From NCBI GenBank assembly GCA_030647775.1, contig JAUSJC010000010.1, positions 136,718 to 200,717 on the forward strand: a stretch of DNA of 64,000 bases, written 5' to 3'. A program made the translations under genes and the position numbers. The first letter of the stretch is position 1. Every line of letters starts with the position of its first letter. The notes below the pieces were generated by a model, which worked only from the letters and a program-made list of their open reading frames with translations, searched no databases and had not been told where the DNA came from. This document shows, in pieces, positions 1 to 64,000 of this stretch. Origin of the DNA: Candidatus Curtissbacteria bacterium (GTDB lineage: Bacteria > Patescibacteriota > Microgenomatia > Curtissbacterales > GWA2-41-24).

Positions 1-948
1 ATATTGGCCCCGGTTGTTTTGCTTAAGTACTACAATTTCCTTCTCACGCCCGTTGCCACTAGCAGTCAGGAAAATCAAATCTTTGTGGTTAAACCCGGCC
101 AGCCCTTAGCGCAAATTGCTCAAAATCTGGCTGAAGATAAGATTATCAGAAACGCTTTTGCATTCAGGCTTCTGGCCACCCAAATGGGGATTGCCAAAAA
201 TATCCAGGCCGGTGACTATCGTTTTTCACCGGGTCAATCCGCCACAGAAATAGCAAGAACCTTAACGCATGGCGCCATTGATATTTGGATTACCTTACCG
301 GAAGGCTTGCGAATTGAAGAACAAGCCCAAAGGATTTCCGATAAAATTAATACTTCCCAAAACGACAAAGCCCAATTTGATAAAGAGAGTTACATTAAAC
401 TCGCCAAAGAAGGTTATATGTTTCCCGACACTTACTTAATTGCCAAAGATGCTGGTGCCGTCGACGTTGCCCAAAAGCTAAGAGACACGTTTGATCAAAA
501 AGTAGATAGCCGGATTTTAGAAAAAGGGGCAAAAAATAACTTAACGGGGTATCAAGTTGTCATTATGGCATCACTCATCGAAAGGGAAGCACGGGGCGAC
601 GAAGAAAAACCGATTATTGCCGGAATCTTATTAAACCGTCTGCAGGCGGGGATTGCGCTCCAAATCGATGCTACAGTCCAATACGCCAAAGGTTACGACG
701 CCGCCAAAAAAACCTGGTGGGCACCCGTTTCGGTCAGCGATTACTCAACCGTCCGTTCTCCTTACAATACTTATCTTGCCCCCGGCCTGCCGCCCGCTCC
801 GATTTCAAATCCGGGTTTGGTCTCGATCCGCGCCGCCGCCGAACCGGCTGATACTCCGTACCTCTACTATATCCACGACCAAAAAGGCAAAATCCATTAT
901 GCTAAAACCATAGAAGAGCACAACGCCAATATCCAAAAGTATCTCTAA
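1..948 (+). CDS. mltG: Endolytic murein transglycosylase MltG/YceG; 5' end lies outside the window
   Basis: ORF 4..948 is open to the window edge. YceG-family motifs GDYRF, YMFPDTY, REARGDEE, NTYLAPGLPPAPISNPG and YLYY are present. There is no N-terminal TM helix, so the N-terminus is upstream. Confidence 0.85.
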   Translation: MLAPVVLLKYYNFLLTPVATSSQENQIFVVKPGQPLAQIAQNLAEDKIIRNAFAFRLLATQMGIAKNIQAGDYRFSPGQSATEIARTLTHGAIDIWITLPEGLRIEEQAQRISDKINTSQNDKAQFDKESYIKLAKEGYMFPDTYLIAKDAGAVDVAQKLRDTFDQKVDSRILEKGAKNNLTGYQVVIMASLIEREARGDEEKPIIAGILLNRLQAGIALQIDATVQYAKGYDAAKKTWWAPVSVSDYSTVRSPYNTYLAPGLPPAPISNPGLVSIRAAAEPADTPYLYYIHDQKGKIHYAKTIEEHNANIQKYL

Positions 949-951
949 ATA
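924..951. repeat. 28-bp direct repeat, copy 1 (last codons and stop of mltG)
   Basis: cgccaatatccaaaagtatctctaaata recurs at 1667..1694 with one mismatch, bracketing the BrnT/BrnA module. Confidence 0.8.
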
Positions 952-986
952 CCCATCTTGATTTTGTTATACAAATGTAATACAAT

Positions 987-1265
987 ATGACAAAGATAGT
1001 AATTAAAAAATTGGTTTGGGATAAACATAATCTCGAGCATATCGCCAAACATAATGTTACAGTTGATGAAGCCCAAGAGGCAATTCGTAATTTTATCGCT
1101 CACAAGATTGCTAAGAAGGGAAGGTATTTAGCAATCGGCAGATCCGGCTCCAGATTAATATCTTTAGTAGTCGGAAGAATAAGCACAGGCGTATATTATC
1201 CCGTAAGCGTTAGAGATTCTAGCAAAAAGGAGAGAAAGGAAATATATGAAAAAGAAAAAATTTAA
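987..1265 (+). CDS. brnT: BrnT-like toxin (DUF497 ribonuclease toxin)
   Basis: 92 aa. The WDxxKxxxNxxKHxV...EA...F motif and the C-terminal ...ERKEIYEKE are typical of BrnT. It overlaps the downstream partner by 20 nt. Confidence 0.75.
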   Translation: MTKIVIKKLVWDKHNLEHIAKHNVTVDEAQEAIRNFIAHKIAKKGRYLAIGRSGSRLISLVVGRISTGVYYPVSVRDSSKKERKEIYEKEKI

Positions 1266-1521
1266 ATTTCCTGATTTTGACAAAATGAGTTATAAGAAAG
1301 AAGCAGAGTGGTGGGATAAACATGACTTCACTGAATTTTGGGATGAGCTTAAAGATGTTGATCTTGAAGTCGAACTGCATAAGCCCCGCGACGAAACTTT
1401 AGTCCTGCGCCTGCAAAAAAGCCTCAAAGAAAAGTTAGAAGTTGTTGCCAGATCAAAAGGCTTAAATATCTCCGCTCTTGCCCGTATGTGGTTTGCCGAA
1501 AAGCTCAAGGAAGTAAAATAG
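1246..1521 (+). CDS. brnA: BrnA-like antitoxin (CopG/RHH-type)
   Basis: 91 aa. It has the WWDKHDFTEFWDEL N-terminus and the C-terminal ...GLNISALARMWFAEKLKE segment characteristic of BrnA antitoxins. It is translationally overlapped with brnT. Confidence 0.7.
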   Translation: MKKKKFKFPDFDKMSYKKEAEWWDKHDFTEFWDELKDVDLEVELHKPRDETLVLRLQKSLKEKLEVVARSKGLNISALARMWFAEKLKEVK

Positions 1522-1624
1522 ATTCCCACGGCCCAAAGGCCGTGGTTCTCTCTTCCTCGCTCAAAATTCGCTCCTAGACCCGCAGTTCTGCATTGCAGAA
1601 CGAGGATCGCATGGCACTGTATAT

Positions 1625-1650
1625 CTCCGTCCTGAAGGACGGAGTTTTTT
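1625..1650 (+). terminator. Rho-independent terminator after brnTA
   Basis: ctccgtcc-tgaa-ggacggag is an 8-bp perfect stem followed by tttttt. A further hairpin cacggcc-caaa-ggccgtg lies at 1527..1544. Confidence 0.7.
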
Positions 1651-1666
1651 CGCTCAGAATAAAAAG

Positions 1667-1694
1667 CGCCAATATCCAAAAGTATCTGTAAATA
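1667..1694. repeat. 28-bp direct repeat, copy 2
   Basis: Matches 924..951 at 27 of 28 positions. Confidence 0.8.
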
Positions 1695-1890
1695 TACGGC
1701 ACGTTCTTGACTTAGCATTTTTCATATTGTCACCCTGAACTCGTTTCAGGATTTTTCTCTCCTATGGTCATTGCGAGCGTAGCGCGGCAATCTCGTCTAG
1801 CCTTGATTTTGAGATACGACTATAATGACAAAGGGTTTAGGCCGGCCCGTTCAGCCAATAATTATACGAAGGTGGATCGGAGTTTTTTAT

Positions 1891-2721
1891 ATGAAAAGTC
1901 CTGAGCATCAGAAAAGGAGTGTAACCGAATATGTTGAACTGGAGGCAAGGGGTGAGAAGGTTAAGCGTGCTGAAAAAGTAGCCTCTGAAAGAAATTTTGA
2001 TTTGACCCATGACGTTTGGGACGTTGAAACCGATAAAGATCGGTATTGGGTCATAACAGAGCCAACAAACCTATACTCGCATTCTGATTTTCCCAGTATG
2101 GACTATGCGCTGTCATTCCATATCGGTCTAATGAGCCGAATGAACGCTGGACAACACACAAATGCAACCGATGAAGATATTTACCGCACCCCAAAAACTT
2201 GGAGGCAATGGGAACAAGCTCACGATGCACTAGAACTCGCTGAGGAAGCAGAGGACTTTCAAGGTGTTGGTGCTAGGTGTCGAGAAGTACTGATAACTCT
2301 TGTTGATGAACTGGAAACTAGCAAACTTACAAAAAGACAAAACCCAGATATTAAAAGAGCAGACGTTAAAGCTCAGCTTGCAGCCACATACGACTTACTC
2401 GCGTCCGGAAAAGAAGCGAGGAAAATAAGGGCTCATCTTAAAACTAATTCCGATTCCACCTGGGAGCTCGTTTCCTGGTTAACACACCATAAGAATGCGG
2501 TGCGCGAGGATGCAAAATATGTCATGAATGCAACTGAACAACTTATGCTAAATACTTTGAGTATTGTCGTCCGTAGTGAGAAGTCCAAGCCAAAAAGGTG
2601 CCCGAAATGTAAGTCATATCGTGTAATTTCAGATTTTCGTTCAGAGTTGATGTATAAAGTCGAACATCCCTATGTTGAACTTTGTGAAGCTTGTGGATGG
2701 GGAGGCAATAAACCAAAATAA
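1891..2721 (+). CDS. Hypothetical protein with a C-terminal CxxC...CxxC zinc ribbon
   Basis: ORF 1825..2721. The likely start is ATG 1891, preceded by aggtgga. The C-terminus reads CPKCKS...CEACGW. No family recognised. GC is lower than in the core genes. Confidence 0.5.
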   Translation: MKSPEHQKRSVTEYVELEARGEKVKRAEKVASERNFDLTHDVWDVETDKDRYWVITEPTNLYSHSDFPSMDYALSFHIGLMSRMNAGQHTNATDEDIYRTPKTWRQWEQAHDALELAEEAEDFQGVGARCREVLITLVDELETSKLTKRQNPDIKRADVKAQLAATYDLLASGKEARKIRAHLKTNSDSTWELVSWLTHHKNAVREDAKYVMNATEQLMLNTLSIVVRSEKSKPKRCPKCKSYRVISDFRSELMYKVEHPYVELCEACGWGGNKPK

Positions 2722-2774
2722 TTTTAGACCGAGCCGTTCAGCTTAATTTAGCCTCGATTTGCTATACTTTCCGC

Positions 2775-3473
2775 ATGACATTGAAAATTATCTCTTGGAA
2801 TATTTGGGAAGGAAAATATTTTACAGGCATAATTGATTTTTTAAAGAAGTCAGATGCGGATATAATTGGTTTTCAGGAGGCCGTACAAGAAAAGGACGGA
2901 AAGGCAAATACGGCACAACTTATCGCAAATGAGCTGGGGTACGAATTTGTTTACGCAACAACTTGTGAAATAGAAAAAGACGGAAGAATTTTAGATAGAG
3001 GAAATGCAATTCTTAGCAAGCACAGGATCATCGAAAATAAAACGTATGTCTTATCTGAAATCGACAAACGCACAGCCATAGGAGCGGATATAGAGGTTAA
3101 AGGTACAAAGCTGCATGTTTTCAACACACATTTAATCCACACCCACCAAAAACCATCTGGTACACAAAACTTGCAAGCTAAAAATTTAATTGAAGTTTTG
3201 CCAAAGAGGGCAACCATCCTTATGGGGGATTTTAATGCTGTTCCTGGAAGTGTTGCCGTTAAGAAGATATCTAAGGTTCTTAAAAATACTGATACTTCTA
3301 ATCTTCCAACGTGGTGCGTATATCCCGAAGGCTGTAAAGTATGTAAACCAAAAGGTGTTGAATACAAACTGGATTATATTTTCGTCAGTCAAGACATTAA
3401 GTGTAAATTATTTGAGGTAGGAAGTTCGAAAGGATCAGACCATTTACCCATTTCAGCAATAATCCAGATATAG
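2775..3473 (+). CDS. Endonuclease/exonuclease/phosphatase (EEP) family protein
   Basis: 232 aa. EEP signatures are present: ISWNIW, GFQE, NTHL and GDFN, plus a C-terminal SDHLPI. Confidence 0.75.
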   Translation: MTLKIISWNIWEGKYFTGIIDFLKKSDADIIGFQEAVQEKDGKANTAQLIANELGYEFVYATTCEIEKDGRILDRGNAILSKHRIIENKTYVLSEIDKRTAIGADIEVKGTKLHVFNTHLIHTHQKPSGTQNLQAKNLIEVLPKRATILMGDFNAVPGSVAVKKISKVLKNTDTSNLPTWCVYPEGCKVCKPKGVEYKLDYIFVSQDIKCKLFEVGSSKGSDHLPISAIIQI

Positions 3474-3562
3474 ATATAGCGATTTCCATATACGTTCCAA
3501 CATAGCCAGCCAGCGCCCAATCCTTCCGCCCCACGCCATAATTTCTGTGTGTGGCCGCCTTC

Positions 3563-3591
3563 TTGACATAAAAGCCAGAATTCTGTACAAT
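3563..3591 (+). promoter_or_regulatory. Sigma70-like promoter for phd-relE
   Basis: TTGACA (3563-3568), 17-nt spacer, TACAAT (3586-3591), 9 nt before the ATG at 3601. Confidence 0.55.
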
Positions 3592-3600
3592 CTGAATATT

Positions 3601-3873
3601 ATGAATACTGTTCTTCCTTTAACCGAAGCGAGAAATAAATTTGCCGAACTCATTGATGATGCAAGCAAAATGTTTTCCCGCTTTACCATCACCAGAAACG
3701 GTAAACCGGAGGCAGTTCTCATGAGTAAGGACGAATATGATGCCCTGATCGATACTTTAGAAATTCTTTCCAACCCTGTCACTATGGCCTCTATCCGCCG
3801 CGGGGAAAAAGATATCAAAGCAGGCAGGGTCAAACCGCTTGAAGATGTCCTAAAAGATCTCAAGCTCTCCTAA
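3601..3873 (+). CDS. phd: Phd/YefM-family antitoxin
   Basis: MNTVLPLTEARNKFAELID...FTITRNGKPEAVLMSKDEYDALIDTLEIL is the canonical YefM fold sequence. The ORF track begins at 3547 but the conserved N-terminus starts at ATG 3601. Confidence 0.8.
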   Translation: MNTVLPLTEARNKFAELIDDASKMFSRFTITRNGKPEAVLMSKDEYDALIDTLEILSNPVTMASIRRGEKDIKAGRVKPLEDVLKDLKLS

Positions 3874-4124
3874 TGTATCAGGTTTTCCTCACCAATGAGG
3901 CCGAGAAACAATTAAAATCACTAGACAGTAGGTATCAAAAAGCACTTGCTCAAGCGCTCAAAAGACTTGCCGAAAATACCAAGGCCGGCGCACCACTGCG
4001 TCGGGAGCTTAAGGGTAAATACAAATTAAGGGTTTCAAGATACAGAATAATCTATGAATTTGATTATGGAAAAAAGATTATTTGGGTTTTGACAATCGAC
4101 CACAGAAAAGATGTTTATAGATAA
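3873..4124 (+). CDS. relE: RelE/ParE-family toxin
   Basis: 83 aa. The LKGKYKLRVSRYRIIYEFDYGKKIIWVLTIDHRKDVY motif is RelE/StbE-like. Its start overlaps the phd stop in TAATG. Confidence 0.8.
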   Translation: MYQVFLTNEAEKQLKSLDSRYQKALAQALKRLAENTKAGAPLRRELKGKYKLRVSRYRIIYEFDYGKKIIWVLTIDHRKDVYR

Positions 4125-4153
4125 TTTCTGTACGCCTGAAACTTTTACATCCC

Positions 4154-4182
4154 TTGACAAGATAAGCCTGCGGTGATATATT
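4154..4182 (+). promoter_or_regulatory. Candidate promoter upstream of rpoB
   Basis: TTGACA (4154-4159), 17 nt, TATATT with an upstream TG (extended -10), about 260 nt before the rpoB start. Confidence 0.4.
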
Positions 4183-4440
4183 TTCCCTAGAACGAATCCT
4201 TTCAAGGGGGTATTTATCGTACCTTCTTGAGTTTTTGTTGTTTGAAAAACTCCGCCAGATGGCGGATTTCCTGTGGGTCATCCTTCAACTCGATTTAAAA
4301 GGTTTACCCGCCAAAGATCCCAGCCCGCATTGCTACGCAAAGCGTTGCAGGCGGGGCTCTTCGAGCCGCAGTTCATATGAACGAGGCGAGAAGTAAGATC
4401 GGGCGGGCCTGTCAAAGTCAAATAACCATTTATAATACCT

Positions 4441-7400
4441 GTGGCAAAACGCATAACTTGGGGTCAACCTACCAATCATAATTTACCCCCGCTGGACTTA
4501 GTCGAGGTTCAAAGGGAATCTTTTGCCCAATTTCTGGAAAACGGTATCGGTGAAGTTCTGGAAGAAGTTTCCCCAATCGACGATTTTACCGGTAAAAACT
4601 TTACTCTAACTTTAGGCAAACATAGCTTTAGTAAATCCAAACACACTCCTGAAGAAGCAAGCGAAAAAGGCCTTACCTACGATCTCCCCCTTAAAGTAGA
4701 AGCAACAGTTTTAAACAAACAAACCGGCGCCAAAAATTCCCAGGAAGTTTTCTTATGTGACCTGCCGATGATGATGGAAAAAGGTTCATTCATCGTCAAT
4801 GGCATTGAGCGTGCCGTTGTTAACCAGATGGTTAGAGCCCCGGGCGCCTATTATTCTGCCGAAATCGATCCTTCAACCGGTAAAATTCTCTACAGCTGCG
4901 AAATCAGACCCCTTCGAGGTTCATGGCTGGAGTTTGCTATCACCAAAAACGATATTATTACTGTCAAAATTGACAGGCGCCGTAAATTCCCGGCGACAAC
5001 TTTCCTTCGTGCAATCGGTTTTTCCACCGATGAAGAAATTTGGAAGCTCTTTGATTTTGTTAAAGAAGACCAAATCAAAGATTTTCTCAAAAACACTTTT
5101 GCCAAGGATTCAACCGAAAACACCGATGAGGCGCTTCTGGAAATCTACCGCAAAATGCGTCCGGGCGACCACGTCATTTTGGATAACGCCAAAGCGCTTA
5201 TGGATACGATGTTTTTCAACACGCGCCGCTATTCTCTTGGTAAAGTCGGCAGGTACAAAATCCAAAAACGTTTGGGAAAAATCAAAGAAACGCTTTCGGC
5301 AAAAGACGATCCCGAAAGCCAAATCTTAACCCAGGCAGATTTCATCGGTGCCATTGCCTATATTTTCGAACTCGTGATGGGTAGAGGCAGAGTTGATGAT
5401 ATCGACCATCTTGGCAATCGCCGAATTCGCCGCGTCGGTGAACTTGTCGCCCAGAATGCTTTCAGGATCGGAATTTTAAGGCTCGAGCGGGTTATAAAAG
5501 AAAGAATGAGCTTGACCCCCTTGGATGTTGTTCCTTCCCCTGCATCTCTTATTAATGCCCGCCCGATAATTTCAGCCGTTAACGAATTCTTCCGTTCCAG
5601 CCAGCTTTCCACCATTCTTGACCAAACCAACCCGCTGGCAGAACTTGATAATCTTCGCCGCCTGACCGTTATGGGAACCGGTGGTATTGCCCGGGAACGT
5701 GCCGCCTTCTCAATTCGCGACATTAACCATTCCCAGTATTCCAGGATTTGCCCGATTCGTTCTCCCGAGGGTCCCAATATCGGCCTTGTAACCTATATGT
5801 CTCTTTATTGTCGTATCAACGAGTACGGTTTTTTGGAAGCTCCTTACAAAAAAGTTGTTAAAGACAAAACGGGCAAACCCAATGTTTCCGACGAAATTGT
5901 TTATCTGGCTGCCGACGACGAAGAAGATTATTACATCACCCATGCACAGGTTGCCGTAGATAAAAAGGGTTATTTTGAAGATGACAGGGTTGCGGTCCGC
6001 TATAAAGGGGAATTTACAACTGCCGATATCGGTGTTGTTGACTTCATTGATGTTGTTCCAAGACAAGTTGTTGGAACTTCGGCTTCTCTAATTCCGTTCT
6101 TGGCTCACGATGAAGCTAATCGTGCCCTAATGGGAACCCACATGCAGTGTCAGGCAGTTCCCTTGATTAAGCCCGAGTCACCCGTAGTTGGGACTGGTAT
6201 GGAAGCAGTTGTTGGTGAAAATATGGGCCGTGTAATAAAAGCCGTGGAGGATGGCCTTGTAATCTACGCCGATAGCAAAAAAGTTACCCTCAAAACCAAA
6301 ACCCGTGGAACGCTCACTTATCCGATCCAGAAATTCACAAGGTCTCCTCAAAGTACCTGCTATTCCCAAAGGCCTCGGGTTTTTACCGGCCAAAAGGTTC
6401 GAAGGGGCGAAGTTCTTATTGACGGATCCGCAACCGATGACGGCGAACTGGCACTTGGCCAAAATTTAACAATCGCCTACATGAGCTTTGATGGCCTTGG
6501 TTATGAGGACGCTATCATCATTTCCGACAGGCTGTTTAAGGAAGATGTCTTAACCTCGATCCATATTGAAGAATATGAGACTCCTGTAGTCGAGACAAAG
6601 CTTGGTCCGGAAGAGACGACCCGCGATATTCCCAATGTTTCCGAAGAAGATCTTGCCAATCTCGACGAGCAGGGTGTTGTGGTCATCGGTGCCGATGTTG
6701 GTCCCAATGATATTCTGGTTGGCAAAATCGCCCCCAAAGGCGAAACGGAGTTAACGGCCGAAGAAAGACTTTTAAGAACCATCTTTGGCGAGAAAGCTAG
6801 GGAAGTGCGTGATACTTCTCTTCGCATGCCCCACGGTGAAAAGGGAACAGTTATCGATGTTAAAATCCTTTCCCGCGAGGAGGGTGACGAATTGGAGCAT
6901 GGCGCTCTTTCTAAAATCTTCGTTAAAGTTGCTCAAATGAGAAAAGTTGTTGTCGGCGACAAACTGGCCGGCCGCCACGGTAATAAAGGTGTCATCTCCA
7001 AGATTATTCCAACTTACGATATGCCTCACCTTGAAGATGGTACCCCGATTGACGTCATCATCAGCCCGCTTTCTGTACTTTCCCGTATGAACTTGGGTCA
7101 GCTTCTGGAAACTCATCTTGGTATTGCGGTATCAAAACTCAATTACAAAGTTGCCCTCCCCGTTTTTGAGCATATTTCCGAGGATCAAATTGTTGGCGAG
7201 CTTAAAAAAGCGGGTCTTCCACTCGACGGCCGTACCACTCTTTACGATGGCCGTTCAGGTCTGGCCTTCGACAGGCCGATTGTTGTCGGCACAGCTTATA
7301 TTCTTAAACTCATCCATATGGTTGAGGATAAAACCCACGCCCGCTCAACCGGTCCATACTCCTTAATTACCCAACAGCCTTTGGGTGGTAAAGCTCAAAT

Positions 7401-7785
7401 GGGCGGCCAGCGTCTTGGTGAAATGGAAGTCTGGGCACTGGAAGCCTACGGTGCCGCTTTCACCTTGCAGGAAATGTTAACCATCAAGTCTGACGATGTT
7501 GTTGGCCGCGCCAAGGCATTTGAGGCTATCATCAAAGGTGAAGAAATTCCTCAGGCCCTAATCCCTGAATCGTTTAAGGTCTTGGTCAAGGAACTGAACT
7601 CTCTTGGCTTAAATGTCCAAACCATTGGTGCCAAAGTCGCCGTCGAAGAAGTTTCAAGCGAAAAAGATGTCAAAAAAGCGCAAGAACTGGCAGAAATTTC
7701 TGGTGCCGAAATTGTTGTAACCGAGGCCGAAATTATAAAAGCTGATAGCCCTATGGAACTTGAGGAAGGAGCAAAACCAGCGTGA
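4441..7785 (+). CDS. rpoB: DNA-directed RNA polymerase subunit beta
   Basis: 1114 aa with a GTG start. Conserved blocks include LPPLDLVEVQRESFAQFL, GNRRIRRVGEL, MGTHMQCQAVPL and GQRLGEMEVWALEAYGAA. Confidence 0.97.
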   Translation: MAKRITWGQPTNHNLPPLDLVEVQRESFAQFLENGIGEVLEEVSPIDDFTGKNFTLTLGKHSFSKSKHTPEEASEKGLTYDLPLKVEATVLNKQTGAKNSQEVFLCDLPMMMEKGSFIVNGIERAVVNQMVRAPGAYYSAEIDPSTGKILYSCEIRPLRGSWLEFAITKNDIITVKIDRRRKFPATTFLRAIGFSTDEEIWKLFDFVKEDQIKDFLKNTFAKDSTENTDEALLEIYRKMRPGDHVILDNAKALMDTMFFNTRRYSLGKVGRYKIQKRLGKIKETLSAKDDPESQILTQADFIGAIAYIFELVMGRGRVDDIDHLGNRRIRRVGELVAQNAFRIGILRLERVIKERMSLTPLDVVPSPASLINARPIISAVNEFFRSSQLSTILDQTNPLAELDNLRRLTVMGTGGIARERAAFSIRDINHSQYSRICPIRSPEGPNIGLVTYMSLYCRINEYGFLEAPYKKVVKDKTGKPNVSDEIVYLAADDEEDYYITHAQVAVDKKGYFEDDRVAVRYKGEFTTADIGVVDFIDVVPRQVVGTSASLIPFLAHDEANRALMGTHMQCQAVPLIKPESPVVGTGMEAVVGENMGRVIKAVEDGLVIYADSKKVTLKTKTRGTLTYPIQKFTRSPQSTCYSQRPRVFTGQKVRRGEVLIDGSATDDGELALGQNLTIAYMSFDGLGYEDAIIISDRLFKEDVLTSIHIEEYETPVVETKLGPEETTRDIPNVSEEDLANLDEQGVVVIGADVGPNDILVGKIAPKGETELTAEERLLRTIFGEKAREVRDTSLRMPHGEKGTVIDVKILSREEGDELEHGALSKIFVKVAQMRKVVVGDKLAGRHGNKGVISKIIPTYDMPHLEDGTPIDVIISPLSVLSRMNLGQLLETHLGIAVSKLNYKVALPVFEHISEDQIVGELKKAGLPLDGRTTLYDGRSGLAFDRPIVVGTAYILKLIHMVEDKTHARSTGPYSLITQQPLGGKAQMGGQRLGEMEVWALEAYGAAFTLQEMLTIKSDDVVGRAKAFEAIIKGEEIPQALIPESFKVLVKELNSLGLNVQTIGAKVAVEEVSSEKDVKKAQELAEISGAEIVVTEAEIIKADSPMELEEGAKPA

Positions 7786-10700
7786 ACGAATTGATTGACT
7801 TTGAGGCATTAAAATTAACTCTTGCCAGTCTCGATGACATCAAAACCTGGTCGTTCGGGGAAGTTACTAAACCGGAGACTATCAATTACCGAACTCTAAA
7901 GCCGGAAAAAGACGGTCTTTTTGACGAACGCATTTTTGGCCCGACCAAAGACTGGGAATGTTACTGCGGCAAGTATAAAAGGATCCGCTACCGCGGTATT
8001 ATTTGTGATAAATGTGGCGTTGAGGTAACCCAATCTCGGGTCCGCCGGGAAAGAATGGGTCATATCACCTTGGCCGCTCCGGTTGTTCACAACTGGTTTT
8101 TCAAAGGCAGTCCTTCAAAACTTGGTCTCCTGCTGGACATTTCTCCAAGAAGCCTGGATGCCGTTGTCTACTTTGCTTCTTACATGGTTATCACAGTCGA
8201 CCAAGATAAGAAAAAAGAAGTGATTAAGGCGCTCGAAGGGGAGCTTGATAGAAAAAGGAAAGAGCTTCAGGCAGACCTCAAAAAACAAATTGACCAAGAG
8301 GCTAAAGACACTAAAAAAGAAATCGACCGCATTAAATCAAAAGACGCCAAAGCCCGCGAGCAAGTCGATTTGAAAATCGAGGAGATGTCGCTCGCCTCCC
8401 GCCAGAGGCAGGCAAAACTCCGGGACGAAAATGTCCAGGAAGTTTCCCGGCTTGAGGAAATTTACAAAAATATTACCTCAATGGTCAATGCCATTAAGCC
8501 GCTTGATCTTCTTTCAGAAGACGAATACATGAAATTGGAAGATTATGATGCTTCCGGTTTTGCAAAAGTCGGCATGGGTGCTGAAGCCGTCCTTCAAGTT
8601 TTGGAAACGCTTGATCTTTCTAAACTGTCGGCTTCTTTGAGGGAAGAAATTTCCAGGATTACAGGCCAAAAACATATTAAAGCAACCAAAAAATTAAGGG
8701 TTGTTGAAGGTATGAGAAAAGCCGGGGTTATGCCCTCTGCCATGATCATAAAAATTCTTCCGGTTCTCCCGCCGGATCTTCGCCCTATGGTCCAGCTTTC
8801 CGGCGGCCGTTTTGCCACCTCCGACTTAAATGACCTTTACAGGCGCGTTATCAACAGGAACAATCGTCTTAAGAAGCTAATCGAACTTGGCGCCCCGGAA
8901 ATCATTCTCAGAAATGAAAAAAGGATGCTGCAGGAAGCCGTCGATGCTCTTATCGATTCCCAAAGGGTCAAATTAACCCGCGCGTCCAAGGAACTGCGTT
9001 CACTTTCCGATATGCTCCGCGGCAAACAAGGCCGCTTCCGCCAAAATCTTTTGGGCAAGCGCGTCGACTATTCCGGACGTTCTGTTATCGTTGTCGGTCC
9101 GGAACTTTCCCTAAATCAGGTTGGTATTCCTAAAGAAATGGCCTTGGAAATGTTCAAGCCGTTTGTTTTGCGTGAAGTCATAGGCCAGGGTCTTGCCCCC
9201 AACGTTAAAAGTGCCAAACATTTTATGGAAAGGCGAAGCGGAGAGGTTTGGGACATTCTGGAAGGCATCACCAAGAACCACCCGGTTCTTTTGAACCGTG
9301 CCCCTACATTGCACCGTCTTGGCATCCAAGCTTTCTTCCCGATTCTAATCGAAGGCAGCGCCATCAGGGTTCATCCTTGTGTCTGTGCCGGTTTCAATGC
9401 CGATTTTGATGGTGACCAGATGGCTGTACACGTTCCGCTTTCTAAAGCATCCCAAGAAGAAGCAATTGCGCTTATGATGTCGGCCAAAAACCTGCTTCGT
9501 CCGGCAGACGGGTCGCCAATCACACTGCCTAATAAAGAGATGGCTCTTGGAATTTATTATCTAACATCTATTGATCCCGCGGTGAGTGCAAACGAAAATA
9601 TTTTTGACGACGAGAGGCAAGTGGTTCTGGCCAAAGAACTCGGCAAAATTGCGGTTCGCCAAAAGATTAAGCTTAGACTCGGCAAAGATGTCCTTGAAAC
9701 TTCGGCCGGCCGGGTTCTATTCAATATGCAGCTACCGTTCCAAATGCGTTTTATAAACGAAACTGTTTCAGCCGCATACATTAAAAGAATCATCAACAGT
9801 GCCATTGACGGAATAGCCGAAGAAGAAGTAATCGAACTCATTGACAGGCTTAAAAACCTGGGTTTTGAAGGTGCCACGTTCTCCGGTCTTTCTGTCTCTG
9901 TTTTTGATTGTCTGATAGTTTCCGAGAAGCCGATTATCATTGCCCGGGCCGAAAAAGAAGTTGAGGGAATAGAGAAAAACTTCAAACTTGGTTTAATAAC
10001 CAAAGATGAGGAAAAACGTCTATCCCAGGAAGTCTGGCTGTCAGTCACCAACGAGATTGCCGATTTGACCTGGAGAAGTTTGCCATTCGACAACTCGATT
10101 AAAATTATTTCCGATTCCGGCGGTTCCCGCGCTACAGCCGAACAGGTCAAACAGCTTTCGGCAATCCGCGGTTTGGTAACCGATCCATCCGGACAAATTG
10201 TACCATTGCCGATTAAATCAAACTTCCGCGAGGGCCTTTCCGTTTTTGAATATTTCACCAGCGCCCGTGGTGCCAGAAAAGGCCTTGCCGATCGTGCCAT
10301 TAAAACTGCCGAATCTGGTTACTTAACCAGAAGGCTCGTCGACGTTGCTCACGATGCAATCGTTCGCATGGAAGATTGCGGGACCAAAGCCGGAATTACT
10401 ATTTCCAAAACCGACAAGCGCCAGGCGGCATTTGGCTTGCGTCTTGTCGGTCGGGTGGCCGCCGCCGATATTCTGTCTCCCAAAAACAAAAAAGCAATTG
10501 TTGCCGCGGGCAGCCAGATTTTGGAGTCCTCTCTTCCCGAAATTGATGCAGCCGGCATTACATCTGTGCAGGTTAGGTCTGTTCTGACATGTGAGGCAAA
10601 ATACGGCCTTTGCGCGCAGTGCTACGGCCGTGATTTAGTCACCCGCGAAATGGTAGCTCTCGGTACCCCCGTTGGCGTCATCGCCGCCCAGAGTATTGGT

Positions 10701-11468
10701 GAACCCGGTACCCAGCTTACCATGAGAACATTCCATACCGGCGGTATCGTTGGTCTTGATATTACCCAGGGCTTGCCGCGTGTTGAAGAACTTCTTGAAG
10801 CCCGCGTTCCCAAATACGCCGCCCAGATTTCCGAAATTGCCGGCAAAGTTAAGATCGAAGAATCCGAAGAAGGCTACACGGTTAAAATCAAAAGTACCAA
10901 CATTAAGCCGCCGGTCGAACGCGAATACTTTATTCCGCCAACTTCCGAGCTTACTGTCACAGATGGCGATTTGGTAGCCGCCGGTACTGCGCTTTCGGCA
11001 GGATACTTGGATATTAAAGAAGTCCTTAGTATTTCCGGTCTCCGCCAGGCCCAGCAATACATTATCGACGGTACCCAGGAAGTCTACGAAAGCCAGGGCG
11101 TTGCCATCAACGACAAGCACTTTGAAGCAATCGTTAAGAAAATGAGTGAAAAGGTCAGGATCGAAACCCCCGGCGACACCGTTCTTTTGCCCGGGGAATT
11201 AATCGATAAAAACCGGTTCCAGGAAGAAAACACTAAAGTTCTGGCAGAAGGCGGCGAACCGGCAACGGCCCAGGTTGTCATCTTGGGTATTACGCGCGCG
11301 GCCCTTTACACCGAAAGCTTCCTTTCGGCTGCTTCCTTCCAGGAGACTACCCGTGTCTTAACCGACGCCGCCATCGAAGGCAAAACTGACCGCTTAATCG
11401 GCCTTAAAGAAAATGTCATCATCGGTCGTCTCATCCCGACTTCTCCGGAAAGAGCAGCGATAAAATAA
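7782..11468 (+). CDS. rpoC: DNA-directed RNA polymerase subunit beta'
   Basis: 1228 aa. The GTG start overlaps the rpoB stop (GTGA). It has the zinc motif CYCGKYKRIRYRGIICDKCGVEV and the NADFDGDQMAVH catalytic motif. Confidence 0.97.
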   Translation: MNELIDFEALKLTLASLDDIKTWSFGEVTKPETINYRTLKPEKDGLFDERIFGPTKDWECYCGKYKRIRYRGIICDKCGVEVTQSRVRRERMGHITLAAPVVHNWFFKGSPSKLGLLLDISPRSLDAVVYFASYMVITVDQDKKKEVIKALEGELDRKRKELQADLKKQIDQEAKDTKKEIDRIKSKDAKAREQVDLKIEEMSLASRQRQAKLRDENVQEVSRLEEIYKNITSMVNAIKPLDLLSEDEYMKLEDYDASGFAKVGMGAEAVLQVLETLDLSKLSASLREEISRITGQKHIKATKKLRVVEGMRKAGVMPSAMIIKILPVLPPDLRPMVQLSGGRFATSDLNDLYRRVINRNNRLKKLIELGAPEIILRNEKRMLQEAVDALIDSQRVKLTRASKELRSLSDMLRGKQGRFRQNLLGKRVDYSGRSVIVVGPELSLNQVGIPKEMALEMFKPFVLREVIGQGLAPNVKSAKHFMERRSGEVWDILEGITKNHPVLLNRAPTLHRLGIQAFFPILIEGSAIRVHPCVCAGFNADFDGDQMAVHVPLSKASQEEAIALMMSAKNLLRPADGSPITLPNKEMALGIYYLTSIDPAVSANENIFDDERQVVLAKELGKIAVRQKIKLRLGKDVLETSAGRVLFNMQLPFQMRFINETVSAAYIKRIINSAIDGIAEEEVIELIDRLKNLGFEGATFSGLSVSVFDCLIVSEKPIIIARAEKEVEGIEKNFKLGLITKDEEKRLSQEVWLSVTNEIADLTWRSLPFDNSIKIISDSGGSRATAEQVKQLSAIRGLVTDPSGQIVPLPIKSNFREGLSVFEYFTSARGARKGLADRAIKTAESGYLTRRLVDVAHDAIVRMEDCGTKAGITISKTDKRQAAFGLRLVGRVAAADILSPKNKKAIVAAGSQILESSLPEIDAAGITSVQVRSVLTCEAKYGLCAQCYGRDLVTREMVALGTPVGVIAAQSIGEPGTQLTMRTFHTGGIVGLDITQGLPRVEELLEARVPKYAAQISEIAGKVKIEESEEGYTVKIKSTNIKPPVEREYFIPPTSELTVTDGDLVAAGTALSAGYLDIKEVLSISGLRQAQQYIIDGTQEVYESQGVAINDKHFEAIVKKMSEKVRIETPGDTVLLPGELIDKNRFQEENTKVLAEGGEPATAQVVILGITRAALYTESFLSAASFQETTRVLTDAAIEGKTDRLIGLKENVIIGRLIPTSPERAAIK

Positions 11469-11506
11469 TCATGATCTGCTATAATTCGAGCTTAAGCGAG
11501 AATTAC

Positions 11507-11548
11507 AAGCTCTCTTATTTCGAACTTGTGAGAAACAAGCTCTCTTAT
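11507..11548 (+). promoter_or_regulatory. Two copies of the AAGCTCTCTTAT motif upstream of rpsL
   Basis: aagctctcttat at 11507-11518 and 11537-11548. The second continues into TATAAT, 16 nt before the rpsL ATG. Confidence 0.5.
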
Positions 11549-11562
11549 AATCTCAACCTTGT

Positions 11563-12060
11563 ATGCCAACAGTAAACCAATTAATTAGACACGGCCGACA
11601 TAATAAGATAAAACGTATTCACGCTACGGCGCTTCGTCGTGCTTTCAACTCCAAAGACAACCGCTACACATATTACCCGTCCGGTCAAAAGCGGGGAGTT
11701 TGCACCGTTGTCAAAACGATGACCCCCAGAAAACCCAATTCCGCTCTTCGTAAAGTTGCCCGTGTCAGGCTTTCCAATAAACAGGAAATTACTGCCTATA
11801 TTCCGGGTATTGGCCATGAACTGGCTGAACACTCAGTCGTTCTAGTTAGAGGAGGTAGGGTCAAAGACCTACCTGGTGTTAAATACCACATTATCCGCGG
11901 CAAATACGACGCTTCCGGAGTCAACAACAGAAAACAATCCAGATCGCTGTATGGAACCAAAAAATCCGGTGCCACAACCGGCAAGCAGGCTGCCGCTACA
12001 GTTGGCGCTAAAGCCGCCGCTCAGTCAGCTGCTCCCGAGGGAGGTACCGCAGGTGCCTAG
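11563..12060 (+). CDS. rpsL: 30S ribosomal protein S12, with an Ala-rich C-terminal extension
   Basis: [12 protein letters not shown]...PNSALRKV...[17 protein letters not shown], followed by a tail of about 30 aa reading [28 protein letters not shown]. Confidence 0.95.
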
Positions 12061-12559
12061 AACTGGACACGTTAGAAAAATCAACGTCGCTCCCGACCCG
12101 ATTTACCAAAATACGGTTGTTGCCAAACTCATCAATAAAATCATGGTGGAAGGCAAAAAGTCCCTCGCCCAGAAAATTGTTTATGGAGCGTTCGACCTGA
12201 TTAAACTTAAAGGCCAGGATCCGGTTGCCACTTTCGAAAAAGCTTTGGAAAACGTTTCCCCGAAAACCGAAGTCAGGCCAAGAAGAGTCGGTGGGGCTTC
12301 ATACATGGTCCCGATCGAAGTCCGCGGCCCGCGCCGTCAGGCTCTTGCCATTTCCTGGCTTGTCCAGGCATCCCGTGCCCGAAGCCTCAAAGAAGTAGAT
12401 AGGGCAGTCGAAGGGCTTAAAAATAAACCCTTGGCCATTTCCAAACTGGCCACCGAAATTTTAGAAGCAGCGGCAGGCAGCGGTAAAGCCGTCGCCAAAA
12501 AAGAGGATATTCACCGCATGGCCGAAGCCAACAAGGCTTTCTCCCACTTCCGCTGGTAA
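12053..12559 (+). CDS. rpsG: 30S ribosomal protein S7
   Basis: Conserved S7 sequence begins at VPRTGHVRK...; a GTG at 12053 overlaps the rpsL stop. The 11876 ORF start would add a non-conserved N-terminus. Confidence 0.9.
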
Positions 12560-12598
12560 TCTATCTAAGCTCGTTTCTATCATAAAACTGCCTGAATA

Positions 12599-14113
12599 AT
12601 GACAGGTTTAATTGACAGCGAACATCAACCACTTAATACTCTTACAGTAGAACTTCAGGCAGAACTTGGGTTTGAATACGATGCGAACCACGAGTGGTTA
12701 TTCAGTGATCATTTTGCATCGGTCGGTAGTGGTGATATTTATGAATTTTTACCGGCAAAAGTCAGAATTTCAGCAGATGGAACTCGATATCAAATTGGGG
12801 CAAGAAGAGTAGACATCGAAGGTCTTTTAAAGCTCGCCCGTTTAATAAATCCCCAATCACAAGGCATAGATACGGTTATAAATTTTTGGAACGGCCGTGG
12901 TGAAGTTAAAACAACAGCCGACGACGAGTTCATTTATATGGAAATAGGCATTGAACCAACTGCTGAAGGTTTAGAAAAAAAATACGATGTTTTAGGCGGT
13001 GCTTGGTACACAGCACTTTCTGCAGCTGTCAAAAATTTAACTTTCGAGCAAATGCAAAAAGATAGATGGTTTGGCGTCTCTATCAGAAATGTCTTGGGTG
13101 ACACCGAGGGTAACACAATGCAAAGCAGAAGAGTAATTTTCGGCCGCAGCCTCATTGAATCTTTTGAAGATCGAGAAAGTGAATTAGACGAAATGCCAGC
13201 GGAAACATTTAGAAGGGATACAGACAGTATGGCACCCAATTTAAGAGAATACCCGATTGGTTTTGATATTTTTGGTCTGGATAAAATGCCGGGGAGTTTA
13301 AAGTACAGAGGTATTGAAAGAAAGTCAGATGAGCTTTCACTCGGAACAAGAATTCAAGTTTATCATGACCCTAGTGGGCATTTTGCCGAAATTAATAACT
13401 ATCTACATAATTATAATTTTGAAACGCGTGAGTGGGAACGCGACAACTCCTTAAGATTAAAGCTTTTAGCCCCAGAAGGCACTGAACTTGACACTGTAGA
13501 TGATCTTAGAAGGGTCAAAAAAGCTCGACTAGTTGATAACGAATATAAAACTGAAACAGAGTACGACGTAACTGTCGCTGTTGATGATCATAGCTTACAT
13601 ATCGAATCTTCAGATGGAGAACTTGTCATAGTCCTAGGAGAACCGGGTTGTTTTGAGTGCAAAACTCCTTTATGGAAATTTCCTCATCAAAGGTACGTCG
13701 AAAAAACAAAAGGAATAGACTTTAAAACCATTAATAACCATGTGAGCGGCCATGATCAAAATGGATTAGATAGGTATTTTTTTTCGGAACAGGAAGGTCA
13801 AAGGGCAAAAGTATATTGCGCCGATTGTATTCCACAAAAAGTTGAAGATTATTTGCTGACGCATCCTTATGCCCATGAAGCGACTGCGCGAGGAATAATC
13901 CGAAAGCGTTTAGATGACGCGGGATATGGAGACGTGCAAATATGGCGAGATATGCTATCTCATACTGAGGGCAAATGGGTTGGAGAGGCCGTTATCCATT
14001 ATGAAAGAGACGGTCGCCAAATCACCAGATGTCCAGGAAGATTTGCCCTGACTGATGATGGCAAGTTTGAACCGGAGCTAATATCTCCAGAAGCTGCAAA
14101 TTTTAGGGCTTAA
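12599..14113 (+). CDS. Hypothetical 504-aa protein inserted between rpsG and fusA
   Basis: Long clean ORF with lower GC and A/T-ending codons, unlike the flanking str-operon genes. Cys pairs CFEC...CADC occur near the C-terminus. No family recognised. Confidence 0.6.
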   Translation: MTGLIDSEHQPLNTLTVELQAELGFEYDANHEWLFSDHFASVGSGDIYEFLPAKVRISADGTRYQIGARRVDIEGLLKLARLINPQSQGIDTVINFWNGRGEVKTTADDEFIYMEIGIEPTAEGLEKKYDVLGGAWYTALSAAVKNLTFEQMQKDRWFGVSIRNVLGDTEGNTMQSRRVIFGRSLIESFEDRESELDEMPAETFRRDTDSMAPNLREYPIGFDIFGLDKMPGSLKYRGIERKSDELSLGTRIQVYHDPSGHFAEINNYLHNYNFETREWERDNSLRLKLLAPEGTELDTVDDLRRVKKARLVDNEYKTETEYDVTVAVDDHSLHIESSDGELVIVLGEPGCFECKTPLWKFPHQRYVEKTKGIDFKTINNHVSGHDQNGLDRYFFSEQEGQRAKVYCADCIPQKVEDYLLTHPYAHEATARGIIRKRLDDAGYGDVQIWRDMLSHTEGKWVGEAVIHYERDGRQITRCPGRFALTDDGKFEPELISPEAANFRA

Positions 14114-14254
14114 TCTCGACTTGAAAGCTAAAGTGTGTTAGAATTTGCCCTTGTGATTTCAAGACTATCCACTTGCCCGAGTGAACACTTTCTGCTTAAA
14201 TAGGAAAATCGTATTTTGATTGATCTAATTACTAATTTCGAATTTATGAGAAAT

Positions 14255-14266
14255 AAGCTCTCTTAT
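14255..14266 (+). promoter_or_regulatory. AAGCTCTCTTAT motif upstream of the small ORF and fusA
   Basis: Same 12-mer as upstream of rpsL and tuf; it is followed by an AT-rich tract with aattagaaatta-type iterations. Confidence 0.45.
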
Positions 14267-14370
14267 TAACCTAAATCCTAAATAAATCCCAATTAGTAAA
14301 TGGTCCAAAATTTAGAAATTAGAGCATTAGAAAATTATTTAAAAATTAAAAATTAGAAATTAAAAATTTT

Positions 14371-14619
14371 ATGCCAAATATACCGACAAAAGGTCAAAAA
14401 TTAAAAGAACTTAAAAAGAAGCTTCACGAGTTGGAAGAAATTAAACTCAAAGAAGCTTTAGCCCGCTATGGCGAAGCTTTCCAGGAAACCTCAGCTCCGG
14501 GCGAAAGCGCAGCCTGGGAACTTGCCGACGAAGAAGTTTCCGTACTGCGGGCAATGGTTGCCGAAATTAAATCCGAAATTAAAAACCTCGAGCACCCGTT
14601 CCCCAAACCCAATAACTAA
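14371..14619 (+). CDS. Small hypothetical coiled-coil protein directly upstream of fusA
   Basis: 82 aa, K/E-rich helical N-terminus, ends 11 nt before fusA. Composition resembles the core genes. Confidence 0.5.
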
Positions 14620-14630
14620 TTCATAAAAAT

Positions 14631-16775
14631 ATGGCCGCTGCTACTTCTAACCGTCAATATCCGCTCGAACGAATCAGAAACATCGGCATTATTGCCCATA
14701 TCGACGCCGGCAAAACCACCACAACCGAGCGCATTTTGTACTACACCGGTAAAACTTACAAACTGGGCGACATCGATGCGGGAACCACCGTTACCGATTG
14801 GATGGAGCAGGAAAAAGAACGCGGTATCACTATTGTCTCGGCCGCTATCACCACATTTTGGACGCCGACATCCGGTCCATACAAAGATATTGAGGCCCGC
14901 ATTAATATTATTGATACCCCCGGCCACGTCGATTTCACAGCCGAAGTCGAAAGGTCTCTGCGGGTTCTTGATGGCGGTGTTACAGTTCTTGATGCCGAAG
15001 AAGGCGTCCAGTCACAATCCGAAACTGTCTGGCGGCAGGCCGATAAATACAAAGTTCCCAGAATTTGTTTTGTAAACAAAATGGATAAAATGGGCGCCGA
15101 TTATTTTGCCACCTTAAAATCAATCCGCGACCGGCTGGGGGCTCCCGCTTATCCTTACAACATCCCGCTTGGCAAGGAAAACGATTTTAAAGGCGTCATC
15201 GACCTCTTAACCAAAAAAGCCTATACCTGGGATGAAGATGATAAAACCGGAATGAAGTTTACCGAAGTGCCAATTCCGGATGACCAAAAGGGGAATTGCC
15301 AAAAGTATCGTCACGAACTCGTTGAAAAAATTGCCGAAACCGACGATGCCCTAATCGAAAAGTATCTGGCCGGCGAGGAGATTGAGGTTAATGAACTTAA
15401 ATCCGCCCTCCGCCAGGCAGTTATTGAATATAAAATTGTCCCGGTTCTTGCCGGTTCGTCGCTCAGGAATAAAGGTGTCCAGCCGCTTTTGGATGCCGTT
15501 GTCGAATTATTGCCATCTCCGGTCGATATTGCCGAAATTAAGGGTACAAATCCAAAGACGGGTGAAGAAGAGGAGAGGAAACAGGTTTCCGATGCTCCAT
15601 TTTGTGGTCTGGCTTTTAAAATTCAAATCGATCCGCATGTCGGTAAACTCACTTATGTCCGTGTCTATTCCGGCGTTTTAAAGTCCGGCACAACCGTTGC
15701 CAATACTAGCAAACACGACAAGGAAAGAATCGGCCGTTTGCTCCTAATGCATGCCGACAAAAGGGAAGAAATTACCGAAGCCTATGCCGGTGAAATTGTC
15801 GGTGTCGTCGGTCTTAAATCAACCGGGACCGGTGACACTCTTTGTGACGAGTCAGCTCCAATCATTTTAGAATCAATTTCTTTTCCGGATCCGGTTATTT
15901 CGCTGGCTATCGAACCGGCAACCAAAGCCGACCAGGAAAAACTTGGGTATGCTCTTGGAAGACTTTCCGAAGAAGACCCGACTTTCAAAATTAAAGGTGA
16001 TCCCGAAACGGGGCAAACAATTATCTCCGGTATGGGCGAACTCCACCTGGAAATTTTGGTAGACCGTATGAAAAGGGAATTCAATGTCGCCGCCAATGTC
16101 GGTGCTCCTCAAGTAGCTTATAAGGAAACCATTAAAGAAATTGCTAAAGGTGAAGGCAAGTACATTAAGCAATCCGGCGGCCGGGGTCAATACGGTCACT
16201 GTTTTATTAGGGTTGAACCTCGGGGCCGCGGTGAAGGTTACGAATATATTTCCGAAATAAAGGGTGCCGCTATTCCTAACGAATACATTGGCTCGATCGA
16301 TAAAGGCATCAAAGAGAAAATGGAAATGGGTGTTATGGCCGGCTACCCGATGGTTGATATTAAAGCCGCCGTTTACGACGGTTCGTACCACGATGTCGAT
16401 TCGAGTGATGTTGCCTTTAAAATTGCAGGCTCCATGGCCTTTGAAGATGCTGTCAAAAAGGCCAATCTCGTTCTCTTGGAACCAATCATGAAAGTTGAAG
16501 TCACGATCCCCGAAGAATTTATGGGCGATGTCATCGGCGATCTTAGCGCCAAACGTGCCCAAATTCATGGCAGTGACCACCACGGCAACAGTGTCATTAT
16601 CAATGCGTTAGTTCCCTTGGCCGAAATGTCCGGCTACGTCACGACTCTGCGCTCCATGACTCAAGGCCGCGGTTCCGTCTACATGGAACCTTCCCACTAC
16701 GAAGAAGTCCCGGCAAATATAGCGGATAAGATTGTTGCTAAGGTGAAAGGTGAGAGCACCTCAAAAGAAAGTTGA
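14631..16775 (+). CDS. fusA: Elongation factor G
   Basis: 714 aa. The P-loop reads [15 protein letters not shown], followed by the DTPGHVDF motif. Confidence 0.97.
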
Positions 16776-16779
16776 GCAT

Positions 16780-16833
16780 GTCATCCTGAACTTGATTCAG
16801 GATCTGTAGTTCTCGCTTCGCTCGAACAATAAG
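16780..16833. repeat. Dispersed hairpin-repeat element (modules A+C)
   Basis: gtcatcctgaa-cttga-ttcaggatc is a perfect 8-bp inverted repeat. It is followed by gtagttctcgcttcgctcgaacaataag. Related copies lie at 1729-1794, 18295-18322, 18410-18434 and 19832-19944. Confidence 0.7.
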
Positions 16834-16983
16834 CCCAATTAACAATCAACCATCAACAATGAACAATTACTTTTCCCACTTGCATTTGCAAGCATTTTTA
16901 ATTAAACTTATCAGACTTGAATCCGAATTCATCCTAATTATTAGTCCGAATTTATTCGAATTAATTTTGAGCCTGCGAAAAAT

Positions 16984-16995
16984 AAGCTCTCTTAT
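16984..16995 (+). promoter_or_regulatory. AAGCTCTCTTAT motif upstream of tuf
   Basis: aagctctcttat followed by taggagtaaaaattcggataaatt, a leader shared with rplC and rplP. Confidence 0.45.
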
Positions 16996-17028
16996 TAGGA
17001 GTAAAAATTCGGATAAATTTGTGTATAA

Positions 17029-18213
17029 ATGGCTACTGGCAAATACGTAAGAAATAAACCACACGTTAATATCGGAACCATTGGTCACGTCGACCATGGC
17101 AAAACCACACTAACGGCGGCTATCACAAGCTGGGCCGCTTCCAAAGGATTTGGCGAAAAAAGGGCCTACGACCAGATTGACAATGCTCCCGAAGAAAAAG
17201 CCCGTGGTATCACCATCAACATTACCCACGTCGAATATGAAACCGCCAAACGCCACTACGCCCACATCGATGCCCCTGGTCACGCCGATTACATTAAAAA
17301 CATGATCACCGGCGCCGCCCAAATGGATGGCGCAATTCTAGTCGTTTCCGCTCCGGACGGCCCGATGCCTCAAACAAGGGAACACGTTCTTTTGGCAAAA
17401 CAGGTAAACGTTCCGGCAATTGTCGTTTTCTTAAACAAATGCGACATGGTTCAGGATGCCGAGCTTCTTGACCTTGTCGAAATGGAAGTTAGGGAACTTC
17501 TCGATAAATACGAATTCGACGGCAAAAACGCTACCATAATCCGCGGTTCCGCTAAAAAAGCCTTGGAAGGCGACGCCGAAGCCATGAAAGCAATTGAAGA
17601 CCTGATGAATGCTGTTGACGAAAAAATCCCAACCCCTGTTCGAGACCTTGAGAAGCCATTTATCATGCCTGTCGAAGACGTTTTCTCAATCAAAGGCCGC
17701 GGCACGGTTGTTACCGGAAGAATTGAAAGGGGAGTTGTTAAAGTTAACGACACCATTGAAATTGTCGGTATCCGCCCAACCAAATCAACAACCGTCACAG
17801 GCGTTGAAATGTTCAGAAAAGAGCTTGATCAAGGCCAAGCCGGCGACAACGTTGGCGTACTGCTCCGTGGTATTGAAAAAGATGACGTCGAACGCGGACA
17901 AGTTTTGGCAAAACCCGGCACCGCTACTCCTCACACCGAATTTGAAGCCGAAGTTTACATCCTAGCCAAAGAAGAAGGCGGCCGTCACACACCATTTTTC
18001 ACCGGCTACCGTCCGCAATTCTACATCAGGACTACAGACGTCACAGGCGAAGCCACTCTTCCGGAAGGTACCGAAATGGTTATGCCCGGCGACAACATTA
18101 AAATGAAAGTTAAACTTATTTCCCCCGTTGCTATGGAAGAAGGCCTGCGCTTTGCTATTCGCGAAGGCGGCCACACCGTCGGCGCCGGCGTAGTCTCTAA
18201 AATAATTGCCTAG
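17029..18213 (+). CDS. tuf: Elongation factor Tu
   Basis: 394 aa. [23 protein letters not shown] and NKCDMV motifs. Confidence 0.97.
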
Positions 18214-18493
18214 GATCATAAGATCATTCGGTTTGCACAAGGGGCTATAGTCCTGAGTTGACCGAAGGATCTTTTTTTTGATACAATTGCCCGCGTATTG
18301 TTCGAGTGAGAGCGAGAACTATTTATATGATAACAAGAAGTAGAGACTTCAAGCCTAACCGCTTTTATAAATAACTTCTAGACTCCATTATTTCTCGAAC
18401 ACTCAACTGTCATCCTGAATTTGTTTCAGGATCTAGATTCCGAAATGAATTCGGAATGACCAAATTTTAAAGGTAGCACATTAAAAGAAAATT

Positions 18494-18802
18494 ATGCCAA
18501 AAGGTAGAATTCGAGTTAGGTTAAAAGCATATGACGCGCGAGTAATCGATGCGGCGTGCAAAGACATCATTAATACGGCTTTGGGGACCGGCGCCAAAAT
18601 TTCCGGCCCAATCCCGCTGCCGACGAAGATTGAGAAATTTACTGTCACAACCAGCCCGCATACCGACAAAGATGCGCGTGAAGCATTTGAGATGCGAATC
18701 CATAAACGCCTAATTGACATAATTGAACCAACAAACAAAACGATCGACTCACTTACGCATCTCGAGTTACCCGCAGGGGTGGATATTGAGCTGAGAATGT
18801 AA
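18494..18802 (+). CDS. rpsJ: 30S ribosomal protein S10
   Basis: 102 aa. IRVRLKAYD...[10 protein letters not shown]...[23 protein letters not shown]. Confidence 0.95.
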
Positions 18803-18930
18803 ACTAAATATTTTAAAAACCGTTAACGATTAAACGATCAAGTATCGACAATTGTTAAGGGGGCACCTGAAAACCTACGTTCATGTGAACTGAACGTAGC
18901 GGAATCTCAAGGAGTCCTACTTTTTTTAGT

Positions 18931-19037
18931 ATCCGAATTGATCCGAATTCTTAATCCGAATGGACACGAATTCGTAACAAATTTAAAATAGCGCGTTAGG
19001 ATAAATTAGGACTAAAAATTAGGATAAATTTGGAAAA
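18931..19037 (+). promoter_or_regulatory. Conserved ~105-nt leader upstream of rplC
   Basis: ccgaattgatccgaattcttaatccgaatggacacgaattcg...ggactaaaaattaggataaatttggaaaaATG. Near-identical in organisation to 23213-23318 upstream of rplP. Confidence 0.5.
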
Positions 19038-19787
19038 ATGGAGAACCAAATTAATACAATAATCGGCACCAAAGGCGCTATGTCTATGCGCTTTAATTCC
19101 CGTGGCCGGCAAATTCCGGTAACTTTTATAAATGCTGCGCCCAACCTAATTTTTGTTAATAAAAGCGGCCAATCCCAACTGACCTTCGGTCAAAAGAAAA
19201 AAGCAAAAAAAACAGAGAATGCTTATGTTAAATCTTTCGGATTTGCCCCCCGAAAAATTAAAGAAATTAAAAACCAACAGGAAATTAAAACCGGCGACAA
19301 GATAACAGTCGCCGTTTTTGCGCCGGGGGATGCAGTTAAGGTTACCGGTACTTCAAAAGGAAAAGGTTTCGCGGGTGGTATGAAAAGGTGGGGCTTCCAT
19401 GGAGGGCCAAAAACACACGGACAATCAGATAGGCACAGGTCTCCGGGTTCAATCGGCCAAACAACGACCCCGGGCCGCGTTTTCAAAGGCAAGAAAATGG
19501 CCGGTCATATGGGAAGCGAAACAAAATCCGTTAGAGGCCTGGAAGTTATAGAAATAGACGAGTCAAAAAATATTTTAGTCGTCAAAGGCGCAGTCCCCGG
19601 TGCCAAAAACGGTTTTCTCTTAATTGAAAAGATGGGCAAAGTTAAAACCTATGTTGCCCCTCCTCCACCACAAAAAGAAGATGAAGAGGAAGAAAAGAAA
19701 GCTGAAGTTGAAGAAGAAAAACAAGAAGAATCATCCTCCGCTGAAGCTACGGATGACAAGAAAGGAGATGAAAATGCCAGTAAGTAA
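19038..19787 (+). CDS. rplC: 50S ribosomal protein L3, with an acidic C-terminal extension
   Basis: L3 core (FAPGDAVKVTGTSKGKGFAG, KTHGQSDRHRSPGSIG) followed by about 45 aa that are E/K/D-rich. Confidence 0.93.
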   Translation: MENQINTIIGTKGAMSMRFNSRGRQIPVTFINAAPNLIFVNKSGQSQLTFGQKKKAKKTENAYVKSFGFAPRKIKEIKNQQEIKTGDKITVAVFAPGDAVKVTGTSKGKGFAGGMKRWGFHGGPKTHGQSDRHRSPGSIGQTTTPGRVFKGKKMAGHMGSETKSVRGLEVIEIDESKNILVVKGAVPGAKNGFLLIEKMGKVKTYVAPPPPQKEDEEEEKKAEVEEEKQEESSSAEATDDKKGDENASK

Positions 19788-19792
19788 AAGTA

Positions 19793-19864
19793 CAAAAGTT
19801 GACGGAAAAGGTAAAATCAAAACCTTTTCCAGTCATCCTGAACGAAGTGAAGGAACTATAAAAG
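19793..19864. repeat. 72-nt exact repeat, copy 1 (rplC-rplD spacer)
   Basis: caaaagttgacggaaaaggtaaaatcaaaaccttttccagtcatcctgaacgaagtgaaggaactataaag is identical to 22475-22546. Confidence 0.9.
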
Positions 19865-19983
19865 TGTCAAAAGATAGTTCTCGCTCTGCTCGAACAATAA
19901 CTCAAGATACGTCATTGCGAGGAGCGCAGGGACGAAGCAATCTCAAAACAGAGATCGCCACGACCCGGAAGACGGGCCTCGCG

Positions 19984-20625
19984 ATGACAAAAGGTCAGCC
20001 GGCAAAAACAGGCGGACTCACTGTCAGTGTTTTTGATCTTACCGGGAAAAGTGTTGCAACTATAGCTTTACCAAAAGAAATTTTTGGGCAAACCCCAAAC
20101 AAAAATCTTTTGCACCAGGCGATCCATATTTACCAAGCCAACGCGATTGCCAATACTGCCCATACAAAAACACGCGGCGAAATCCGCGGCGGCGGTACAA
20201 AACCTTGGAAGCAAAAAGGAACAGGACGGGCACGCGCCGGATCAATTCGTTCCCCTCTTTGGGTTGGTGGTGGAATAACTTTTGGTCCCAGGACCAGCAG
20301 TGTCAAATTATCCCTTCCGACAAAAATGAAGCACAGCGCACTTATTTCGGCTCTTTCTGCCAAACGTGAGTCCGGCGCAGTTAAAGTTATTAAAAATATT
20401 GAAAAGCTTGAGCCAAAAACCAGAATTGTCGCCAATCTTCTTTCTAAATTAGAAACAAAAGGGAAAACGCTACTAGTGATTTCCCAAAAAAACCGAAACA
20501 TAAAACTGGCAACCAGAAATATCAAAGAGATCAGCGTAAGTACTCCCCAAAACTTGAATGCCTATGAAATTCTAAAAAGCAGAAACTTACTACTTTCCGC
20601 TGAATCGATTAACAAATTTAAATGA
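19984..20625 (+). CDS. rplD: 50S ribosomal protein L4
   Basis: Conserved L4 sequence starts at MTKGQPAKTGGLTVSVFDLTGKSV (ATG 19984). The longer ORF from 19624 only translates repeat elements in the spacer. Confidence 0.9.
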   Translation: MTKGQPAKTGGLTVSVFDLTGKSVATIALPKEIFGQTPNKNLLHQAIHIYQANAIANTAHTKTRGEIRGGGTKPWKQKGTGRARAGSIRSPLWVGGGITFGPRTSSVKLSLPTKMKHSALISALSAKRESGAVKVIKNIEKLEPKTRIVANLLSKLETKGKTLLVISQKNRNIKLATRNIKEISVSTPQNLNAYEILKSRNLLLSAESINKFK

Positions 20626-20990
20626 AACACGGTGACATTTTACAAAAAGCAATACTTTCCGAAAAAGCATACCGGCTAATGGAAAAAGGTATTTACACAT
20701 TTTTTGTGTCCAAGTCAGCGTCAAAAAAAGATGTGAAGAATTCTATAGAAAAAATGTTCTCGGTAAGTGTCAAAAAAGTTAATGTGGCAGGAATTAGTTC
20801 AAAACAAAAGAAGATTGCCAAAACGAGGAAAACAGTAACAGTCGGCGGCGGCAAAAAAGCCATAGTCTATTTAAAAGCCGGCCAAACTATTTCCGTTCTT
20901 TCACCAAAAACCGAGTCAAAAACCAAGAAAACGAAAAAAACCGGCGAAAAAGATATCGAAAAGGTATCAGTAGAAGGGAAGGAAGGTTAA
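20622..20990 (+). CDS. rplW: 50S ribosomal protein L23
   Basis: 122 aa; its ATG overlaps the rplD stop (ATGA). L23-like N-terminus with a K-rich tail. Confidence 0.92.
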   Translation: MKHGDILQKAILSEKAYRLMEKGIYTFFVSKSASKKDVKNSIEKMFSVSVKKVNVAGISSKQKKIAKTRKTVTVGGGKKAIVYLKAGQTISVLSPKTESKTKKTKKTGEKDIEKVSVEGKEG

Positions 20991-20991
20991 A

Positions 20992-21816
20992 ATGCCAATT
21001 AAAGTCACAAGACCCATATCACCGTCTCAACGTTTCAAAAGCGGTTTGACCTTTGAGGAAATAACCAGAACAAGACCAGAAAGTTCTTTAACCAGCTCTC
21101 TTAATAGAACTTCCGGCAGGTCCGGTGGCAAAGTAACCACCCGAGGCAAAGGCGGCGGGCACAAAAGGAATCTTCGCCAGATTGATTTTAAAAGAAACAA
21201 AATAAACGTTGAGGCAAAAGTTGCTTCAATCGAATACGACCCAAATAGGACTGCCAATATTGCCCTTCTATATTACAAAGATGGCGAAAAAAGATATATT
21301 CTGGCCCCCATTGGTCTTAATGTCGGAGACAAAGTTATGTCAGGGGAAACCGCACCAATTGCCCCCGGCAATTCCTTACCGCTTGCCAAAATTCCGGTTG
21401 GGACTGTTGTTCATAATGTAGAGTTAATCCCCGGTTCCGGCGGTCAGATGGCCAGAAGTGCCGGTGTAGGGGCTATTGTTGCCGCCCGTGAAGGTAAATA
21501 CATCCATCTTAAGCTTCCTTCAAAAGAAGTAAGGCGCGTTCATAGTTCGGCAATTGCTACAATCGGCCAGGTCGGAAACGTTGATTGGAAAAACATAACT
21601 CTTGGCAAAGCCGGCAGATCCCGCCATATGGGAATAAAGCCGACGGTCCGTGGAGTAGCCCAGGATCCAAGATCCCACCCGCATGGCGGTGGAGAAGGAA
21701 AATCCGGTACCGGCATGAATCCAAAAACTCCATGGGGCAAACCGGCAATGGGCAAAAAGACAAGAAATAGAAATAAACCGTCCGGTAGATTCATTATGTC
21801 GAGGAGGAAGAAGTAA
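20992..21816 (+). CDS. rplB: 50S ribosomal protein L2
   Basis: 274 aa. [18 protein letters not shown] and [10 protein letters not shown] motifs. Confidence 0.95.
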
Positions 21817-22100
21817 TGGCCAGATCTAGTAAAAAGGGACCATACGTAGACGAAAAATTAATGAAAAAGGTAATGGCTCAGAAAGAATCCGGCAAAAAAG
21901 AGCCAATTAAAACTTGGGCAAGGGCAAGCCAAATCCCGCCGGAATTTGTCAGTCACACTTTTGCTGTCCACAATGGCCGGGCGCATATTAATGTTTTTGT
22001 TTCCGAACCAATGGTTGGCCACAGGCTCGGTGAATTTGCGCCAACTAGAGTCTTTAGAGGCCACGGAAAAATAACCGAAAAGGCCACAGCAAAGAAATAA
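21816..22100 (+). CDS. rpsS: 30S ribosomal protein S19
   Basis: 94 aa. SSKKGPYVD...[27 protein letters not shown]. Confidence 0.95.
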
Positions 22101-22591
22101 TGATTATTGAAGCGTCAGTTAAAAATATTCGAATATCAGCCGAAAAGGTTAAGCTTGTTGTGGACCAAATTAAAAAAATGCCGCCCCAAAAAGCTATTCA
22201 AATATTAAATTTTGTTAATAAATCATCTTCACCGGTTTTAAAAAAAGTTATTGCATCGGCACTTGCCAACGCTAAAAATAATCATGGTATCTCCGAAGGA
22301 GATTTAATTTTCAAGGAGATCTTAGTCGGTAATGGCCCGATGTTCAAAAGATTTCGGCCGGTATCCAGAGGAAGAGCACATCACATTTTAAAACGAACAA
22401 GCAATATCAAAATTGTATTGGAATCAAAAGCCGGGGAGACAAAAGTCTCAAAGGCGCCATCAACAAAAGAAGTATCAAAAGTTGACGGAAAAGGTAAAAT
22501 CAAAACCTTTTCCAGTCATCCTGAACGAAGTGAAGGAACTATAAAGCAAAACAAGAAAGAGAAAGGAGCTGTTAGTGGGGCAAAAAGTTAA
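22100..22591 (+). CDS. rplV: 50S ribosomal protein L22 with a repeat-derived C-terminal extension
   Basis: L22 core to ...RAHHILKRTSNIKIVLESK, then about 46 in-frame extra aa. Of these, 24 (VDGKGKIKTFSSHPERSEGTIK) are encoded by the 72-nt repeat. The stop overlaps rpsC by 17 nt. Confidence 0.88.
   Translation: MIIEASVKNIRISAEKVKLVVDQIKKMPPQKAIQILNFVNKSSSPVLKKVIASALANAKNNHGISEGDLIFKEILVGNGPMFKRFRPVSRGRAHHILKRTSNIKIVLESKAGETKVSKAPSTKEVSKVDGKGKIKTFSSHPERSEGTIKQNKKEKGAVSGAKS
22475..22546. repeat. 72-nt exact repeat, copy 2 (inside the rplV 3' end)
   Basis: Identical to 19793-19864. Confidence 0.9.
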
Positions 22592-23213
22592 CCCGATAGG
22601 TTTTAGGCTTGGAACTGTTTATACCTGGAATTCCAGGTGGTTTGCCAAAAAAGGGAATTTTGCAACCCTTCTCTTAGAAGATTACAAAATCCGTAAGTTT
22701 TTGATGGAAAACTTGAAAGCCGCGGGTATCACACGTGTAGAGATCGAAAGGTCTTTCGACAAAAGAACCATTATTGTCCATGTTGCCCGCCCCGGTGTTG
22801 CCATTGGCCGCGGTGGAACAGGCATTGAGCAAATAAAATCAACTCTAATCAAAAAGTTTAAAATCACCGATCCGGGCAAATTGGAAATAAGATTTGAGGA
22901 AGTTAAAGCACCGGACTTGGATGCTTATTTGGTTGCTATAAATATTGCAGACCAACTCGCCCGCCGCATTCCTTTTAGAAGAGTTATGAATCAATCCTTA
23001 GAAAGAGTCAAAAGATCCGGAGCGAAAGGGGTCCGAATCTCCTTGGGCGGCAGGCTTGGAGGTTCTGAGATAGCCAGGCGTGAAACTCTTAAAGATGGGT
23101 CAATTCCTCTGCATACTATTCGCGCGCAAATTGATTTTGCAAAAATTGACGCCAAAGTTCCAAGAGCAGGGATAGTCGGAATAAAAGTTTGGATCTTTAA
23201 AGGTGAATCATGA
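22575..23213 (+). CDS. rpsC: 30S ribosomal protein S3
   Basis: GTG start. MGQKVNPIGFRLG N-terminus; KH and S3-C regions. Confidence 0.93.
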   Translation: MGQKVNPIGFRLGTVYTWNSRWFAKKGNFATLLLEDYKIRKFLMENLKAAGITRVEIERSFDKRTIIVHVARPGVAIGRGGTGIEQIKSTLIKKFKITDPGKLEIRFEEVKAPDLDAYLVAINIADQLARRIPFRRVMNQSLERVKRSGAKGVRISLGGRLGGSEIARRETLKDGSIPLHTIRAQIDFAKIDAKVPRAGIVGIKVWIFKGES

Positions 23214-23318
23214 AACACGAATTGATCCGAATTCTTACTCCGAATGGACCCGAACACGTTTCGGGAATTAAAATATCGCTTTCGGATAAATTCGGACTAA
23301 AAATAAGGATAAATTAGG
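23213..23318 (+). promoter_or_regulatory. Conserved ~105-nt leader upstream of rplP
   Basis: acgaattgatccgaattcttactccgaatggacccgaacacg...ggactaaaaataaggataaattaggATG is a paralogue of 18931-19037. Confidence 0.5.
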
Positions 23319-23723
23319 ATGTTACAACCAAAAAGAGCAAAACATAGAAAACAATTTAGAGGTAAAATGAGAGGCCTTGCCATTCGCGGCAGTACCTTGT
23401 CCTTTGGCTCATTTGGCCTCAAAAGCCAAGAAGCTGGATGGATTTCGGCCCGCCAAATAGAAGCCGCTCGTCGGGCAATGACCCATTACACCAAAAGAGG
23501 CGGCCGTATCTGGATTAGAATTTTTCCCGATAAGCCGATAACCAAAAAACCTGCAGAAACCAGAATGGGTTCCGGCAAAGGTGAAGTTGACCAGTTCGTT
23601 GCAGTCGTAAGACCAGGGACAATTCTTTTTGAGATGGGAGCAGTTGAAGAAAAAGTTGCCCACGCGGCGATTAGGTTAGCAGCAAACAAACTGCCTATAA
23701 AAACAAAAATAATAACCAGATAA
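23319..23723 (+). CDS. rplP: 50S ribosomal protein L16
   Basis: 134 aa. [19 protein letters not shown]... Confidence 0.95.
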
Positions 23724-23776
23724 ATTTAAAAACAATTTATAAGAGAGCTTGTTTTAATAAAATAAATATTTAAAAA

Positions 23777-24031
23777 ATGAAAAAGAAAGATTTAGAAGAG
23801 TTTAAAAAACAAGATATCGGCCAGTTAAAAAAGAAAATTGCTGACCTTAAAAAGGAAGCTGCAAATATAAAAATCGATCTTTCAATGGGGAAGGTAAAAA
23901 ACGTGCATAGTATCTTACAAAAGAAAAAAGCAGTTGCCAAAATCATGACAATTCTAACGCTAAAGACATTAGCGGCAAAATCCGCACAAGTCATAAAAAC
24001 AAACAAGGAGGTAAAAGTTGGCGCACGTTGA
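23777..24031 (+). CDS. rpmC: 50S ribosomal protein L29
   Basis: 84 aa, K-rich helical, in the position expected between L16 and S17. An inverted ATAAGAGAGCTT motif lies at 23739-23750 upstream. Confidence 0.85.
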   Translation: MKKKDLEEFKKQDIGQLKKKIADLKKEAANIKIDLSMGKVKNVHSILQKKKAVAKIMTILTLKTLAAKSAQVIKTNKEVKVGAR

Positions 24032-24254
24032 GGTCGGAACCGTGGTTTCCATAAAAATGCAAAAAACAGTGGTTGTAAAAGTACAAAGGAAAGTGAAACA
24101 CCCACTTTATAAAAAGCAAGTGACCAGGACTAATAAATTTAAGGCCCATGATGAAATTGGTGCCGGTCTTGGACAAAAGGTCAGAATTGCCGGGACTAAA
24201 CCAATCTCAAAGGACATCCATTTTAAAGTTACGGAGGTAATTTCAAAGTGGTAA
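24018..24254 (+). CDS. rpsQ: 30S ribosomal protein S17
   Basis: TTG start 6 nt after aaggagg. GTVVSIKMQKTVVVKVQRKVKHPLYKK. Confidence 0.9.
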   Translation: MAHVEVGTVVSIKMQKTVVVKVQRKVKHPLYKKQVTRTNKFKAHDEIGAGLGQKVRIAGTKPISKDIHFKVTEVISKW

Positions 24255-24616
24255 CCAGAAGAACAGTTTTGGTTGTTGCAGATAATAGTGGAGCCAAAAG
24301 CATGATTATTATAGGTATCGGCAAAGGTACAGGTAGAAGATTTACAAGTCTTGGAGATAAGGTTACCTGCGTAGTTCGTGGTGCCTCATCTACCGGCCAA
24401 GTCAAAGATCACGAGATTGTAAAGGCGGTAATAGTTCGAACAAGGAAAGAAAAGAAAAGGACTGACGGCTCGTACATTAGATTTTCAGATAACGCCGGAG
24501 TTATAACAGATGATTCCGGAACCCCGCGAGGTACCAGGATCTTTGGGCCGGTTGCCTCAGAACTTAGAGATCGTGGTTACAACAAAATCATTTCCATGGC
24601 AAGGGAGGTTGTATAA
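24248..24616 (+). CDS. rplN: 50S ribosomal protein L14
   Basis: GTG start. RTVLVVADNSGAK... Confidence 0.95.
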   Translation: MVTRRTVLVVADNSGAKSMIIIGIGKGTGRRFTSLGDKVTCVVRGASSTGQVKDHEIVKAVIVRTRKEKKRTDGSYIRFSDNAGVITDDSGTPRGTRIFGPVASELRDRGYNKIISMAREVV

Positions 24617-24619
24617 AAA

Positions 24620-24928
24620 ATGTTTAAATTCAAAGTCGCAGACCTGATTTTAGTAACAACTGGAAAAGACAAAGGCAAAAAGGGCAAAATTGAAAAAGTC
24701 TTTACTACCGACAATAAAATCACAATTGCCGGTGTTAATATCTACAAAAGACATAAAAAAGTTACCAAAAATCAGGCAGCCGGTATTTATGAAATAACTC
24801 GACCTATTGACGTTGCCAAGGTCGCTCTCATCTGTCCTAAATGCCAAAAGCAAACGAGGGTTGGTTTCGTGTTGGAAGGAAAAGTTAAGAAAAGAATTTG
24901 TAAAAAATGTAAGGGGATATTATCATGA
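24620..24928 (+). CDS. rplX: 50S ribosomal protein L24 with a C-terminal zinc ribbon
   Basis: KOW region, then CPKC...CKKC. Confidence 0.92.
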   Translation: MFKFKVADLILVTTGKDKGKKGKIEKVFTTDNKITIAGVNIYKRHKKVTKNQAAGIYEITRPIDVAKVALICPKCQKQTRVGFVLEGKVKKRICKKCKGILS

Positions 24929-25464
24929 GCCTTTACCAAAAGTACCAGGAAGAAGTCCTCCCAAAATTAAAAGAAGAATTTGGGATTTCTAATGATTTTG
25001 CAGCGCCGAAAATCGAAAAAATTGTTTTGAATGTTGGAGTAGCAGAAGCAATTAGTTCAAAAGATGTTCTTGAAAAAGTAAAAGAGCAACTCTCAACTAT
25101 TTCCGGTCAGATGCCCAGGGTGACTTTAGCCAAGAAATCTATTTCGGCATTTAAATTAAAAGAGAAAGATCCTATTGGCGTCATGGTTACACTGCGCGGT
25201 AAAAGAGCGTGGAATTTTCTTGAGAGGTTTATTGCGGTTGTTCTTCCAAGAATAAGGGACTTTCGTGGCTTGCCAAAGGATAAGTTCGACAGGGCAGGCA
25301 ATTATAGCATCGGTTTACAAGAGCAAATATTATTCCCCGAAATCGATTACTCCAAAATCGATAAAGTTAGGGGTCTGGTTGTAACAATAGTTATTAAAAA
25401 TAGTGAAAGCGCAAGATCACAAAAACTATTGGAGCTTTTAGGCGCTCCATTTAAGAAGGATTGA
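24925..25464 (+). CDS. rplE: 50S ribosomal protein L5
   Basis: 179 aa. Conserved L5 blocks. Confidence 0.95.
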
Positions 25465-25465
25465 A

Positions 25466-25651
25466 ATGGCCAAAACGTCACAGATAGTTAGAAATAATAG
25501 AAAACCGAAATTTAAAGTGCGTCACAGAAACCGCTGCATGATCTGTGGCAGATCTCGCGGTTATCTTGGGAAGTTTGGAATATGCCGTTTATGTTTTAGA
25601 GATCTTGCCCATAGGGGAGAAATCCCGGGAGTGAAAAAATCGTCATGGTAA
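25466..25651 (+). CDS. rpsN: 30S ribosomal protein S14 type Z (zinc-binding)
   Basis: 61 aa. [22 protein letters not shown]. Confidence 0.93.
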
Positions 25652-25700
25652 GGGAAGAAGAATATCGAGAAAAGCTTTAGCTTTTCTTCAAGTAAATATT

Positions 25701-26075
25701 ATGGATTCAATAGCAGATATGTTAATCACAATTAAAAATGGTTACATGGCTAAAAAGCTAAGTGTTAGCGTACCCTACTCCAAGTTTAAACTGGAAATCG
25801 CCAAGGTGATTGAAGCCAGTAAATTTATTGGCAAAGTCCAAAGAGAAGAAAGAAACATAAACATCGAGCTGGTTTACGAAAATCAAAAACCTAAAATTAC
25901 CGAGATAAAACGCGTTTCAAAACTCGGTCTTAGAGTCTACGCAAAGAAAAAAGATATTAAGATGGTCAAGGGTGGAAAGGGTTTGTACATTTTGTCTACA
26001 CCCCAAGGTGTAATGACTGGTCAAGCTGCCAAAGCAAAAAATCTCGGAGGGGAGGTCATCTGCCAGATCTGGTAG
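25701..26075 (+). CDS. rpsH: 30S ribosomal protein S8
   Basis: DSIADMLITIKNG... Confidence 0.95.
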   Translation: MDSIADMLITIKNGYMAKKLSVSVPYSKFKLEIAKVIEASKFIGKVQREERNINIELVYENQKPKITEIKRVSKLGLRVYAKKKDIKMVKGGKGLYILSTPQGVMTGQAAKAKNLGGEVICQIW

Positions 26076-26082
26076 AAATAAT

Positions 26083-26634
26083 ATGTCAAAAATCGGAAAT
26101 CTTCCAGTTTTAATACCACAAGGTGTCACTGTCACAAAAGTTGATAGCGACATTAATGTGTCGGGTCCCAAAGGGAATCTTACCTTTAATGTCCATCCCG
26201 AAATAAAAGTCGAAATAGAAAACGACAAGATTAAGGTGATTCGAAAATCAGAAACAAAATTCGCCAAATCTCTGCACGGGCTGACAAGAAGCATTATTGC
26301 CAATATGGTAAAGGGCGTTGTGGACGGCCACGAAAAAGTTCTTGAAGTTGTAGGTGTAGGTTACCGGGCAATAAAACAAGGGGACGGGCTTGTTCTTAAT
26401 GTTGGTTATTCTCATCCGGTCATCATCGCTCCTCTTAGTGGAGTTCAATTAGATACCAAGGAAAATAAAATTATCGTTACGGGTGCCAACAAAGTTATTG
26501 TTGGTGAAATGGCGGCAAGAATCAGAAGGGTTAGACCGCCTGAACCTTACAAGGGTAAAGGCATCAAATATGCAGATGAAGTCATAAGAAGAAAGGCCGG
26601 AAAAACAGTTAAAGCGGTTGGGGGTGGGGCATAG
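26083..26634 (+). CDS. rplF: 50S ribosomal protein L6
   Basis: 183 aa. SKIGNLPVLIPQGVTVT... Confidence 0.95.
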   Translation: MSKIGNLPVLIPQGVTVTKVDSDINVSGPKGNLTFNVHPEIKVEIENDKIKVIRKSETKFAKSLHGLTRSIIANMVKGVVDGHEKVLEVVGVGYRAIKQGDGLVLNVGYSHPVIIAPLSGVQLDTKENKIIVTGANKVIVGEMAARIRRVRPPEPYKGKGIKYADEVIRRKAGKTVKAVGGGA

Positions 26635-27005
26635 TGAAATTATCCAGGTCGAAGAAAATATCTCAAAGATTGAAAAGGCATGCTCATATTAGAAAAAATG
26701 TTAGAGGCTCACAAAGCATTCCCAGGCTTGTCGTTTCCAGATCGAATAAATACCTTTATGCACAAATTATTGATGATACTAAGGGAGAGACGCTGGCGGC
26801 TGTCTCAACGTTAAAGGTCAAAGGAATGAAAGAAGATTCAAAAAACCCCAAAACAAATCTGGCATACACGATAGGTGAAAAACTTGCCCACGATGCTTTA
26901 GCCAAAAAAATTAAAAAGGTAGTTTTTGACAGAGCAGGTTACAAGTATCATGGGAGAGTTAAGGCTCTGGCAGAAGGCGCCAGAAAAGGAGGTCTAAATT
27001 TTTAA
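26634..27005 (+). CDS. rplR: 50S ribosomal protein L18
   Basis: 123 aa. [19 protein letters not shown]... Confidence 0.93.
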
Positions 27006-27021
27006 TCGAAGGTTCAATAAT

Positions 27022-27465
27022 ATGGAAAGTAGCGGTATGCCGAGGGAGTTTGAGGAAAAAGTTGTCCAAGTAAACAGGGTTTCCAAAAAAACTAAAGGCG
27101 GCAATAAAATTAGTTTTTCTGTTCTCGTTGTAGTTGGAGATAAAAAAGGCAGGGTTGGTGTGGGTCTCGGCAAAGCAAAGGACGTTGCTTCGGCCATTAG
27201 AAAAGCTGTTAACTACGCGAAGAAACATTTAATAAATGTTCCCATTAAAAATGGGACAATAGAAAGTGATATTTTTCTAAAACTAGGTGCAGCCAAAGTT
27301 TTGCTAAAACCGGCACCGGAAGGATCCGGTGTCATAGCGGGAGGCGCAGTTCGGGTCGTCGTCGAGGCAGCGGGGATAAGAAATATCTCATCAAAAGTTT
27401 TGGGAACAAAAAATCAGGCATCAAATGTTTATGCAACGCTAGAAGCTCTAAAAAGATTATCATGA
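27022..27465 (+). CDS. rpsE: 30S ribosomal protein S5
   Basis: [11 protein letters not shown]...[20 protein letters not shown]... Confidence 0.95.
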
Positions 27466-27890
27466 TAAATTTACATAGCTTATCAAAAATCAATAAAAAG
27501 GAGTCTAAAAGAATTGGTCGCGGTCCCGGATCAGGCAAGGGTAAAACCACAGGCCGTGGTACCAAAGGCCAAAATGCCAGAGGTAAACTGCCCATCACCC
27601 ACGCCCATTATGAGGGTGGACAAAGGCCGCTTTTTAAACGGCTTCCTTATAGAAAAGGTAAAGGCAATAGAAAAGTATCCCCAAAACCAGTTGTTATCAA
27701 TCTTGAAGATTTAGCCAAACTGCCCAAAACGTCAACGGTCACGCTCGACCTATTAGTCAAGATGAAATTGGTTAGTGAAAAAGAGGTCCGAGAGAGGGGA
27801 ATAAAGATATTAGGCACTGGGTCTATCCCGCTTGGTCTTAAAATAGATTTACCAATGGCCAAAAAGGTTTCAGAAAAATTTAAAAGATAA
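27462..27890 (+). CDS. rplO: 50S ribosomal protein L15 (follows S5 directly; no L30 gene)
   Basis: [24 protein letters not shown]. No rpmD ORF lies between rpsE and rplO. Confidence 0.93.
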
Positions 27891-27892
27891 CG

Positions 27893-29173
27893 ATGTCAAA
27901 ATATTTCCAAACACTAATCAGAATCTTCAAAGCAAAGGACCTAAGAAAAAAGATTCTCTTTACTGCCCTTATTTTTTTTGTTTTCAGGTTATTTGCCTAT
28001 GTTCCTGTGCCGGGTGTAGATATTGTTTCCCTAAAACAGCTCTTTGCTTCAAGCCAGCTCCTTTCTCTTTTAGATGTTTTCTCGGGTGGGACTCTCGCCA
28101 ATTTTTCTGTAATGTCCCTGGGGCTTAACCCTTACATCAACGCAAGTATCATAATGCAGCTTTTGCAGCTGGTTTTTCCAAAACTTGAAGAGCTGGCAAA
28201 AGAAGGAGAATCAGGAAGAGAAAAAATAAATCAATATACTCGTTATTTATCTGTGCCTCTGACAGTCCTTCAGGCCTTTGGGATGTACATTCTCCTTAAA
28301 AACTCTAATCTAATAAACGCCGTTACTCCCCTTACGATTCTTTCACTTGTTGCCACTATGACAGCCGGGTCAATTCTATTAATGTGGTTAGGGGAAATGA
28401 TCTCCGAAAAAGGTATCGGCAACGGAATTTCAATGGTGATTTTCGCCGGTATTGTGGGAAGGCTTCCTATTAGTCTTGCTCAACAGGGCGCACTTTTTGA
28501 TCCGAGTCAAATTAAAGATGTCCTAATTTTTGCTGTTATGGCGCTTGTTGTTATTGTTTCTATTGTTTTTGTTACAGAATCTCAAAGACCTATCCGTGTT
28601 AACTATTCAAGACGTGCATCTGGTCAATCCGGAGCATCGAGCTTTATCCCATTGCGGGTTAATCAAGCTGGGGTCATCCCTATAATTTTCGCAGTCTCCT
28701 TAATTCTTCTTCCGACTACATTTGCCAGATTTTTTGAAAGATCCCCAAATGTCTTTATTGCCAATATGTCACAAAATTTAGATAGGCTCTTTAACCCCCA
28801 AGGGATCATGTACAATGCCACCTACTTTTTACTAGTAGTTGCCTTCACCTTTTTCTATACAACCGTTGCTTTTAATACTAAGCAAATTTCGGAAATGCTT
28901 ATGAAGCAAGGTGGTTTTCTTCCCGGTATCCGTCCCGGCTCGTCAACAAAATCTTACTTAGACCATATTTCTTTAAGGATTACTTTATTTGGCGCCCTTT
29001 TCTTGGGCCTTATTGCTATTCTCCCGTCAATCGGACAGAGTCTGACCGGTATTACGAGCCTTATGATCGGGGGCACCGGACTTCTAATCGTAGTTTCTGT
29101 TGTTTTAGAAACCGCCAAACAAATCGAATCGCAACTTGTAACAAGAAGTTATGAAGGATTTTTAAAAAGATGA
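27893..29173 (+). CDS. secY: Preprotein translocase subunit SecY
   Basis: 426 aa, 10 TM helices, in the conserved position after L15. Confidence 0.95.
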
Positions 29174-29267
29174 AAATTTTAAGTTTAAGCCAAGCAAAAA
29201 GGCAAGAATTCATATGAAGATCTTTAAGTTTAAGCCAAGCAAAAAGGCAAGATTTGAATTACTATGA
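29170..29267 (+). repeat. 30-bp perfect tandem direct repeat forming two ATGA-coupled mini-ORFs between secY and adk
   Basis: tttaagtttaagccaagcaaaaaggcaaga occurs at 29178-29207 and 29223-29252. Mini-ORF 29170-29217 encodes [15 protein letters not shown] and mini-ORF 29214-29267 encodes MKIFKFKPSKKARFELL. Each stop overlaps the next ATG. Confidence 0.7.
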
Positions 29268-29812
29268 AAATCTTATTTTTAGGTCCGCAGGGATCAGGAA
29301 AATCAACTCAGGCGAAACTGGTAGCCCAAAAGCTTGACTTGCCGTATATAGAAATGGGACAGCTCTTAAGGGAAAAATCAAACGGTTCTGATACCCAGGC
29401 GGGTGAGATAAGACAAGCGCTGGAGGTTGGCGATTTAGTTCCGGACGCAATTACAATTAAAACTTTACAAGAAAGGCTGGCAAAATCGGATTGCAAAAAT
29501 GGTTTCGTTTTGGATGGTTATCCGAGAAATTATGCCCAAGTTGAGGGTTTACCATCCGGTATCGATAGGGTTTTTTATTTTAAAATTTCTGACGAAGAAG
29601 CAGTCAAAAGATTAATCGACAGGGGAAGGCATGATGATACCCTGGAAGTAATCTCAAGAAGGTTAGAACTATTTCACAGGGAATCAGAACCGCTACTTAC
29701 TTATTTCAGGCAACAAGGAATTATCGCTGAAATAGATGGTAGCCAGAGTATTAACCAAATCCAAGAAGAAATAGCGGGGATAATTCAAAATGAGAATGAT
29801 CAAAACAAATAA
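29264..29812 (+). CDS. adk: Adenylate kinase (short form without a zinc lid)
   Basis: MKILFLGPQGSGKSTQA P-loop; 182 aa. Confidence 0.93.
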   Translation: MKILFLGPQGSGKSTQAKLVAQKLDLPYIEMGQLLREKSNGSDTQAGEIRQALEVGDLVPDAITIKTLQERLAKSDCKNGFVLDGYPRNYAQVEGLPSGIDRVFYFKISDEEAVKRLIDRGRHDDTLEVISRRLELFHRESEPLLTYFRQQGIIAEIDGSQSINQIQEEIAGIIQNENDQNK

Positions 29813-30539
29813 AGAGTTAGGAATCATGAAAGTTTCCGGAAAAATCGCCGCCCTTGCCCTTAAAAAAATCCTGGGAAATGTTAGGCCGGGTGTAAAATGT
29901 GTTGATTTGGATAAAATTGCCCACCGGGAGATTAAGGCCAGTGGAGCGACGTCATCTTTTATGACCGTTGATGATTATAAATGGACGATTTGTACTACCA
30001 TAAACGACCAGGTTGTCCATGGGATACCGGGAGATACAGTTCTTTTGGAGGGCGATATTTTAGGTATTGATATCGGTGCTTTTTACAAAGGTTTTCATAG
30101 TGATCTGGCTATTTCCGTTCCGGTCGGGAAAATATCACAAGACAAACAAAAATTTCTTGAAGTCGGGGAAAACACTTTAAATAAAGCAATCGCAATGGTA
30201 AAACCCGGTGCCAGAATTGGCGATATTTCCCAAACGATTCAACAGGGCATAGAAGAGGCGGGGTATTCCATCGTCAAAAACCTAACAGGTCATGGTGTTG
30301 GCCGTGAGCTTCATGAAGATCCAATGATCCCCGGATTTGGAAAAGCCGGCAAGGGGATGGAGATTGAAGAAGGGATGACTCTGGCAATTGAAGTTATTTA
30401 TGCTCAAGGTTCGGGGAAAGTAAAATTAGAAAATGACAAGTGGACAATTTCAACAGTTGATGGATCACTCGGCGGACTTTTTGAAAAAACAATTGCGGTG
30501 ACAAAAAGCGGCCCTATAGTGTTGACGCCATACATATAA
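29790..30539 (+). CDS. map: Methionine aminopeptidase type I
   Basis: 249 aa. The H, D, D, H, E, E metal-ligand pattern is present (VHGIP, DIGA, HGVG, EPMI). Confidence 0.93.
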
Positions 30540-30541
30540 TT

Positions 30542-30811
30542 ATGTACAATAACAGTTCGAACGAAAGTCGAAAATCAAAGCCTGGTGTTATCGAAGTAGA
30601 CGGAGAAGTTCTCGAAGCCTTACCAAACACTTTGTTCAGGGTCAAGGTTGCCGCGGGTCAAATACCCGGTATTGCCGAAGATAAGATACTGCTTTGCCAT
30701 CTTTCGGGAAAGATGAGAATTCATTACGTCAGGATTTTGCCGGGTGACAGAGTCAAAATTGAAATGACGCCATACGATCTTGCCAAAGGCCGGATCACGT
30801 ATAGGTATTAA
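30542..30811 (+). CDS. infA: Translation initiation factor IF-1
   Basis: [12 protein letters not shown]...[33 protein letters not shown], with a short insertion in the loop. Confidence 0.93.
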
Positions 30812-30857
30812 GTCAAAATGCAAAAGTTAAAAATCGAAGATATAAAATCCAAAATTG

Positions 30858-30941
30858 TATCGGGCTTTGCTCGTACAATTTTGTCCACTCAGGGAAAGGG
30901 AATATTAAGGGAAAACCGTTAGGTTGTCCCTTAAAGTGAGT
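30858..30941 (+). promoter_or_regulatory. Structured leader upstream of rpmJ
   Basis: cgggctttgctcgtacaattttgtccactcagggaaagggaatattaagggaaaaccgttaggttgtcccttaaagtgagt. The hairpin ttaaggga...tcccttaa has an inner aacc/ggtt pair. A paralogue lies at 31105-31183. Confidence 0.5.
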
Positions 30942-31055
30942 ATGAAAGTTCAGGCAAGCGTTAAAAAAAGATGTGTAAACTGCAAAACCGTTAAAAGAAA
31001 AGGTAGGATTTATGTGATTTGCATTAATCCTCGTCACAAGCAAAGGCAGGGGTAA
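30942..31055 (+). CDS. rpmJ: 50S ribosomal protein L36
   Basis: [37 protein letters not shown], 37 aa, zinc ribbon. Too short for the ORF track. Confidence 0.85.
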
Positions 31056-31104
31056 CAAAAATAATGATCGAAATACAAGAATCAAAACTAAAATTAAATT
31101 TGGA

Positions 31105-31183
31105 TCTGGCTTTGCCAGGACAAATTTTTCCGATGAAAGGAGAGGGAATACTAAGGGAGAACCTTGGTGCTCCCTTAGAGTAA
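31105..31183 (+). promoter_or_regulatory. Structured leader upstream of rpsM
   Basis: ctggctttgccaggacaaatttttccgatgaaaggagagggaatactaagggagaaccttggtgctcccttagagtaagt, with the hairpin ctaaggga...tcccttag. Confidence 0.5.
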
Positions 31184-31588
31184 GTGGCTAGAATAGCAGG
31201 AGTAGATTTACCAAACGAGAAAAGAATAGAAGCAGCCCTCCCATACATTTTTGGGATAGGGCCGACATTGGCAAAAAAAATACTGACCGATGCTGCTATT
31301 GATTCGAATAAAAGAACTAAGAATTTAACAGAAGAGGAACTGAATAAAATCCAAAGGGCTGTAGAAACTTATAAAGTCGAAGGAGACTTAAGACGCGAGA
31401 TTCAAGGTAACGTAAAAAGGCTACAAGAAATTGGAGCTTACCGTGGTACTCGGCATGCCAAAGGATTGCCGGCAAGGGGTCAAAGAACCAGAACCAATGC
31501 AAGGACAAAAAGAGGTAAAAGAGTAACAATTGGTACTGTCAGAAAAGACGTTGTGACAAAAGCTCCAGCGCCCGAGCCCAAAAAGTAA
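31184..31588 (+). CDS. rpsM: 30S ribosomal protein S13
   Basis: GTG start. [10 protein letters not shown]... Confidence 0.93.
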
Positions 31589-31595
31589 ATAGAAA

Positions 31596-31994
31596 ATGGA
31601 TAAAAAAATAGTATCTAAAAATAATCGTCAGAAAAAAGAAGCCAAAAAGTTTTCGCACGCAAAAGCTTTTGTGACTGCCACATTTAACAATACTCTTGTT
31701 AATGTGACCGATCCAAACGGAGAGACTCTGGTTTGGGGAACAGCAGGCGCGTCCGGTTTTAAAGGTGCCAGAAAAGCAACTCCATATGCGGCAACTACTG
31801 CTGTTGAAACCGTTGCAAAAAAAATAAAGGAAAAAGGTATTTCAAGTATTGAAATTTACATAAAAGGTCCAGGTCCCGGAAGAGATGCCGCAATCCGAGC
31901 CTTTAAATCTGCCGGTCTTGAAATAACGGCAATTGCCGATGTAACCCCGATTCCGCATAATGGTCCAAGGGCATCAAAAAGGAGGAGAGTCTAA
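31596..31994 (+). CDS. rpsK: 30S ribosomal protein S11
   Basis: 132 aa. ...TFNNTLVNVTDPNGETLVWGTAGASGFKGARKATPYAA. Confidence 0.95.
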   Translation: MDKKIVSKNNRQKKEAKKFSHAKAFVTATFNNTLVNVTDPNGETLVWGTAGASGFKGARKATPYAATTAVETVAKKIKEKGISSIEIYIKGPGPGRDAAIRAFKSAGLEITAIADVTPIPHNGPRASKRRRV

Positions 31995-31995
31995 A

Positions 31996-32604
31996 ATGGC
32001 GCGTTATACTGGTCCAAAGCATAGACAATGCAGGGCAGAAGGTGTAGCTATTTGCGGCCTTCCAAATTGTCCTGTCACCAAAAAAAATGCCGGGCCTCCG
32101 GGTCAACATGGACCAAAGGGTCGAAGAAAACTCTCGGAATACGGAATCCAGCTTAGGGAAAAACAAAAAGTAAAAAGAATGTATGGAACTTTAGAGAAGC
32201 AATTCCGCAAATATTATAAAATTGCAGCCAGAAAAAAAACGGCGACCGGTGAGACCATGCTTTCTCTTTTAGAGACTCGCCTTGACAATGTCGTCTATCG
32301 TCTCGCTCTTGCCAGAACCAGAACCCAAGCCAGACAACTTGTTTCCCATGGGCACGTTTTGGTTAACGGGAAAATGGTTACAATCCCTTCATTTAATGTT
32401 AAAATTGGTGACATCATTTCGTTTTCTGCCAAAGCTGCCAACCTCGATTTCATAAAAAAACTGTCAGAGGAAAATAAAGACGCCAAAATGCCCTCTTGGC
32501 TTGAAAAAAATGCGCTTGTTGGTAAAGTTCGCGACTTTCCCAAAAGAGAAGATATCGATATAGAAATTAATGAAAAGCTAATTGTTGAATATTACTCAAG
32601 ATAA
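31996..32604 (+). CDS. rpsD: 30S ribosomal protein S4 (zinc-binding)
   Basis: Conserved start MARYTGPK at ATG 31996. CRAEGVAICGLPNC motif. Confidence 0.93.
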   Translation: MARYTGPKHRQCRAEGVAICGLPNCPVTKKNAGPPGQHGPKGRRKLSEYGIQLREKQKVKRMYGTLEKQFRKYYKIAARKKTATGETMLSLLETRLDNVVYRLALARTRTQARQLVSHGHVLVNGKMVTIPSFNVKIGDIISFSAKAANLDFIKKLSEENKDAKMPSWLEKNALVGKVRDFPKREDIDIEINEKLIVEYYSR

Positions 32605-32619
32605 AGGAGGTGAAAATAA

Positions 32620-33540
32620 ATGCTTGATTTATCACAGGTTGAAATACAAACAGAAAAAGAGACAGCCGATTTTGGAAAGTTCATCATAGAACCTCTAGAT
32701 CAGGGTTACGGTCACACAATCGGTAATGCTCTCAGGAGGGTGCTTTTAAGCTCTTTACCGGGTGCTGCTATTACTCAGCTAAAAATAGCCGGAGTTAGAC
32801 ATCAATTTTCGGGAGTGGCAGGTATGTCGGAAGATATCGTCGAACTTATTTTAAATCTTAAAAAAGTCAGACTGCAAATTACCGAAGACAAGCCTGTTAA
32901 ATTGAACTTGGAAGTTAAAGGCCCAAAAGTTGTTACAGCAGGAGATATCGAAAAAGCAGCCGGTTGCCAAATTGTTAACCCAAGTCTGGTAATTGCGCAT
33001 CTTGCCGATTCAAAGGCAAAGCTTAGCGCACGATTGGTGGCTGAAGCCGGCAGTGGTTATTCACTTGCTGAAGAAAGGAAAACTGACGAAATTGGAGTAA
33101 TTCCAATTGATGCTAATTTTTCGCCGATAATCCACGCTAATTACAAGGTTGAGGCAACCCGCGTTGGCAGACTTACCAATTACGATAAGTTAACTCTAGA
33201 AATAACAACTGACGGAACGATTAAACCGTCCGATGCCCTGAAATCTGCGGCAAAGATTTTGGTTGATTACTTTACAACCATTCGTGAGCCGCAAGTAGTC
33301 GGGAGAAAAGAAAAAGCGCCAAAAGCCGTCCCGCCTTCTGATGAACTGCTAAAAACTTCTCTTGAAGAGTTAGACCTTCCCGTAAGACTTACAAACAGTC
33401 TTAAAACCGGCAAGATCGAAACGATAGGAGATTTCTTGAACAGAGACAAGAAAGATCTTCTAAAAATGAAGAACATGGGTCCAAAATCGATCACCCAGGT
33501 AGAAGAAAAACTTAGGGAGAGGGGAGTTGAAGTAAAGTGA
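32620..33540 (+). CDS. rpoA: DNA-directed RNA polymerase subunit alpha
   Basis: 306 aa. The N-terminal domain, with the GHTIGNALRRVLLSSLPGAAIT motif, and the C-terminal domain are both present. Confidence 0.95.
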   Translation: MLDLSQVEIQTEKETADFGKFIIEPLDQGYGHTIGNALRRVLLSSLPGAAITQLKIAGVRHQFSGVAGMSEDIVELILNLKKVRLQITEDKPVKLNLEVKGPKVVTAGDIEKAAGCQIVNPSLVIAHLADSKAKLSARLVAEAGSGYSLAEERKTDEIGVIPIDANFSPIIHANYKVEATRVGRLTNYDKLTLEITTDGTIKPSDALKSAAKILVDYFTTIREPQVVGRKEKAPKAVPPSDELLKTSLEELDLPVRLTNSLKTGKIETIGDFLNRDKKDLLKMKNMGPKSITQVEEKLRERGVEVK

Positions 33541-33995
33541 GACATCAGGTTTTCGGAAGAAAGCTCAACCGCGATATAAATTCGCGAAGGGCTCTAGCTT
33601 CCAACCTTGCTAGTTCTCTGCTAGTTGAGGGTCATATTATAACGACTTTGGCAAAGGCAAAATTCGTAAAGGTTTTTGCCGAAAAGTTAATTACTGATGC
33701 TAAAAGAACGAGCCTTCATACAAGAAGGTCTATTGCTTCGCGGCTCACGCACAAAGCATTTATCAGATTAATCACCGAAATTAGTCCAGGATTTGCAGGT
33801 CGCGAAGGGGGGTATACCAGGATTATTAAGTTGTCTACACGTCTTGGGGATTCTGCGCCAATGGCCAGAATCGAAATTTTAGAGTGGGATAAATCGAAAA
33901 GCATCACACTGACAAAAACGGCTAAACCGGCCAAGAAAGCCGCATCAAAGATCAAGCCCGCGCCAAAGAAGATAACAAAAATCGTAAAAAGATGA
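33537..33995 (+). CDS. rplQ: 50S ribosomal protein L17
   Basis: GTG start. RHQVFGRKLNRDINSRRAL... Confidence 0.93.
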   Translation: MRHQVFGRKLNRDINSRRALASNLASSLLVEGHIITTLAKAKFVKVFAEKLITDAKRTSLHTRRSIASRLTHKAFIRLITEISPGFAGREGGYTRIIKLSTRLGDSAPMARIEILEWDKSKSITLTKTAKPAKKAASKIKPAPKKITKIVKR

Positions 33996-34432
33996 AAAAC
34001 CAAAAGTCGAAGACACTGACCAAAGTGGAAGTGCAAAATAATCAGGCTAAGGCTTGGTATCTTTTTGATGCAAAGTCTAAAGTTCTAGGCAGATTGGCAA
34101 GCGAAATCGCTTCAATTTTGAGTGGCAAAAATAAAGTTGACTACGTGCCTTATTTGGATAAAGGGGATTTTGTAGTTGTAATCAACGCCAAAGAGATTAA
34201 AGTTTCCGGTAAAAAAGAAAGCCAGAAATTATATTATCGGCATTCAGGCTACCCCGGTGGTTTAAAAAGTAAAAGCGTCCAAGATACAAGAGAAGAGCAG
34301 CCGGAACAATTAATAAGACATGCGGTAGTAGGCATGTTGCCCAGGAATCGTCTTGCTCGTCAAATGGTAAAGAAGCTTTATGTTTTCTCCGGGAAAGATC
34401 ATCCTTATCAGGATAAATTCTTAAAAAACTAA
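33992..34432 (+). CDS. rplM: 50S ribosomal protein L13
   Basis: 146 aa. ...WYLFDAKSKVLGRLASEIASIL. Confidence 0.95.
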   Translation: MKNQKSKTLTKVEVQNNQAKAWYLFDAKSKVLGRLASEIASILSGKNKVDYVPYLDKGDFVVVINAKEIKVSGKKESQKLYYRHSGYPGGLKSKSVQDTREEQPEQLIRHAVVGMLPRNRLARQMVKKLYVFSGKDHPYQDKFLKN

Positions 34433-34434
34433 TC

Positions 34435-34857
34435 ATGGAAGAACAAAAGACTACCACTGGCAAAACAAGTCAAAATTACGTAAGCGCTCACGGCAGAAGG
34501 AAAGAAGCATCTGCCAGAGTCCGCTTATTTAAAGGCAAAGGAGATAATCTGATAAACAGCAAACCTATGTCTACTTTTTTCCCTTCCGTCGTTTCTCAAA
34601 TCCGGCTTAATAAGGTTTTTGAGTTAACAAGGACTTCAGGCAAGTATTACGCAACAGTTACTGTTAAAGGATCCGGTAAAAACTCACAGCTCGAAGCTGT
34701 TATTCATGGTTTGGCAAGAGCGCTGGCCACAGTCGAAGGACTTAGATCGATTGTTAAAAAAGCAGGAATGCTAACTCGCGACGCGCGGGTTAAAGAACGC
34801 CGCAAATACGGCCTCGCCCAAAAAGCCCGCAAAGGCAAGCAGAGTCCAAAACGCTAG
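34435..34857 (+). CDS. rpsI: 30S ribosomal protein S9
   Basis: 140 aa. C-terminal ...GLAQKARKGKQSPKR. Confidence 0.95.
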   Translation: MEEQKTTTGKTSQNYVSAHGRRKEASARVRLFKGKGDNLINSKPMSTFFPSVVSQIRLNKVFELTRTSGKYYATVTVKGSGKNSQLEAVIHGLARALATVEGLRSIVKKAGMLTRDARVKERRKYGLAQKARKGKQSPKR

Positions 34858-34928
34858 TTTTGCACGATGTCCTGAGTTCATCGAAGGACAATCACCAAAG
34901 CGATAAGTTCCTCTGCTAGTTTCTGAAA

Positions 34929-34957
34929 ATAAGTTCCCACATAGTCAACCAGGCCAG
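34929..34957. repeat. Direct repeat left of the 2H-phosphoesterase cassette
   Basis: ataagttcccacatagtcaaccaggccag resembles 35558-35587 (ataagttcctaaatagtcaaccagtgccag). A partial third copy, ataagttcctc, lies at 34903-34913. Confidence 0.65.
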
Positions 34958-35010
34958 CTTTTTTAGGTATGCGCAGTGTACGATATTGGAACTCTTGATA
35001 TACTTTAGAT

Positions 35011-35547
35011 ATGCAAATAGGTATTGGAATACTTTTGGAAGAAGATGCTTATAATTACGCTCGAGATTTAGAGTTAAAGATATCCAACCAATTCAACACT
35101 AAAGATGGGTTAAGACAACCACCCCATGTAACGATTAAGCCTCCTTTTGAGGTTAGTTCACTCGAACCATTCATTAGTTATTTTGATACATTGGTTAAGT
35201 CTATTAAGCCTTTCGAATTAGAATTGGGCGGTATAGATTCTTTTGCTCCAAGTGTGATTTATATAAAAGTTACAGAAAACCCAGATCTTGAAAACTTGCA
35301 TTTAAAAATACTTGATGAACTGGAAGAACAATTCGACATTAAACCAAATCAATTTGAAGCAAAAGGGTATGCATTTCATTCAACATTAGCGATGGGTGAT
35401 TTGTCCCAAGATAAGTATGCTAAGGCAATGGAATATTTACAAAAGGAGAATAAATCTTTTAAGTTTAAGTTCACCACGATAGGATTGTTTTATCTGTTTG
35501 AAGAAAAAGATTGGATAGTTATTAGGGTTGGAAAAGTTAAAGGTTAA
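35011..35547 (+). CDS. 2H phosphoesterase superfamily protein (LigT / 2'-5' RNA ligase-like)
   Basis: 178 aa with two H-x-T/S-x motifs (HVTIKPP and HSTLA) at the expected spacing. GC is low. Confidence 0.7.
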   Translation: MQIGIGILLEEDAYNYARDLELKISNQFNTKDGLRQPPHVTIKPPFEVSSLEPFISYFDTLVKSIKPFELELGGIDSFAPSVIYIKVTENPDLENLHLKILDELEEQFDIKPNQFEAKGYAFHSTLAMGDLSQDKYAKAMEYLQKENKSFKFKFTTIGLFYLFEEKDWIVIRVGKVKG

Positions 35548-35557
35548 TGTTGGAGTA

Positions 35558-35587
35558 ATAAGTTCCTAAATAGTCAACCAGTGCCAG
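35558..35587. repeat. Direct repeat right of the 2H-phosphoesterase cassette (abuts the tRNA-Pro 3' end)
   Basis: See 34929-34957. Confidence 0.65.
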
Positions 35588-35613
35588 TCCTAATTTAACC
35601 TCAAAGACAGATG

Positions 35614-35684
35614 TCGGGGAGGGGAGAATCGAACTCCCGATACTGCACCCCCAGCGCAGTGTGTTACCACTATACTACTCCCCG
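35614..35684 (-). tRNA. tRNA-Pro (anticodon GGG)
   Basis: The reverse complement folds as a cloverleaf: CGGGGAG acceptor stem pairing with CTCCCCG, D-loop AGTGGTA, anticodon stem CTGCG/TGCAG with loop CTGGGGG, and T-arm GGGAG-TTCGATT-CTCCC. No CCA is encoded. Confidence 0.75.
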
Positions 35685-35788
35685 GTAAATATCCTTAATC
35701 GATAGCAGATCAACAATCGATAGAAAGTATTATATATCGTCTCGATTAATCAACCAATTATTGACGATCAATGTATAATTAATTAGAC

Positions 35789-35810
35789 TACGATAATACG
35801 TATTATCGTA
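35789..35810. promoter_or_regulatory. 22-bp perfect palindrome upstream of the TrpR/YerC-like gene
   Basis: TACGATAATACGTATTATCGTA, 10 nt before the ATG at 35820. It has the same arms as 36260-36283. Confidence 0.55.
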
Positions 35811-35819
35811 TCAAGAAAG

Positions 35820-36254
35820 ATGGCACAAGTTTCTAAATACCCATTAAACAAAGAAACACAAACGAGATTATATAAACTCCTCTGGCAAGCTATTGTTGCC
35901 CTTAAAGAACCTATCGAAACCGAAGAATTTTTTAATGACCTTTTAACTTCAACAGAAAAGATTATGCTCGCCAAAAGATTAGCGATAGCAGTAATGCTAA
36001 TTAGAGGCTATGATTACGAATCCATAAGAGCGCATCTAAGAGTTAGCCCTGGAACAATTAACTCTGTCTCTACATGGTTAAAATATTCTGGAAGCGGTTA
36101 TAAGGCGACTGTTGAAAGACTATTGAAAAAAGAGAAAGTGGATAATGTATTTGCAAGCATCGAAACCGCCCTAAAAGTTATCAAGCCTGAAAAAACAATT
36201 AGCCGTGCTCTTGCTAAAGGTTATCCCGAGCCAAAAAGAAAAGAACCTTTTTAA
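35820..36254 (+). CDS. TrpR/YerC-YecD family helix-turn-helix protein
   Basis: 144 aa. LLTSTEKIMLAKRLAIAVMLIRGYDYESIRAHLRVSPGTINSV matches the TrpR-like YerC family. Confidence 0.65.
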   Translation: MAQVSKYPLNKETQTRLYKLLWQAIVALKEPIETEEFFNDLLTSTEKIMLAKRLAIAVMLIRGYDYESIRAHLRVSPGTINSVSTWLKYSGSGYKATVERLLKKEKVDNVFASIETALKVIKPEKTISRALAKGYPEPKRKEPF

Positions 36255-36259
36255 TAACA

Positions 36260-36283
36260 CTACGATGATACGAATCATCGTAG
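36260..36283. promoter_or_regulatory. 24-bp palindrome in the recA upstream region
   Basis: CTACGATGAT-acga-ATCATCGTAG, a 10-bp perfect stem, 72 nt before the recA ATG. Its half-sites match those of 35789-35810. Confidence 0.55.
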
Positions 36284-36354
36284 TAGAAATTACTGTATTG
36301 TAATTAGTTGTAGTGTGTAGTAAAAATAGCAATTGTTAAGCCCTACTAACCTTC

Positions 36355-37422
36355 ATGAGTTCTGACGCAAAAAAGCAAGCAATACTAACTGCCATTTCCC
36401 AAATCGAAAAAGCCTACGGCAAAGGCTCCATCATGAAAATGGGGGAATCGCTCGGCAAATTTGATGTTGATGTCCTGTCGACCGGTATTGTTCCGGTTGA
36501 TCTGGCACTCGGGGTTGGTGGGCTTCCCCGCGGACGTATTATCGAAATCTTCGGGCCGGAAGCTTCCGGCAAGACTTCGCTATCTCTTTCAATTATTGCC
36601 GAGGCGCAAAAAACCGGCGGTAGCGCTGCCCTAATTGATGCCGAGCATGCCCTGGACCCGGTCTGGGCCGAAAAAGTTGGAGTTAATTTAGAAGATTTGT
36701 TAATCTCTCAACCCGATACCGGTGAACAGGCGCTCGAGATTACCGAGACCTTAATTCGCTCCGGCGCCATCGATGTCATCGTCATCGATTCCGTTGCCGC
36801 CCTCGTGCCCCGTGCCGAAATCGAAGGCGAAATGGGAGATTCAATGATGGGCGTCCAGGCGCGTCTTATGTCCCAAGCCCTTCGAAAATTAACAGGCGCC
36901 ATTTCCAAATCAAAGACCGTTGCCATATTCACAAACCAGCTCAGGGAAAAAATCGGTGTCATGTTTGGTAACCCGGAAGTTACCCCCGGCGGCCGTGCCC
37001 TTAAATTCTACTCATCAGTCCGCTTAGATATTAGAAAAATTGACAATATTAAAGAAGGCGACAAAGTTACCGGGAGTCGCCATCGGGTAAAAGTTGTTAA
37101 AAACAAAGTCGCTCCGCCATTTAGGATTGCCGAGTTTGATATTATGAACGAAGAAGGTATTTCCAGAGAAGGCGGCCTTTTGGACGTTGGAGTGGAACTT
37201 GGGATTATCGGCAAATCCGGCGCCTTTTACCGTTGGGGGACAAAATTGATCGGACAAGGCAAAGAAAGCGCCAAAGAATATCTTAAAGAACATAAAAAAG
37301 AAGCAGCTGCACTGGAAAAAGAAATTTGGGTGAAAGCCAAAAAAGGCTTAAGCGCAAAACCTGTTAAAGTAGTTACAGACGATGAAGACGAAGAAGAAAT
37401 ACTAGAAGCAGCTGCAGTTTAA
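36355..37422 (+). CDS. recA: Recombinase RecA
   Basis: 355 aa. GPEASGKTS Walker [13 protein letters not shown] and the L2 loop. Confidence 0.97.
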
Positions 37423-37424
37423 AC

Positions 37425-38081
37425 GTGCCGCAAGTTACTGCTATCTCTCCCCAAAAGAAAAAATCCGGCCGGTTTAATTTATTCCTAGACGGAAAATTCG
37501 CTTTAGGAATTGAAGGCGAGACGCTTCTCGCCTCGGGTTTAAAAATCGGCAGAGTCTTAAGCGGGGAAGAAATTTCCAAAATTATCAAAAAAGAGCAAGG
37601 CACAAAACTTCTGGATCTGGCCACGAATTTTTTATCTTTTAGGCCCAGAAGCGAAAAAGAGGTCAGGGATTATTTAATTAAAAAAATATCGACCCGCGAG
37701 AACATCAAATTTTCCGAAGCCCGGGAAAGCCCGCTCATAGATCAGGTTATTGAAAAGCTCGCACGGTATAAATACCTGAATGATTTGGAATTTGCCAAGT
37801 GGTTCATGGCGTCGAGAACATCTTCTCACCCAAAGGGCTTGGCGCTTATAAAATTAGAGCTCAAAAGAAAAGGTATAACCCAGGAGATTATCGATAAAGT
37901 CTCCGCTTCTTCTTCAAATGAACGAGACTTAGCCAGAAGAGCAGTCGAAAAAAAGGTCAAAAGATGGCAAAACCTTCCGGTCTTGGAATTTAAAAAGAAG
38001 TTTTATCAATACCTGGCCAGTCGCGGTTTTGACTTTGATACTATCCGGGAAACATTTGCCTTTTTTACTAAAAAGAGCTAA
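37425..38081 (+). CDS. recX: Recombination regulator RecX
   Basis: 218 aa helical-repeat protein immediately after recA, GTG start. RecX-like LxxRxxSExEV repeats. Confidence 0.85.
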   Translation: MPQVTAISPQKKKSGRFNLFLDGKFALGIEGETLLASGLKIGRVLSGEEISKIIKKEQGTKLLDLATNFLSFRPRSEKEVRDYLIKKISTRENIKFSEARESPLIDQVIEKLARYKYLNDLEFAKWFMASRTSSHPKGLALIKLELKRKGITQEIIDKVSASSSNERDLARRAVEKKVKRWQNLPVLEFKKKFYQYLASRGFDFDTIRETFAFFTKKS

Positions 38082-38166
38082 AATCAGAAAACCTGATGAT
38101 AACAGTAAGAAGGTAAATAAAGATTTAAGTGAAATATTTTCTTATAACTTTCTTCGAAAAAAACCT

Positions 38167-38187
38167 TAACCGCTAAGCGGTTTTTCT
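38167..38187 (+). terminator. Terminator hairpin after recX
   Basis: aaccgc-taa-gcggtt followed by tttctt. Confidence 0.5.
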
Positions 38188-38211
38188 TCCTGTTCCATTC
38201 TCAGGGTCAAT

Positions 38212-39678
38212 ATGTTTGACACAAGACAAAAACCTCGTGATAGGCAAAAGGTAGTAGTATCTGTTGGATCACGTTCACTGTCCCAGGGCGATCAGGGCGC
38301 GCGCGAGGTCATTCAAGATGCTCGTGATGAGGCTTTCAAAATCAAGAAAGCTGCAGAAGAAGAAGCAAGGATTATTCGTGAAGAATCCTTGGAAATCGAA
38401 AAAAGAATCGCCCAGAAAGAGGATTCACTCGACCAAAAATCTTCCCAAATCACAAGACAAGAAAAGGAATTAGAAGAAACCATTACCACCTACAAGAAGC
38501 GGGACGTGGAACTTTCCAAAGTTAGAGAGGATCTCGTTAGAAAACTAGGAAAAATCTCGTCTCTGACCTCAGAAGAAGCCAAGAAATTGATCCTTGAAAA
38601 TTTAGACGGGGAGCTAAAAAGCGAAAAAGCCAAAAGGATCAAAGAGGCAGAAGAAGAAATTAAAGCAACGGCCCAGGAAAAAGGCCGTGAAATTTTAGTA
38701 AATTCCATGGTCGCCGGCGCCACAGACTGGGTTGCCGAGTATACTGTCTCCACGGTCAAGTTAGATTCGGAAGATATCAAAGGAAGAATCATCGGCAAGG
38801 AAGGCAGAAATATCAGGTCATTTGAACTGGCTACCGGCGTCGACGTAGACCTGGATAGTGATGTAGCCGGTGAGGTCCGCCTTTCTTCATTTGATGCGAT
38901 CCGCCGTGAAATTGCCAAAATTGCTTTGCAGTGGCTTGTTAAAGACGCCAGAATCCAGCCAACCAGAATTGAGCAGTTAGTAGAAAAAGCAAAAGAACTT
39001 ATCGAGAAAGATATGTCAGAAGCGGGTGCCAAAGCGGCCCATGAACTGGGTCTTTATAATCTGCCCCAGGAAGCATTGGATAGGCTTGGCCGTCTTAAAT
39101 TCCGTTATTCTTATGGCCAGAATCAATTAATTGCCTCCCTTGAAACCGGGAAGATTGCCAAAAAAATAGCCCAAGAAGTCGGGGCAGATCCAATTATCTG
39201 CGCTACCGGCGGCCTTTTCCATGATATTGGTAAGACCGAGATGGAAAAAGAAGGGACCCATGTAGAGTTGGGGGTGGAACTGGCCAAAAAATGGGGATTT
39301 CCGCAGGCAGTTATTAATTGTATTGCCCAACATCACGAAGACGAACCGTTTTCAGCTATCGAATCAATTGTCGTTCATTTAGGCGATGCCATTTCCGGTG
39401 CCAGGCCGGGCGCCCGCCATGAAGCGGTTGAAGATTACATCAAAAGGCTGACCGATATTGAAAACATCGCCGCATCTTTCACGGGTGTGGATAAGGCCTA
39501 CGCGATACAGGCCGGGCGCGAAGTAAGAGTAATTGTTAAATCAGACGTAATTGATGATGACGGTATAGTTACTCTCTCACACGAAATCCGCCAGAGGCTT
39601 GAAAAGGAACTCACTTATCCCGGCCAAATTACGGTCACAGTTATTCGTGAAACCAGAGCCGTCGATATCGCTAAATAG
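38212..39678 (+). CDS. rny: Ribonuclease Y (KH + HD domains), no N-terminal transmembrane anchor
   Basis: Coiled-coil region; KH (IIGKEGRNIRSFELATGVDVDLD); HD (HDIGK...HHED...GARPGAR). The first 40 aa are hydrophilic. Confidence 0.9.
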   Translation: MFDTRQKPRDRQKVVVSVGSRSLSQGDQGAREVIQDARDEAFKIKKAAEEEARIIREESLEIEKRIAQKEDSLDQKSSQITRQEKELEETITTYKKRDVELSKVREDLVRKLGKISSLTSEEAKKLILENLDGELKSEKAKRIKEAEEEIKATAQEKGREILVNSMVAGATDWVAEYTVSTVKLDSEDIKGRIIGKEGRNIRSFELATGVDVDLDSDVAGEVRLSSFDAIRREIAKIALQWLVKDARIQPTRIEQLVEKAKELIEKDMSEAGAKAAHELGLYNLPQEALDRLGRLKFRYSYGQNQLIASLETGKIAKKIAQEVGADPIICATGGLFHDIGKTEMEKEGTHVELGVELAKKWGFPQAVINCIAQHHEDEPFSAIESIVVHLGDAISGARPGARHEAVEDYIKRLTDIENIAASFTGVDKAYAIQAGREVRVIVKSDVIDDDGIVTLSHEIRQRLEKELTYPGQITVTVIRETRAVDIAK

Positions 39679-39811
39679 GTCCCGAATTTACCCCAATTAT
39701 TTTTCCGAATAAATCCTAATTATACTTTGACAAAGACAGTTTTTAAGTTATAATTATGGATACCAATTTGGATAAATTCGGATAAAAAATTCGGATCAAT
39801 TAGGGTTATCA

Positions 39812-40084
39812 ATGACAAAAAACGAATTAGTAGAAAGAGTAGCTAAAAAAGTCGGCCTAACAAAAAAAACTTCCTATGAAGCTGTTAATACTGTTTTTGC
39901 CCAAATCAGGGAAGCGATGGCCAAAGGCGACAAAGTAGTAATCACAGGTTTTGGAACCTTTAAAGTAAGAACCAGGAATACCAGAGTAGGCCGAAATCCT
40001 CAAACAGGCTCATCGATCAAAATCCCCAGCCACAGGCTTGCCGGCTTCACCGCAGGCAAAACCCTCCGCAGGCTCATCAAATAG
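39812..40084 (+). CDS. hup: DNA-binding protein HU
   Basis: 90 aa. MTKNELVERVAKK...GFGTFKVRTR..RVGRNPQTG... Confidence 0.93.
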   Translation: MTKNELVERVAKKVGLTKKTSYEAVNTVFAQIREAMAKGDKVVITGFGTFKVRTRNTRVGRNPQTGSSIKIPSHRLAGFTAGKTLRRLIK

Positions 40085-40102
40085 TATATAAAGGAAGGAT
40101 CT

Positions 40103-40402
40103 TTAAGCAGCTTTCTTTTTCTTCTGACGTATGTTAAAAATGGTAACCCCAAAAGCACTGCTGTCTGGCCTTGCCAGATCAGTCATCGGTATTGGGATAT
40201 GACCACCACTAGCTTGTCTTTGAGGTCTAGAAACTACCAGAATTGTAGGTTCAAGAGATTCCCCTTCTATAACTACTTCAGAATCGGGAAGACCCGCAAT
40301 TTCGCGTCTTAAATCTGCAAGTGTAGCCTCAATAGCCTCATCAGAAGCAGAGGTTATTACAGTTTCCCCACCCAAGAACCTTTCTTTGTCGTGTTCTGGC
40401 AT
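40103..40402 (-). CDS. Hypothetical small protein (weak dodecin-like resemblance)
   Basis: 99 aa. VITSASDEAIEATLADLRREIAG...VVIEGES resembles the dodecin beta-alpha-beta-beta fold sequence only loosely. Confidence 0.4.
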   Translation of the reverse strand: MPEHDKERFLGGETVITSASDEAIEATLADLRREIAGLPDSEVVIEGESLEPTILVVSRPQRQASGGHIPIPMTDLARPDSSAFGVTIFNIRQKKKKAA

Positions 40403-40424
40403 ATTTTCTTCTTTCTAGCCCAAT

Positions 40425-40491
40425 TAGACCCGCAATCCTGAAACATAGTTTTATAATCAAATTAAAAACTATGTGAAGGACGAGGATCGCA
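40425..40491. repeat. Dispersed element TAGACCCGCA...hairpin...ACGAGGATCGCA
   Basis: Both ends match 1575-1611 (tagacccgca ... acgaggatcgca). The interior holds a 10-bp inverted repeat, acatagtttt...aaaactatgt. Confidence 0.6.
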
Positions 40492-40589
40492 AAAGGGCTT
40501 ATCTACCCTTTTATATACGCTCAAATCCACTTAAAGTCAATCTAAGATTCAACGTTTAAGATCATCCTATGGCGTGCTAAGATAATTCT

Positions 40590-40961
40590 ATGGAAAAAAG
40601 AGATGGGCTTGCCAAACACCAGGTCGTGAGCTTTAGTCACGCCTTCGATGGTATCGCTTACAACATTAAAACCCAGATCCATTTTAGGATCCATCTGGTT
40701 GCCGCTGTTCTTGTTGTTGTCCTTGGCACATTTTACAAAATTGCGCCATTTGAGTGGATAATTCTAGTAATTTTAATCACAAGCGTTATGGCGGTAGAAG
40801 CCATGAATACCGCGATCGAAGAAACCTGCAATATGATGCATCCGGAAAGCCATCCGCATGCAAGGATGGCGAAACATTGCGCCGCAGCCAGTGTTCTTAT
40901 TTTATCTATCGGTGCGGCAGTTGTCGGGTTCATAATTTTTGTTCCAAAAATCTTCGGATAA
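40590..40961 (+). CDS. dgkA: Diacylglycerol kinase / undecaprenol kinase family
   Basis: 123 aa, 3 TM helices. SFSHAFDGIAYN and NTAIEE motifs. Confidence 0.8.
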   Translation: MEKRDGLAKHQVVSFSHAFDGIAYNIKTQIHFRIHLVAAVLVVVLGTFYKIAPFEWIILVILITSVMAVEAMNTAIEETCNMMHPESHPHARMAKHCAAASVLILSIGAAVVGFIIFVPKIFG

Positions 40962-40989
40962 TTGTAATTTTGTGTTAAAATTCTCCAGA

Positions 40990-42153
40990 GTGAAAAACCC
41001 TACTTTCTTTATCAAGACTTTCGGTTGCCAGCAAAATATGGCGGATAGTCAGCGAATCGCGAGCTTCTATGTTTCCCGCGGTTATAAAATGGCAAAATCG
41101 ATAAGGTCTGCCTCCGAGATTGTCATCAATACATGCATGATCAGACAGACAGCCGAGGATAAAGTAACCGGTCTCGTTAAAAATATCACCAAAATCCGCC
41201 AGCCGGCGGAAAAACCCAAAATTGTTATAACCGGCTGCATGGTCGGAATGGCCACCCGTGACGGAACCGGTAAATACTTAAAAGACCTGCGAAAAAGGAT
41301 GCCTCAAGTAGATGAATTTTTACCATTGGAGGAAGTGGGCTTTGATTATCCGGCACTGCGACAAGATGTTACCCATTCATGGGTTCCCATTTCCAATGGT
41401 TGTAACAATTTCTGCACTTTTTGTGTCGTTCCATTCACTCGGGGTCGTGAAATTTCCAGGCCGCTTGTAGATATCATCGATGAAATCAAAGACCTTGCAA
41501 GACGCGGCGCAAAAGAAGTTACCTTACTTGGCCAAAATGTAAATTCATATGGAGCAGATCTGGTTAAAAAAAATGCACGAGGCTACAAACTTCCAAGCGG
41601 TCGTATAGTAAAACCGGTGATTGTTAAGCATCTTGGCCGTTTTCGCATCCCAACTCTTTTCCCATATCTTCTGGAGGAGGTTTGTAAAATTAAAAGCATA
41701 AAAACCGTAAAATTCATATCATCTAACCCCTGGGATTTTTCCGATAAGCTCATTGATGTTATCGCTCAAAACCCGAAAATCGATAGGAACATACATCTAG
41801 CCGTTCAATCAGGCAACGATACAGTTTTAAAAAGGATGAACAGATGGTACAGAGCCAAAGAGTATTTAAATTTAGTCAACAAAATCAAATCTAAAATTAA
41901 AGGGGCCCAAATTTCAACGGATATTATTGTCGGTTTTCCTGGTGAAACTGAAGAGCAATTCCAAAGTACTATTAAACTGGCAAAGTCTGCCGATTTTGCA
42001 TATGGTTATGTTTCTAAATATTCCTCAAGGCCAAATACTGCGGCGACCAAAGCATTAGGGGACGATGTTTCTCACAAAGAAAAAGACCGCCGTTTCGAGA
42101 TTCTAGACAAATTGATTAATCACAAAGGTACAATCCGTACCGCCGTCCATTAA
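40990..42153 (+). CDS. miaB: Radical-SAM methylthiotransferase, MiaB-like, lacking a C-terminal TRAM domain
   Basis: FIKTFGCQQN MTTase N-domain; radical-SAM CNNFCTFC; about 388 aa from GTG 40990. ATG 40939 is an alternative start. Confidence 0.85.
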   Translation: MKNPTFFIKTFGCQQNMADSQRIASFYVSRGYKMAKSIRSASEIVINTCMIRQTAEDKVTGLVKNITKIRQPAEKPKIVITGCMVGMATRDGTGKYLKDLRKRMPQVDEFLPLEEVGFDYPALRQDVTHSWVPISNGCNNFCTFCVVPFTRGREISRPLVDIIDEIKDLARRGAKEVTLLGQNVNSYGADLVKKNARGYKLPSGRIVKPVIVKHLGRFRIPTLFPYLLEEVCKIKSIKTVKFISSNPWDFSDKLIDVIAQNPKIDRNIHLAVQSGNDTVLKRMNRWYRAKEYLNLVNKIKSKIKGAQISTDIIVGFPGETEEQFQSTIKLAKSADFAYGYVSKYSSRPNTAATKALGDDVSHKEKDRRFEILDKLINHKGTIRTAVH

Positions 42154-42162
42154 CCAAAATTA

Positions 42163-43428
42163 CTACTTCCAGGTTTTAAACCACATGTACTGACCAATCG
42201 ATGAAGTTTTTATTGGCAATCCGGATGTAATTGGATAAAAATAAAAGAAAGTTACAGCAAAAATGGCAATAATTACAATAACTGCAAGCCGATTTCTTTT
42301 CCATAACTTTGAAAGTAGAAGACCAATCGCAATAGAAAGAAAGGGGATCGACGGCAGGTAGTGGTACATAAAAAGTATCCTTGGTGCAAAAATCCAAGGC
42401 ACCCAGAAGATAAAATAGCCTAGTAGAACCAAGATCAGCTCTTTTTGCGGTTTCACCATCAAACTTCGCAAAAGATAAATGATTGCCGCGATTCCGAACC
42501 AATAAATTAGCGGATTGCCAAGCGCATAAATATATCCGGCTTTTTGTCCGTATTGCTCGTACGAAAAATATATAGGCCGGGCGTCCAATATCCACGGACA
42601 AAAAGTTTTGGCTCCTTCCAAACCGCTTGGAGCGCAATAAATTGCAGTTGTTCCGTACGGATGTTTTAAATCATGTCGATTCTGGTACCACCATATTTGT
42701 TTATGCAAATTTATAAAATCCTGGACATTGTGGCCTTGCAGCCAGAATTGTCCATACGAAGAGACGTAAATCAAAAGAGGCAATATCAATAGAAGCAAAT
42801 TATTTTTTTTAAATATGCCCGTCTTCAAATCCATAAAGAAGATATAAATAAAAATAGTAACAATTGCATAAATGCCCGACCACTTAGAGGCAACAGCCAG
42901 CCCTAAAAAAACAGAGGTTGCCAGCAAATATTTAAATTTGCGTCGCTTGACATAAAGTGAGGTAAATATGAATGCGGAAATGGTAAAAAAAGTCAAGAAT
43001 ATATCGTTCATGGCAATCCTTGACATCACCAAAGTTAGATTTTCAAAGGCTATAACAAATGCCACAAAAATCGCCGCTGTTCGTCCAAAAACTAAATACG
43101 CAAGTATGAATGTCGCCGGAATAATTGCCGTCCCAAAAATTGCGCTTGGTAGTCGCCATCCAGTCGGATTATCGCCAATAATTTTTATTGATCCTGCCTG
43201 AATTAATTTGGCAAGTGGCGGATGTAGCCAGTCGAAAGCTGTTTTTTCTTCCGGTGGAGGTGAAAACGGGTCATAAGCAGCGGGATTATTGGCGGCATAC
43301 GCCCTGGCTGTAACAACATGGTAAACCTCATCAAAATAATAATGATTTGGTTCGGATAACCTGTAAAGCCGGATTAAAAGCGAAAAGGAAGTAATAACAA
43401 TTAGAAAAATGAAGAGTTTCCTACTCAT
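42163..43428 (-). CDS. GT39/PMT-family (GT-C) glycosyltransferase
   Basis: 421 aa polytopic protein. YYFDEVYH and WLHPPL motifs are typical of dolichyl-phosphate-mannose protein mannosyltransferase-like enzymes. Confidence 0.8.
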   Translation of the reverse strand: MSRKLFIFLIVITSFSLLIRLYRLSEPNHYYFDEVYHVVTARAYAANNPAAYDPFSPPPEEKTAFDWLHPPLAKLIQAGSIKIIGDNPTGWRLPSAIFGTAIIPATFILAYLVFGRTAAIFVAFVIAFENLTLVMSRIAMNDIFLTFFTISAFIFTSLYVKRRKFKYLLATSVFLGLAVASKWSGIYAIVTIFIYIFFMDLKTGIFKKNNLLLLILPLLIYVSSYGQFWLQGHNVQDFINLHKQIWWYQNRHDLKHPYGTTAIYCAPSGLEGAKTFCPWILDARPIYFSYEQYGQKAGYIYALGNPLIYWFGIAAIIYLLRSLMVKPQKELILVLLGYFIFWVPWIFAPRILFMYHYLPSIPFLSIAIGLLLSKLWKRNRLAVIVIIAIFAVTFFYFYPITSGLPIKTSSIGQYMWFKTWK

Positions 43429-43449
43429 ATTAGAAGTATATATAATAAA

Positions 43450-45099
43450 TTGCAGATGTCTAGATCAGAGAAGTTATATTTTTTACTAACCTTTGGCATT
43501 TTCGGCTTCCTTTATTTTCACATGAGTCAAAATATGCTCCAGATAAAACCGGACGGGTGGTATGTAGGTCACATTAACCTCTACGGCGATTTAGTTTTTC
43601 ACCTGACCCTAATTAATAAATTTCTATCGTCAAATAAATTCGTCATCGACAACCCGATTATGGCTGGGACCAAAGTGGGTTATCCAATACTTGCCGATTT
43701 AATAACTGCTCAAATTGCCAGAGTTACGAATTTAAGTTTCGCCCTATTTATAACGACTTTTTCGATCGGGCTTCTCGGGATTTACACGGCCAGACTTTTT
43801 ATTAAAAATTTCTTTAAAAATGAAAAAATAGTTTTTCTTTCTCTTTTATTATTTTTTGTTAATGGCGGATTTGGATTTTATTATTTCTTTCAGGATCTAT
43901 TTTTTTCACAAAAACCGCTTCTTAAATTTCTTACGAGTTTGCCGCGTCAATATACCGATATCAAAGAGAACGGTTACTGGTGGATCAATACTTATTTGGC
44001 ATATTTTTTGCCCCAAAGATCCTTCCTTTTCGTTTTCCCACTCACTTTAGTAGTTTTAATTCTTTTGTATAGGGGAGCAAAGGCAAATCGGAGAAAATAT
44101 TTTTTCCTTGCCGGGCTTCTTTCGGGAGTTTTACCACTGGTGCAAGCACATAGCTTGTTCTTTGTATTTTTAATCTCACTCATGGTTTGCCCGCTTTCTA
44201 TTCTTAAGTCTAAGAACCAAAAAGCAATGCTTGGGAATTGGCTCATTTTTGCACTGATTACCGCATTTTTGTCTGTACCAATCTTGACGGCGATTGCGCC
44301 TTCTCAAAACTTTTTACATTTCATAGCGTATAAACCGGGCTGGACCGCTGGAGAAAACATTATTTGGTTTTGGCTAAAAAATCTTGGGTTATTTGCTCCG
44401 ATGCTTGTTATTTCGCTTATATGGCTCTTCAAAAAAAATAAAAATCTTTTCTATATCTATTTACCATTCCTTGCCGTTTTTATACTTTCAAACATTTTCA
44501 TCTTCCAGCCCTGGGATTTTGATAACAGCAAACTTTTAGTTTACTGGTTTTTTGCATCTTGCATTGTCGTTGCCTATTTTCTCTATGACCAATTTTTCCT
44601 GGAAACTTTTTTTAAAAAAATCGCAGGGGTCGTTATTGTGTTTTTAATGATTTTTGCCGGTTCTATTGATATATTCCGAACCTTTACACCGGCCACAAAT
44701 TATAGAATTTTTTCAAATCAGGATCTTGAAGTGGCGGACAATATCAAAAAGGCTACTTCCAAAGATTCTATATTTGTTACGGCCTCAAACCATAATAACC
44801 CAATTGCCGCCATAAGCGGCAGGTCAATCTTTTTAGGATTTGCAGGCTGGCTTTGGAGTCATGGAGTTGACTATAGCCAAAGAGAAAAAGACGTCCGCCT
44901 AATTTATTTAGGCGGACAAGAGTCAGAGTCTTTAATAAAACAATACGGAATAAATTATGTTACCATTGGCCCACAAGAAAGGGCACAGTTTTCAATAAAT
45001 GAAAGTTACTTCCAAAAATACCCAAGTCTCACCCCGGGCGAAGGTTGGCAAATTATCGATGTTAGTAGTATTTGGACCAACGTCGACAGGCAAAACTAA
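43450..45099 (+). CDS. Polytopic membrane protein, possibly a second GT-C-type glycosyltransferase
   Basis: 549 aa with about 12 predicted TM segments. It is divergent from the GT39 gene. No confident family. Confidence 0.5.
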   Translation: MQMSRSEKLYFLLTFGIFGFLYFHMSQNMLQIKPDGWYVGHINLYGDLVFHLTLINKFLSSNKFVIDNPIMAGTKVGYPILADLITAQIARVTNLSFALFITTFSIGLLGIYTARLFIKNFFKNEKIVFLSLLLFFVNGGFGFYYFFQDLFFSQKPLLKFLTSLPRQYTDIKENGYWWINTYLAYFLPQRSFLFVFPLTLVVLILLYRGAKANRRKYFFLAGLLSGVLPLVQAHSLFFVFLISLMVCPLSILKSKNQKAMLGNWLIFALITAFLSVPILTAIAPSQNFLHFIAYKPGWTAGENIIWFWLKNLGLFAPMLVISLIWLFKKNKNLFYIYLPFLAVFILSNIFIFQPWDFDNSKLLVYWFFASCIVVAYFLYDQFFLETFFKKIAGVVIVFLMIFAGSIDIFRTFTPATNYRIFSNQDLEVADNIKKATSKDSIFVTASNHNNPIAAISGRSIFLGFAGWLWSHGVDYSQREKDVRLIYLGGQESESLIKQYGINYVTIGPQERAQFSINESYFQKYPSLTPGEGWQIIDVSSIWTNVDRQN

Positions 45100-45997
45100 T
45101 CTGGCAATTTCTCTTGCTAAAAAATTTAACGGTGAGTTAATTTCTGCCGATTCCCGCCAGGTTTACAAAAATCTCGATATTGGAACCGGCAAAGTAAGCC
45201 CCGAATCAAAAATAAAAAAGCACAGTAAGTATTGGAAAGTAGACGGGATAAAAATTCACGGCTTTGACTTAGTAGAACCTGGCGATTGTTTCACGGTTTT
45301 TGATTTCCTAAAATTCGCAACCGACAAAATCAACGATTTAAAAAAACAACAAAAACTGCCAATAATTGTTGGGGGTACTGCCTTTTACATAAATGCTCTA
45401 TTAAAAGGGGTAGATACAGAAGGTATCGCTCCAAATTATAAACTAAGGTCAGTTCTGGAAAAGCTAAGCATACCGGACCTTTACAAAAAGCTTCTAAATA
45501 TTAATCCACAAAAAGCTACCTCTTTGAATCAGTCAGATAAAAATAACCCTAGGCGCTTGATAAGGGCAATCGAAATAAATCTTTCCAAAGTAAATCAGCA
45601 CAAGAGCCCCAGGCCAATTACGGAGCGGCTGTTAACAGTGGGCTTAACTGCCCCCAACGATTATCTCTATACAACCGCCGACAAGTGGCTCAAGGCAAGA
45701 TTAGACCAGGGCATGATCCAGGAGGTCGGGAGTCTGATTAAAAGTGGTGTAAACGGGGTTTGGCTGGATAATCTAGGTTTAGAATATCGGTGGATTACCA
45801 GATACATACAAGGGCAGATCAGCTTAGATGATGCGTTGGAAAGATTAAAGGGCGATATTCATGGTCTGATAAGGAGACAAAAAACCTGGTTTCCGAAATT
45901 CGAAGATATGAAAGTCTTCGACATAACAAATAGTAACTGGAGACAAGAATTAGAAAAAACCATCTCTCTCCAGGATTTGCCAATATCTCACTCCTGA
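45059..45997 (+). CDS. miaA: tRNA dimethylallyltransferase
   Basis: The conserved start MLVVFGPTSTGKT (P-loop) is at ATG 45059. It overlaps the upstream membrane-protein ORF by 41 nt. Confidence 0.9.
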   Translation: MLVVFGPTSTGKTNLAISLAKKFNGELISADSRQVYKNLDIGTGKVSPESKIKKHSKYWKVDGIKIHGFDLVEPGDCFTVFDFLKFATDKINDLKKQQKLPIIVGGTAFYINALLKGVDTEGIAPNYKLRSVLEKLSIPDLYKKLLNINPQKATSLNQSDKNNPRRLIRAIEINLSKVNQHKSPRPITERLLTVGLTAPNDYLYTTADKWLKARLDQGMIQEVGSLIKSGVNGVWLDNLGLEYRWITRYIQGQISLDDALERLKGDIHGLIRRQKTWFPKFEDMKVFDITNSNWRQELEKTISLQDLPISHS

Positions 45998-46012
45998 GAT
46001 ATACTCGTTCCA

Positions 46013-47029
46013 GTGGATAAAAACAACACGCCTCTCAGAATAGAAATCTCTTATAAAACTATAGTTTTTATTGCTCTTTTTGGCATAGGTCTATGGTTGC
46101 TAATACAGATCAAATCAATTATTATACTAGTTTTTCTAGGCCTCATATTAATTTCGGCTCTTCTAAAACCTGTTGAATGGCTCAGCGCCAGAAAAGTCCC
46201 AAGACCGCTAGCTGTACTTATTATTTATATTTCACTAATAGCAATAATCTCGTTTGTGATTGGAATTATTATTCCGCCACTTGTCTCTCAAACATCCCAA
46301 TTCGTTTCAGACTTACCCAAAATAATTTCCTCAATAAATGATTTTATCGTTTTTAATAAAATACCGGTAGACGATGTATCTAAGGTTATATCCGGACAAA
46401 TTAATCAAGTAGCCAGTAATGCAGTATATATCTCGACCGCGATCTTTTCGAGTATATTTTTCCTTCTGATGCTTATAGTATTGAGTTTTTATCTTCTTTT
46501 AGACTGGAAAACATTTGTGAAGTTAATCTCGTCACCTTTTTCTGGAAGACAAGAGACTAGAGTAGTAGATTTAATTTCAAAAATTGAAAGAGGTTTAGGT
46601 GTATGGGTAAGAGGACAACTTACACTTTCACTACTCGTGGGTGTACTCACTTATATTGGCCTAACAATTTTAGGAATACCCTTTGCCATTCCACTGGCGC
46701 TAGTTGCTGGAATTATGGAAATAATCCCAATCATCGGGCCAATCGTCTCCGCAGTCCCAGCGCTTTTAGTTGGCCTAACGATCAGTCCGGTAATGAGCTT
46801 GGCAGTTATTGCGCTGTTTTTTATCATTCAACAGCTTGAGAACCATTTAATAGTTCCTATGGTCATGTCCAAAGTAGTCGGTCTTCAGCCGGCCGCCGTA
46901 ATAATTGCGCTTTTGATCGGAGCTAAATTAGACGGCATAGGTGGAGCATTTCTGGCTATCCCGGTAGTTCTTGTCATTAAAATTATTATTAAAGATTTTA
47001 TAGCCGAAGGAAAGATCGAGAATAAATAG
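46013..47029 (+). CDS. AI-2E family transporter (PerM/UPF0118)
   Basis: 338 aa, 8 TM helices. ...IPFAIPLALVAGIMEIIPIIGPIVSAVPALLVGL. Confidence 0.85.
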   Translation: MDKNNTPLRIEISYKTIVFIALFGIGLWLLIQIKSIIILVFLGLILISALLKPVEWLSARKVPRPLAVLIIYISLIAIISFVIGIIIPPLVSQTSQFVSDLPKIISSINDFIVFNKIPVDDVSKVISGQINQVASNAVYISTAIFSSIFFLLMLIVLSFYLLLDWKTFVKLISSPFSGRQETRVVDLISKIERGLGVWVRGQLTLSLLVGVLTYIGLTILGIPFAIPLALVAGIMEIIPIIGPIVSAVPALLVGLTISPVMSLAVIALFFIIQQLENHLIVPMVMSKVVGLQPAAVIIALLIGAKLDGIGGAFLAIPVVLVIKIIIKDFIAEGKIENK

Positions 47030-47030
47030 A

Positions 47031-47481
47031 CTTTTAGGAAGAGAGTAAGCCAGATTCTGTTTGGAACAGATCTGTCTTGCGATAGTTCCATCCTTACGGA
47101 TGTAGTACCTATCTAAAGCCAGATTCTGTTTTAGCAATCATCTATCTCTAAACGATATTTATCATCTAGTCAGCGTTTTAAGCTGATGCCCCTATTTAGA
47201 ACCTCCCCAAAGCTTGGTAGTAACGGTTCTGTTCTGGGTTGCAGCAGGGAGGATTGCCAGCGTTTCACTCGTCAGTCTTATCTTTCGATTTAGACTGTCG
47301 CTCGTCTCTGTGGCTCTCAAGTTCTGTTAACTCAGAACCCGTCCAAATCAATTTCTCAATTCGGCACTAGCGCTTTTACACGTCGGAACTTACGTTCCAT
47401 CCCTTGCTTTGTGCTGTCTGGACTTTCCTCCCCGCCTAAATATTCAATTTTTGGCGGGGCGATTGCCCTTCTTCCTAAAAG
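47031..47481 (-). ncRNA. rnpB: RNase P RNA
   Basis: The minus strand carries GGGCAAUCGCC (P2), ccccgcc...ggcgggg (P3), GGAGGAAAGUCCAGAC (P4 5' strand) and ACAGAAUCUGGCUUA (P4 3' strand). P1 is a 12-bp pairing of 47470-47481 with 47031-47042. An AGAUAGAUGAUUGC block resembles type-B RNAs. Confidence 0.8.
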
Positions 47482-47489
47482 CGAAACGA

Positions 47490-47518
47490 ATTATACTAAA
47501 AATTGCCATATTTTTCAA
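47490..47518 (-). promoter_or_regulatory. Sigma70-like promoter for rnpB
   Basis: Minus strand: TTGAAA (47513-47518), 17-nt spacer, TATAAT (47490-47495). The predicted start site is about 47483. Confidence 0.5.
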
Positions 47519-47871
47519 TTTCCCTCATTAAAAGATTGAGCATAATTATTGATAGGGAATGCAGGAATGTTGTATCTTATAGTCAACTGCCCCACTTATG
47601 GCTGTTGAAGGACAAGGATCTAAACCTGAATTTGATCCGAAGACTACTGCGGATCATGTAAAAGCAGACGCTCCCCTTGCGTCGTCATTAGTGGAGTACT
47701 GTTGGCTCCCAACGATCTTCGACCGATTTCTAAGCAAGTGATAGACGCGATTAGGTTACACAAAAGTTAAATTTTAATACTACCCTTTCGAGTAAATCTC
47801 AATACTGATATATCGTCCCCGGATTATTGCTTAAATAGAAAAAAGCGCTTGGCTGTTGTATCATTACCAAA

Positions 47872-50703
47872 ATGATTCACGAAATCAGAGTTATTTCTAA
47901 GAGTGAGACGGATCCTAGAGGGCAGGATCTTCTGGAGGAAATCCGAAGAACCCTAAAAATTAAGTCGATCAAAAATATTCGCACTGCCAAGGTTTATCGT
48001 TTGGAAGGCGTAACCCGCGCGCAGGCTCTTGTTTTTGCCCAAAAAGTTTTAGTCGAACCTATCGGCCAGCAGATGTCTATCGGCCGATCAGCCTTAAAAG
48101 GAGCGGCAAAAACCATCGAAGTAGCTTATAAACCAGGCGTCATGAACCCGGAAGCCGCATCGCTTATAAAAGCCGGCAAAGACATACGTGTAAACCCAAA
48201 AGCAGCAGATTCTTCATGGGAATATGCTTTCTTCGGAAAGTTATCACAAGACGAGCTGGCGGAAATTACTGAAAGGTTGCTAGTCAATAAAACGGTTGAA
48301 TACGTTGTCAAAACTTCTCCAAAAACTCTTCTTATTACAGGTACCATTGGAGACATCAAAACAATTCCGATCAGGAATTTAGATACGGGAAAGTTGATGG
48401 AACTTTCAAAAGATAAGCTCTTCTTAAATTTGGAGGAGATGATGATTTTAAAAAATTATTTCCAAAAAATTAAAAGAGATCCAACAGATTGTGAGGTAGA
48501 AACTATTGCCCAGACTTGGAGCGAACACTGCGTTCATAAAACCTTTAAGGCAAAGCTTGTAATCGACGGCAAAAATAAAGAACCGTTATTTTCCCGAATT
48601 AAAAAAACAGTTAAAAATAATCCGGCACTTATTGTCAGCGCTTTTGTTGATAATTCCGGAGTCATTGATTTTTATGACGGATACGCTATTTGTGGTAAAG
48701 CTGAAACCCACAACAGCCCTTCAGCTATCGAGCCCTATGGTGGGGCAATGACCGGTTCCGGCGGAGTCTTCCGCGATGTTCTGGGAACCGGTCAGGGCGC
48801 AAAACCAATCATTTCTACAGACATCTTTTGTTTTGCGTCTCCCAATATGCCCCCAAAATTACTGCCCCCGGGTTGTTTGCCGCCTGATTATTTGCTGCGA
48901 AAGGTTGTAGCCGGAGTTCGTGATTATGGCAACCGCGTTGGTATCCCGACCAATAATGGATCAATCCATTTTCATAACGATTTCAGGGCAAAGCCTACTG
49001 TGGCAGTTGGCGCTTTTGGTTTGATTCCCAAAAATCGGGCCCAAAAAGGTAAACCCAAAAAAGGTGATCTCATCTTAACTCTTGGTGGGAGAACCGGCCG
49101 TGATGGCATCCATGGTGCAACATTTTCTTCGGGGGAAATGACATCTCAGACCATTTCTGTTTCCGGTTCAGCTGTTCAAATCGGCAACGCCATTGAAGAA
49201 AAAAGAGTCATAGATACCATTATTCACCTGCGAGACCTCGGTCTAATTGTCGCTGTTACGGATTGCGGAGCCGGTGGATATTCGTCGGCTGCCGGAGAAA
49301 TGGGTCAAGTTGTTGGCGCCCGTGTTTATCTGGAAAAAGTTCCTCTCAAATATCCCGGCCTTGCCCCTTGGGAAATATTTCTTTCAGAGTCTCAGGAAAG
49401 AATGGTTATTGCCACTGATCAAAAAAACCTCAAGAAAGTATTAGAAATTGCCAAACTCTACAATGTCGAGGCGACCGTAATCGGAAATTTTGACGGATCA
49501 AAGAAACTTCATGTAAGTTACAAAAATAAAACAGTCTGTTCTTTGAACATGGACTTTTTACATAGCGGTTTGCCTCAGCGCCGAATGGTTGGTAGGTCGA
49601 AGAGAGTGGCCATCGGAGGGGAATTACCGTCCGTTCCTAAAGATTTAGAAAAAATATTTTTGCGGATTTTATCTCACGGCAATGTTTGCTCCAAAGAACC
49701 AATTGTCCGTCTTTACGATCACAATGTTCAAGGGACAAATGCTATGCACCCATTTGGTGGAGTGGACTTTGATGCTCCGAATGACGGGGCGATTGTCCGC
49801 CCGATTCTTTCTAAACCATACGGAGTTGTAGTAACTCATGGCCTGAATCCAGCCCTTAACAACCTTGATCCTTATTGGGGAAGCATTTGGGCTCTTACTG
49901 AAGCCGTTTCCAATTTTGTTGCCATTGGCGGGAAAATAAAAGATGCAGCCTTAATAGACAATTTTATCTGGCCATTCCCGGATGAAGAATCTTTGGCAGC
50001 ACTAGATAGCGCGGTCGACGCACTTTGTTTCTTGGCCAAAATTTTAAAAATGCCCTTTATTTCCGGTAAAGATAGCCTGTCTTCAACTTACAGATATCCG
50101 GACGGAAGAATCTTAAAAATACCTCCGGTCGTTTTAATTTCCGTTTTCGGAAAAATTAAAGACGTTGCTAAAACTGTCAGCTCTGATTTCAAAAAAGTAG
50201 GGTCAACGATTGTGCTGGTTGGTAACCCCGACGTTAAAAATCTTGGTGCTTCCGCTTATTTTGATATTACAAACTCATCGTCACCTAGTATCCCTAAAGT
50301 CGACACTAAAAATATAAATAAAGTTTTAGAAAGCATCTCTCAGGCAGTTGAAAGCGGACAAATTCTCTCCTGTCACGATATCTCCGAAGGCGGTGTTGCA
50401 ACAACTCTTGCAGAAATGGCTTTTGGGGGCGGATGTGGAGCAAGCATCAATATAGCCAAAATTACCAAAGGAAGACCGGATTTTGTTTTATTTTCTGAAA
50501 CAGCTGGAACCTTTTTAGTAGAAGTCGAAAGTGTCCAAATCGCCAAAAAGGCTTTCGCCGGCGTTCCTCACAAAATAATAGGCGAAACTCAGGAGGAAGA
50601 AATAATCGAAATTAATGCCGGCCAAAAGACTTTATTAAAAACACCAATCAAAAAGTTAAAAAATGCTTGGCAAAAACCGATGAAGGAGATTTTTCACCAG
50701 TGA
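47872..50703 (+). CDS. purL: Phosphoribosylformylglycinamidine synthase PurL with fused N-terminal PurS-like domain(s)
   Basis: 943 aa. The N-terminal ~170 aa are PurS-like (IRVISKSETDPRGQDLLEEIRRTL...VYRLEG). The PurL core follows from ...TWSEHCVHKTFKA. Confidence 0.9.
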   Translation: MIHEIRVISKSETDPRGQDLLEEIRRTLKIKSIKNIRTAKVYRLEGVTRAQALVFAQKVLVEPIGQQMSIGRSALKGAAKTIEVAYKPGVMNPEAASLIKAGKDIRVNPKAADSSWEYAFFGKLSQDELAEITERLLVNKTVEYVVKTSPKTLLITGTIGDIKTIPIRNLDTGKLMELSKDKLFLNLEEMMILKNYFQKIKRDPTDCEVETIAQTWSEHCVHKTFKAKLVIDGKNKEPLFSRIKKTVKNNPALIVSAFVDNSGVIDFYDGYAICGKAETHNSPSAIEPYGGAMTGSGGVFRDVLGTGQGAKPIISTDIFCFASPNMPPKLLPPGCLPPDYLLRKVVAGVRDYGNRVGIPTNNGSIHFHNDFRAKPTVAVGAFGLIPKNRAQKGKPKKGDLILTLGGRTGRDGIHGATFSSGEMTSQTISVSGSAVQIGNAIEEKRVIDTIIHLRDLGLIVAVTDCGAGGYSSAAGEMGQVVGARVYLEKVPLKYPGLAPWEIFLSESQERMVIATDQKNLKKVLEIAKLYNVEATVIGNFDGSKKLHVSYKNKTVCSLNMDFLHSGLPQRRMVGRSKRVAIGGELPSVPKDLEKIFLRILSHGNVCSKEPIVRLYDHNVQGTNAMHPFGGVDFDAPNDGAIVRPILSKPYGVVVTHGLNPALNNLDPYWGSIWALTEAVSNFVAIGGKIKDAALIDNFIWPFPDEESLAALDSAVDALCFLAKILKMPFISGKDSLSSTYRYPDGRILKIPPVVLISVFGKIKDVAKTVSSDFKKVGSTIVLVGNPDVKNLGASAYFDITNSSSPSIPKVDTKNINKVLESISQAVESGQILSCHDISEGGVATTLAEMAFGGGCGASINIAKITKGRPDFVLFSETAGTFLVEVESVQIAKKAFAGVPHKIIGETQEEEIIEINAGQKTLLKTPIKKLKNAWQKPMKEIFHQ

Positions 50704-51473
50704 CAAAACCTAAAGTTTGTATTTTGAGGACTGACGGCACCAATTGCGACGAAGAACTTTTCTATGCGTTCGAAAAATTCGGCGCATCTCCGAAATTTGT
50801 CCATGTAAATGAATTGAGGGGCAAAAGTAAACGCTTAAAAGAATTTAATATCTTAGCGCTTCCCGGAGGGTTTACTTATGGGGATGATGTCGCCTCCGGG
50901 AAAATCTTGGCGGTAGAACTTGTTAGTTTTTTGAAAAATGAAATAGAAGATTTCGTCGCCAAATATGGACTGGTCATTGGTATCTGCAATGGATTTCAAA
51001 CTCTAATCAGAACTGGCCTTCTGCCATTTACGAAATTCGGCCAAATGGATGCAACCCTCGCCCAAAACGAGAGCGGCCATTTTGAATGCCGCTGGATTAA
51101 AGTAAAAGTTCAAAAAAGTAAGTGCGTTTTTTTACCCCAGTCAAATGAAATTTTTGACATTGCAGTTAATCACGGGGAAGGCAGAATTGATGCTCCCCAA
51201 AATATCATCAAGAAGATTGAGAATGAAGATCTTGTCGTTTTAAAATACGTTGATGAAAAAGGAAACCCAACCCAAAAGTATCCCCAAAATCCAAACGGAT
51301 CGGTGAATGCCATTGCCGGAATTTGCAACCAAACAGGGAGAATTTTAGGCCTTATGCCTCACCCGGAAAAATTTGTTGACGCTACTCAATACCCAAATTG
51401 GAGAAGATCAGTTAGTGGTAACTCTCCGGGCTTTATTATAAAAAACATGGTAAAATTCGCCCAAAGCTCATGA
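50700..51473 (+). CDS. purQ: Phosphoribosylformylglycinamidine synthase glutaminase subunit PurQ
   Basis: GTG start overlapping the purL stop (GTGA). KVCILRTDGTNCDEE...GICNGFQ...HPE. Confidence 0.9.
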   Translation: MTKPKVCILRTDGTNCDEELFYAFEKFGASPKFVHVNELRGKSKRLKEFNILALPGGFTYGDDVASGKILAVELVSFLKNEIEDFVAKYGLVIGICNGFQTLIRTGLLPFTKFGQMDATLAQNESGHFECRWIKVKVQKSKCVFLPQSNEIFDIAVNHGEGRIDAPQNIIKKIENEDLVVLKYVDEKGNPTQKYPQNPNGSVNAIAGICNQTGRILGLMPHPEKFVDATQYPNWRRSVSGNSPGFIIKNMVKFAQSS

Positions 51474-52564
51474 AAAAAATAACTTATGCCCAAGTCGGCG
51501 ATGATTATGACACCAAAGACCCTGTCAAAAAATTAGCACAGCTTGCGGCCCGCCAGACAATCATAAAAGAAAAATCGGGTTTCAAAGAAATTTCCGACAG
51601 TCGCGGAGAATCCGCTTTTGTCTGGGAGCAAGATGGTATTTTAATGGCATCCGTAGTCGAAGGGCTCGGCACCAAAAACCTAGTCGCCGACGCAATGCGC
51701 AGTGGCGCCAAAACGTATTACGATGTAATTGGATACGATACGGTTGCAACTATTATTAATGACCTGATTACGGTTGGAGCAAAACCGCGCGTGGTTCATG
51801 CGTATTGGGCAATCGAAGATAACAGCTGGTTAGAGGATAAAAGGAGGATGATTGATTTTATAAATGGTTGGCGCGAGGCTTGCATAATATCAATGGCGAC
51901 TTGGGGTGGAGGAGAAACACCAACGTTAAAAGGTGTTATAGAAAAGGGAACGATAGATTTAGGCGGGTCAGCCTTTGGGGTTATAGGAGATAGAAAGCGA
52001 CTTATAACAGACAAAAAATTAAAGGCAGGAGATAGAATAATCCTAGTTAAATCAAACGGTATCAACTGTAATGGGCTTTCACTGGCAAGAGCAGTTTCCA
52101 GAAAATTGCCAAATGGTTATCAGACAAAACTTCCAAGTGGAAAAACTTATGGTGAAGCACTTTTAACTAAAACAAACATTTACGCCAAACTCATCCAGAA
52201 TCTTTTAGATGCGGATATTGATATTCATTACATTTCTAACATTACCGGGCATGGATTAAGGAAGGTCATGCGGGCGCGAGGCAACTTCACTTATATTATA
52301 GATAAGATCTTTAAGCCTCAAGAGATTTTTACTTTTATCCAAAAACATGCAAATCTTTCAGATGACGAAATGTATCAAACATTTAATATGGGTCAAGACT
52401 ATGCGCTTTTTATTCAAGCCGAAGATGTAATAAAAACTCAGGAGATAATAAGAAAAAATAGATTTGAGAGTCTTGATGCGGGCTATGTTGAAAAAGGTCC
52501 TCGCCGAGTCATTATTAAACCGAAAGATATAATCTTTGAATCCGAAACATTAGACCTTAGATAA
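51470..52564 (+). CDS. purM: AIR synthetase (PurM-family)
   Basis: YAQVGDDYDTKD N-terminus and VEGLGTKN motif, both AIRS-family. Placement in the cluster supports PurM. Confidence 0.75.
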   Translation: MKKITYAQVGDDYDTKDPVKKLAQLAARQTIIKEKSGFKEISDSRGESAFVWEQDGILMASVVEGLGTKNLVADAMRSGAKTYYDVIGYDTVATIINDLITVGAKPRVVHAYWAIEDNSWLEDKRRMIDFINGWREACIISMATWGGGETPTLKGVIEKGTIDLGGSAFGVIGDRKRLITDKKLKAGDRIILVKSNGINCNGLSLARAVSRKLPNGYQTKLPSGKTYGEALLTKTNIYAKLIQNLLDADIDIHYISNITGHGLRKVMRARGNFTYIIDKIFKPQEIFTFIQKHANLSDDEMYQTFNMGQDYALFIQAEDVIKTQEIIRKNRFESLDAGYVEKGPRRVIIKPKDIIFESETLDLR

Positions 52565-52567
52565 AAA

Positions 52568-53050
52568 CTACTGTGCACTTGGTGTGGCCGAAGGTGTGGT
52601 GCTTGCCGGAGCCACAATACACGGTTCCAGTTTTGCTTTTTCGTCTGCAGTAAGAACCGAAGTGTCACCCCTTGTCATAACTCTTTGAATCGCATCTTGC
52701 GACAGTGCCTGTTCTGTACAGGCAATATTTACCTTTCCTACACCCGGCAGGTCAGCTTCGGTTTGAGGTTGTGTTTGAGAAACAGGGGCTTGAGCTTTGC
52801 TAAAAATGCCGTTTAAAAATCCCTGTTTAACACTTTGAAGTACGACGAGTGATGCAAAAAGCCCGACGAATATCCAAATTAGAAGAAAAATAGTGGCAAG
52901 ATAAATATTTACCTTTTGGAGTTTTTCAGTGTAATTAATTTTAAGAATAGAAATTCCCCTCTTTAGAGAAATCTCATTATTCGAGATATTTCTTTCTGTA
53001 GATTTTTTTAGTGGCATTATTTTTTGGGGGCAGAAATTAGAATTATGCAA
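52568..53050 (-). CDS. Hypothetical single-pass membrane protein
   Basis: 160 aa; TM helix LATIFLLIWIFVGLFASLVVL; C-terminal T/P/S/A-rich tail. Confidence 0.35.
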   Translation of the reverse strand: MHNSNFCPQKIMPLKKSTERNISNNEISLKRGISILKINYTEKLQKVNIYLATIFLLIWIFVGLFASLVVLQSVKQGFLNGIFSKAQAPVSQTQPQTEADLPGVGKVNIACTEQALSQDAIQRVMTRGDTSVLTADEKAKLEPCIVAPASTTPSATPSAQ

Positions 53051-53402
53051 ATAACTTTAACCTAAAGCTAAAGTAAAATCAAGCAGCAAGCCAACTATCC
53101 CTTAACTGGGACTTTAATGTCTTTGACAAGCTTTATCCCAATGCCGGCGATGTTAGATCCGCTCGAAGCAATAAATACCATTAAGAGATAAAAGTTGGCG
53201 CTTCAACATTAAATACTTGCGACGGTTTACTTTTCCTGGTCAGTACATTGGAGATTAAAAAGATAAGGAGAATGATCATCAAGACTCCCGCCGCCAAAAG
53301 CACATAGCCAATTATTTTATCGACTTTAATATCCCCAATTCCCACCGTATAAAAACTATAGCCTTTTTTGCATTTTTTGGAAAACCAGAGTAGAATACGT
53401 CA

Positions 53403-54416
53403 ATGGAGGCCTACAAACGCTACAAAATTGCAACTCTGGGCTCTCACTCCGCCCTGCAGATATTAAAAGGCGCCCACGACGAAGGATTTAAAACCCTCTT
53501 GGTTTGTACTTCCGACCGCATCTCACTTTACGGACGCTTTAATTTTATCGACAAAATAATCGAAATTAAAAGCTATTCGGATTTTCCAAAAATCGAAAGT
53601 ATACTAATAAAAGAAAAGGCAATCATTATTCCCCATGGCTCCTTTGTTGCCTATTTAGGGCTGGAAGAAAATAAGAAAATGAAGGTTCCTTACTTTGGCA
53701 ATAAAAAAGTCCTAGATTGGGAATCGGACCGGCTTAAACAAAGGGAATGGATGGAAAAAGCGGGAATCCCTGTCCCCCGAAAATATAATACACCAAATGA
53801 AATTGATAAACCCGTTCTTGTAAAAACATATGGTGCTGCCGGCGGTCATGGATACTTTTTTGCTAAAAACAAAAAACAATTTGCCCTTCGTATTAAAAGT
53901 CTTAAAAACAAACCGCATCTTATTCAAGAATATGTTATAGGTGTCCCGCTTTACATTCATTATTTTTATTCGCCACTTACCGATAAACTTGAGATCCTTT
54001 CAATTGATAAACGCTATGAAACCAACGTTGATTCGCTTGGCCGTATCCCCTCGCAAAACCAGCAAGGTTTAGGTATAGAACCTTCATTTGTAGTGGTTGG
54101 CAATAGCCCGCTCGTTCTTAGGGAATCGCTTTTAGCAGATGCCTTTGAAATGGGTGAAAGGGTAGTAAGGGAATCTAAAGAACTAATGCCGGGTGGTTTA
54201 TGGGGTCCTTTTTGCCTGGAAACGATTATCACCCCCCAGCAAAAGTTTTATATCATTGAGATTTCCTGCCGCATCGTTGCCGGGACTAACCTTTTTATTA
54301 ACGGGTCACCGTATGCTTCCCTTTATTACGACAAGGAAGTTTCTACGGGCCGTCGAATTGCTATGGAGATTAAAGACGCGATCAAATCGAAATCCTTGGC
54401 TAAAATTTTAAATTAA
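53403..54416 (+). CDS. purP: Archaeal-type FAICAR synthetase (PurP), paralogue 1
   Basis: IATLGSHSALQILKGAHDEGF, IIPHGSFVAYLG, YFGNKKVLDWESDR, YIHYFYSPL, DKRYETNVDSLGRIP and GPFCLE align along the full length with Methanocaldococcus PurP (MJ0136), recalled from memory. Confidence 0.85.
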   Translation: MEAYKRYKIATLGSHSALQILKGAHDEGFKTLLVCTSDRISLYGRFNFIDKIIEIKSYSDFPKIESILIKEKAIIIPHGSFVAYLGLEENKKMKVPYFGNKKVLDWESDRLKQREWMEKAGIPVPRKYNTPNEIDKPVLVKTYGAAGGHGYFFAKNKKQFALRIKSLKNKPHLIQEYVIGVPLYIHYFYSPLTDKLEILSIDKRYETNVDSLGRIPSQNQQGLGIEPSFVVVGNSPLVLRESLLADAFEMGERVVRESKELMPGGLWGPFCLETIITPQQKFYIIEISCRIVAGTNLFINGSPYASLYYDKEVSTGRRIAMEIKDAIKSKSLAKILN

Positions 54417-54417
54417 T

Positions 54418-55695
54418 ATGAAAAAATCACTTAAAAATTGGCAAGGGGTAACAGCCATTATCGGAGTCGATTGGGGAGATTCCGGCAAAGGTAGAATTAT
54501 CGACGATTTGGCTCAAAATGCCGATGTCGCTGCGCGTTTCAATGGTGGCGCGAATACTGGCCACACAATAGAGAATAACTTTGGTAAGTTCGCGCTCCAC
54601 ATTGTTCCATCGGGAATCTTTAATAAAAAAACAATCTGCCTCGTCGGTCGAGGCGTTGCCTGCGACCTGGAATCTTTAATCGACGATGAATTCAAACAAT
54701 TAAAAAAAGCGGGAGTTTCATGGCGAAACTTAATAATCGACCCGTCGGCAACTTTGACCATGCCGTGGCACAAGTTAAAAGATGGCCTTCGGGAAAATAC
54801 CCGCAGACAAAAAATCGGCACTACCGGCAGGGGAGTCGGTCCTGCTTATGCCGATAGAGTCGAAAGGGTAGGTCTACAAGTAGGCGATCTTTATAAAAAT
54901 GATTTTTCGAAGTTATTGAAAGAAGAAATCGATTTTCAGAATAAATATTTTGCTCTAGAACTTTCGTATCAAAAAATTCTAACTCAATTCCAAAATTATG
55001 CCAAAGTTACCAAACCACTTATTGGCAGGACAATACCTATTATGCAAAAAGCCATTCAAAAAGGCCAAAATATCCTTTTTGAAGGGGCACAAGGGTGGCT
55101 TTTGGATGTTGATGCCGGTACATACCCTTTCGTTACATCTTCAAATACGGGAATCATCGGTATTTGGAAATCATTTGATCTTCATCCCAAAAAAATCAAC
55201 AACATAATTGGTATTACCAAAGCTTACACAACGCGAGTCGGTGCCGGGCCCATACCCACCAAAATAGAAGGGCGAGAAAGGCAATTAATCATAGAAAAAG
55301 GTCACGAAATTGGCACCACATCCGGTCGGACTCGGGACCCCGGTTGGCTAGATCTGGTTTTATTAAAAGCGGCAGCCGAAGTTAATGGAGTAAATCAGCT
55401 GGCTCTTACCAAACTGGATATTTTTTCAGGTTTCAAAAAAATCAAAATTTGTGTCGGCTATACGATTGGTGATAAAAAAGTTGATTATTTGTCAGGAAAT
55501 GCCGACTTCTTATCAAAATGTAAACCTGTTTATATGGAATTAGATGGTTGGAAAAAAGATATCTCTAAAATAAGAAAATTTACCCTACTTCCAAAAGCCG
55601 CCCAAAATTATATAAGAACTATCGAAAAAATAACGAACGTACCAATCACATTTATAGGTGTGGGTCCAAAAAGGGAAGAAGTAATTTATGTCTAA
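54418..55695 (+). CDS. purA: Adenylosuccinate synthetase
   Basis: VTAIIGVDWGDSGKGRIID, GANTGH and GTTGRGVGPAY motifs. Confidence 0.95.
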   Translation: MKKSLKNWQGVTAIIGVDWGDSGKGRIIDDLAQNADVAARFNGGANTGHTIENNFGKFALHIVPSGIFNKKTICLVGRGVACDLESLIDDEFKQLKKAGVSWRNLIIDPSATLTMPWHKLKDGLRENTRRQKIGTTGRGVGPAYADRVERVGLQVGDLYKNDFSKLLKEEIDFQNKYFALELSYQKILTQFQNYAKVTKPLIGRTIPIMQKAIQKGQNILFEGAQGWLLDVDAGTYPFVTSSNTGIIGIWKSFDLHPKKINNIIGITKAYTTRVGAGPIPTKIEGRERQLIIEKGHEIGTTSGRTRDPGWLDLVLLKAAAEVNGVNQLALTKLDIFSGFKKIKICVGYTIGDKKVDYLSGNADFLSKCKPVYMELDGWKKDISKIRKFTLLPKAAQNYIRTIEKITNVPITFIGVGPKREEVIYV

Positions 55696-56779
55696 AAAAT
55701 CACAAAAACCCACAATTGCCGTTTTAGGCAGTCACAGTGCTCTTGATGTTTGTCGTGGCGCCAAGGACGAAGGTTTTGACACTCTGGTTGTTGTTGAAAA
55801 AGGCCGCGACAAAACTTATGCAAACTATTTTAAATCAAATGGCTCTTTAGGTTGCGTCGACGAAGTTCTATACGTCGAAAAATTTAAGGATATCCTAAAA
55901 CCAGAAATCATAAAAATCCTCAAAAGCAAAAATGCGATTTTCATTCCCCACAGGTCATTTGAAGTTTACATTAACAATTACGATGCTATAGAAAACGATT
56001 TTGACATTCCAATTTTTGGCAATCGCAGACTCCTGCGTGTAGAGGAAAGGACTGAAAAACCAAATCAATACGATCTTTTACAAAAAGCGGGTATTAGATT
56101 TCCTAAACAATTTAAAAGCCCAAACGATATCGACCGCCTGGTAATAGTAAAAGTCTTAGAAAATGAGCGAGGTTTTGAAAGAGCATTTTTTGTAGTCAAT
56201 TCAGTAGGCCAATATGAGGCAGAGTCGCAGAGATTGATCAAAGATGGAAGAATTACAAAGAAGGCCCTTGAAGAAGCAGTTATAGAAGAATTCCTTTTAG
56301 GAGTTCAGGTAAATTATAACTTTTTTTATTCCTCTCTCCATAATAGATTAGAACTGATCGGTACGGATACTAGAAGACAAACAAACTTAGATGGATTTAT
56401 AAGATTACCAGGAATTTATCAACATCAAGTTAGGGATAACGTCACTTACGAAGAGGCGGGTCACATTGCTGTAACAACGCTCGAGTCACTTTTAGAACCG
56501 GCTTTCGAAATCGGTGAAAGATTTGTAAATGCCGCGAAGGAAATGTTTACTCCGGGGGTTATCGGACCATTTAGTTTGCAGGCAGTTGTAACGCCCGGTC
56601 CGCCTAAAAAAGAAATAGTAGTTTTTGATGTATCACCAAGAATGCCGGGGAGCCCGGGAATCTTTGCTACACCTTATTCAGGCTATCTTTACGGGCAATC
56701 AATATCTATGGGAAGGCGAGTTGCCATTGAAATTAAAAATGCTTTAAAATCCAAGAAACTTTCTAAAATCACAACATGA
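55688..56779 (+). CDS. purP: Archaeal-type FAICAR synthetase (PurP), paralogue 2
   Basis: IAVLGSHSALDVCRGAKDEGF, FIPHRSFEVY, IFGNRRLLRVEER, YNFFYSSL, DTRRQTNLDGFIRLP and GPFSLQ. It is clearly paralogous to 53403-54416. Confidence 0.85.
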   Translation: MSKKSQKPTIAVLGSHSALDVCRGAKDEGFDTLVVVEKGRDKTYANYFKSNGSLGCVDEVLYVEKFKDILKPEIIKILKSKNAIFIPHRSFEVYINNYDAIENDFDIPIFGNRRLLRVEERTEKPNQYDLLQKAGIRFPKQFKSPNDIDRLVIVKVLENERGFERAFFVVNSVGQYEAESQRLIKDGRITKKALEEAVIEEFLLGVQVNYNFFYSSLHNRLELIGTDTRRQTNLDGFIRLPGIYQHQVRDNVTYEEAGHIAVTTLESLLEPAFEIGERFVNAAKEMFTPGVIGPFSLQAVVTPGPPKKEIVVFDVSPRMPGSPGIFATPYSGYLYGQSISMGRRVAIEIKNALKSKKLSKITT

Positions 56780-58182
56780 GCAAAATTGATTTTACAAATT
56801 ACCAATCACCATTTTCCTGGCGTTATGGCTCGCAGGAGATGCGCCGGATATTTTCCGAAGTAAACAAGCGAAAAACTTGGCGCAAAGTTTGGGTAGCTTT
56901 AGCAAAAGCCCAAAAAAAAGCTGGACTTTTAACAGATGATGAATTCAACTCCATTAAAAAAAATGCCGAGAATATTGATATCGAAAGAGCCCACGAAATC
57001 GAAAAAGAAATATACCATGATTTAATGGCCGAAATCCGCACGTTTGCCGAGCAGTCAGGTAAATCCGGCGGCAAAATCCATCTCGGTTCGACCAGTACTG
57101 ATATTGAAGATAACGCCCAAATAATAAATATTCACGATGCTCTAAATATCATTGAAAAAGAATTGATAGAGTTGCTTAAGAGTTTTGCCGTAAGTATTCA
57201 AAAATACCAAAATCTGATTTGTATGGGTTACACCCATCTCCAGCCGGCCGAACCGACGACCTTAGGATACCGTTTTGCCACCTATGCCCAGGATTTATTG
57301 AACGATTTAAAACTCTTAAGATTTTTTAGACAAAACTTGCGGGCCAAAGGCATGAAAGGGGCAGTCGGAACCAGCGCTTCCTACGTAAAGTTATTAGATG
57401 GTAAATCGATTGACGCTTTTAAAATGAGTAGGCAAGTTATGGCAGACCTGGGTCTTGCCGAAACAATAGTTAACTATCAAACATACCCCAGAAAAACCGA
57501 TTTACATCTAACTTTTGTCCTTTCCGGGATTGCCCAGTCACTCCACAAATTCGCTTTTGACCTGAGGATTATGCAGTCTCCAAACTTTGGCGAGTGGTCA
57601 GAACCCCGCGGAGAAAAAAGGGTCGGTTCGTCTGCCATGCCGTTTAAAAGAAATCCCGATAAAGCCGAAAAAATTTGCTCCCTTGCCCGTTATATTTCGT
57701 CACTTACCGATATCGCTTGGAACAACGCCGCAAACACTCTTCTTGAGCGGACTTTAGACGACAGTGCTTCAAGAAGAATTTTTATTCCGGAATCATTTCT
57801 GGCTGCAGACGAGATCTTAAAAGTTACTACCGAGCTAGTTAAAGGCCTAGTTATCTTTGAAAAAAGTATCAAAAGGAATCTGGAAAAATTCGGCCCGTTT
57901 GCCGCAACCGAAACACTGATGATGGAAGCGGTCAAAAACGGCGCTGATAGGCAAAAGATCCATGAAGTAATTCGCGAGATTGCCATGGAATCCTGGAACG
58001 CGATGAATGACGACAAAAGTAACCCCTTGGTTGAAATGCTTAAAAAGGATAAAATAATTACGAAGTTTGTGAAACCTGATAAAATTTCATTACTGCTCGA
58101 TCCTGCCAAACATACAGGTCTAGCCCCAAAAAGGTGCCTGATGTTTTTGAAAGAATTACAGATGGAGATTAAAAATGAATAA
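56776..58182 (+). CDS. purB: Adenylosuccinate lyase
   Basis: 468 aa. Fumarate-lyase signature GSSAMPFKRNP. Confidence 0.93.
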   Translation: MSKIDFTNYQSPFSWRYGSQEMRRIFSEVNKRKTWRKVWVALAKAQKKAGLLTDDEFNSIKKNAENIDIERAHEIEKEIYHDLMAEIRTFAEQSGKSGGKIHLGSTSTDIEDNAQIINIHDALNIIEKELIELLKSFAVSIQKYQNLICMGYTHLQPAEPTTLGYRFATYAQDLLNDLKLLRFFRQNLRAKGMKGAVGTSASYVKLLDGKSIDAFKMSRQVMADLGLAETIVNYQTYPRKTDLHLTFVLSGIAQSLHKFAFDLRIMQSPNFGEWSEPRGEKRVGSSAMPFKRNPDKAEKICSLARYISSLTDIAWNNAANTLLERTLDDSASRRIFIPESFLAADEILKVTTELVKGLVIFEKSIKRNLEKFGPFAATETLMMEAVKNGADRQKIHEVIREIAMESWNAMNDDKSNPLVEMLKKDKIITKFVKPDKISLLLDPAKHTGLAPKRCLMFLKELQMEIKNE

Positions 58183-58738
58183 GCAAAGCTTTTCTGCGAA
58201 TAAGCTGAGCTTTTCTACGAATAAGCCGCAAGTTGCAATTATCATGGGGTCAGATTCAGATCTGGAGGTCATGTCCGAAGCCGCCAAAGTTTTGGATGAA
58301 TTCGGTATCGGTTATGAAATTTTAATTCTCTCTACGCACCGCGCGCCCGACCAAACAGCACAGTATGCAAAAAGCGCTAAAGCTAAAGGCATAAAAGTAA
58401 TAATTGCCGGCGCCGGCGGGGCAGCTGCCCTTCCGGGTTCGATAGCGTCCTTCACACCTCTTCCGGTAATCGGCGTTCCCGTAAAGGCAAAATCTTTGGA
58501 CGGGATAGACTCACTTCTTTCTATGTTCCAAATGCCGCCGGGCGTGCCGGTAGCCGTTGTTGGTATCAATGGGGCCAAAAATGCCGGTATCCTTGCCGCT
58601 CAAATCATTGGCGCATCCGACCCAAAAATTTCAAAAAAGGTTGTCGAATATAAAGAAAAAATCAAAAAAGAAGTCCTGGCAAAAAACTTAAAAGTTAAAA
58701 ACATTGGCTGGGAAGCGTATTTAAAGGGGAAAAAATGA
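58175..58738 (+). CDS. purE: N5-CAIR mutase / AIR carboxylase catalytic subunit PurE
   Basis: VAIIMGSDSDLEVM...IILSTHRAPD...VIIAGAGGAAALPG. The N-terminus carries a 24-nt tandem duplication (SFSANKLSFSTNK). Confidence 0.9.
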   Translation: MNKQSFSANKLSFSTNKPQVAIIMGSDSDLEVMSEAAKVLDEFGIGYEILILSTHRAPDQTAQYAKSAKAKGIKVIIAGAGGAAALPGSIASFTPLPVIGVPVKAKSLDGIDSLLSMFQMPPGVPVAVVGINGAKNAGILAAQIIGASDPKISKKVVEYKEKIKKEVLAKNLKVKNIGWEAYLKGKK

Positions 58739-59706
58739 TAGATAAAAGACTTGTTATTAAAAATATCCCAAACGCCATAGATACAATCAATATTCCGAAA
58801 CTTGGAAAGAGAAATAGCGGCAAAGTCCGGGACTGGTACACAAAGGACAATCTGCGCATTCTTATTGCTACCGACAGAATTTCGGCTTTTGATAGGGTTT
58901 TGGGAACTGTCCCTTTCCGTGGAGCCGTTTTAAATCTCCTTTCAAAATTTTGGTTTGAAAAGACGCGAGATATTGTCCAAAACCACATGATTGGCACAAT
59001 TGATCCAAATGTTATGCTCGTTTCCGAGTGCCAAGCGCTCCCCGTTGAAGTTATTGTCCGCGGTTACATAACCGGTGTTACGCACACTTCGTTGTGGAGA
59101 AAATACTCCGAAGGGGAGAGAGTAATTTACGGCATAAAGTTTCCTGAAGGCTTAGTCAAAAACCAAAAACTCAAAAAACCGGTAATTACTCCGACTACCA
59201 GGGCAACCGCTCCGGGTGGGCATGATGAACCAATTACAGCAAAAGAGATTATAAAACAAAAATTAGTTTCCCCAAAAATTTGGAACCAAATCGAAAAAGT
59301 GGCAATTAAATTATTTGAAAGAGGTACTCGAATAGCCGATAAAGGCGGATTTGTTTTGGCAGACACTAAATACGAATTCGGCTTGGATAAGAACGGTAAA
59401 TTGATTCTAATTGATGAAATTCATACACCGGACAGCAGCCGTTTTTGGCTTAAAAGCACTTACAGGCAAAAATTTAAAAAAGGCGAAGAGGTAGAAAATT
59501 ACGATAAGGAAGTTATGCGAATATGGTTTGCCGACCAAGGGTATACCGGTCAGGGCAAACCGCCAAAATTATCAGCCGAAGTCGTAACGAAGGTAGCCGG
59601 ACGTTATATGGAAGTATACGAAAAATTAACCGGCGAAGAATTTAAGATAGACCTCTCCATTCCACAAAAAGAAAGAATCACAAGTAGTCTTGCCGCTTTA
59701 ATTTAA
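58735..59706 (+). CDS. purC: SAICAR synthetase
   Basis: GKVRDWY, TDRISAFD, DTKYEFG and HTPDSSRFW motifs. Confidence 0.92.
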   Translation: MIDKRLVIKNIPNAIDTINIPKLGKRNSGKVRDWYTKDNLRILIATDRISAFDRVLGTVPFRGAVLNLLSKFWFEKTRDIVQNHMIGTIDPNVMLVSECQALPVEVIVRGYITGVTHTSLWRKYSEGERVIYGIKFPEGLVKNQKLKKPVITPTTRATAPGGHDEPITAKEIIKQKLVSPKIWNQIEKVAIKLFERGTRIADKGGFVLADTKYEFGLDKNGKLILIDEIHTPDSSRFWLKSTYRQKFKKGEEVENYDKEVMRIWFADQGYTGQGKPPKLSAEVVTKVAGRYMEVYEKLTGEEFKIDLSIPQKERITSSLAALI

Positions 59707-61227
59707 ATGGTTGCCGTTTTTAATTTTGGAGGGCAATACGCTCATTTAATTGCTAGACGCATCAGAGAATTAGGTGTCAAAAGTGAACTAGTACTACCGG
59801 AAATTTCTTCTCGAGATTTACTTAAGCTTTCTCCACGAGCCTTAATTTTTTCCGGAAGCCCTTTTTCCTGCTACGAAAAAAACGCCCCTCAAGTCAACAA
59901 AAAAATTTACGATTTGGGATTACCTATTTTAGGTATTTGCTACGGTCAGCAGTTAATGGCTTATCAGCTGGGCGGCAACGTTTCACCTCACCAAGACAAA
60001 CAATTCGGCAAAGAAACAATTGAGGTAGTGGTAAGCCCCCTTTTTTCCGGCCTTGCAAGGCATGAGACCGTTTGGTTCTCTCATGGGGATCAGGTAGATA
60101 AACTCCCGGAAGGTTTTAAGATTATTGCGTCAACTAAAAATACCAAAGTCGCGGCTATGGCCAATGACCAAAAGAAATTTTACTGCGTGCAGTTTCATCC
60201 GGAAGTCGTACATACCCCAAAAGGCATGACGATTCTTTCGAATTTTCTTTTCAAGATTGCTGAAGTTAAAAAAGACTGGAATCTAAAAGAGGTCAAAAAA
60301 GAAATGATTACAACTCTTATAAAACAGACAAAAGACGAAAAAGTCTTAATAGCTATTTCCGGCGGGGTAGATTCTTTAGTTGCCGCAGCTCTTTTGAAAG
60401 AAGCAATCGGTACAAGACTTCACTTGCTCTTCATCAATACGGGGCTTCTTCGCAGTTATGATCTCCCCGACCTTGAAAATGTTATTACGAAAGTTAAATT
60501 CAAAAACTTTAAGATTGCCGACAAGGGGAAAGTCTTTTTGAATGCTTTGAAAGGGATTACCGATCCTGAAGAAAAGAGAAAAATTATTGCCGGAATTTAT
60601 TTCAAAACTTTGGAAGAAGAAGCCAAAAAGCTCGGTAATATCAAATTCCTTGGCCAGGGGACAATTTATCCGGACCGTGTCGAATCGGCTCAAACCTCAA
60701 AGCACGCCGACAAAATCAAAAGCCACCACAACGTTACACTCCCCTCGGGACTAAAGTTAGAGTTGGTAGAACCATTGTCAGAGTTTTACAAAGATGAGGT
60801 AAGGGCAATCGGTAAACTTATGGGCTTGCCTGGTGAGTTTCTAGGCCGCCATCCGTTTCCGGGCCCCGGGCTAGCAATCAGGATTTTAGGAGAAGTAACC
60901 ACAGAAAGGCTCGACATTTTAAGATTAGTCGACGCAATCTTTATTGAAGAGCTAAAACTTTCCGGATTATATAATAAGGTAGGACAAGCACTTGCCGCCC
61001 TTCTTCCCGTCAAATCCGTAGGGGTCATGGGGGATAGCCGCACCTACTCCTACATTGTTTCGCTAAGAGCTGTCGATACTATTGATTTTATGACAGCAGA
61101 CTGGTCAAAGATCCCATACGCAGTTTTGGAAAAGATATCTTCCAGAATCGTCAACGAAGTCCGCGGCGTTAATCGCGTCGTCTACGACATTACCCAAAAA
61201 CCCCCGGCCACCATCGAATATGAATAA
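59707..61227 (+). CDS. guaA: GMP synthase (glutamine-hydrolysing)
   Basis: N-terminal GATase; AISGGVDS PP-loop; C-terminal dimerisation domain. Confidence 0.95.
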   Translation: MVAVFNFGGQYAHLIARRIRELGVKSELVLPEISSRDLLKLSPRALIFSGSPFSCYEKNAPQVNKKIYDLGLPILGICYGQQLMAYQLGGNVSPHQDKQFGKETIEVVVSPLFSGLARHETVWFSHGDQVDKLPEGFKIIASTKNTKVAAMANDQKKFYCVQFHPEVVHTPKGMTILSNFLFKIAEVKKDWNLKEVKKEMITTLIKQTKDEKVLIAISGGVDSLVAAALLKEAIGTRLHLLFINTGLLRSYDLPDLENVITKVKFKNFKIADKGKVFLNALKGITDPEEKRKIIAGIYFKTLEEEAKKLGNIKFLGQGTIYPDRVESAQTSKHADKIKSHHNVTLPSGLKLELVEPLSEFYKDEVRAIGKLMGLPGEFLGRHPFPGPGLAIRILGEVTTERLDILRLVDAIFIEELKLSGLYNKVGQALAALLPVKSVGVMGDSRTYSYIVSLRAVDTIDFMTADWSKIPYAVLEKISSRIVNEVRGVNRVVYDITQKPPATIEYE

Positions 61228-61249
61228 CCACTAATATACTAGTATATTA

Positions 61250-61822
61250 GTGCCAAACAACATGAATAAAATTAGGCCAAAAGACCTGGTTGTCGTCACA
61301 AGCAATATTAGTAAACTGGCGGAGATTAATCAGATTCTTGGCACGAGTCACAAAGTATCAACGCTCGATGTCCCAGAAATCCAGTCACTCAATCTTAATG
61401 AAGTAATTACGGCTAAAGCAAAAACCGCTTACGAAAAAATTAAAAAACCGGTTTTAGTAACTGATGTAAGTTTAGAAATTGAAGCATTGGGAGGCCTACC
61501 CGGCCCATTCGTAAAATTCTTTCTAAAAACTTTGGGAGCCGAAAAAACCGTTAGCCTTATTAAAGGAAAGAACACTAAAACTAAAGTTACCGACGCCATT
61601 GCCCTCTACGACGGCAAAAGCCTCAAAATTTTTAAAGGTGAAGTTCATGGTCATTTAATATCAAAGGCCAGAGGCAGTCACGGTTTTGGATTCGACTTTG
61701 TTTTTGTTCCGGACGGATACGAAAAAACTTACTCCGAAATGTCACCAACAGAAAAAAATAAAATTTCCCACCGCGCCCTGGCATTAAAAAAACTCAAAAA
61801 ATATTTATCCCATGTATCTTAG
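61250..61822 (+). CDS. rdgB: Non-canonical purine NTP pyrophosphatase (Ham1/RdgB family)
   Basis: 190 aa. FGFDFVFVPDGYEKTYSEMSPTEKNKISHRALALKKL. Confidence 0.88.
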   Translation: MPNNMNKIRPKDLVVVTSNISKLAEINQILGTSHKVSTLDVPEIQSLNLNEVITAKAKTAYEKIKKPVLVTDVSLEIEALGGLPGPFVKFFLKTLGAEKTVSLIKGKNTKTKVTDAIALYDGKSLKIFKGEVHGHLISKARGSHGFGFDFVFVPDGYEKTYSEMSPTEKNKISHRALALKKLKKYLSHVS

Positions 61823-64000
61823 TGCCAAAATAAGATCCAGGGCCAGAGGTTCAACTCTCGCCAGAGCTGAAATAAAAACTCTAAAACCTTGTAAAGCCGT
61901 TTTTCTCCACCAGCCTTCCCTTTTTGCCCTAATATCTCCTTGGCCGGTGCAAAACCCTCCGCAGGTTTATCTGGTGCCGTACCAACGCTTCCGATAATCG
62001 GGCCTGTATTGACCTCATTGGAAAAAGCGCTCTTATTACCTATCTGGTCCAGCGCCGTAAGCGCAAAGTAGAAAGTCTCTGAAGGTAACCTTTTAACTTG
62101 ATAGCTGCCAACATTACCGACTTTTGCCGCAAAATCATATTTTGTGCCTTGTCTTCCATACCAAATAATATAGTCAATAGCATCTAAAACCTTTTCCCAC
62201 GATAAATAAACTGTTCCCTGACCAACCCCGCCCAAAGTCAAAGTTGGCTTGGCGGGTCCAGTCCGATCCACCCAAAGGTCAAGAGAGCTTGAAGATATAT
62301 TTCCTCCCCAATCATAAGCGTTCACGGTCACATAATACTTGCCTTCGCGTGTCAAACCGCGTATTAAGTATTCGGATGTCTTATTATCAACCTCCGCGGA
62401 TTTTTCTTCGCCGGTGGCTTCATGCTTCCATCGCACAATATACTTGACAAGCCTTAAATTATCGTCGGATTCTTGCCAGCTAACCTTAACCGAATCCAGA
62501 CTTGTTGGATTCGTTTCGGCTTTAAAATCTTTCGAGACAGTAGGTTTTGTTGTATCGGCGGAAGCAACAAAAGTAGTTAGGTGGCAGGCATCGATCCATA
62601 TGGTATTTGGCGAGTGACTTGTACCCATTTTCGCAGTACAGCCGGCCGCAGCCAACCCGCCTAAATCGTCATAACTTTGCCAACTGGAAAGCGTGTCGTT
62701 ATAAAAAAAGAAACCAACTAGCTGGTCTTTATTGGCAATATCAGAAGTGGGGAATTTGCTATCATTATAAGGAACTTCAAAGCGAATTGGCCAATTAATA
62801 CTTGCTCCCGAATTAACATCAACAGTGTAATAGGAATCGAAAGTAACAGCCTTTGTGTTAGTACCCTCAAGAGGTGAACCCGAGACTTGGCCCGCGACAA
62901 TTGTCGCCCCGCCGCTTCCGGCAGTTGCCTTAAAAGTCAACGTTCCAACAATTTTTGTAATTGAACCGCCAGGCCCTAAATTGACACCGCCCAAAACCTG
63001 ATAACTTTTTACACCGGAGGCAGTTACAATTGTGCTGTAATCTACTGTACCCAGACTGCTACTATCAACGCTATGAATAATAAGCCTTTCAATGTCGGCT
63101 AGGTTTCCGGTTCCCCAGTCATTGTTCTTGGCATCTATGGCTGTACTGCTTTGGTTATTAACCGCCACAGTATTATTGGTAAAAGTGTTATTGTTGACTA
63201 CCACAGCGCCCAAGACCCCTGCGCTTATGGCAATACCAGTAGCAAAATCGCCGATATTAGCATTCTTAACGGTTACCGACCCAGAGGCGATTGTTATACC
63301 AACCCCGCTTCCGCCGCCGGATAGGGTGTAATTGCCAGAATCTCCGAGTAGCGCGAGTGGTTTGCTAATGGTTAAATTTTCCGAGTAAGTACCCGGTCTT
63401 ACTTTAACTACTGCGCCGGAGTTTGCAATATCAATAGCTTTCCCAATCGTTTTATAACAAGGTGCTTGCAGATTACATGTAAAATCCGAAGTATCGGCAA
63501 AAACTAGATTGCGCGACGTTGGAGTATTGTTGGCAAGCCCCGCAGTCGGCAGCTCAAAAACTTGCCAGGTGGTGGATCCGTCAGTTACCCTACCAAAAGA
63601 TTCACCACTTCCAGTTGACCCCAAATTTTGGCCACTGGAACTATTAATAGTCAAGTTGTTTATATTATTGCTATTGTCATACTGAACCCGGTCGATAGTT
63701 GTACCAGAATTGTTGACCAGAAAAATATCCTCGACCCCGCTATTATTTAAAACATTCCCGCTGAAAGCAAAAGCCCTAACCTGGCCGGCAGCAATTGTTC
63801 CACTTAAGTTTATATCTGCCCCGCTGCCGGTAGCGTCCCTAATAGACCAATTGGTCAAATCCAAAGTGGAGGAAGAGTTATTATAGATTTCTACCCACTC
63901 CGGACCGCCAGCCGTTGGCTGGAAAACCACTTCATTTATTAGTACGCTTTGAGTTGTATCATTAACCGGATCCGTAACCACAAAAATCGCAGCCTCAATC
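61819..64000 (-). CDS. Large secreted/surface protein with lamin-tail domain, right-handed beta-helix and two FN3-like domains; N-terminus lies beyond the window
   Basis: The ORF stays open to the window edge. LTD: VLINEVVFQPTAGGPEWVEIYNNSSSTLDLTNWSIRD...GTIAAGQVRAF. Beta-helix repeats (GSVTVKNANIG...VVNNNTFTNNTVAVNN). Two FN3-like modules (VSWQESDD...YYVTVNAYD; VYLSWEKV...YFALTALD). Hydrophobic C-terminus. Confidence 0.75.
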   Translation of the reverse strand, partial: IEAAIFVVTDPVNDTTQSVLINEVVFQPTAGGPEWVEIYNNSSSTLDLTNWSIRDATGSGADINLSGTIAAGQVRAFAFSGNVLNNSGVEDIFLVNNSGTTIDRVQYDNSNNINNLTINSSSGQNLGSTGSGESFGRVTDGSTTWQVFELPTAGLANNTPTSRNLVFADTSDFTCNLQAPCYKTIGKAIDIANSGAVVKVRPGTYSENLTISKPLALLGDSGNYTLSGGGSGVGITIASGSVTVKNANIGDFATGIAISAGVLGAVVVNNNTFTNNTVAVNNQSSTAIDAKNNDWGTGNLADIERLIIHSVDSSSLGTVDYSTIVTASGVKSYQVLGGVNLGPGGSITKIVGTLTFKATAGSGGATIVAGQVSGSPLEGTNTKAVTFDSYYTVDVNSGASINWPIRFEVPYNDSKFPTSDIANKDQLVGFFFYNDTLSSWQSYDDLGGLAAAGCTAKMGTSHSPNTIWIDACHLTTFVASADTTKPTVSKDFKAETNPTSLDSVKVSWQESDDNLRLVKYIVRWKHEATGEEKSAEVDNKTSEYLIRGLTREGKYYVTVNAYDWGGNISSSSLDLWVDRTGPAKPTLTLGGVGQGTVYLSWEKVLDAIDYIIWYGRQGTKYDFAAKVGNVGSYQVKRLPSETFYFALTALDQIGNKSAFSNEVNTGPIIGSVGTAPDKPAEGFAPAKEILGQKGKAGGEKRLYKVLEFLFQLWRELNLWPWILFWH

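Follow-up and report, generated by a model that had tools for sequence, protein, structure and literature searches.

A mosaic accessory islet with two toxin-antitoxin cassettes at the mltG-rpoB junction of a Candidatus Curtissbacteria bacterium

In the analyzed stretch of 64,000 nucleotides (the window), 3205 extra bases (949-4153) lie at the mltG-rpoB junction. The source is a metagenome-assembled genome (MAG), and the contig is 527 kb long. The segment 949-4153 is probably a strain-specific 3.2-kb mosaic islet of four independent modules. The site, i.e., the few bases from the mltG stop codon to the -35 box of rpoB, is a hot spot that has taken up insertions repeatedly in Curtissbacteria and other Microgenomates. 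As a whole, it is an ordinary variable islet with one interesting orphan family. Six genes of the islet had been proposed in the initial annotation of the sequence, and the ORF list placed all of them at the same coordinates. All features described below are on the forward (+) strand.

The left flank was assigned to mltG, i.e., a YceG-like endolytic transglycosylase gene (4-948; PF02618, 1.3e-77; TIGR00247, 1e-59). Its 5' end is cut by the window edge, and its relatives were 62-93% identical. The right flank is rpoB (4441-7785), followed by rpoC, rpsL, rpsG, fusA, tuf, and the S10 operon. The ancestral rpoB promoter and its conserved leader (4154-4440) form the right insertion edge and aligned with the spacers of the related loci L006, L095, L096, L097, and L099. 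The alignment of the window with the mltG-rpoB spacers of relatives starts at 4153/4154. The rpoB promoter is TTGACA-17-TATATT at 4154-4182, and a consensus hairpin with a T run was located in the leader at 4201-4231, upstream of rpoB.

In six related Microgenomates loci, rpoB comes directly after mltG and the islet is absent. In L096 (mltG 92% identical), the mltG stop is only 4 nt away from the rpoB -35 box. The empty site was also found in L097/L098 (88%), L099 (84%), and L006 (80%), and mltG is directly followed by rpoB in L007 (63%) and L009 (Chisholmbacteria, 44%) as well. Because mltG abuts rpoB in these relatives, the islet is a true insertion. Three other relatives carried different inserts at the same junction, which is therefore a hot spot. 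A single 81-aa gene occupies it in L095 (93%), and the island of L010 (62%) encodes Gp49/HigB-like and HTH proteins, NYN, Vsr, cytosine methyltransferase, HATPase, and resolvase. L100 and L099 are 100% identical over 8045 bp and then split exactly at the -35 box, past which an rve-family transposase (IS transposase) was found in L100. None of the islet genes was found again at L010, L095, or L100. The comparison, in which relatives were empty or differently filled, supports an accessory, mosaic islet with two type II toxin-antitoxin (TA) modules that the closest relatives lack. The mosaic accessory island of the initial annotation is thus upheld.

The first module is a BrnT/BrnA-like type II TA cassette. 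It carries terminator-like hairpins, and 28 bp of the mltG 3' end were duplicated with its insertion. The BrnT-like toxin gene (987-1265, 92 aa) overlaps the antitoxin gene by 20 nt. Its product matched PF04365 (1.2e-6) at 29.2 bits, below the gathering cut-off of 34.5, had no NCBIfam match, and gave BrnT (3u97, E 0.007) as the best PDB match. The BrnA/CopG-type ribbon-helix-helix antitoxin (1246-1521, 91 aa) matched PF12441 (2.9e-12) at 47.6 bits, above the cut-off of 28. The cassette resembles BrnT/BrnA of Brucella abortus in its gene order, i.e., the toxin gene first and an overlapping CopG/ribbon-helix-helix antitoxin gene, in its antitoxin above the PF12441 cut-off, and in the best Pfam and PDB matches of the toxin, which are BrnT. 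It differs from that system in the sub-threshold Pfam score of the toxin and in the 28-bp duplication of a host gene end that brackets it. A candidate promoter-like site, TTGATT-17-TACAAT, was located at 958-986 (consensus scan 9/12). Two terminator-like hairpins were found past brnA at 1526-1545 and 1625-1644, the second followed by a T run.

The first repeat copy (924-951) is composed of the last 22 nt of the mltG coding sequence, the stop codon, and 3 nt. The second copy (1667-1694) is the duplicated mltG 3' end including the stop codon. These direct repeats are identical at 27/28 positions, and no match was obtained across 100 shuffles of the window. The same 28-nt mltG-end sequence is single-copy in relatives. 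The repeat brackets only the BrnTA segment (743 bp), not the whole islet. A CTTGAC sequence stands at 1706-1711, 11 nt after the second copy, and this hexamer apparently recurs at the -35 box of rpoB.

The fourth module, at the other end of the islet, is a predicted Phd/YefM-RelE/ParE type II TA cassette. A strong sigma-70-like promoter, TTGACA-17-TACAAT, was predicted at 3563-3591 with a match of 11/12, confirming the site proposed earlier for this pair. The Phd/YefM-family antitoxin (3601-3873, 90 aa) was recognized by PF02604 (5.9e-20; 71.3 bits, cut-off 29.8) and TIGR01552 (6e-14; 51.1 bits, cut-off 20.8). The RelE/ParE-superfamily toxin (3873-4124, 83 aa), the start codon of which shares 1 nt with the stop codon of phd, was recognized by PF05016 (6.4e-15; 55.9 bits, cut-off 23). 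It also matched phrog_1213, i.e., RelE-like (5e-19), and in PDB it matched Rv2866 (2e-9, the best) and RelE (1.5e-4); the score for TIGR02385 RelE/StbE, 21.8 bits, was under the cut-off of 27.9. The pair is similar to RelFG (Rv2865/Rv2866) of M. tuberculosis, with the antitoxin first, a 1-nt overlap, and a strong sigma-70-like promoter. Both proteins scored above the Pfam cut-offs as in Phd/YefM-RelE/ParE systems, and Rv2866 is the closest solved relative. The sequence of the toxin does not settle between a RelE-like, i.e., ribosome-dependent mRNase, and a ParE-like, i.e., gyrase poison, activity. Both TA pairs of the initial annotation are therefore backed by domain profiles, BrnTA by PF04365 (sub-threshold) with PF12441 and Phd/RelE by PF02604 with PF05016.

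The third module is a hydrolase of the EEP (endonuclease/exonuclease/phosphatase) superfamily, of a type common among CPR bacteria. The unit (2739-3474; CDS 2775-3473, 232 aa) showed 77.6% DNA identity to L013/L014 over that span. The protein matched PF03372 over the full profile (4e-20, 72.9 bits, positions 1-225 of 225), and the catalytic motifs usual for the ExoIII/Xth-like superfamily (WN, QE, NTH, GDFN, and SDH) were seen by eye. Unlike ExoIII, it scored far below the equivalog cut-offs (TIGR00633, 39.7 bits against 99; TIGR00195, 32.2 against 182.6) and falls in a clade of about 230 aa across CPR phyla. Its homologues at E<=1e-5 numbered 903, and those with names were from CPR/Patescibacteria. 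Of the earlier name, EEP nuclease, the superfamily membership is shown by the PF03372 match; "nuclease" is an assumption.

The second module is a single gene for a 276-aa protein, whose family is large and moves horizontally. The unit (1852-2731; CDS 1891-2721) showed 93.5% DNA identity to L012 over exactly that span. The start at 1891 is backed by a conserved MxSPEH N-terminus. A weak repeat (1836-1855/2723-2742, 17/20) flanks the unit; by estimate, this and the other smaller repeats (957-981/1802-1826 and 1570-1588/4356-4374) are at about chance level. The C-terminal CxxC...CxxC ribbon noticed earlier was borne out, with C237, C240, C265, and C268 invariant across 40 homologues. The protein had been called unknown, and it indeed belongs to no family in Pfam, NCBIfam, PADLOC, or PHROG, and structure prediction gave weak fold matches only. 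The AF2 model (pLDDT 90) predicts an N-terminal alpha-beta4-alpha domain (first 100 aa, pLDDT 91) and a helical bundle, with a Cys4 zinc ribbon at the C terminus. The top Foldseek matches of the N-terminal domain were dsRNA-binding domains (dsRBDs), although weak (E 0.6-3, TM 0.25-0.4). The best PDB matches of the central bundle were HEPN toxins, i.e., 2q00, 8yuf, 8xdj, and 8xeh (Foldseek, E 0.04-0.4). The best structural matches of the bundle, i.e., HEPN toxins of HEPN/MNT systems (8yuf, 8xdj, 8xeh, 7bxo, 2q00, 1wwp), had a target-normalized TM of 0.5-0.65. Unlike these, the protein has neither the Rx4-6H motif nor an MNT partner, and it adds the N-terminal alpha/beta domain and the zinc ribbon. 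In an alignment of 206 family members, no conserved R (>=60%) had a conserved H 5-7 positions after it.

The family is unannotated and comprises 1723 clusters at 50% identity. Members were found in CPR, Proteobacteria, and Actinobacteria, on both chromosomes and plasmids, and the plasmid hosts include Paracoccus, Corynebacterium, Arthrobacter, Mycobacterium, Vibrio, and others. The GC content of the homologue loci ranges from 0.37 to 0.68, and no phage copies were found. One copy is inside a horizontally acquired "plasmid islet" of pAES4 (PMC3832669). The 276-aa gene is a solitary member of this large mobile family. A tRNA-Gln(CTG) gene lies immediately upstream of the homologue in L001, L018, and L019, and an apparently truncated one in L015. 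In the window, L012, and L016, a "...CAGCCA" remnant alone remains at the cassette edge.

The 276-aa gene might be a single-gene module for RNA-acting defence or abortive infection, and the islet a small defence islet stabilized by TA pairs, which is possible but rather unlikely. The solitary occurrence of the family across phyla and on many plasmids, including the pAES4 islet, is consistent with such a role. So are the fold matches to HEPN toxins and dsRNA-binding domains, the many invariant Arg, His, and Glu residues, and the neighbours, approximately 10-13 of 103 ORFs of which matched defence models (PD-DExK, AriA, SduA, PtuA, NucC, HEC-04). However, the fold matches all have weak statistics (E 0.04-3), the HEPN motif is missing from the 206 members, and the PADLOC, Pfam, PHROG, and phage searches were empty. 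The enrichment of defence genes is a count without a control, and many of the neighbours are housekeeping genes. In a search of the islet proteins against PADLOC 2.0, no known defence protein was detected; the only match was RelE with PD-Lambda-2_A (E 0.011). A joint reading is put forward with equal reserve. Under it, this widespread family of solitary mobile genes would be an undescribed one. Its products would join a zinc ribbon to a dsRBD-like domain and to a HEPN-like bundle without the canonical motif, and may act on RNA in single-gene defence or abortive infection. In the CPR subclade, the gene may move as a cassette of about 880 bp tied to the 3' end of tRNA-Gln(CTG).

For the preferred reading, i.e., several independent insertions, the way of entry has to be considered. 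No recombinase, integrase, or transposase domain was found in any islet ORF by Pfam and NCBIfam profiles, and thus we infer the insertion mechanism only. The cassettes may have entered through recombination between short stretches of identical sequence, or with the help of a recombinase, which would act in trans because the islet encodes none. The junction may tolerate insertions because the rpoB promoter and leader remain intact downstream. At least two of the four modules have their own promoter-like site. The TA pairs would work in the usual way, the labile antitoxin neutralizing the ribonuclease toxin and repressing its own promoter. Addiction through these pairs would make the islet hard to lose, with the 276-aa and EEP genes as unrelated cargo.

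The islet resembles genomic islets and the "plasmid islets" of Paracoccus (PMC3832669) in being short, in lacking a recombinase, and in grouping accessory genes that are unrelated to one another, TA modules among them. As in regions of genome plasticity, the site is fixed and its content is interchangeable between relatives. Unlike the Paracoccus islets, the site lies on the chromosome of a reduced CPR genome, immediately before the rpoB promoter. Similarity to integron cassette arrays and CALINs is seen in the close packing of units that hold one gene or a TA pair, in the sharp unit boundaries with short border repeats, and in having TA cassettes among cassettes of unknown function. In contrast to integrons, no attC-like inverted repeat or GTTRRRY core was seen by eye at the unit borders, and no integron integrase was found in the window region.

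Alternatively, the islet could be what decay has left of one integrative element, which would have inserted at the mltG 3' end and later lost its integrase. Duplicated att sites typically look like the direct repeat of the target gene end that flanks inserted DNA here (924-951/1667-1694), the large island of L010 at this site includes a serine recombinase, and TA modules are the usual survivors of decay. However, this repeat encloses the BrnTA segment only, the modules differ in their nearest relatives and are sharply delimited from one another, L010, L095, and L100 share none of the islet's genes, and, unlike such elements, the islet has no integrase or recombinase of its own. A single decayed element is therefore considered improbable.

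An assembly artefact, i.e., a chimera made at the repeated 28-mer or from different strains, is very unlikely. The sequence comes from a MAG and the site is evidently polymorphic in related samples, but both flanks are collinear with relatives on the long contig, and the islet runs on without a break, its ORFs and promoters being intact. Assemblers usually end with k-mers longer than the 28-nt repeat, which also counts against an artefact.

The 276-aa protein and the EEP hydrolase had further been proposed as a two-gene system. For defence, it would comprise a sensor and a nuclease and be flanked by TA modules. Both genes are read in one direction, only 53 nt separate them, no terminator was predicted in between, and both products lack a precise functional annotation. 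However, no EEP homologue was found near a 276-aa homologue in any of 86 loci (fetched flanks up to 5-8 kb). The neighbours showed no conservation: no neighbour cluster occurred in more than 3 loci, and no Pfam family in more than 2 among the 103 neighbour ORFs. The 94%, 86%, 67%, and 65% identical homologues all had other neighbours; downstream of the 94% copy is an aminoglycoside-kinase-like gene, not EEP. A 276-aa partner is missing beside the nearest EEP homologue (73% identity), the DNA homology blocks of the two genes end 7 nt apart and have different nearest relatives, and neither protein matched in PADLOC. Because the pair recurred in none of these loci, an outcome that the initial annotation had named as counter-evidence, the two-gene system is not supported and is extremely unlikely; the two modules are unlinked.

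Two further observations concern the site in relatives. The island of L010 is of a TA/restriction-modification/recombinase type, with a serine recombinase, and L099 and L100 show that the site is polymorphic in related samples. As for base composition, the GC content of the islet is 0.406, lower than that of mltG (0.463) and rpoB (0.466), as had been noted, and the window mean is 0.421. As an argument, low GC carries little weight: it holds against these flanks but not as an anomaly in the window, in which the islet is at the 33rd percentile of 3.2-kb windows.

In the window, the DNA between mltG (4-948, plus strand; PF02618, 1.3e-77) and rpoB was compared with related loci fetched through mltG. 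The window was alignable to the mltG-rpoB spacers of the relatives from 4153/4154 onward, and on the left side the homology stopped at the mltG stop codon. Therefore, bases 949-4153 (3205 bp) are extra DNA, called here the islet. In six distinct loci rpoB directly follows mltG, i.e., L096 (mltG 92% identical to that of the window), L097/L098 (88%), L099 (84%), L006 (80%), L007 (63%), and L009 of a Chisholmbacteria genome (44%). The entire gap between the mltG stop codon and the rpoB -35 hexamer in L096 is 4 nt (AGGG).

Three other relatives carry different occupants at this junction. In L095, whose mltG is the most similar (93%), the rpoB promoter is preceded by one inserted 81-aa ORF (1416-1661) without Pfam match, and L100 has a transposase of the rve family (IS481/IS3-like). 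L099 and L100 share an 8045-bp stretch with mltG at 100% identity and split exactly at the rpoB -35 box, between CATCT and TGACA (L099 8045/8046), which is therefore an insertion polymorphism within a population. In L010 (Curtissbacteria, 62%), the island downstream of mltG exceeds 8 kb. At 8989-16349 it carries a Gp49/HigB-like toxin and HTH antitoxin, a second HTH, NYN, Vsr, cytosine-5 methyltransferase, HATPase_c_3, and a fragment of a resolvase, and it resembles a defence/R-M island. Because the window, L095, L100, and L010 are each filled differently, four different insertions were counted at one site in 4 of the 10 distinct loci. The initial annotation had proposed an accessory island here, and this is borne out by the empty sites of six loci and the differing occupants of three, with refinement to a hot spot of modular build-up whose boundaries are defined to the base. 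Judged by sequence comparison, the islet is a real insertion at this hot spot. It is a base-resolved case of accessory cassettes gathering even in very reduced CPR genomes, at a single tolerated position beside essential genes with at least four different occupants among relatives. The case has value for work on CPR genome plasticity, although the islet itself is unsurprising and its kind already known.

The source is a Candidatus Curtissbacteria MAG (CPR/Microgenomates), and the genes lie on a 527-kb contig. Downstream of rpoB, the order is rpoC, rpsL, rpsG, fusA, tuf, and the S10 operon as far as secY, so the islet region heads the core cluster of gene-expression genes. The rpoB leader (window 4154-4440, plus strand; L006 7265-7513; L096 1089-1350; also L097, L099, L095, and L007) is kept across Curtissbacteria. 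It consists of a TTGACA-17-TATATT promoter, followed by a hairpin of 13 bp and its T run, and then the block TTTCCTGTGGGTCATCCTTCAACTCGATTTAAAAGG. The hairpin and T run resemble an attenuator or terminator; compensatory changes were seen at just 2 pairs among seven sequences, and the leader had no match in Rfam. Promoter and hairpin are intact 3' of the islet, and insertions at the mltG-rpoB site are probably tolerated because these elements stay intact. The hairpin and T run may also block read-through from the strong phd-relE promoter inside the islet.

Six ORFs were assigned in the islet, all on the plus strand, in agreement with the earlier ORF calls. The BrnT-like ORF (987-1265) matched PF04365 at 1.2e-6 with 29.2 bits, below the cut-off of 34.5, and the PDB BrnT 3u97 at E 0.007. 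It is followed by a CopG/BrnA antitoxin (1246-1521; PF12441, 2.9e-12), a 276-aa protein (1891-2721) without any Pfam, NCBIfam, or PADLOC family, an EEP protein (2775-3473; PF03372, 4e-20), Phd/YefM (3601-3873; PF02604, 5.9e-20), and RelE/ParE (3873-4124; PF05016, 6.4e-15; PDB Rv2866, 2e-9). The promoter-like TTGACA-17-TACAAT of the initial annotation was located upstream of phd-relE at 3563-3591 on the plus strand. An upstream ATG at 1825 was discarded as the start of the 276-aa gene, since the MxSPEH N-terminus from 1891 is common to 40 homologues. Minus-strand ORFs at 1290-1718 and 3453-3863 matched no families and were treated as spurious. Within 900-4500, including the long spacer 1522-1890, no tRNA was found and no RNA gene was matched in Rfam even at E<=1.

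The brnT-brnA module is bracketed by a direct repeat. A 28-nt sequence at 924-951, i.e., the mltG end, the stop codon, and 3 nt, occurs again at 1667-1694 with one mismatch, far above chance (no match arose in 100 shuffled versions of the window). The relatives have a single copy. Both copies of the window show TAAATA, whereas the relatives show TGAAGG, and the duplication therefore arose in the lineage of the window. Within the 743-bp segment between the copies, brnT-brnA is accompanied by a promoter-like site and two terminator-like hairpins. This arrangement is the signature of insertion through recombination at a short stretch of identity; the islet itself has no recombinase gene. The hexamer CTTGAC, which is that of the rpoB -35 box, lies 11 nt past the second copy and may be the old junction. 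The idea that bases 1695-1760 are a degenerate duplicate of the rpoB leader was dropped, as even the best local alignments did not rise above noise, and the hexamer alone was retained. Smaller repeats (957-981/1802-1826, 1836-1855/2723-2742, and 1570-1588/4356-4374) were set aside as evidence, as about one such match per 5 kb is estimated by chance.

The next two units were told apart in the DNA comparison. The unit 1852-2731 has 93.5% DNA identity to L012, where an APH-like kinase, an aldo-keto reductase, and others come after the 276-aa gene. The unit 2739-3474 has 77.6% DNA identity to L013/L014, where the EEP gene is surrounded by different genes. The two units are 7 nt or less apart with sharp boundaries, and their nearest relatives differ. 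No attC-like sites of integrons were seen by eye at the unit borders.

The 276-aa and EEP genes had been proposed as a two-gene system, and this was rejected by co-occurrence tests. In 86 loci with a 276-aa homologue (80 from metagenomes and 6 from look-ups), an EEP homologue was found in the flanks of none (0/86; tblastn, E<=1e-3). When 448 neighbouring ORFs were clustered, no cluster occurred in more than three loci, and no Pfam family was seen more than twice in 103 neighbour ORFs. The EEP clade, of about 230 aa, has 903 homologues at E<=1e-5, and its named members are from Curtiss-, Roizman-, Levy-, and Liptonbacteria, Paceibacterota, and unclassified Patescibacteria. On the evidence of these gene neighbourhoods, the adjacency is a chance juxtaposition. 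Absence of the pair from other loci was the result that the initial annotation had itself named as speaking against such a system.

The 276-aa family is the sole element of the islet with real novelty potential. When 1.84 billion representatives were searched with a profile, 1723 clusters passed E<=1e-3 and 335 passed E<=1e-30. Loci of the family range in GC from 0.37 to 0.68. Cysteines C237, C240, C265, and C268 are invariant in 40 homologues. In 206 aligned members, H77, R83, R105, E119, Q124, R131, E132, R180, W191, H199, and the four Cys are conserved in at least 92%. A few members are about 500 aa long (P0242, P0268, P0328, and P0361), with C-terminal extensions, which are a SEC-C zinc motif, an AIG2/GGACT (gamma-glutamyl-cyclotransferase-like) domain, or a stretch that weakly matches HNH. 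In the PDB sequence search only noise was obtained, and nothing meaningful in BFVD.

The AlphaFold2 model, built with a 40-sequence alignment, was confident (pLDDT 90). An N-terminal alpha-beta4-alpha domain, a helical bundle (residues 100-230), and a C-terminal zinc ribbon were predicted; the N-terminal domain predicted alone reached pLDDT 91. The top PDB matches of the full model were HEPN proteins (2q00, 8yuf, 8xdj, 8xeh, 7bxo, and 1wwp), which were weak (E 0.04-0.4, TM to target 0.5-0.65). The N-terminal domain gave dsRNA-binding domains as top matches, also weak (E 0.6-3). The HEPN-defining Rx4-6H motif was absent in the 206 aligned members, and filing the protein as a HEPN nuclease is advised against. 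Our best guess, held with low confidence, is a solitary accessory protein that binds or acts on RNA and is possibly defensive. Matches to defence models, i.e., PD-DExK, AriA, SduA, PtuA, NucC, HEC-04, and others, were found in about 10-13 of 103 neighbour ORFs, an uncontrolled figure.

Copies of the family are carried on plasmids of Azospirillum, Paraburkholderia, Arthrobacter, Mycobacterium, Corynebacterium, Rhizobium, Agrobacterium, Paracoccus, and Vibrio, and no copies were found in phage genomes. On pAES4 of Paracoccus aestuarii (5.85 kb; NC_019316.1), the gene (1216-2166), a hypothetical protein, adjoins a resolvase. It lies mostly inside the low-GC "plasmid islet", which was described as being of unknown function (PMC3832669). 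Two further plasmid copies from cultured bacteria (L102 and L103) are annotated as hypothetical proteins. In Corynebacterium atrinae, an NYN-domain gene, IS elements, and genes for N-6 DNA methylases lie close to the copy, and the Arthrobacter copy is near a recombinase and umuDC. Because the family occurs on plasmids of cultivable bacteria (Paracoccus pAES4, Corynebacterium atrinae, Vibrio parahaemolyticus), it is directly testable in model hosts. Large, conserved, phylogenetically scattered, and wholly unannotated, it is a more valuable by-product than the islet.

A lead on its mobility, within a close CPR subclade, is the association with tRNA-Gln(CTG). This tRNA lies 27-54 nt 5' of close homologues in L001/L002 (L001 7875-7946), L018 (448-519), and L019 (4331-4404), and in L019 the homologue is flanked by tRNA-Gln and tRNA-Glu. 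As judged by eye, the start of L015 seems to hold a tRNA in the same position, truncated by the end of the contig. The window (1852-1857), L012, and L016 keep a tRNA-3'-end-like remnant alone (...CAGCCA), exactly at the start of the inter-cassette homology. The 13-nt exact repeat CCTGCTCGGCAGC on either side of the gene in L012 and the 17/20 repeat around the window gene (1836-1855/2723-2742) are only suggestive. Family-wide, no excess of flanking direct repeats was found in 68 loci (mean longest common substring 6.93 vs. null 6.94). The L019 contig has GC 0.63 vs. 0.42 of the window, yet its homologue is 68% identical to the 276-aa protein, which suggests transfer between distant lineages.

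For the TA pairs, family membership, operon layout, and promoter-like sites were observed. Type II TA antitoxins bind and neutralise their toxin and repress their own promoter. The RHH BrnA and Phd/YefM would each neutralise their ribonuclease-type toxin and repress their own promoter in this way. If the locus were lost, the longer-lived toxin would be set free, and the pairs would thus stabilise themselves and the neighbouring cargo.

The GC content of the islet (0.406) is below that of mltG (0.463) and rpoB (0.466), as first described. However, it is at the 33rd percentile among 3.2-kb windows (window mean 0.421), and a compositional anomaly was rejected. The flanks are GC-rich rather than the islet unusually GC-poor. 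In the str operon, a 504-aa ORF (12599-14113, plus strand) without Pfam or NCBIfam match lies between rpsG (S7) and fusA (EF-G), and it too may have been inserted into the core gene cluster.

Follow-up and report, generated by a model that had tools for sequence, protein, structure and literature searches.

Few genes are as conserved as those for ribosomal proteins, which form the backbone of CPR phylogenies, so the entry of repeat DNA into them in frame would not be expected. The S10 operon of Candidatus Curtissbacteria, an uncultured, groundwater-type CPR bacterium represented by a MAG, raises this very question. In the 64,000 nucleotides analyzed (referred to as the window), one sequence occurs twice in identical form, near the start of the gene for ribosomal protein L4 and near the end of the gene for L22. 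We asked what this repeat is, how it came to lie in these genes, and whether it created the C-terminal tail of L22.

Anatomy of the repeat

Comparison of the window with itself revealed an exact direct repeat of 70 nt with a spacing of 2683 nt (Table 1), a match that excludes chance in 64 kb. The original prediction had placed a 72-nt identity at 19793–19864 and 22475–22546; the exact repeat is real, but these literal coordinates are false. The likeness between the two copies extends 3 nt further to the left if a 1-nt indel is allowed (GTA-CAAAAG versus GTATCAAAAG). In copy 1, the first 6–7 nt (CAAAAG[T]) are ancestral host sequence, and the cassette proper spans approximately positions 19799–19858 and encodes (K)VDGKGKIKTFSSHPERSEGTI.

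The cassette is 63–66 nt long, corresponding to 21 residues when translated, and is read in one fixed frame as (K)VDGKGKIKTFSSHPE(R/Q)SEG(T/S). All four copies, two at the N terminus of L4 and one each at the C termini of L22 and L17, read KVDGKGKIKTFSSHPE(R/Q)SEG. Stop codons are present in both of the other forward frames, which is enough by itself to account for the fixed frame.

Folded alone, the cassette forms two complete adjacent hairpins (−19.9 kcal/mol, z = −4.0). The earlier description of the repeat as the 5' half of a hairpin module was thus mistaken, and the L17 and L22 copies also share their end point. Hairpin 1 was also considered as a terminator, an idea that was discarded because the hairpin lacks a following T-run and is located inside open reading frames. 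The related claim that the core of the module is dispersed between genes held up: GTCATCCTGAAC, which in copy 1 starts at 19832 and is contained in hairpin 2', has an exact second occurrence at 16780 and single-mismatch occurrences at 1729 and 18409. The cassette is one of the GTCATCCTGA-type palindromic repeats that are dispersed in this CPR lineage, although these three related cores are intergenic, unlike the cassette copies.

Two further repeats lie downstream of copy 1. The TAGTTCTCGCTCTGCTCGAACAATAA arm is also found at 16807–16832 and inverted at 18299–18321, and is able to pair with the cassette end. The strong GTCATTGCGAGG...CCTCGCGATGAC palindromic element is also in frame in three relatives (P0124, P0121, and P0139).

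Table 1. Positions of the repeat copies, their hairpins, and the surrounding genes in the window
Feature	Position	Strand	Remarks
rplC (L3), acidic C-terminal tail	19038–19787	+	Upstream neighbor; overlaps the conserved L4 start by 14 nt
rplD (L4), from the start conserved in relatives (MPVSK..)	19774–20625	+	
Repeat copy 1, 70 nt exact	19793–19862	+	Within the L4 N-terminal extension
Hairpin 1, copy 1	19800–19835	+	TGACGGAAAAGGT / 9-nt loop / ACCTTTTCC-A-GTCA
Hairpin 2' (small), copy 1	19836–19854	+	UCCU GAAC GAA GUGA AGGA
TAGTTCTCGCTCTGCTCGAACAATAA arm, L4 copy only	19875–19900	+	Separate dispersed repeat (family D17)
GTCATTGCGAGG...CCTCGCGATGAC palindromic element, strong	19911–19988	+	−37.7 kcal/mol; in frame as SLRGAQGRSNLKTEIATTRKTGLAMT
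rplV (L22), 163 aa	22100–22591	+	MDO8487283.1; P0001 100% identical, PF00237
Repeat copy 2, 70 nt exact	22476–22545	+	Within the L22 tail; reading frame as in copy 1
Hairpins of copy 2	22483–22518 (hairpin 1); 22519–22537 (hairpin 2')	+	
rpsC (S3)	22575–23213	+	GTG start 17 nt before the rplV stop; arrangement conserved in relatives

The L4 extension and the L22 tail

Copy 1 had been assigned to a spacer between rplC and rplD. It lies instead inside an N-terminal extension of L4, which runs from 19774 to about 20001, where the conserved core begins with ..TGGLTVSVFD. Only the L4 frame is open across the extension, the other two containing 4 and 7 stops, and in all close relatives examined, a conserved Shine-Dalgarno sequence and ATG (GGAG-N-ATGCC) share a 14-nt overlap with the rplC stop. 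The NCBI coding sequence starts slightly further upstream, at the ATG at 19753 (MDO8487279.1, 290 aa), and includes copy 1. The identity of the protein as uL4 is indicated by homologues with 91% identity that carry PF00573, by its location between rplC and rplW, and by an extension contained in the open reading frame. The extension, with the cassette in it, is probably translated. An alternative start at the ATG at 19984, the terminal ATG of the downstream palindromic element, is possible.

The L4 extension also accommodates other sequences. Its inserts differ in length but are all in frame in the window and in L001, L003, L086, L089, and L090. Among 120 L4 homologues, 114 are at least 225 aa long, their N-terminal extensions consist of 30% Lys plus Arg, and 16 of the 120 extensions contain peptides from other palindromic repeats in frame. 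The GTCATTGCGAG-type repeat in these extensions is always read as SLR...SNL. The acidic tail of L3, for which a similar repeat origin had been proposed, holds no repeat and is present even in the distant Curtissbacteria L054; the L3 proteins of relatives (246–257 aa) have a similar tail type. A shared origin of this kind is therefore unsupported for L3. No repeat family was found at the S12 tail in the survey of repeats in the window.

The identity of rplV as the uL22 gene is given by its PF00237 domain and by the gene order rpsS-rplV-rpsC in the S10 operon. The L22 core comprises residues 1 to about 110 and is followed by a Lys-rich tail (~22430–22588), which is predicted to be disordered, with pLDDT values below 50 compared with values above 90 for the core. 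As originally predicted, the repeat is in frame within rplV and is followed by 15 codons and a TAA stop (22589–22591), which overlaps the rpsC GTG start (22575) by 17 nt. The proposed gain of ~46 residues was too large: the repeat contributes 21 residues and took the place of ~22 nt of the old tail, giving a net increase of 14 aa compared with the closest relative.

The tail itself is older than the repeat. In the closest relatives without the repeat, L22 ends with ..KGxKxG(A/T)KS at the same stop and with the same 17-nt rpsC overlap, and their tails measure 26–42 aa. The rpsC Shine-Dalgarno sequence (AAGGAG, ~22561–22567) lies within the L22 tail and is conserved in relatives. Comparison of the filled site in the window with the empty sites in L001, L090, and L003 positioned the cassette after GTATCAAAAG. 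Since repeat-free relatives keep the tail, the stop, and the overlap, the L22 extension is ancestral, and the element did not land on the L22 stop codon. What stands of the proposal that a mobile-looking element lies behind the tail is that a hairpin-bearing repeat occupies an in-frame position toward the 3' end of rplV, where it is very likely translated; the tail was not created by it. Tails could be delimited in 93 of the 120 L22 homologues, with a median of 30 aa (range 15–56), and the window protein, with 56 aa after ..VL, has the longest of them.

Distribution of the cassette and its possible origin

The cassette is known from four copies in three genomes, all of them in terminal tails of ribosomal proteins. 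A second species (L086-88) carries it at the N terminus of L4, where 64 of 65 nt are identical compared with ~74% in the flanks (binomial P ~1e-7). In a third genome (L092/L094, on the contig of L003), it is located at the C-terminal end of L17 in the same frame, with 65 of 69 nt identical versus 82% in the flanks; L093 and the window provide the corresponding empty L17 sites. The cassette is therefore far more similar between genomes (94–98% identity) than the flanking genes (74–88%). L001, L003, and L090, although closer relatives of the window genome, lack it in both L4 and L22. This patchy distribution fits gain or mobility better than inheritance.

The left junction reads AAAG/TTGACGG in 4/4 copies, the hairpin begins directly there, and every copy has the orientation of transcription, in a sample of four and with AAAG being frequent in Lys codons. 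The ends of the cassette (TTGACGG... and ...GGAACTA) are not inverted repeats. In the filled/empty comparisons of L22, L17, and L4, part of the old sequence was replaced and no target-site duplication was present, and such a duplication was ruled out at the L22 and L17 sites. A target preference for AAAG, like the fixed frame, is indicated by a small sample of four copies in three genomes, and AAAG is common in Lys-rich sequence.

Database searches placed the cassette in no wider family. When 1.84 billion representative proteins were searched exhaustively with a profile, no family with the cassette peptide was recovered; the L22 cassette peptide matched only repeat proteins of low complexity and a single, generic translation of a CHPERSEGS repeat. 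A word-indexed protein search with the duplicated cassette peptide gave no match, which is an effect of the index, as P0001 and P0127 contain the peptide. A scan of genome collections with the L4 core was dominated by the universal WKQKGTGR motif and returned L054 as the sole Curtissbacteria locus. The cassette had no match among viral contigs, and no transposase or RAYT gene was identified in the 64 kb analyzed, from a genome that measures at least 527 kb. Literature searches with the repeat core sequences retrieved unrelated primers only, and those for CPR palindromic repeats retrieved nothing relevant.

We consider it probable that the repeat is a mobile, translatable palindromic cassette, analogous to the Rickettsia palindromic elements (RPEs) and tolerated in disordered ribosomal protein tails, and that its L22 copy is very recent. 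The cassette, a self-contained unit of two adjacent hairpins, sits in the coding sequence of Lys-rich tails predicted to be disordered, and a second copy, still without substitutions, would very recently have entered the C-terminal tail that L22 already possessed. On its left side, this copy joins the gene at a microhomology already present in both genes (CAAAAG). It replaced ~22 nt of the old tail but left the reading frame, the ancestral stop codon, and the 17-nt overlap of rplV with rpsC intact. The L4 copy is common to another species, which suggests that copying ran from L4 to L22. Spread could have occurred by copy-and-paste, through template switching or gene conversion at AAAG-type microhomology, or alternatively by a hairpin-dependent route resembling single-stranded DNA transposition. 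Persistence might reflect the tolerance of disordered ribosomal protein tails for stop-free, basic or hydrophilic frames only, and with such tolerance the cassette would be selfish or neutral DNA, in the manner of RPEs, and not an adaptive acquisition.

Alternatively, a constraint on RNA or DNA structure could account for the very high nucleotide identity. The cassette would then be a functional cis-acting element at ribosomal protein gene junctions, serving mRNA stability, processing, translational coupling, or protein binding, and its translation would be incidental. The excess of identity (94–100%) over the flanking genes and the significant folding agree with such a role, as does the proximity of all four copies, at ~50 nt or less, to a stop/start junction (rplC/rplD, rplV/rpsC, or rplQ/rplM). 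The changes between copies fall in the loop of hairpin 1 and in hairpin 2', leaving the stem of hairpin 1 invariant; by the same token, no covariation can be obtained for hairpin 1, because its stem does not vary. On the other side, the cassette had no Rfam match at the gathering threshold (the sole match in the window was tRNA-Pro), and an RNA role needs no fixed reading frame. The module is moreover absent from the same junctions in most close relatives and is therefore dispensable there, and its patchy distribution and movement between different genes argue in the same direction. We regard a cis-acting function as unlikely, albeit the best of the competing accounts.

Selection could alternatively have acted on the product, with the 21-residue peptide spreading among ribosomal protein tails for a function at the ribosome surface. 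The same frame and peptide occur in three different host proteins, and the peptide is basic and hydrophilic, as in ribosomal protein extensions. However, the stops in the other two forward frames already explain the fixed frame, 2/4 substitutions between copies are non-synonymous, the tail is predicted to be disordered, and the representative proteins contain no family that carries the peptide. An adaptive peptide module thus appears improbable.

Even less probable is an artifact, in which metagenome assembly would have generated the L22 copy as a chimera or through repeat collapse. In favor of it, the sequence comes from a MAG, the copies are 100% identical at a distance of only 2.7 kb, and the cassette-bearing L22 protein is a singleton in a collection of 15 billion proteins. 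Against this, both flanks of each copy are in the correct collinear gene context, and an erroneous join in the assembly graph at a 70-nt repeat would exchange flanks without adding a copy. The length of the insertion is exactly divisible by 3, and the frame, stop, and overlap are preserved. The analogous cassette in the L17 tail of another genome was recovered independently from four sets of assemblies (ENA, NCBI, JGI, and Logan). Finally, insertion of an element onto the L22 stop codon, yielding a new tail of ~46 residues that overlaps rpsC and leaving the other copy in a non-coding rplC-rplD spacer, could draw on the in-frame position of the repeat near the 3' end of rplV and on the length of the tail, but it is refuted by the alignments with L001, L003, L086, and L090; the rpsC start signals embedded in a conserved tail and the open, conserved L4 extension in place of a spacer also speak against it, and it retains virtually no credibility.

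Relation to known repeats and ribosomal protein extensions

The mobile, tolerated cassette that we favor resembles several known classes of repeats. RPEs, as summarized in PMC10969869, insert in frame inside unrelated and even essential Rickettsia genes (Ogata et al. 2000, 2002); each family is described there as having one conserved frame and a conserved peptide, as being tolerated where the host fold permits, and as being seen as selfish DNA. RPEs have a length of ~100–150 bp and occur in tens of copies per genome in Alphaproteobacteria. The cassette is likewise a multi-copy hairpin repeat that lies in frame in unrelated genes, with one frame and a conserved peptide. It differs in belonging to a CPR bacterium, in being known from four copies, each of them in a disordered terminal tail of a ribosomal protein, and in its length of 63–66 nt, which falls below the 100–150 bp of the RPE families. 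The resemblance is one of mechanism, not of family, and no sequence relationship is expected.

ERIC, BOX, and MITE elements are small non-autonomous repeats with occasional in-frame fusions with host open reading frames, and have terminal inverted repeats and usually target duplications (PMC10969869); the cassette has neither terminal inverted repeats nor a target duplication. With REP/BIME-RAYT systems and IS200/IS605-derived elements it shares the form of short imperfect palindromes dispersed near gene junctions. REP/BIME repeats are extragenic by definition, occur in hundreds of copies, and are accompanied by a RAYT gene, whereas the cassette copies are intragenic, within open reading frames. 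The missing target duplication, a site 3' of a short fixed sequence (AAAG, 4/4), the hairpin at the junction, and the single orientation may recall IS200/IS605-type elements, with a target motif that carries little weight in Lys-rich DNA.

A more far-reaching version of this reading, which we regard as speculative and rather unlikely, would make the cassette a dedicated mobile element of disordered Lys-rich tails at ribosomal protein gene junctions. It would enter after AAAG in a hairpin-guided, duplication-free manner (ssDNA/Y1-transposase-like) or be transferred among Curtissbacteria that occur together, through transformation and recombination at microhomologies. Effects on ribosomal protein operon expression or on the ribosome surface would come from its hairpins or from the 21-residue peptide, and much of the CPR-specific ribosomal protein extension would be built from translated palindromic repeats.

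uL22 is among the ribosomal proteins that are larger in CPR bacteria, and the same study cautions that N-terminal extensions of ribosomal proteins depend on the start codon that is called (Tsurumaki et al. 2022, PMC9297842). The Lys-rich C-terminal tail of L22 and the N-terminal extension of L4 are of this kind. PMC9297842 reports no repeat-derived segments, whereas part of the extensions described here was traced to a dispersed hairpin repeat.

If confirmed, the cassette would show concretely where some of the CPR-specific ribosomal protein extensions, so far unexplained, come from and would extend the Rickettsia concept of selfish DNA in coding genes to a very different lineage with reduced genomes. 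It would be relevant to L4 start codon calls and to MAG quality checks that flag abnormal ribosomal protein lengths, and the tryptic peptide TFSSHPER would be a simple natural marker of its translation in metaproteomes. Ribosomal protein tails may then carry laterally moving segments, which would call for caution with concatenated ribosomal protein trees.

The repeat in rplV

The window, from a Candidatus Curtissbacteria MAG (CPR, Microgenomates), covers the ribosomal-protein genes of the str/S10/spc/alpha region. NCBI MDO8487283.1, encoded on a 526,960-bp contig, matches its L22 at 100% identity. The original prediction described a 72-nt identity between the rplC-rplD spacer and the 3' end of rplV. 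In substance this observation holds, although its coordinates are 1-2 nt off; taken literally the 72-nt identity at those positions is false, and the true exact match is 70 nt. An exact match of this length within 64 kb cannot have arisen by chance. As predicted, the repeat is in frame inside rplV, 15 codons separate it from the TAA, and the rplV stop overlaps the rpsC GTG by 17 nt.

We then compared L22 with 120 homologues from the same lineage. In the 93 with a delimitable tail, a Lys-rich stretch of 15-56 aa (median 30) extends beyond the conserved ..KIVLE core. The tails of the nearest relatives, P0002 (149 aa, 90% identical) and P0003 (139 aa, 83%), finish in ..KGxKxG(A/T)KS. The closest relatives share the window's stop, the 17-nt rpsC overlap, and the AAAGGAG ribosome-binding site of rpsC embedded in the tail, and they lack the repeat, of which the window L22 is the sole carrier in the 120-protein set. 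The tail is thus ancestral and the repeat sits within it; contrary to what had been proposed, the element did not land on the stop codon.

Alignment of filled and empty sites showed that the insert immediately follows the ancestral L22 sequence GAAGTATCAAAAG (..EVSK). Of the repeat, 6-7 nt thus belonged to the host beforehand, and the remainder is a cassette of ~63 nt (21 codons, VDGKGKIKTFSSHPERSEGTI). Because the old tail has lost ~22 nt downstream of the insert, the net change is +14 aa versus the nearest relative, not the gain of about 46 residues suggested earlier. In the AlphaFold model, the L22 core has pLDDT >90, and residues 114-163 fall below 50, without secondary structure.

Two further observations concern the rplV-rpsC region. 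In locus L089 the two genes do not overlap and are separated by a 50-nt spacer with ~4-5 tandem copies of CACTATT. In L086, rpsC is split into two ORFs, probably by an assembly or sequencing frameshift; it is intact in L087, a second assembly of that sequence type.

The repeat in rplD and its folding

The copy assigned to the rplC-rplD spacer in fact belongs to an N-terminal extension of L4. In L001, L003, L086, L089, and L090, the gene call for L4 starts at an ATG in a 14-nt overlap with the rplC stop; this ATG and the preceding GGAG are invariant in the alignment, and the surrounding L3 tail is variable. The window retains this start (MPVSKSTKV..), and the stretch from it up to the L4 core can be read without interruption in the L4 frame alone, the other two frames holding 4 and 7 stops. 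The inserts between start and core differ in length among six genomes and are in frame in all. The L001 gene offers no other start codon close to the core and must therefore rely on the upstream one. At least 225 aa are found in 114 of 120 L4 homologues (a plain L4 has about 205 aa), and the N-extensions of the homologues contain 30% Lys+Arg and 4% Asp+Glu. The NCBI L4 of the window genome (MDO8487279.1, 290 aa) includes the repeat. Given the conserved start, the open frame, and the NCBI call, both copies lie within annotated coding sequences, in the same frame.

The cassette alone folds into two adjacent hairpins (-19.9 kcal/mol, z = -4.0). The smaller contains a GTCATCCTGAAC core whose intergenic copies form a simpler hairpin; the earlier view of the repeat as half a hairpin is thus wrong. 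Two more dispersed repeats, an arm and a strong palindrome, follow the L4 cassette in frame. The palindrome (GTCATTGCGAGG..CGCGATGAC) ends in ATGAC, which places an in-frame ATG immediately ahead of the L4 core (MTKGQPAKTGGLTV), also seen in P0121 and P0124 (L4 homologues); thus, the palindrome could have donated an alternative start codon.

Coordinates of the repeats and associated features (window positions unless a locus is named)
Feature	Position	Sequence or remark
Exact direct repeat, 70 nt	19793-19862 = 22476-22545	spacing 2683
rplV	22100-22591
rpsC GTG	22575
Hairpin 1	19800-19835 and 22483-22518	TGACGGAAAAGGT / 9-nt loop / ACCTTTTCC-A-GTCA
Small hairpin	19836-19854 and 22519-22537	UCCUGAAC-GAA-GUGAAGGA
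Intergenic GTCATCCTGAAC cores	1729, 16780, 18409	CCTGAAC-TTG-xTTCAGG
Arm 3' of L4 cassette	19875-19900; also 16807; inverted at 18299	TAGTTCTCG..CGAACAATAA
Strong palindrome in L4	19911-19988	GTCATTGCGAGG...CCTCGCGATGAC, -37.7 kcal/mol, read as SLRGAQGRSNLKTEIATTRKTGLAMT
L4 start, conserved ATG	19774
L4 start, NCBI	19753
ATG before L4 core	19984-19986
Repeat pair upstream of ORF 1813-2721	1728-1830	intergenic; small hairpin GTCACCCTGAAC-TCG-TTTCAGGAT, then GTCATTGCGAGCGTAGCGCGGCAATCTCG arm
~100-nt family	16921-17024, 18933-19035, 23214-23320, 39680-39807; L001 5892-6006	three direct ATCCGAAT(T) units, 20-30-nt centre, three complementary ATT(C/A)GGAT units
L17 tail, window	33860-33995	KIKPAPKKITKIVKR, stop
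L17 tail, L093	3310-3446	KKPHHQKSNLRQRK, stop
L17 tail, L092	4366-4480 (- strand)	GAASPQIKPVRKK..
S12	11551-12060	Ala/Gly-rich C-terminal tail
tRNA-Pro(GGG)	35613-35684; L092 2017-2088
rplV-rpsC spacer, L089	~3030-3081
rpsC, L086 and L087	7792-8430 in each
L4 N-extension, L054	3857-4000	in-frame repeat

The acidic L3 tail, for which a similar origin had been proposed, occurs in every relative, the distant L054 included, and contains no repeat; it is ancestral low-complexity sequence. No repeat family maps to the S12 tail. Units of a second family of ~100 nt have their end precisely at the tuf, rplC, or rplP start codon. In L001 the best match (92%) occupies another junction, rpsS/rplV; this family, too, therefore moves from junction to junction of the operon. 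The A-rich rplQ (L17) 3' tails differ in frame among close relatives; such frameshifts appear to be tolerated because A-rich DNA is Lys-rich in every frame.

Copies in related genomes

P0127, the L4 of another species (genome C, L086-L088) with ~74-76% operon-DNA identity to the window, has KVDGKGKIKTFSSHPERSEGT at the matching place of its N-extension. The DNA is identical at 64/65 positions (binomial P about 1e-7 given the flanks), and the cassette is absent from L22 of this genome. When 241 million metagenome records were scanned with a 21-mer spanning both hairpins, only this L4 and L092 matched. In L092 the cassette stands at the very end of rplQ in the same frame (..KPVRKKVDGKGKIKTFSSHPEQSEGSKK, stop), with the rplQ stop overlapping the rplM ATG; it matches the window cassette at 65/69 positions, against 82% identity in the flanks. 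This L17, on a 163-kb contig shared with L003, was recovered in independent assemblies from ENA, NCBI, JGI, and Logan. The window and L093, a close relative, have an empty L17 site.

Genome A (the window) thus carries the cassette in the L4 N-terminus and the L22 C-terminus, genome B (L003/L092/L094) in the L17 C-terminus and not in L4 or L22, and genome C in the L4 N-terminus. None was found in L4 or L22 of L001, L090, and L089, the first two of which are nearer to A than C is. A profile search of all fetched sequences returned no further copies. All four copies have the left junction AAAG/TTGACGG and the right end GGA(A/T)CTA. Comparison of filled and empty sites revealed no target duplication or terminal inverted repeats, and part of the old tail was replaced at both filled sites. 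Separately, the window and genome B share a tRNA-Pro(GGG) of 100% identity amid genes that are ~82% identical.

Origin and nature of the cassette

A less probable reading is that the cassette acts in cis as RNA at the operon junctions. Every copy lies within ~50 nt of a junction between a stop and a start, and the stem of hairpin 1 does not vary, but it offers no covariation, Rfam holds no match, and the cassette is missing from most relatives. A dedicated function of the peptide is unlikely, since no protein family with it was found among 1.84 billion representative proteins and the L22 tail is predicted to be disordered. An assembly artefact is also unlikely given the correct, collinear flanks of both copies and the intact reading frame.

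A recently spreading element fits better than vertical inheritance with the patchy distribution, the variety of host genes, and a near-identity that contrasts with the diverged flanks. The window copies show zero divergence, so the L22 copy is very recent; its donor was probably L4, as the L4 copy is common to genome C. What survives of the original prediction is a mobile-looking element in frame in L22, without its stop-codon target, size of gain, spacer location, or half hairpin.

One forward frame of the cassette is stop-free; of the others, one has five stops and one ends in TAA. This alone explains the fixed frame, because the L4 N-extension cannot tolerate a stop. The resulting peptide is basic, hydrophilic, and similar to the adjoining tail. 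Other palindromic repeats are translated in frame in 16/120 L4 N-extensions (P0121-P0240, N-terminal 30-110 residues), as SLRG..RRSNL..IATTRKTGLAMTK, SSSERKRVEKS..SSSRQARTV, VIPAKAGIQ, and SLRAKRSNL, with the GTCATTGCGAG type invariably read in the SLR frame, as SLR..SNL. This wider pattern supports a tolerance of repeats in these tails.

Extensions of CPR ribosomal proteins, including a larger uL22, have been reported, with caution also on N-terminal start calls; repeat-derived segments are not among them (PMC9297842). We ruled out a MITE, as the cassette lacks terminal inverted repeats and target-site duplications, and a REP, as it is intragenic. Duplication-free insertion after a fixed tetranucleotide adjoining a hairpin resembles IS200/IS605-type elements, a tentative likeness that comes from four copies in Lys-rich DNA. 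Among known phenomena, the Rickettsia palindromic elements (RPEs) come closest: hairpin repeats found in frame within many genes, with one frame per family (PMC10969869). The cassette works in a similar way and stands outside that family because of its smaller length and its different phylum. What is present is a small, putatively translated palindromic cassette common to the uL4, uL22, and bL17 tails in a few Curtissbacteria, a probable variant of the RPE-type phenomenon.

Follow-up and report, generated by a model that had tools for sequence, protein, structure and literature searches.

Twin palindromes bracketing a TrpR-family regulator gene beside recA in Candidatus Curtissbacteria accompany the regulator across Patescibacteria

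In the Candidatus Curtissbacteria DNA analysed here, which comes from the candidate phyla radiation, a small regulator gene lies directly upstream of recA-recX and carries a long palindrome on either side, which raises the question of whether these sites serve recA or the regulator gene itself. The initial annotation had assigned both sites to a single DNA-binding protein, plausibly the adjacent helix-turn-helix protein, that would control its own gene and recA-recX as a LexA-independent DNA-damage regulon. This proposal was followed up in the window (the whole stretch of DNA analysed, 64,000 nucleotides, or 64 kb), in related loci and in metagenome contigs. The features of the window on which the argument depends are the following, with the two palindromes designated O1 and O2.

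35613-35684, minus strand: tRNA-Pro(GGG) gene (ARAGORN; Rfam tRNA, 55.7 bits), divergent from the regulator gene and left edge of the slot that the latter occupies
35761-35789, plus strand: promoter-like site of the regulator gene, TTGACG-17 nt-TAGACT (consensus scan, 9/12 matches), a putative promoter
35788-35811, no strand: O1, upstream operator-like palindrome with a perfect 22-bp core (sequence reading and pattern scan)
35820-36254, plus strand: gene for a YerC/HisR-type TrpR-family protein of 144 aa (Pfam PF01371, TIGR02531, PDB profile matches, AlphaFold2, Foldseek)
36259-36284, no strand: O2, downstream operator-like palindrome, ACTACGATGAT-ACGA-ATCATCGTAGT (sequence reading and pattern scan)
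36298-36327, plus strand: recA promoter-like block, TTGTAA-14 nt-TAGTAAAAAT, recognised by conservation, a putative promoter
36355-37422, plus strand: recA (Pfam RecA, E 2e-131), the downstream neighbour
37425-38081, plus strand: recX (Pfam RecX HTH1, HTH2 and HTH3)

The core of O1, TACGATAATACGTATTATCGTA at positions 35789-35810, is a perfect 22-bp palindrome (24 bp when taken as 35788-35811), and O1 ends 9 nt upstream of the regulator ATG at 35820. O2 reads CTACGATGAT-ACGA-ATCATCGTAG at positions 36260-36283 and gains one extra pair per side in ACTACGATGATACGAATCATCGTAGT (36259-36284); it begins 5 nt after the regulator stop codon (36252-36254), and its end is separated by 70 nt from the recA ATG (36355). 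The pattern TACGATRAT-N0-6-ATYATCGTA was matched twice in the 64-kb window, against 0.00 matches expected from shuffled sequences, and a search of the whole 64 kb for sites like the O1 22-mer, with up to 3 mismatches allowed, added none, confirming that the regulator is flanked by two near-identical palindromes that are the sole such sites in the window. The predicted sigma-70-like promoter of the regulator gene abuts O1, which overlaps the final bases of the predicted -10 hexamer, so that the expected transcription start falls inside O1. TTGACA-type hexamers were present at the equivalent place in L002-L005 and L108.

The description of O2 as lying in the recA promoter region was only partly borne out: the palindrome is indeed located between the regulator stop codon and recA, but upstream of the recA promoter-like block and not within it. 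This block, with its -35-like hexamer at 36298-36303, falls below the threshold of the consensus scan, and its consensus CTTGTAttttt...TRTAGTAAAAnTAG was shared by every Curtissbacteria recA locus inspected, whether or not a regulator gene is present there. The gene recX is separated from recA by 2 nt and is probably co-transcribed with it. Scanning the interval between the regulator gene and recA revealed no terminator-like site; the O2 stem is followed by AGAAATTACTG, not by a T tract, and O2 does not combine the G+C-rich stem and the T tract of a Rho-independent terminator. The tRNA was the sole match in an Rfam search of the cassette region. Elsewhere in the window, a family-style palindrome was observed 1 nt past the guaA stop codon.

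The regulator belongs to the YerC/HisR branch of the TrpR repressor family, in which it represents a Patescibacteria type with an extended C-terminus. The protein matched Pfam Trp_repressor (PF01371) with an E-value of 5e-13 and 49.3 bits (cut-off 27) and NCBIfam TIGR02531 (YerC/YecD) with 49.8 bits (cut-off 42.2), and the family profile matched PDB entries 3G1C, 3FRW and 3KOR with E-values from 3e-14 to 1e-12. The AlphaFold2 model (pLDDT 78 overall, >90 over residues 11-90) predicts a TrpR-like helical core, an extra helix at residues 108-120 and a disordered basic tail, which ends in a conserved Phe; Foldseek searches with this model returned 3KOR, 3G1C and 3FRW as top matches (target TM 0.80-0.90), followed by E. 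coli TrpR. Trp_repressor was the sole Pfam domain detected, with neither an S24 self-cleavage domain nor any other known damage sensor in the protein. The family comprises at least 156 clusters (50% identity) at E <= 1e-30 and 1,598 at E <= 1e-10, with up to three paralogs per Patescibacteria genome.

Scanning one genome per species yielded 172 relatives of the regulator, the best 80 of which were kept as loci; all of those with a taxon label belong to the Patescibacteria. Twin sites were scored on the central 18 bp, with at most 3 mismatches, within 140 nt of the start and of the stop codon. By this measure, a palindrome both before the start and after the stop was present in 56 of the 77 loci with complete flanks among the best 80 of 172. 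The regulator protein in these loci has about 147 aa, and in most of them the palindromes are long and near-perfect on both sides. Across the family, the centre of O1 is usually located 13-25 nt before the ATG and that of O2 13-21 nt after the stop codon; sites equivalent to O1 were found in L001-L005, L116-L120 and L129, and one locus is exceptional in having O1 about 90 nt upstream of the ATG (L102). The position of the -10 hexamer relative to O1 scatters across the family, promoter calls being weak in AT-rich DNA.

When the gene after the regulator is co-directional, O2 occurs in 36/52 loci, and when it is convergent, in 18/23. In the other family loci, those without recA-recX, the neighbours include recR, cysS, metG, tatD, a P-type ATPase gene and Fe-S assembly genes, and among the best 80 of 172 relatives only Curtissbacteria L001-L004 have recA-recX downstream of the regulator. 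Since O2 is found whatever the next gene or its orientation, these data tie it to the regulator gene and not to the neighbour. No his genes were found beside the approximately 80 regulator loci or near solitary palindromes, and intrinsic terminators followed O2 in 2/58 loci, about the background level. Looping between O1 and O2 was considered and is not supported, the centre-to-centre distances of 454-541 bp showing no 10-12 bp periodicity, and hence no helical phasing, in a test that is low-powered at this length.

Within a locus O1 and O2 are alike, and their sequence differs between loci. In Curtissbacteria, the variants CTACGATGAT-N4-ATCATCGTAG, TCCAATGATACAAATCATTGGA, CTTTAATGAATTGAATCATTAAAG and GATGAATCGAATCATC are each found as both the O1 and the O2 of their own locus, and the same is true of the Levybacteria variants ...ATGATATATATCAT..., ...ATGATACGTATCAT... 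and ...ATGATTTAAATCAT.... Three paralogs from one MAG (L012, L025 and L026) have a site centre of their own each. The sites, 22-36 bp long and dyad-symmetric, vary together with the adjacent protein: between the window and L001, RecA is 94% identical and the regulator only 67%, the palindromes differ at both positions, and the recognition helices read RVSPGTINSVS and QVSSATISSVS, respectively. Similarly, L129 combines 99% RecA identity and an identical tRNA with a regulator identity of 69% and alterations in both sites. In Levybacteria, the recognition motif TPPTIA pairs with an ATAT centre and TP(S/T)TIA with an ACGT centre. When protein columns were compared with half-site bases, mutual information was weakly enriched near the recognition helix, an effect confounded by phylogeny. 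Many family sites have the form CACTTTA-N14-TAAAGTG, that is, HisR half-sites placed about 8 bp further apart. The joint change of O1 and O2 across orthologous loci supports the earlier proposal that one sequence-specific protein would recognise both sites, and the co-changing recognition helix, together with the HisR half-sites in many members, points to the adjacent helix-turn-helix protein as the best candidate, which would then regulate its own gene.

The kind of site can be approached through its symmetry. In the 58 twin-site loci, dyad pairs 2-4 were mismatched in only 1-4 of 58 sites, and the mismatches comprised 28 G.U and 38 A.C pairs, without an excess of G.U on the sense strand. Symmetry kept through the centre and the lack of wobble bias fit a double-stranded DNA site for a dimer, not an RNA hairpin, and the dimer that such a pattern suggests would have two-fold symmetry. 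Where centres are asymmetric, they point in the same direction in O1 and O2 in 9 cases, against 2 in which they do not.

The anatomy of the locus, its conservation across the family, and a pair of sites that change jointly and have the symmetry of DNA sites lead us to favour, as a probable explanation, a self-bracketed, autoregulated repressor cassette in which O2 most likely serves as an auxiliary operator or roadblock. A regulator dimer, or possibly two dimers, would bind the dyad-symmetric sites that bracket its own gene. Bound to O1 with a co-repressor, the protein would repress its own synthesis, as proposed from family precedent and from the way O1 covers the predicted transcription start together with the last part of the -10 hexamer. 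O2 would be a part of the regulator cassette and not of recA; its independence of the neighbouring gene and the scarcity of terminators suggest that it may act as a roadblock limiting the entry of cassette transcription into the neighbour (here recA-recX), or as an auxiliary operator reinforcing autorepression. With its own promoter-like block further downstream, recA-recX would experience at most an indirect effect, through read-through.

The palindrome is also found away from the regulator. An exact-pattern scan of metagenome contigs recovered 35 loci, about 10 of which were regulator loci, with or without recA. About 20 contigs carried the 26-bp palindrome ACTACGATGATACG(W)ATCATCGTAGT or the variant GTTACGAT...ATCGTAAC in unrelated flanks and with no regulator nearby. 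Such solitary sites are usually intragenic, placed between convergent genes, or separated by 2-18 nt from a start or stop codon. Examples were found between convergent nudix and femAB-family genes, between mvaD and uppS, and upstream of alaS beside a toxin-antitoxin pair, and intragenic copies in cysS, recJ, a trxB-like gene and miaA, the last of these in three species with identical codon positions. The miaA gene of the window (45047-45991) has the same length and no palindrome, with TDKINDLKKQ where its relatives have HTTMIRIIVV. In sample Ga0209211, the variant GTTACGAT...ATCGTAAC is common to a regulator locus (L102) and two solitary sites (L099 and L106). From this distribution, the regulator may have further targets beyond its own gene. 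The expected occurrence of the palindrome at other repair genes was not observed in the contigs scanned, where its contexts were mostly unrelated to repair and recJ (L106) was the one exception. A dispersed REP-like element, which had been raised as a possible objection to a regulatory role, was rejected: the 64 kb hold two copies with three mismatches allowed, and no extra copies were found in 16-20 kb of L118 and L120.

A purely local autoregulator does not explain the solitary 26-bp palindromes inside coding regions of relatives, the fact that near-identical strains differ in having the cassette, or the common direction of asymmetric O1 and O2 centres. A broader proposal, which we regard as unlikely, is that self-bracketed TrpR-like cassettes have private palindromes that are also placed at gene boundaries and in frame within housekeeping genes, and that cassettes are gained, lost and swapped at palindromes, reflecting either protein-dependent punctuation of transcription or an undescribed palindrome-targeted copy-and-exchange process. 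If true, it would mean that genomes with few intrinsic terminators use conditional roadblock terminators or insulators, or else a new exchange mechanism.

Quite unlikely, in our assessment, is a genome-wide site-specific binder whose sites would mark the limits of genes and part of the coding regions, the protein serving as a nucleoid organiser in the manner of ParB/parS or Noc or as a conditional roadblock terminator, with the twin sites as a local instance. The contigs with an identical palindrome and no regulator gene nearby, the placement of solitary sites close to starts and stops, at convergent junctions or within genes, the outer variant common to regulator and solitary loci in Ga0209211, and the palindrome after guaA are all consistent with such a protein. 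On the other hand, the density of sites is low, with both of the two sites in 64 kb located at the regulator gene and none beyond O1 and O2 in the stretches of L118 and L120.

That the regulator is a LexA-like damage-responsive repressor, with O2 as the operator of recA-recX and the palindrome as the mark of a LexA-independent repair regulon, appears very doubtful. In its favour, at least nine Curtissbacteria loci have regulator, O2, recA and recX in this order, a solitary copy is embedded in recJ, and neither a LexA-type box nor a lexA homolog was found in the 64-kb window; the specific search for CGAAC-N4-GTTCG near recA was equally negative, in agreement with the absence of a LexA box first noted there. 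A comparative study of the Patescibacteria SOS network was reportedly made by Sanchez-Osuna et al. in 2017. In L108, the regulator is gone and one palindrome, 100 nt upstream of recA, is retained in place of O1, gene and O2. This recA is 97% identical to that of the regulator-bearing L082, and a difference of only 3% means that the retention of the palindrome says little on selection. Furthermore, four other Curtissbacteria loci (L121-L124; RecA 83-86% identical to that of the window) maintain the same synteny (rpsI, tRNA, recA, recX, rny, hup) and the recA promoter-like block, placed directly after the tRNA, with neither regulator nor palindromes. Together with L108, they indicate that the palindromes travel with the regulator gene and that recA has no need of them.

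The spacing of O2 argues in the same direction. The distance from its end to the recA block amounts to 13, 13, 13, 24, ~27, ~33, 36, 37 and ~42 nt in different species, so that O2 lies at a variable 13-42 nt upstream of the -35-like hexamer and not over the core promoter, and in these same Curtissbacteria loci it is constantly 2-8 nt from the regulator stop codon. In view of this variable distance, of the family-wide presence of O2 at the regulator stop whatever gene follows, and of the relatives that preserve the recA block on its own, the control of recA-recX by the regulator, as originally suggested, is not upheld. The same applies to the LexA-independent damage regulon, given the mostly non-repair context of other palindrome copies and the lack of an S24-type cleavage domain or other known damage sensor. 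The claim of a new LexA-independent regulator of the recA damage response has therefore been removed, since relatives keep the same recA block without regulator or sites, and the position of the regulator beside recA looks incidental.

Equally doubtful to us is a mobile or recombining palindrome-gene-palindrome cassette that was inserted at a pre-existing palindrome, solitary palindromes being empty or remnant sites. For this reading, regulator and RecA identities are incongruent (r = 0.21), L129 couples a 99% identical RecA to a 69% identical regulator, and L108 and L082 differ by the presence of the cassette, with a single palindrome at the L108 junction. From the identity correlation, L129 and the presence/absence cases, the cassette is fast-evolving or exchangeable. 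In addition, its distribution within Curtissbacteria is patchy and beside a tRNA gene, those centres that are asymmetric mostly form direct repeats, a number of metagenome contigs break off at the palindrome, and the identical 26 bp recur at unrelated loci with nothing in common in their flanks. Against mobility, no recombinase or transposase was found within the cassette or consistently nearby; the 24 contigs read for one regulator sequence (P0077) all show it in a single genomic context; and orthologous loci keep their surroundings from genus to genus (recR...cysS in Levybacteria, rpsI...recA in Curtissbacteria). Recent transposition was rejected on these three grounds, the presence/absence polymorphism notwithstanding. 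Most centres are symmetric, which gives no polarity for site-specific recombination, and intragenic palindromes replace codons without changing gene length, which is unlike insertion. The L108 and L082 junctions also differ by ~36 nt of unrelated sequence, which matched nothing in any fetched locus, and the event was thus not a clean site-to-site recombination.

Finally, a pair of RNA hairpins acting without protein-DNA recognition, a 5' stem-loop masking the ribosome-binding region and a 3' stabiliser or terminator, is extremely improbable and was rejected on the central symmetry and the absent wobble bias: both sites fold as RNA (-8.6 kcal/mol, z -2.3, for O1; -18.1 kcal/mol, z -4.8, for O2), O1 adjoins the start codon and O2 the stop codon, and intrinsic terminators are rare after O2, but the symmetry extends into the two innermost pairs, which would be loop, G.U is not in excess over A.C, O2 lacks a T tract, only half of O1 would be transcribed from the start predicted inside it in the window, and hairpins give no reason for the shared sequence of O1 and O2 or for their joint change.

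The self-bracketed repressor cassette thus remains the reading that we prefer. A literature search returned no paper describing this regulator family or the twin-site layout in Patescibacteria, and neither the twin operator-like sites around the regulator gene nor the 45-residue extension, the sites specific to each paralog or the copies embedded in coding regions have apparently been described in this group. The TrpR-like family may be among the main regulator families of Patescibacteria, uncultured bacteria with tiny genomes in which transcription control is scarcely known. The sequence on either side of each member's gene directly gives its predicted operator, which opens predictions of binding and regulons to immediate testing. 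In addition, the rapid joint change of the protein and both sites at 94-99% RecA identity constitutes a natural specificity-swap series, useful for studying the divergence of repressors and operators.

Several known systems share parts of this arrangement. Like REP/BIME elements, the palindromes are short, occur at gene ends, including those of convergent genes, and have identical copies at unrelated loci; they differ in their two copies per 64 kb, in a symmetry that is perfect through the centre, in a sequence that co-varies with the adjacent DNA-binding protein, and in some intragenic copies that leave the length of the open reading frame unchanged. The LexA/SOS system is similar in that palindromic sites precede both recA and the gene of the regulator; here, however, there is no S24 peptidase domain, the site lies off the recA core promoter and is absent at recA of close relatives, and no repair regulon is evident. 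Auxiliary operators are known for lambda CI (OL/OR), LacI (O1/O2/O3) and GalR (OE/OI), and roadblock repression for CcpA and CodY. With these systems the cassette shares at least two operator or operator-like copies a few hundred bp apart, one of them outside the promoter, and intragenic sites, whereas its pair brackets the regulator open reading frame at fixed distances from start and stop, family-wide, with no helical phasing detected.

E. coli TrpR, whose co-repressor is tryptophan, is similar in its dimeric, all-helical repressor fold (TM 0.7-0.8), its dyad-symmetric operators and the negative autoregulation of trpR, the counterparts of which here are operator-like sites and a proposed autorepression, and differs in sequence (~21% identity). 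The sites GTACTACAGTTAACTGTAGTAC of L077 and L079 resemble the trp operator, GTACTAGTTAACTAGTAC. We know of no TrpR operator downstream of trpR. Tandem TrpR dimers with an 8-bp offset (PDB 1TRR) offer no more than a possible analogy for the longer sites found here.

The closest comparison is with YerC of B. subtilis, which is HisR, a histidine-dependent repressor of the 20-bp palindrome cacTTTA-N6-TAAAgtg; a HisR site precedes its own gene in about half of the genomes, and HisR is nearly always single-copy (PMC9413887). The regulator studied here belongs to the same Pfam/NCBIfam family and has the same predicted fold, a palindromic candidate operator, a putative autoregulatory site upstream of its own gene and, in many members, CACTTTA/TAAAGTG half-sites. 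In contrast to HisR, the Patescibacteria protein has about 45 additional residues, an extra helix and a basic tail, and its sites span 22-36 bp instead of 20 bp, with the half-sites about 8 bp further apart. Moreover, the neighbouring genes are not histidine genes, up to three paralogs occur per genome, each with its own site, and a second copy of the site follows the stop codon.

Comparison of L108 (1842-2010) with L082 and L109, three of the loci fetched from relatives and metagenome contigs, revealed that the whole regulator gene, which encodes a YerC/HisR-type protein of the TrpR family upstream of recA, is present or absent between two strains in which recA is 97% identical. A single operator-like palindrome remains at the L108 junction, and the 36 nt following it had no match in any fetched locus. 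The slot that holds the regulator cassette in the window is bordered on its left by a tRNA gene, as follows:

35613-35684, minus strand, tRNA-Pro
35820-36254, plus strand, regulator gene

Upstream of the tRNA-Pro shared by the window and the Curtissbacteria locus L129, the two sequences (window 35100-35600 and L129 1-520) are unrelated despite 99% identical RecA; the window carries a 2'-5' RNA ligase-family gene there, where L129 has a different ORF. The tRNA-Pro therefore marks a recombination-prone boundary.

Some housekeeping genes of relatives were also found to contain the complete operator-type palindrome in-frame, with the length of the protein unchanged:

miaA: L085 4993, L104 4060 and L113 389
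cysS: L093 1943
trxB-like gene: L111/L112
recJ: L106 5700
GT1 glycosyltransferase gene: L015 1533

The embedded palindrome encodes the peptide TTMIRIIVV in both miaA and cysS. In miaA it occupies the identical codon position in three species; the window miaA is free of it. Five metagenome contigs (L086, L091, L100, L105 and L111) start no more than 30-200 nt from the palindrome, which suggests that assemblies break at this element, as expected if the 26-mer (the 26-bp palindrome) recurs, either inside a genome or across genomes that co-occur.

The asymmetric centres (ACGA, ACAA, TTGA and others) of the palindromes located before the regulator start (O1) and after its stop (O2) are mostly co-oriented, with nine cases of same and two of opposite orientation. 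The same orientation was recorded in L001, L003, L007, L008, L030, L046 and L057, and also in L118 and L120, joined to this list from a separate comparison and lying beyond the nine-to-two count; the opposite orientation was recorded in L035 and L053. In Curtissbacteria-type sites, ACGA reads the same way as the sense strand of the gene with which the site is associated. The co-orientation could reflect copying between both sites, or polarity relative to transcription.

Both termini of the regulator are nearly invariant across its family: the N-terminal MxQVS(K/R)YP (residues 1-8, window 35820-35843) and the final Phe, which closes a basic, K/R-rich tail ending in (K/R)xF. This tail (residues 121-144, window 36180-36251) is predicted to be disordered, and it may be an arm that contacts DNA or a motif that binds a partner.

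In the window, two leaders that resemble each other, each about 110 nt long and ending in a hairpin, lie directly ahead of ribosomal protein start codons:

30818-30940, leader of rpmJ, hairpin at 30905-30934
31064-31183, leader of rpsM, hairpin at 31151-31178

The hairpin, YTAAGGGRRAACC...GGTNNTCCCTTAR, has a 13-bp stem and includes a Shine-Dalgarno-like AAGGGAG. In relatives, this hairpin type precedes rpsM and hup (L116 4484-4512, L118 14078-14107). No Rfam family matched these hairpins, and the leaders may represent an undescribed ribosomal-protein leader.

A further palindrome stands far from the regulator cassette:

61229-61252, perfect 24-bp palindrome CACTAATATACTAGTATATTAGTG, 1 nt past the guaA stop; a Ham1/RdgB-type gene begins (ATG) 9 nt further on

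It matched none of the 115 comparison loci, and no regulator gene lies near it. The ends of this palindrome, CACT...AGTG, are those typical for YerC-family operators, and it may serve as a solitary site for a paralog whose gene lies in another part of the genome.

Follow-up and report, generated by a model that had tools for sequence, protein, structure and literature searches.

A purine operon of Candidatus Curtissbacteria pairs two classes of PurP that may together formylate AICAR

We analyzed a 64,000-nt stretch of DNA (the window) from Candidatus Curtissbacteria (CPR, Microgenomates), taken from a contig that spans 527 kb or more, and found that positions 47872-61822 constitute a purine-nucleotide operon of a type that is widespread in CPR, of which it is an ordinary example. 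In it, purA stands between two PurP genes, and it is somewhat probable that their products, PurP-A and PurP-B, serve as a joint formate- and ATP-dependent AICAR formylation unit.

Results

Gene content of the purine cluster

All eleven genes listed in a first-pass annotation of this DNA gave strong profile matches at the coordinates in Table 1, which bears out its account of the content and position of the cluster. Its layout stands for the genes it named; left out was a 160-aa ORF on the minus strand (52568-53050) between purM and PurP-A, which splits the cluster into two transcription units and has homologues at the same position in four related loci. From purA through purC, start and stop codons overlap, indicative of operon packing, and rdgB follows guaA in related Curtissbacteria loci too. 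The backbone of the window is bacterial, with rpoB, rpoC, fusA, tuf, L3, L2, secY, recA and rny, together with a class A RNase P RNA and an rpoA whose product carries the bacterial CTD.

Table 1 Genes of the purine cluster, in order along the window
Gene	Coordinates	Strand	Features and profile matches
purL	47872..50703	+	943 aa, mdPurL type; TIGR01736 550 bits; PF18072 linker
purQ, FGAM synthase glutaminase subunit	50667..51473	+	GATase_5 E 3e-78; TIGR01737 200 bits, cut-off 178
purM, AIR synthetase	51470..52564	+	AIRS + AIRS_C domains; TIGR00878 191 bits, under cut-off 236
Conserved 160-aa ORF with hydrophobic segment	52568..53050	-	no Pfam match
PurP-A, 337 aa, assigned to class I (cluster Ib / 'PurP II', PF1517-like) ATP-grasp	53403..54416	+	DUF1246 + DUF1297, E 2e-69
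purA, adenylosuccinate synthetase	54418..55695	+	PF00709 E 4e-149; NF002223 472 bits, cut-off 402
PurP-B, 363 aa, assigned to class II (cluster II / 'PurP III') PurP-like ATP-grasp	55688..56779	+	DUF1246 + DUF1297, E 4e-63
purB, adenylosuccinate lyase	56776..58182	+	TIGR00928 394 bits, cut-off 326
purE, class I type	58175..58738	+	TIGR01162 203 bits, cut-off 150
purC, SAICAR synthetase	58735..59706	+	NF009251 396 bits, cut-off 371
guaA, GMP synthase	59707..61227	+	NF000848 684 bits
rdgB/Ham1, non-canonical purine NTP pyrophosphatase, last gene of unit	61250..61822	+	PF01725 E 5e-44

The cluster covers de novo steps 4 to 8 by way of a PurS-fused PurL with PurQ, PurM, a class I-type PurE, PurC and PurB; its other products are the branch enzymes PurA and GuaA and RdgB, which has a house-cleaning role. 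Searches of the 64 kb by tblastn with CPR queries found no purF, purN-purD, purK, purH, prs or folD, in agreement with the first-pass annotation, which had seen no purH, purF, purD, purN or purK in the cluster. Because relatives hold them in or beside the same operon, purF, purD and purN (the first three steps) and purK are probably encoded elsewhere in the genome or lost.

A fusion of PurS to PurL had been proposed, and we found two PurS-like repeats at the N-terminus of the purL product (residues ~8-64 and 79-150), followed by an FGAR-AT linker (180-223) and the FGAM synthetase core. Residues 8-64 alone scored 30.7 bits against the PurS profile (GA cut-off, 22.2), and a family profile matched, over positions 79-150, the PurS structures 1gtd, 2yx5, 8j3n, 1vq3 and 3d54_B, so that the fusion is upheld. 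PurS matches were present at the N-terminus of 15 of the 24 purL homologues, and every related locus with a full-length gene has the long form of PurL (~880-1045 aa). The glutaminase is a separate protein, encoded by a gene of its own, purQ. The replacement of free PurS by an N-terminal extension of ~200 aa, with PurQ separate, is shared with the N-domain of large PurL and with the mdPurL described for some methanogens (Brown 2011, PMC3261824); unlike mdPurL as described, the extension in the window is resolved as two PurS-like repeats.

The lone purE had been taken as a hint of a class II carboxylase. By sequence, however, purE is class I: it scored 221 bits to T. maritima class I 1o4v versus 57 and 43 bits to class II 3rg8 and 2h31, it passes TIGR01162, and its 40s loop (STHRAP) retains the SxHRxP motif with the catalytic His. 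In sister Curtissbacteria, purK is the gene immediately upstream of purE. In the 70s loop of the window purE (GGAAALPG; class I GGAAHLPG), Ala takes the place of E. coli His75; in a motif survey of related loci, this His-to-Ala variant occurred only in loci without purK, and sister genomes with purK keep the His. A class I-type sequence with no adjoining purK is likewise seen in methanogens, Desulfurococcales and some Thermococci; unlike the class I PurE of these archaea, that of the window has Ala for E. coli His75.

Class and active-site residues of the two PurP proteins

End-to-end alignments with the solved archaeal PurP structures 2r84 and 2r7k were obtained for both proteins, confirming the full-length similarity to archaeal FAICAR synthetase noted earlier; PurP-A matched 2r84 with E 1e-111 and PurP-B matched 2r7k with E 6e-73. 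DUF1246 (PF06849) and DUF1297 (PF06973) were matched in both (E 1e-43 to 1e-69), and both missed the NCBIfam equivalog cut-off (PurP-A, 411.8 versus 580 for NF009779; PurP-B, 297.9 versus 556 for NF009780). NCBI has a Curtissbacteria protein, under the name 'DUF1297 domain-containing', with which PurP-B shares 100% identity.

We compared the two proteins with M. jannaschii PurP (MJ0136) at the substrate-contact residues. His27, Ser94, Asn258, Ser266, Glu310 and Arg314 of MJ0136 correspond to His15, Ser80, Asn234, Ser242, Glu286 and Arg290 of PurP-A, and His27, Ser94, Ser266 and Arg314 correspond to H16, S90, S267 and R318 of PurP-B. Both proteins thus keep the residues that, according to Brown 2011 (PMC3261824), touch the formyl group (His27 and Arg314) and the AICAR phosphate (Ser94 and Ser266), and both look like working AICAR-binding enzymes. 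A lack of catalytic residues in both copies, which the first-pass annotation had named, together with a canonical purH elsewhere in the genome, as grounds for abandoning its reading, is therefore not what we found. PurP-B has His259 instead of Asn258 and Asp314 instead of Glu310 (MJ0136 numbering). The two proteins also differ in the glycine-rich loop, the suspected ATP-binding P-loop (Brown 2011, PMC3261824): that of PurP-A is of normal length with all three glycines, both basic residues of (K/R)GG(K/R)G being replaced (AGGHG), whereas in PurP-B the glycine loop is absent and a loop of 15 residues, VKVLENERGFERAFF, 2 longer and with an ERAFF motif, is found. These differences at Asn/His258, Glu/Asp310 and the loop lend substance to the suggested specialization of the paralogues.

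The same features, residue 258 and the loop, serve as class criteria in Brown 2011 (PMC3261824), and they split 65 family representatives perfectly into those with Asn258 and a 13-residue GxxGGxG loop and those with His258 and a 15-17-residue ERAFF loop. Among class II sequences, His258 and the long-loop hallmarks co-vary in 44/44 and Asp310 is present in 42/44; the invariant residues of this class include K155, E164, R165, H259, D314 and R318. The phylogenetic check proposed in the first-pass annotation gave a class I clade with 99% bootstrap, with PurP-B outside it. PurP-A matches PF1517 with 377 bits, and PurP-B is 55-59% identical to archaeal class II members. We accordingly assign PurP-A to class I (PF1517-like) and PurP-B to class II, two old paralogue classes known from archaea. 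Since the two are only 34% identical, the word 'duplicated' used for them earlier is misleading.

The pair in archaea and bacteria

Related loci came from Microgenomates, other CPR, Chloroflexota, Dependentiae, DPANN and Methanosarcinales. Both PurP classes were present, on one strand, in ~76 of 80 of them, where, as in the window, the class II gene is accompanied by exactly one class Ib gene. The 72 loci scored for spacing had the two genes on the same strand without exception, and 56 had them adjacent. What had been described as a purP duplication flanking purA is thus an ancient class I plus class II pair, adjacent in most related loci. Nor is the arrangement unusual, as had been implied, given at least 590 PurP-B relatives in GTDB species genomes. 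The earlier observation of archaeal-type PurP in a bacterial contig, with its rpoBC/ribosomal backbone, is sound. Some archaeal and CPR loci had no further pur gene that could be recognized within 10 kb of the pair, counting window-gene homologues and labelled flank families only. The PurP-A and PurP-B subtrees are similar in shape; their mirror-tree correlation (r 0.73) is no higher than that of purE and purC (0.77). Among 150 family representatives there were no PurP fusion proteins.

Insertion of purA and absence of purH

The position of purA between the PurP genes, found in 11 Curtissbacteria-type loci, is a Curtissbacteria-specific insertion. Four loci have purA and purH together between them, one of which (L082) shares with the window the upstream order recA-recX-rny-miaA-AI2E and continues with PurPA-purH-purA-PurPB. 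Where L082 holds purH, at the PurP-A/purA junction, the window has a gap of 1 nt, and tblastn with two CPR PurH queries found no PurH (MGS + AICARFT_IMPCHas) in the window. Thus, the purH that occupies this spot in close relatives is missing here, leaving no known IMP cyclohydrolase in the cluster; purH or purO could lie outside the 64-kb window. The close PurH homologues that we examined all lay inside a PurP pair (3/3), and close PurH homologues drop off much faster than close PurP homologues.

A full purH shares the operon with the PurP pair in 25 of the 80 related loci, near relatives included, and the pair is therefore not simply a purH replacement. The operons of relatives also keep purN, and some keep folD; folate-dependent formylation has therefore not been abandoned in the group, and a folate-free rationale for the pair does not follow.

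Discussion

A formate-dependent AICAR step, as the first-pass annotation suggested, is the most plausible role that we infer for the pair. [quoted passage not shown] FAICAR would then be closed to IMP, and IMP would feed PurA/PurB and GuaA. The class Ib/II pair was found always to co-occur in archaea, and a heterohexamer has been speculated (Cruz 2019, PMC6486802). The only members of the two classes to have been assayed are PF1517 (class Ib) and PF0421 (class II), and neither was reported to have AICAR formyltransferase activity by itself (Brown 2011, PMC3261824).

Among the closest known counterparts is this archaeal pair, represented by P. furiosus PF1517 and PF0421 and found in Sulfolobales, Archaeoglobus and Methanosarcinales. 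It shares with the window one gene per class as well as the class residues and the lengths of the loop; its genes, too, are adjacent and linked to purB and further pur genes, and purO and the purH cyclohydrolase domain are often absent there. The window differs in its bacterial (CPR) host, in purA between the genes and in the PurP-A P-loop without both basic residues. MJ0136 (cluster Ia, 2r7k), the one PurP whose FAICAR synthetase activity has been measured, has the same DUF1246 + DUF1297 ATP-grasp architecture and shares the contacts given above, Asn258 and Glu310 with PurP-A only; unlike MJ0136, which works alone, as a single copy and with PurO, the window PurPs belong to two other classes, are paired and have no PurO nearby. 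The proposed chemistry, in which formyl phosphate made from ATP and formate is passed to the amine of a purine intermediate independently of folate, resembles that of PurT, the formate-dependent ATP-grasp GAR transformylase that bypasses PurN. However, the window PurPs differ from it in family and substrate, PurT is absent, and relatives use PurN for the GAR step.

How the labour might be shared within the pair admits other readings. PurP-A alone could be the FAICAR synthetase, with PurP-B having another activity on the same nucleotide, most attractively the closure of FAICAR to IMP, an idea already raised in Brown 2011 (PMC3261824). PurP-B would then be the IMP cyclohydrolase that is missing from organisms in which the pair occurs by itself. 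PurP-B keeps the AICAR phosphate and formyl contacts while the carboxamide contact (Asn258 to His), Glu310 and the glycine-rich loop are changed, the cluster has no IMP cyclohydrolase, and 37 archaeal taxa have the PurP pair only (Cruz 2019, PMC6486802). We nevertheless regard it as rather unlikely: the class I partner PF1517 was reported to be inactive alone, ATP-grasp enzymes are ligases and not cyclohydrolases, and a full purH adjoins the pair in many related loci. These purH-bearing loci suit an auxiliary role, in which the pair would be a formate-using bypass, comparable to PurT/PurN in E. coli, beside a PurH or another AICAR transformylase and cyclohydrolase encoded elsewhere in the genome. 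Ten archaeal taxa have the pair plus purH (Cruz 2019, PMC6486802), and the window is a mere 64 kb of the contig. But purH is absent from the window, the PurH homologues nearest in sequence were all located within the pair rather than elsewhere, PurH proteins that match the closeness of the clade's PurP homologues are few, and the pair is strongly conserved in loci without purH; a back-up of this kind seems improbable to us. An obligate two-protein enzyme for both last steps, from AICAR via FAICAR (with formate and ATP) to IMP, in which PurP-B, the His258/Asp310 subunit, cyclizes, is a speculative and quite doubtful extension of the joint-formylation reading.

Two further explanations concern the origin of the genes. 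That a single purP was recently duplicated in tandem around purA and the copies then diverged, the picture implied in the first-pass annotation, could be read from two same-family genes lying 1.3 kb apart on one strand. It is very improbable and is refuted by the class assignments: besides the low identity and the strongly supported class split, each copy is nearer to archaeal members of its own class than to its neighbour, and the same two classes are paired across two domains of life. The description of PurP as an archaeal signature (Cruz 2019, PMC6486802) might point to archaeal DNA joined to a bacterial contig during assembly or binning. We consider such an artefact extremely improbable, as GC content is uniform throughout the window, bacterial-type purA and purB adjoin or overlap the PurP genes, the same locus was independently assembled in a Logan contig, and dozens of CPR genomes that come from separate studies have the arrangement too.

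We conclude that the PurP pair is an old two-gene module, usually adjacent, that moved together between archaea and bacteria, and its distribution points to repeated transfer of both genes as one module. Surveys of complete genomes had placed PurP in archaea only, and the bacterial pairs contradict published statements that it is restricted to archaea. In bacteria (Microgenomates, other CPR and Chloroflexota), the pair is widespread and its genes are nearly always neighbours, so that PurP should come off the list of archaeal signatures. Curtissbacteria whose pair has lost the purH it once enclosed provide natural test cases; there, the pair should suffice. If the pair were indeed an enzyme for both last steps, it would supply the IMP cyclohydrolase that has long been missing in Crenarchaeota, Pyrococcus and purH-less CPR bacteria. 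Complete de novo pathways of nucleotide synthesis are often said to be lacking in CPR bacteria; these operons show that a near-complete de novo purine pathway is kept in many Microgenomates.

Purine genes in a bacterial contig

Every purine ORF that the first-pass annotation had listed at 47872–61822 was recovered and named by high-scoring profile searches (see the table). From PurP-A, the class I (PF1517-like) PurP, through guaA, neighbouring genes abut or overlap by 1–8 nt and thus form one tightly packed unit, which is parted from purL-purQ-purM by a minus-strand ORF. This ORF is kept at the same site in four related loci (L002, L006, L007 and L011 of our scan of GTDB species genomes with PurP-B, the class II PurP). 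Promoter and terminator counts equaled the shuffled expectation, and the scan is therefore uninformative on operon structure. No riboswitch or leader RNA was detected upstream of purL or PurP-A with Rfam at E up to 1, the search returning nothing but an RNase P RNA and two sRNA matches at chance level. The RNase P RNA, of bacterial class A, occupies most of the seemingly empty 840 bp upstream of purL; its score of 92.6 bits (E 1e-28) is slightly below the Rfam gathering score of 100, and it measures 449 nt against a model of 367 positions. At the other end of the operon, the gene for a protein with lamin-tail and fibronectin type III domains is convergent with it and overlaps rdgB by 4 nt.

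Features of the window
Feature	Position	Strand	Length	Remark
ORF	1825–2721	+	298 aa	no Pfam match
ORF	12599–14113	+	504 aa	no Pfam match; between rpoC region and fusA
tRNA-Pro(GGG)	35613–35684	-		backbone region
Trp-repressor-family protein	35820–36254	+		backbone region
PMT-family (dolichyl-phosphate-mannose type) glycosyltransferase	42163–43428	-		backbone region
ORF	43450–45099	+	549 aa	no Pfam match
RNase P RNA, class A	47030–47478	-	449 nt	upstream of purL
Promoter-like site	47518–47490	-		best of the region (11/12 matches); directly upstream of RNase P RNA
purL	first gene of 47872–61822		943 aa	profile search
purQ, purM	after purL			profile search
ORF	52568–53050	-	160 aa	no family match; hydrophobic segment; between purM and PurP-A
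PurP-A	53403–54416		337 aa	profile search
purA	start 54418			profile search; between PurP-A and PurP-B
PurP-B	55688–56779		363 aa	profile search
purB	after PurP-B			profile search
purE	58175–58738			profile search
purC, guaA	after PurP-B			profile search
Ham1/RdgB pyrophosphatase	after guaA, end of 47872–61822			profile search
Lamin-tail protein	61819–63981	-	720 aa	convergent with operon end

Contamination as the source of the PurP genes was rejected. GC content is even over the whole window, the PurP locus was independently assembled in a 9-kb Logan contig, the remainder of the window carries a bacterial core (rpoB, rpoC, fusA, tuf, ribosomal proteins, secY, adk, rpoA, recA, recX, rny and miaA), and an NCBI protein from a Candidatus Curtissbacteria MAG, encoded on a contig of 526,960 bp, matches PurP-B with 100% identity.

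The PurS-PurL fusion proposed at first pass was confirmed. When the first 190 residues of PurL were scanned alone, Pfam PurS matched residues 8–64 with 30.7 bits (cut-off 22.2). It also matched 15/24 homologous PurL N-termini, and a profile of these N-termini matched five solved PurS proteins at positions 79–150. The extension thus consists of two tandem PurS-like repeats; the FGAR-AT linker and then the small-PurL core come after it, and PurQ is separate. This is the 'mdPurL' form described in some methanogens (Brown et al. 2011, PMC3261824), and all related loci whose purL is full length encode a long PurL (about 880–1045 aa).

PurP-A and PurP-B represent two old classes

The two PurP genes had been taken for duplicates. 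Recent duplication was rejected, as the proteins share 34% identity and fall into two old classes. PurP-A is closest to Pyrococcus furiosus PF1517 (2r84, 377 bits) and PurP-B to Methanocaldococcus jannaschii MJ0136 (2r7k, 249 bits), and their predicted PurP fold is fixed by these sequence matches to solved structures. According to Brown et al. 2011 (PMC3261824), cluster I has Asn258 (MJ0136 numbering, used for all positions unless noted) and a (K/R)GG(K/R)G loop, whereas cluster II has His258 and a loop that is 2 residues longer and lacks glycines. Only 594 PurP family members occur among the 1.84 billion representative proteins of the library searched, and in 65 full-length members these hallmarks co-vary without exception. 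They place PurP-A (its own Asn234, loop VKTYGAAGGHGYF) in class I and PurP-B (its own His259, loop VKVLENERGFERAFF) in class II; gene identities and class assignments are shown. The PurP-A loop has the class I length and all three glycines, but both basic residues of the motif are replaced (AGGHG). A neighbour-joining tree (100 bootstraps) gave the class I clade 99% support, its deeper nodes being weakly supported.

Both proteins keep His27 and Arg314, which contact the formyl group, and Ser94 and Ser266, which contact the AICAR phosphate; Glu310 is replaced by Asp in 42/44 class II sequences. A separate set of residues is invariant in class II, so PurP-B is no decayed copy. No natural PurP-A/PurP-B fusion was found among 150 representatives, the longest of which has 477 aa. 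Mirror-tree co-evolution of the two (r 0.73) was not above that of purE-purC (0.77), so it does not discriminate.

The pair is widespread and strictly associated

When one genome of each GTDB species was scanned with PurP-B, at least 590 relatives were found, the best match being at 74%. Gene order was taken from the best 80, which come from CPR bacteria (Curtiss-, Davies-, Gottesman-, Roizman- and Woesebacteria, Levyibacteriota, Parcubacteria and Peribacteria) as well as Dependentiae, Chloroflexota, DPANN archaea and Methanosarcinales. About 76 of these best 80 loci carry both classes; two Altiarchaeota loci, which have class II alone, depart clearly from this pattern. The pair lies on one strand in 72/72 loci scored for spacing and is directly adjacent in 56/72.

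In Microgenomates the operon usually reads purF purN purD (often fused), PurS-purL, purQ, PurP-A, PurP-B, (purH), purB, (purK), purE, purC, purM, with purH and purK present in some loci only. purA lies between the PurP genes in 11 Curtissbacteria-type loci and the window, a full-length bifunctional purH together with purA in four loci (L027, L057, L082 and L083), and such a purH alone in three (L036, L048 and L084). In CPR loci with purH inside the pair, every candidate enzyme for the final two steps sits in one place. The window locus is typical of a widespread CPR operon, not a singular oddity.

Several further features of these operons were observed. A fused purN-purD of about 630 aa occurs in L003 (1052–2944; checked against Pfam), L004, L010 and L026, and ORFs of 707–735 aa with a PurF-type N-terminus, grouped with the purN/purD family (L036:268–2391, L047:672–2840 and L062:1405–3612), look like purF-purN fusions. 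A gene for an ABC-transporter ATPase recurrently adjoins the pair (L015, L016, L057, L060, L074, L075, L077 and L079), including at loci without another recognised pur gene nearby. Typical Microgenomates/CPR purine operons also appear in many GTDB MAG records that bear the title 'uncultured Gammaproteobacteria' (binchicken assemblies; L008, L010, L011 and about 35 more), and likewise in one 'Methylomirabilota' and one 'Nevskiaceae' record (L036 and L074); these titles look like placeholders or taxonomic errors.

purE lacks the class II character that the absence of purK had suggested: by overall sequence it is class I. At the site of the conserved 70s-loop histidine (E. coli His75) it has Ala (GGAAALPG), a change often found together with a STHRAP 40s loop. 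Among the surveyed loci, the Ala variant is confined to Curtissbacteria-type operons that lack purK (10 loci, among them L002, L003, L005, L007, L009 and L024, plus the window), and 12/12 purK-bearing loci keep the histidine and a SAHRTP loop. This association may reflect one evolutionary event and is therefore a lead, not a statistically weighted correlation.

Function of the PurP pair

We propose that PurP-A and PurP-B act as a single functional unit, probably a hetero-oligomer, that would use ATP and formate to formylate AICAR. Cruz et al. 2019 (PMC6486802) found PurP II and III, the counterparts of PurP-A and PurP-B, always co-occurring and speculated on a heterohexamer. That PurP-A is active alone and PurP-B is a cyclase seems unlikely to us. 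Brown et al. 2011 (PMC3261824) suggested that one of the pair might be the missing IMP cyclohydrolase; the same authors reported PF1517 and PF0421 to be each devoid of AICAR formyltransferase activity. Later biochemical studies of these PurP classes did not turn up in full-text literature searches.

Two points speak against a simple replacement of PurH by PurP: in 25 related loci one operon holds both purH and the pair, and relatives retain purN. That the pair backs up a PurH encoded elsewhere in the genome is as doubtful as a cyclase role of PurP-B. The 384-kb contig of L082 shares the upstream order recA-recX-rny-miaA-AI2E with the window and continues as PurPA-purH-purA-PurPB-HAD-purB-purE-purC-purF. 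In the window, PurP-A ends so close to the start of purA that purH neither fits between them nor has left a remnant there. All 3/3 close PurH homologues looked up lie inside a PurP pair, and identity drops off much faster for close PurH than for close PurP homologues. Both observations favour loss of purH in the window's lineage over relocation, a reading that they fit rather than prove. In such a purH-less lineage, the jointly acting pair would be the sole candidate for AICAR formylation.

In a survey of 1,403 complete genomes, PurP was found in archaea only, and it is still called an archaeal signature (Cruz et al. 2019, PMC6486802). Full-text searches found no paper naming purP together with CPR names; CPR PurP proteins are already named in database annotation, and according to module-based surveys, de novo purine synthesis is complete in about a third of CPR MAGs (PMC11608272). 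What the first-pass annotation observed stands, and its interpretation stands in part, without the duplication and the class II purE. The supposedly archaeal two-gene PurP module is common in bacteria, and because the pairing is strict, its function can be tested directly.
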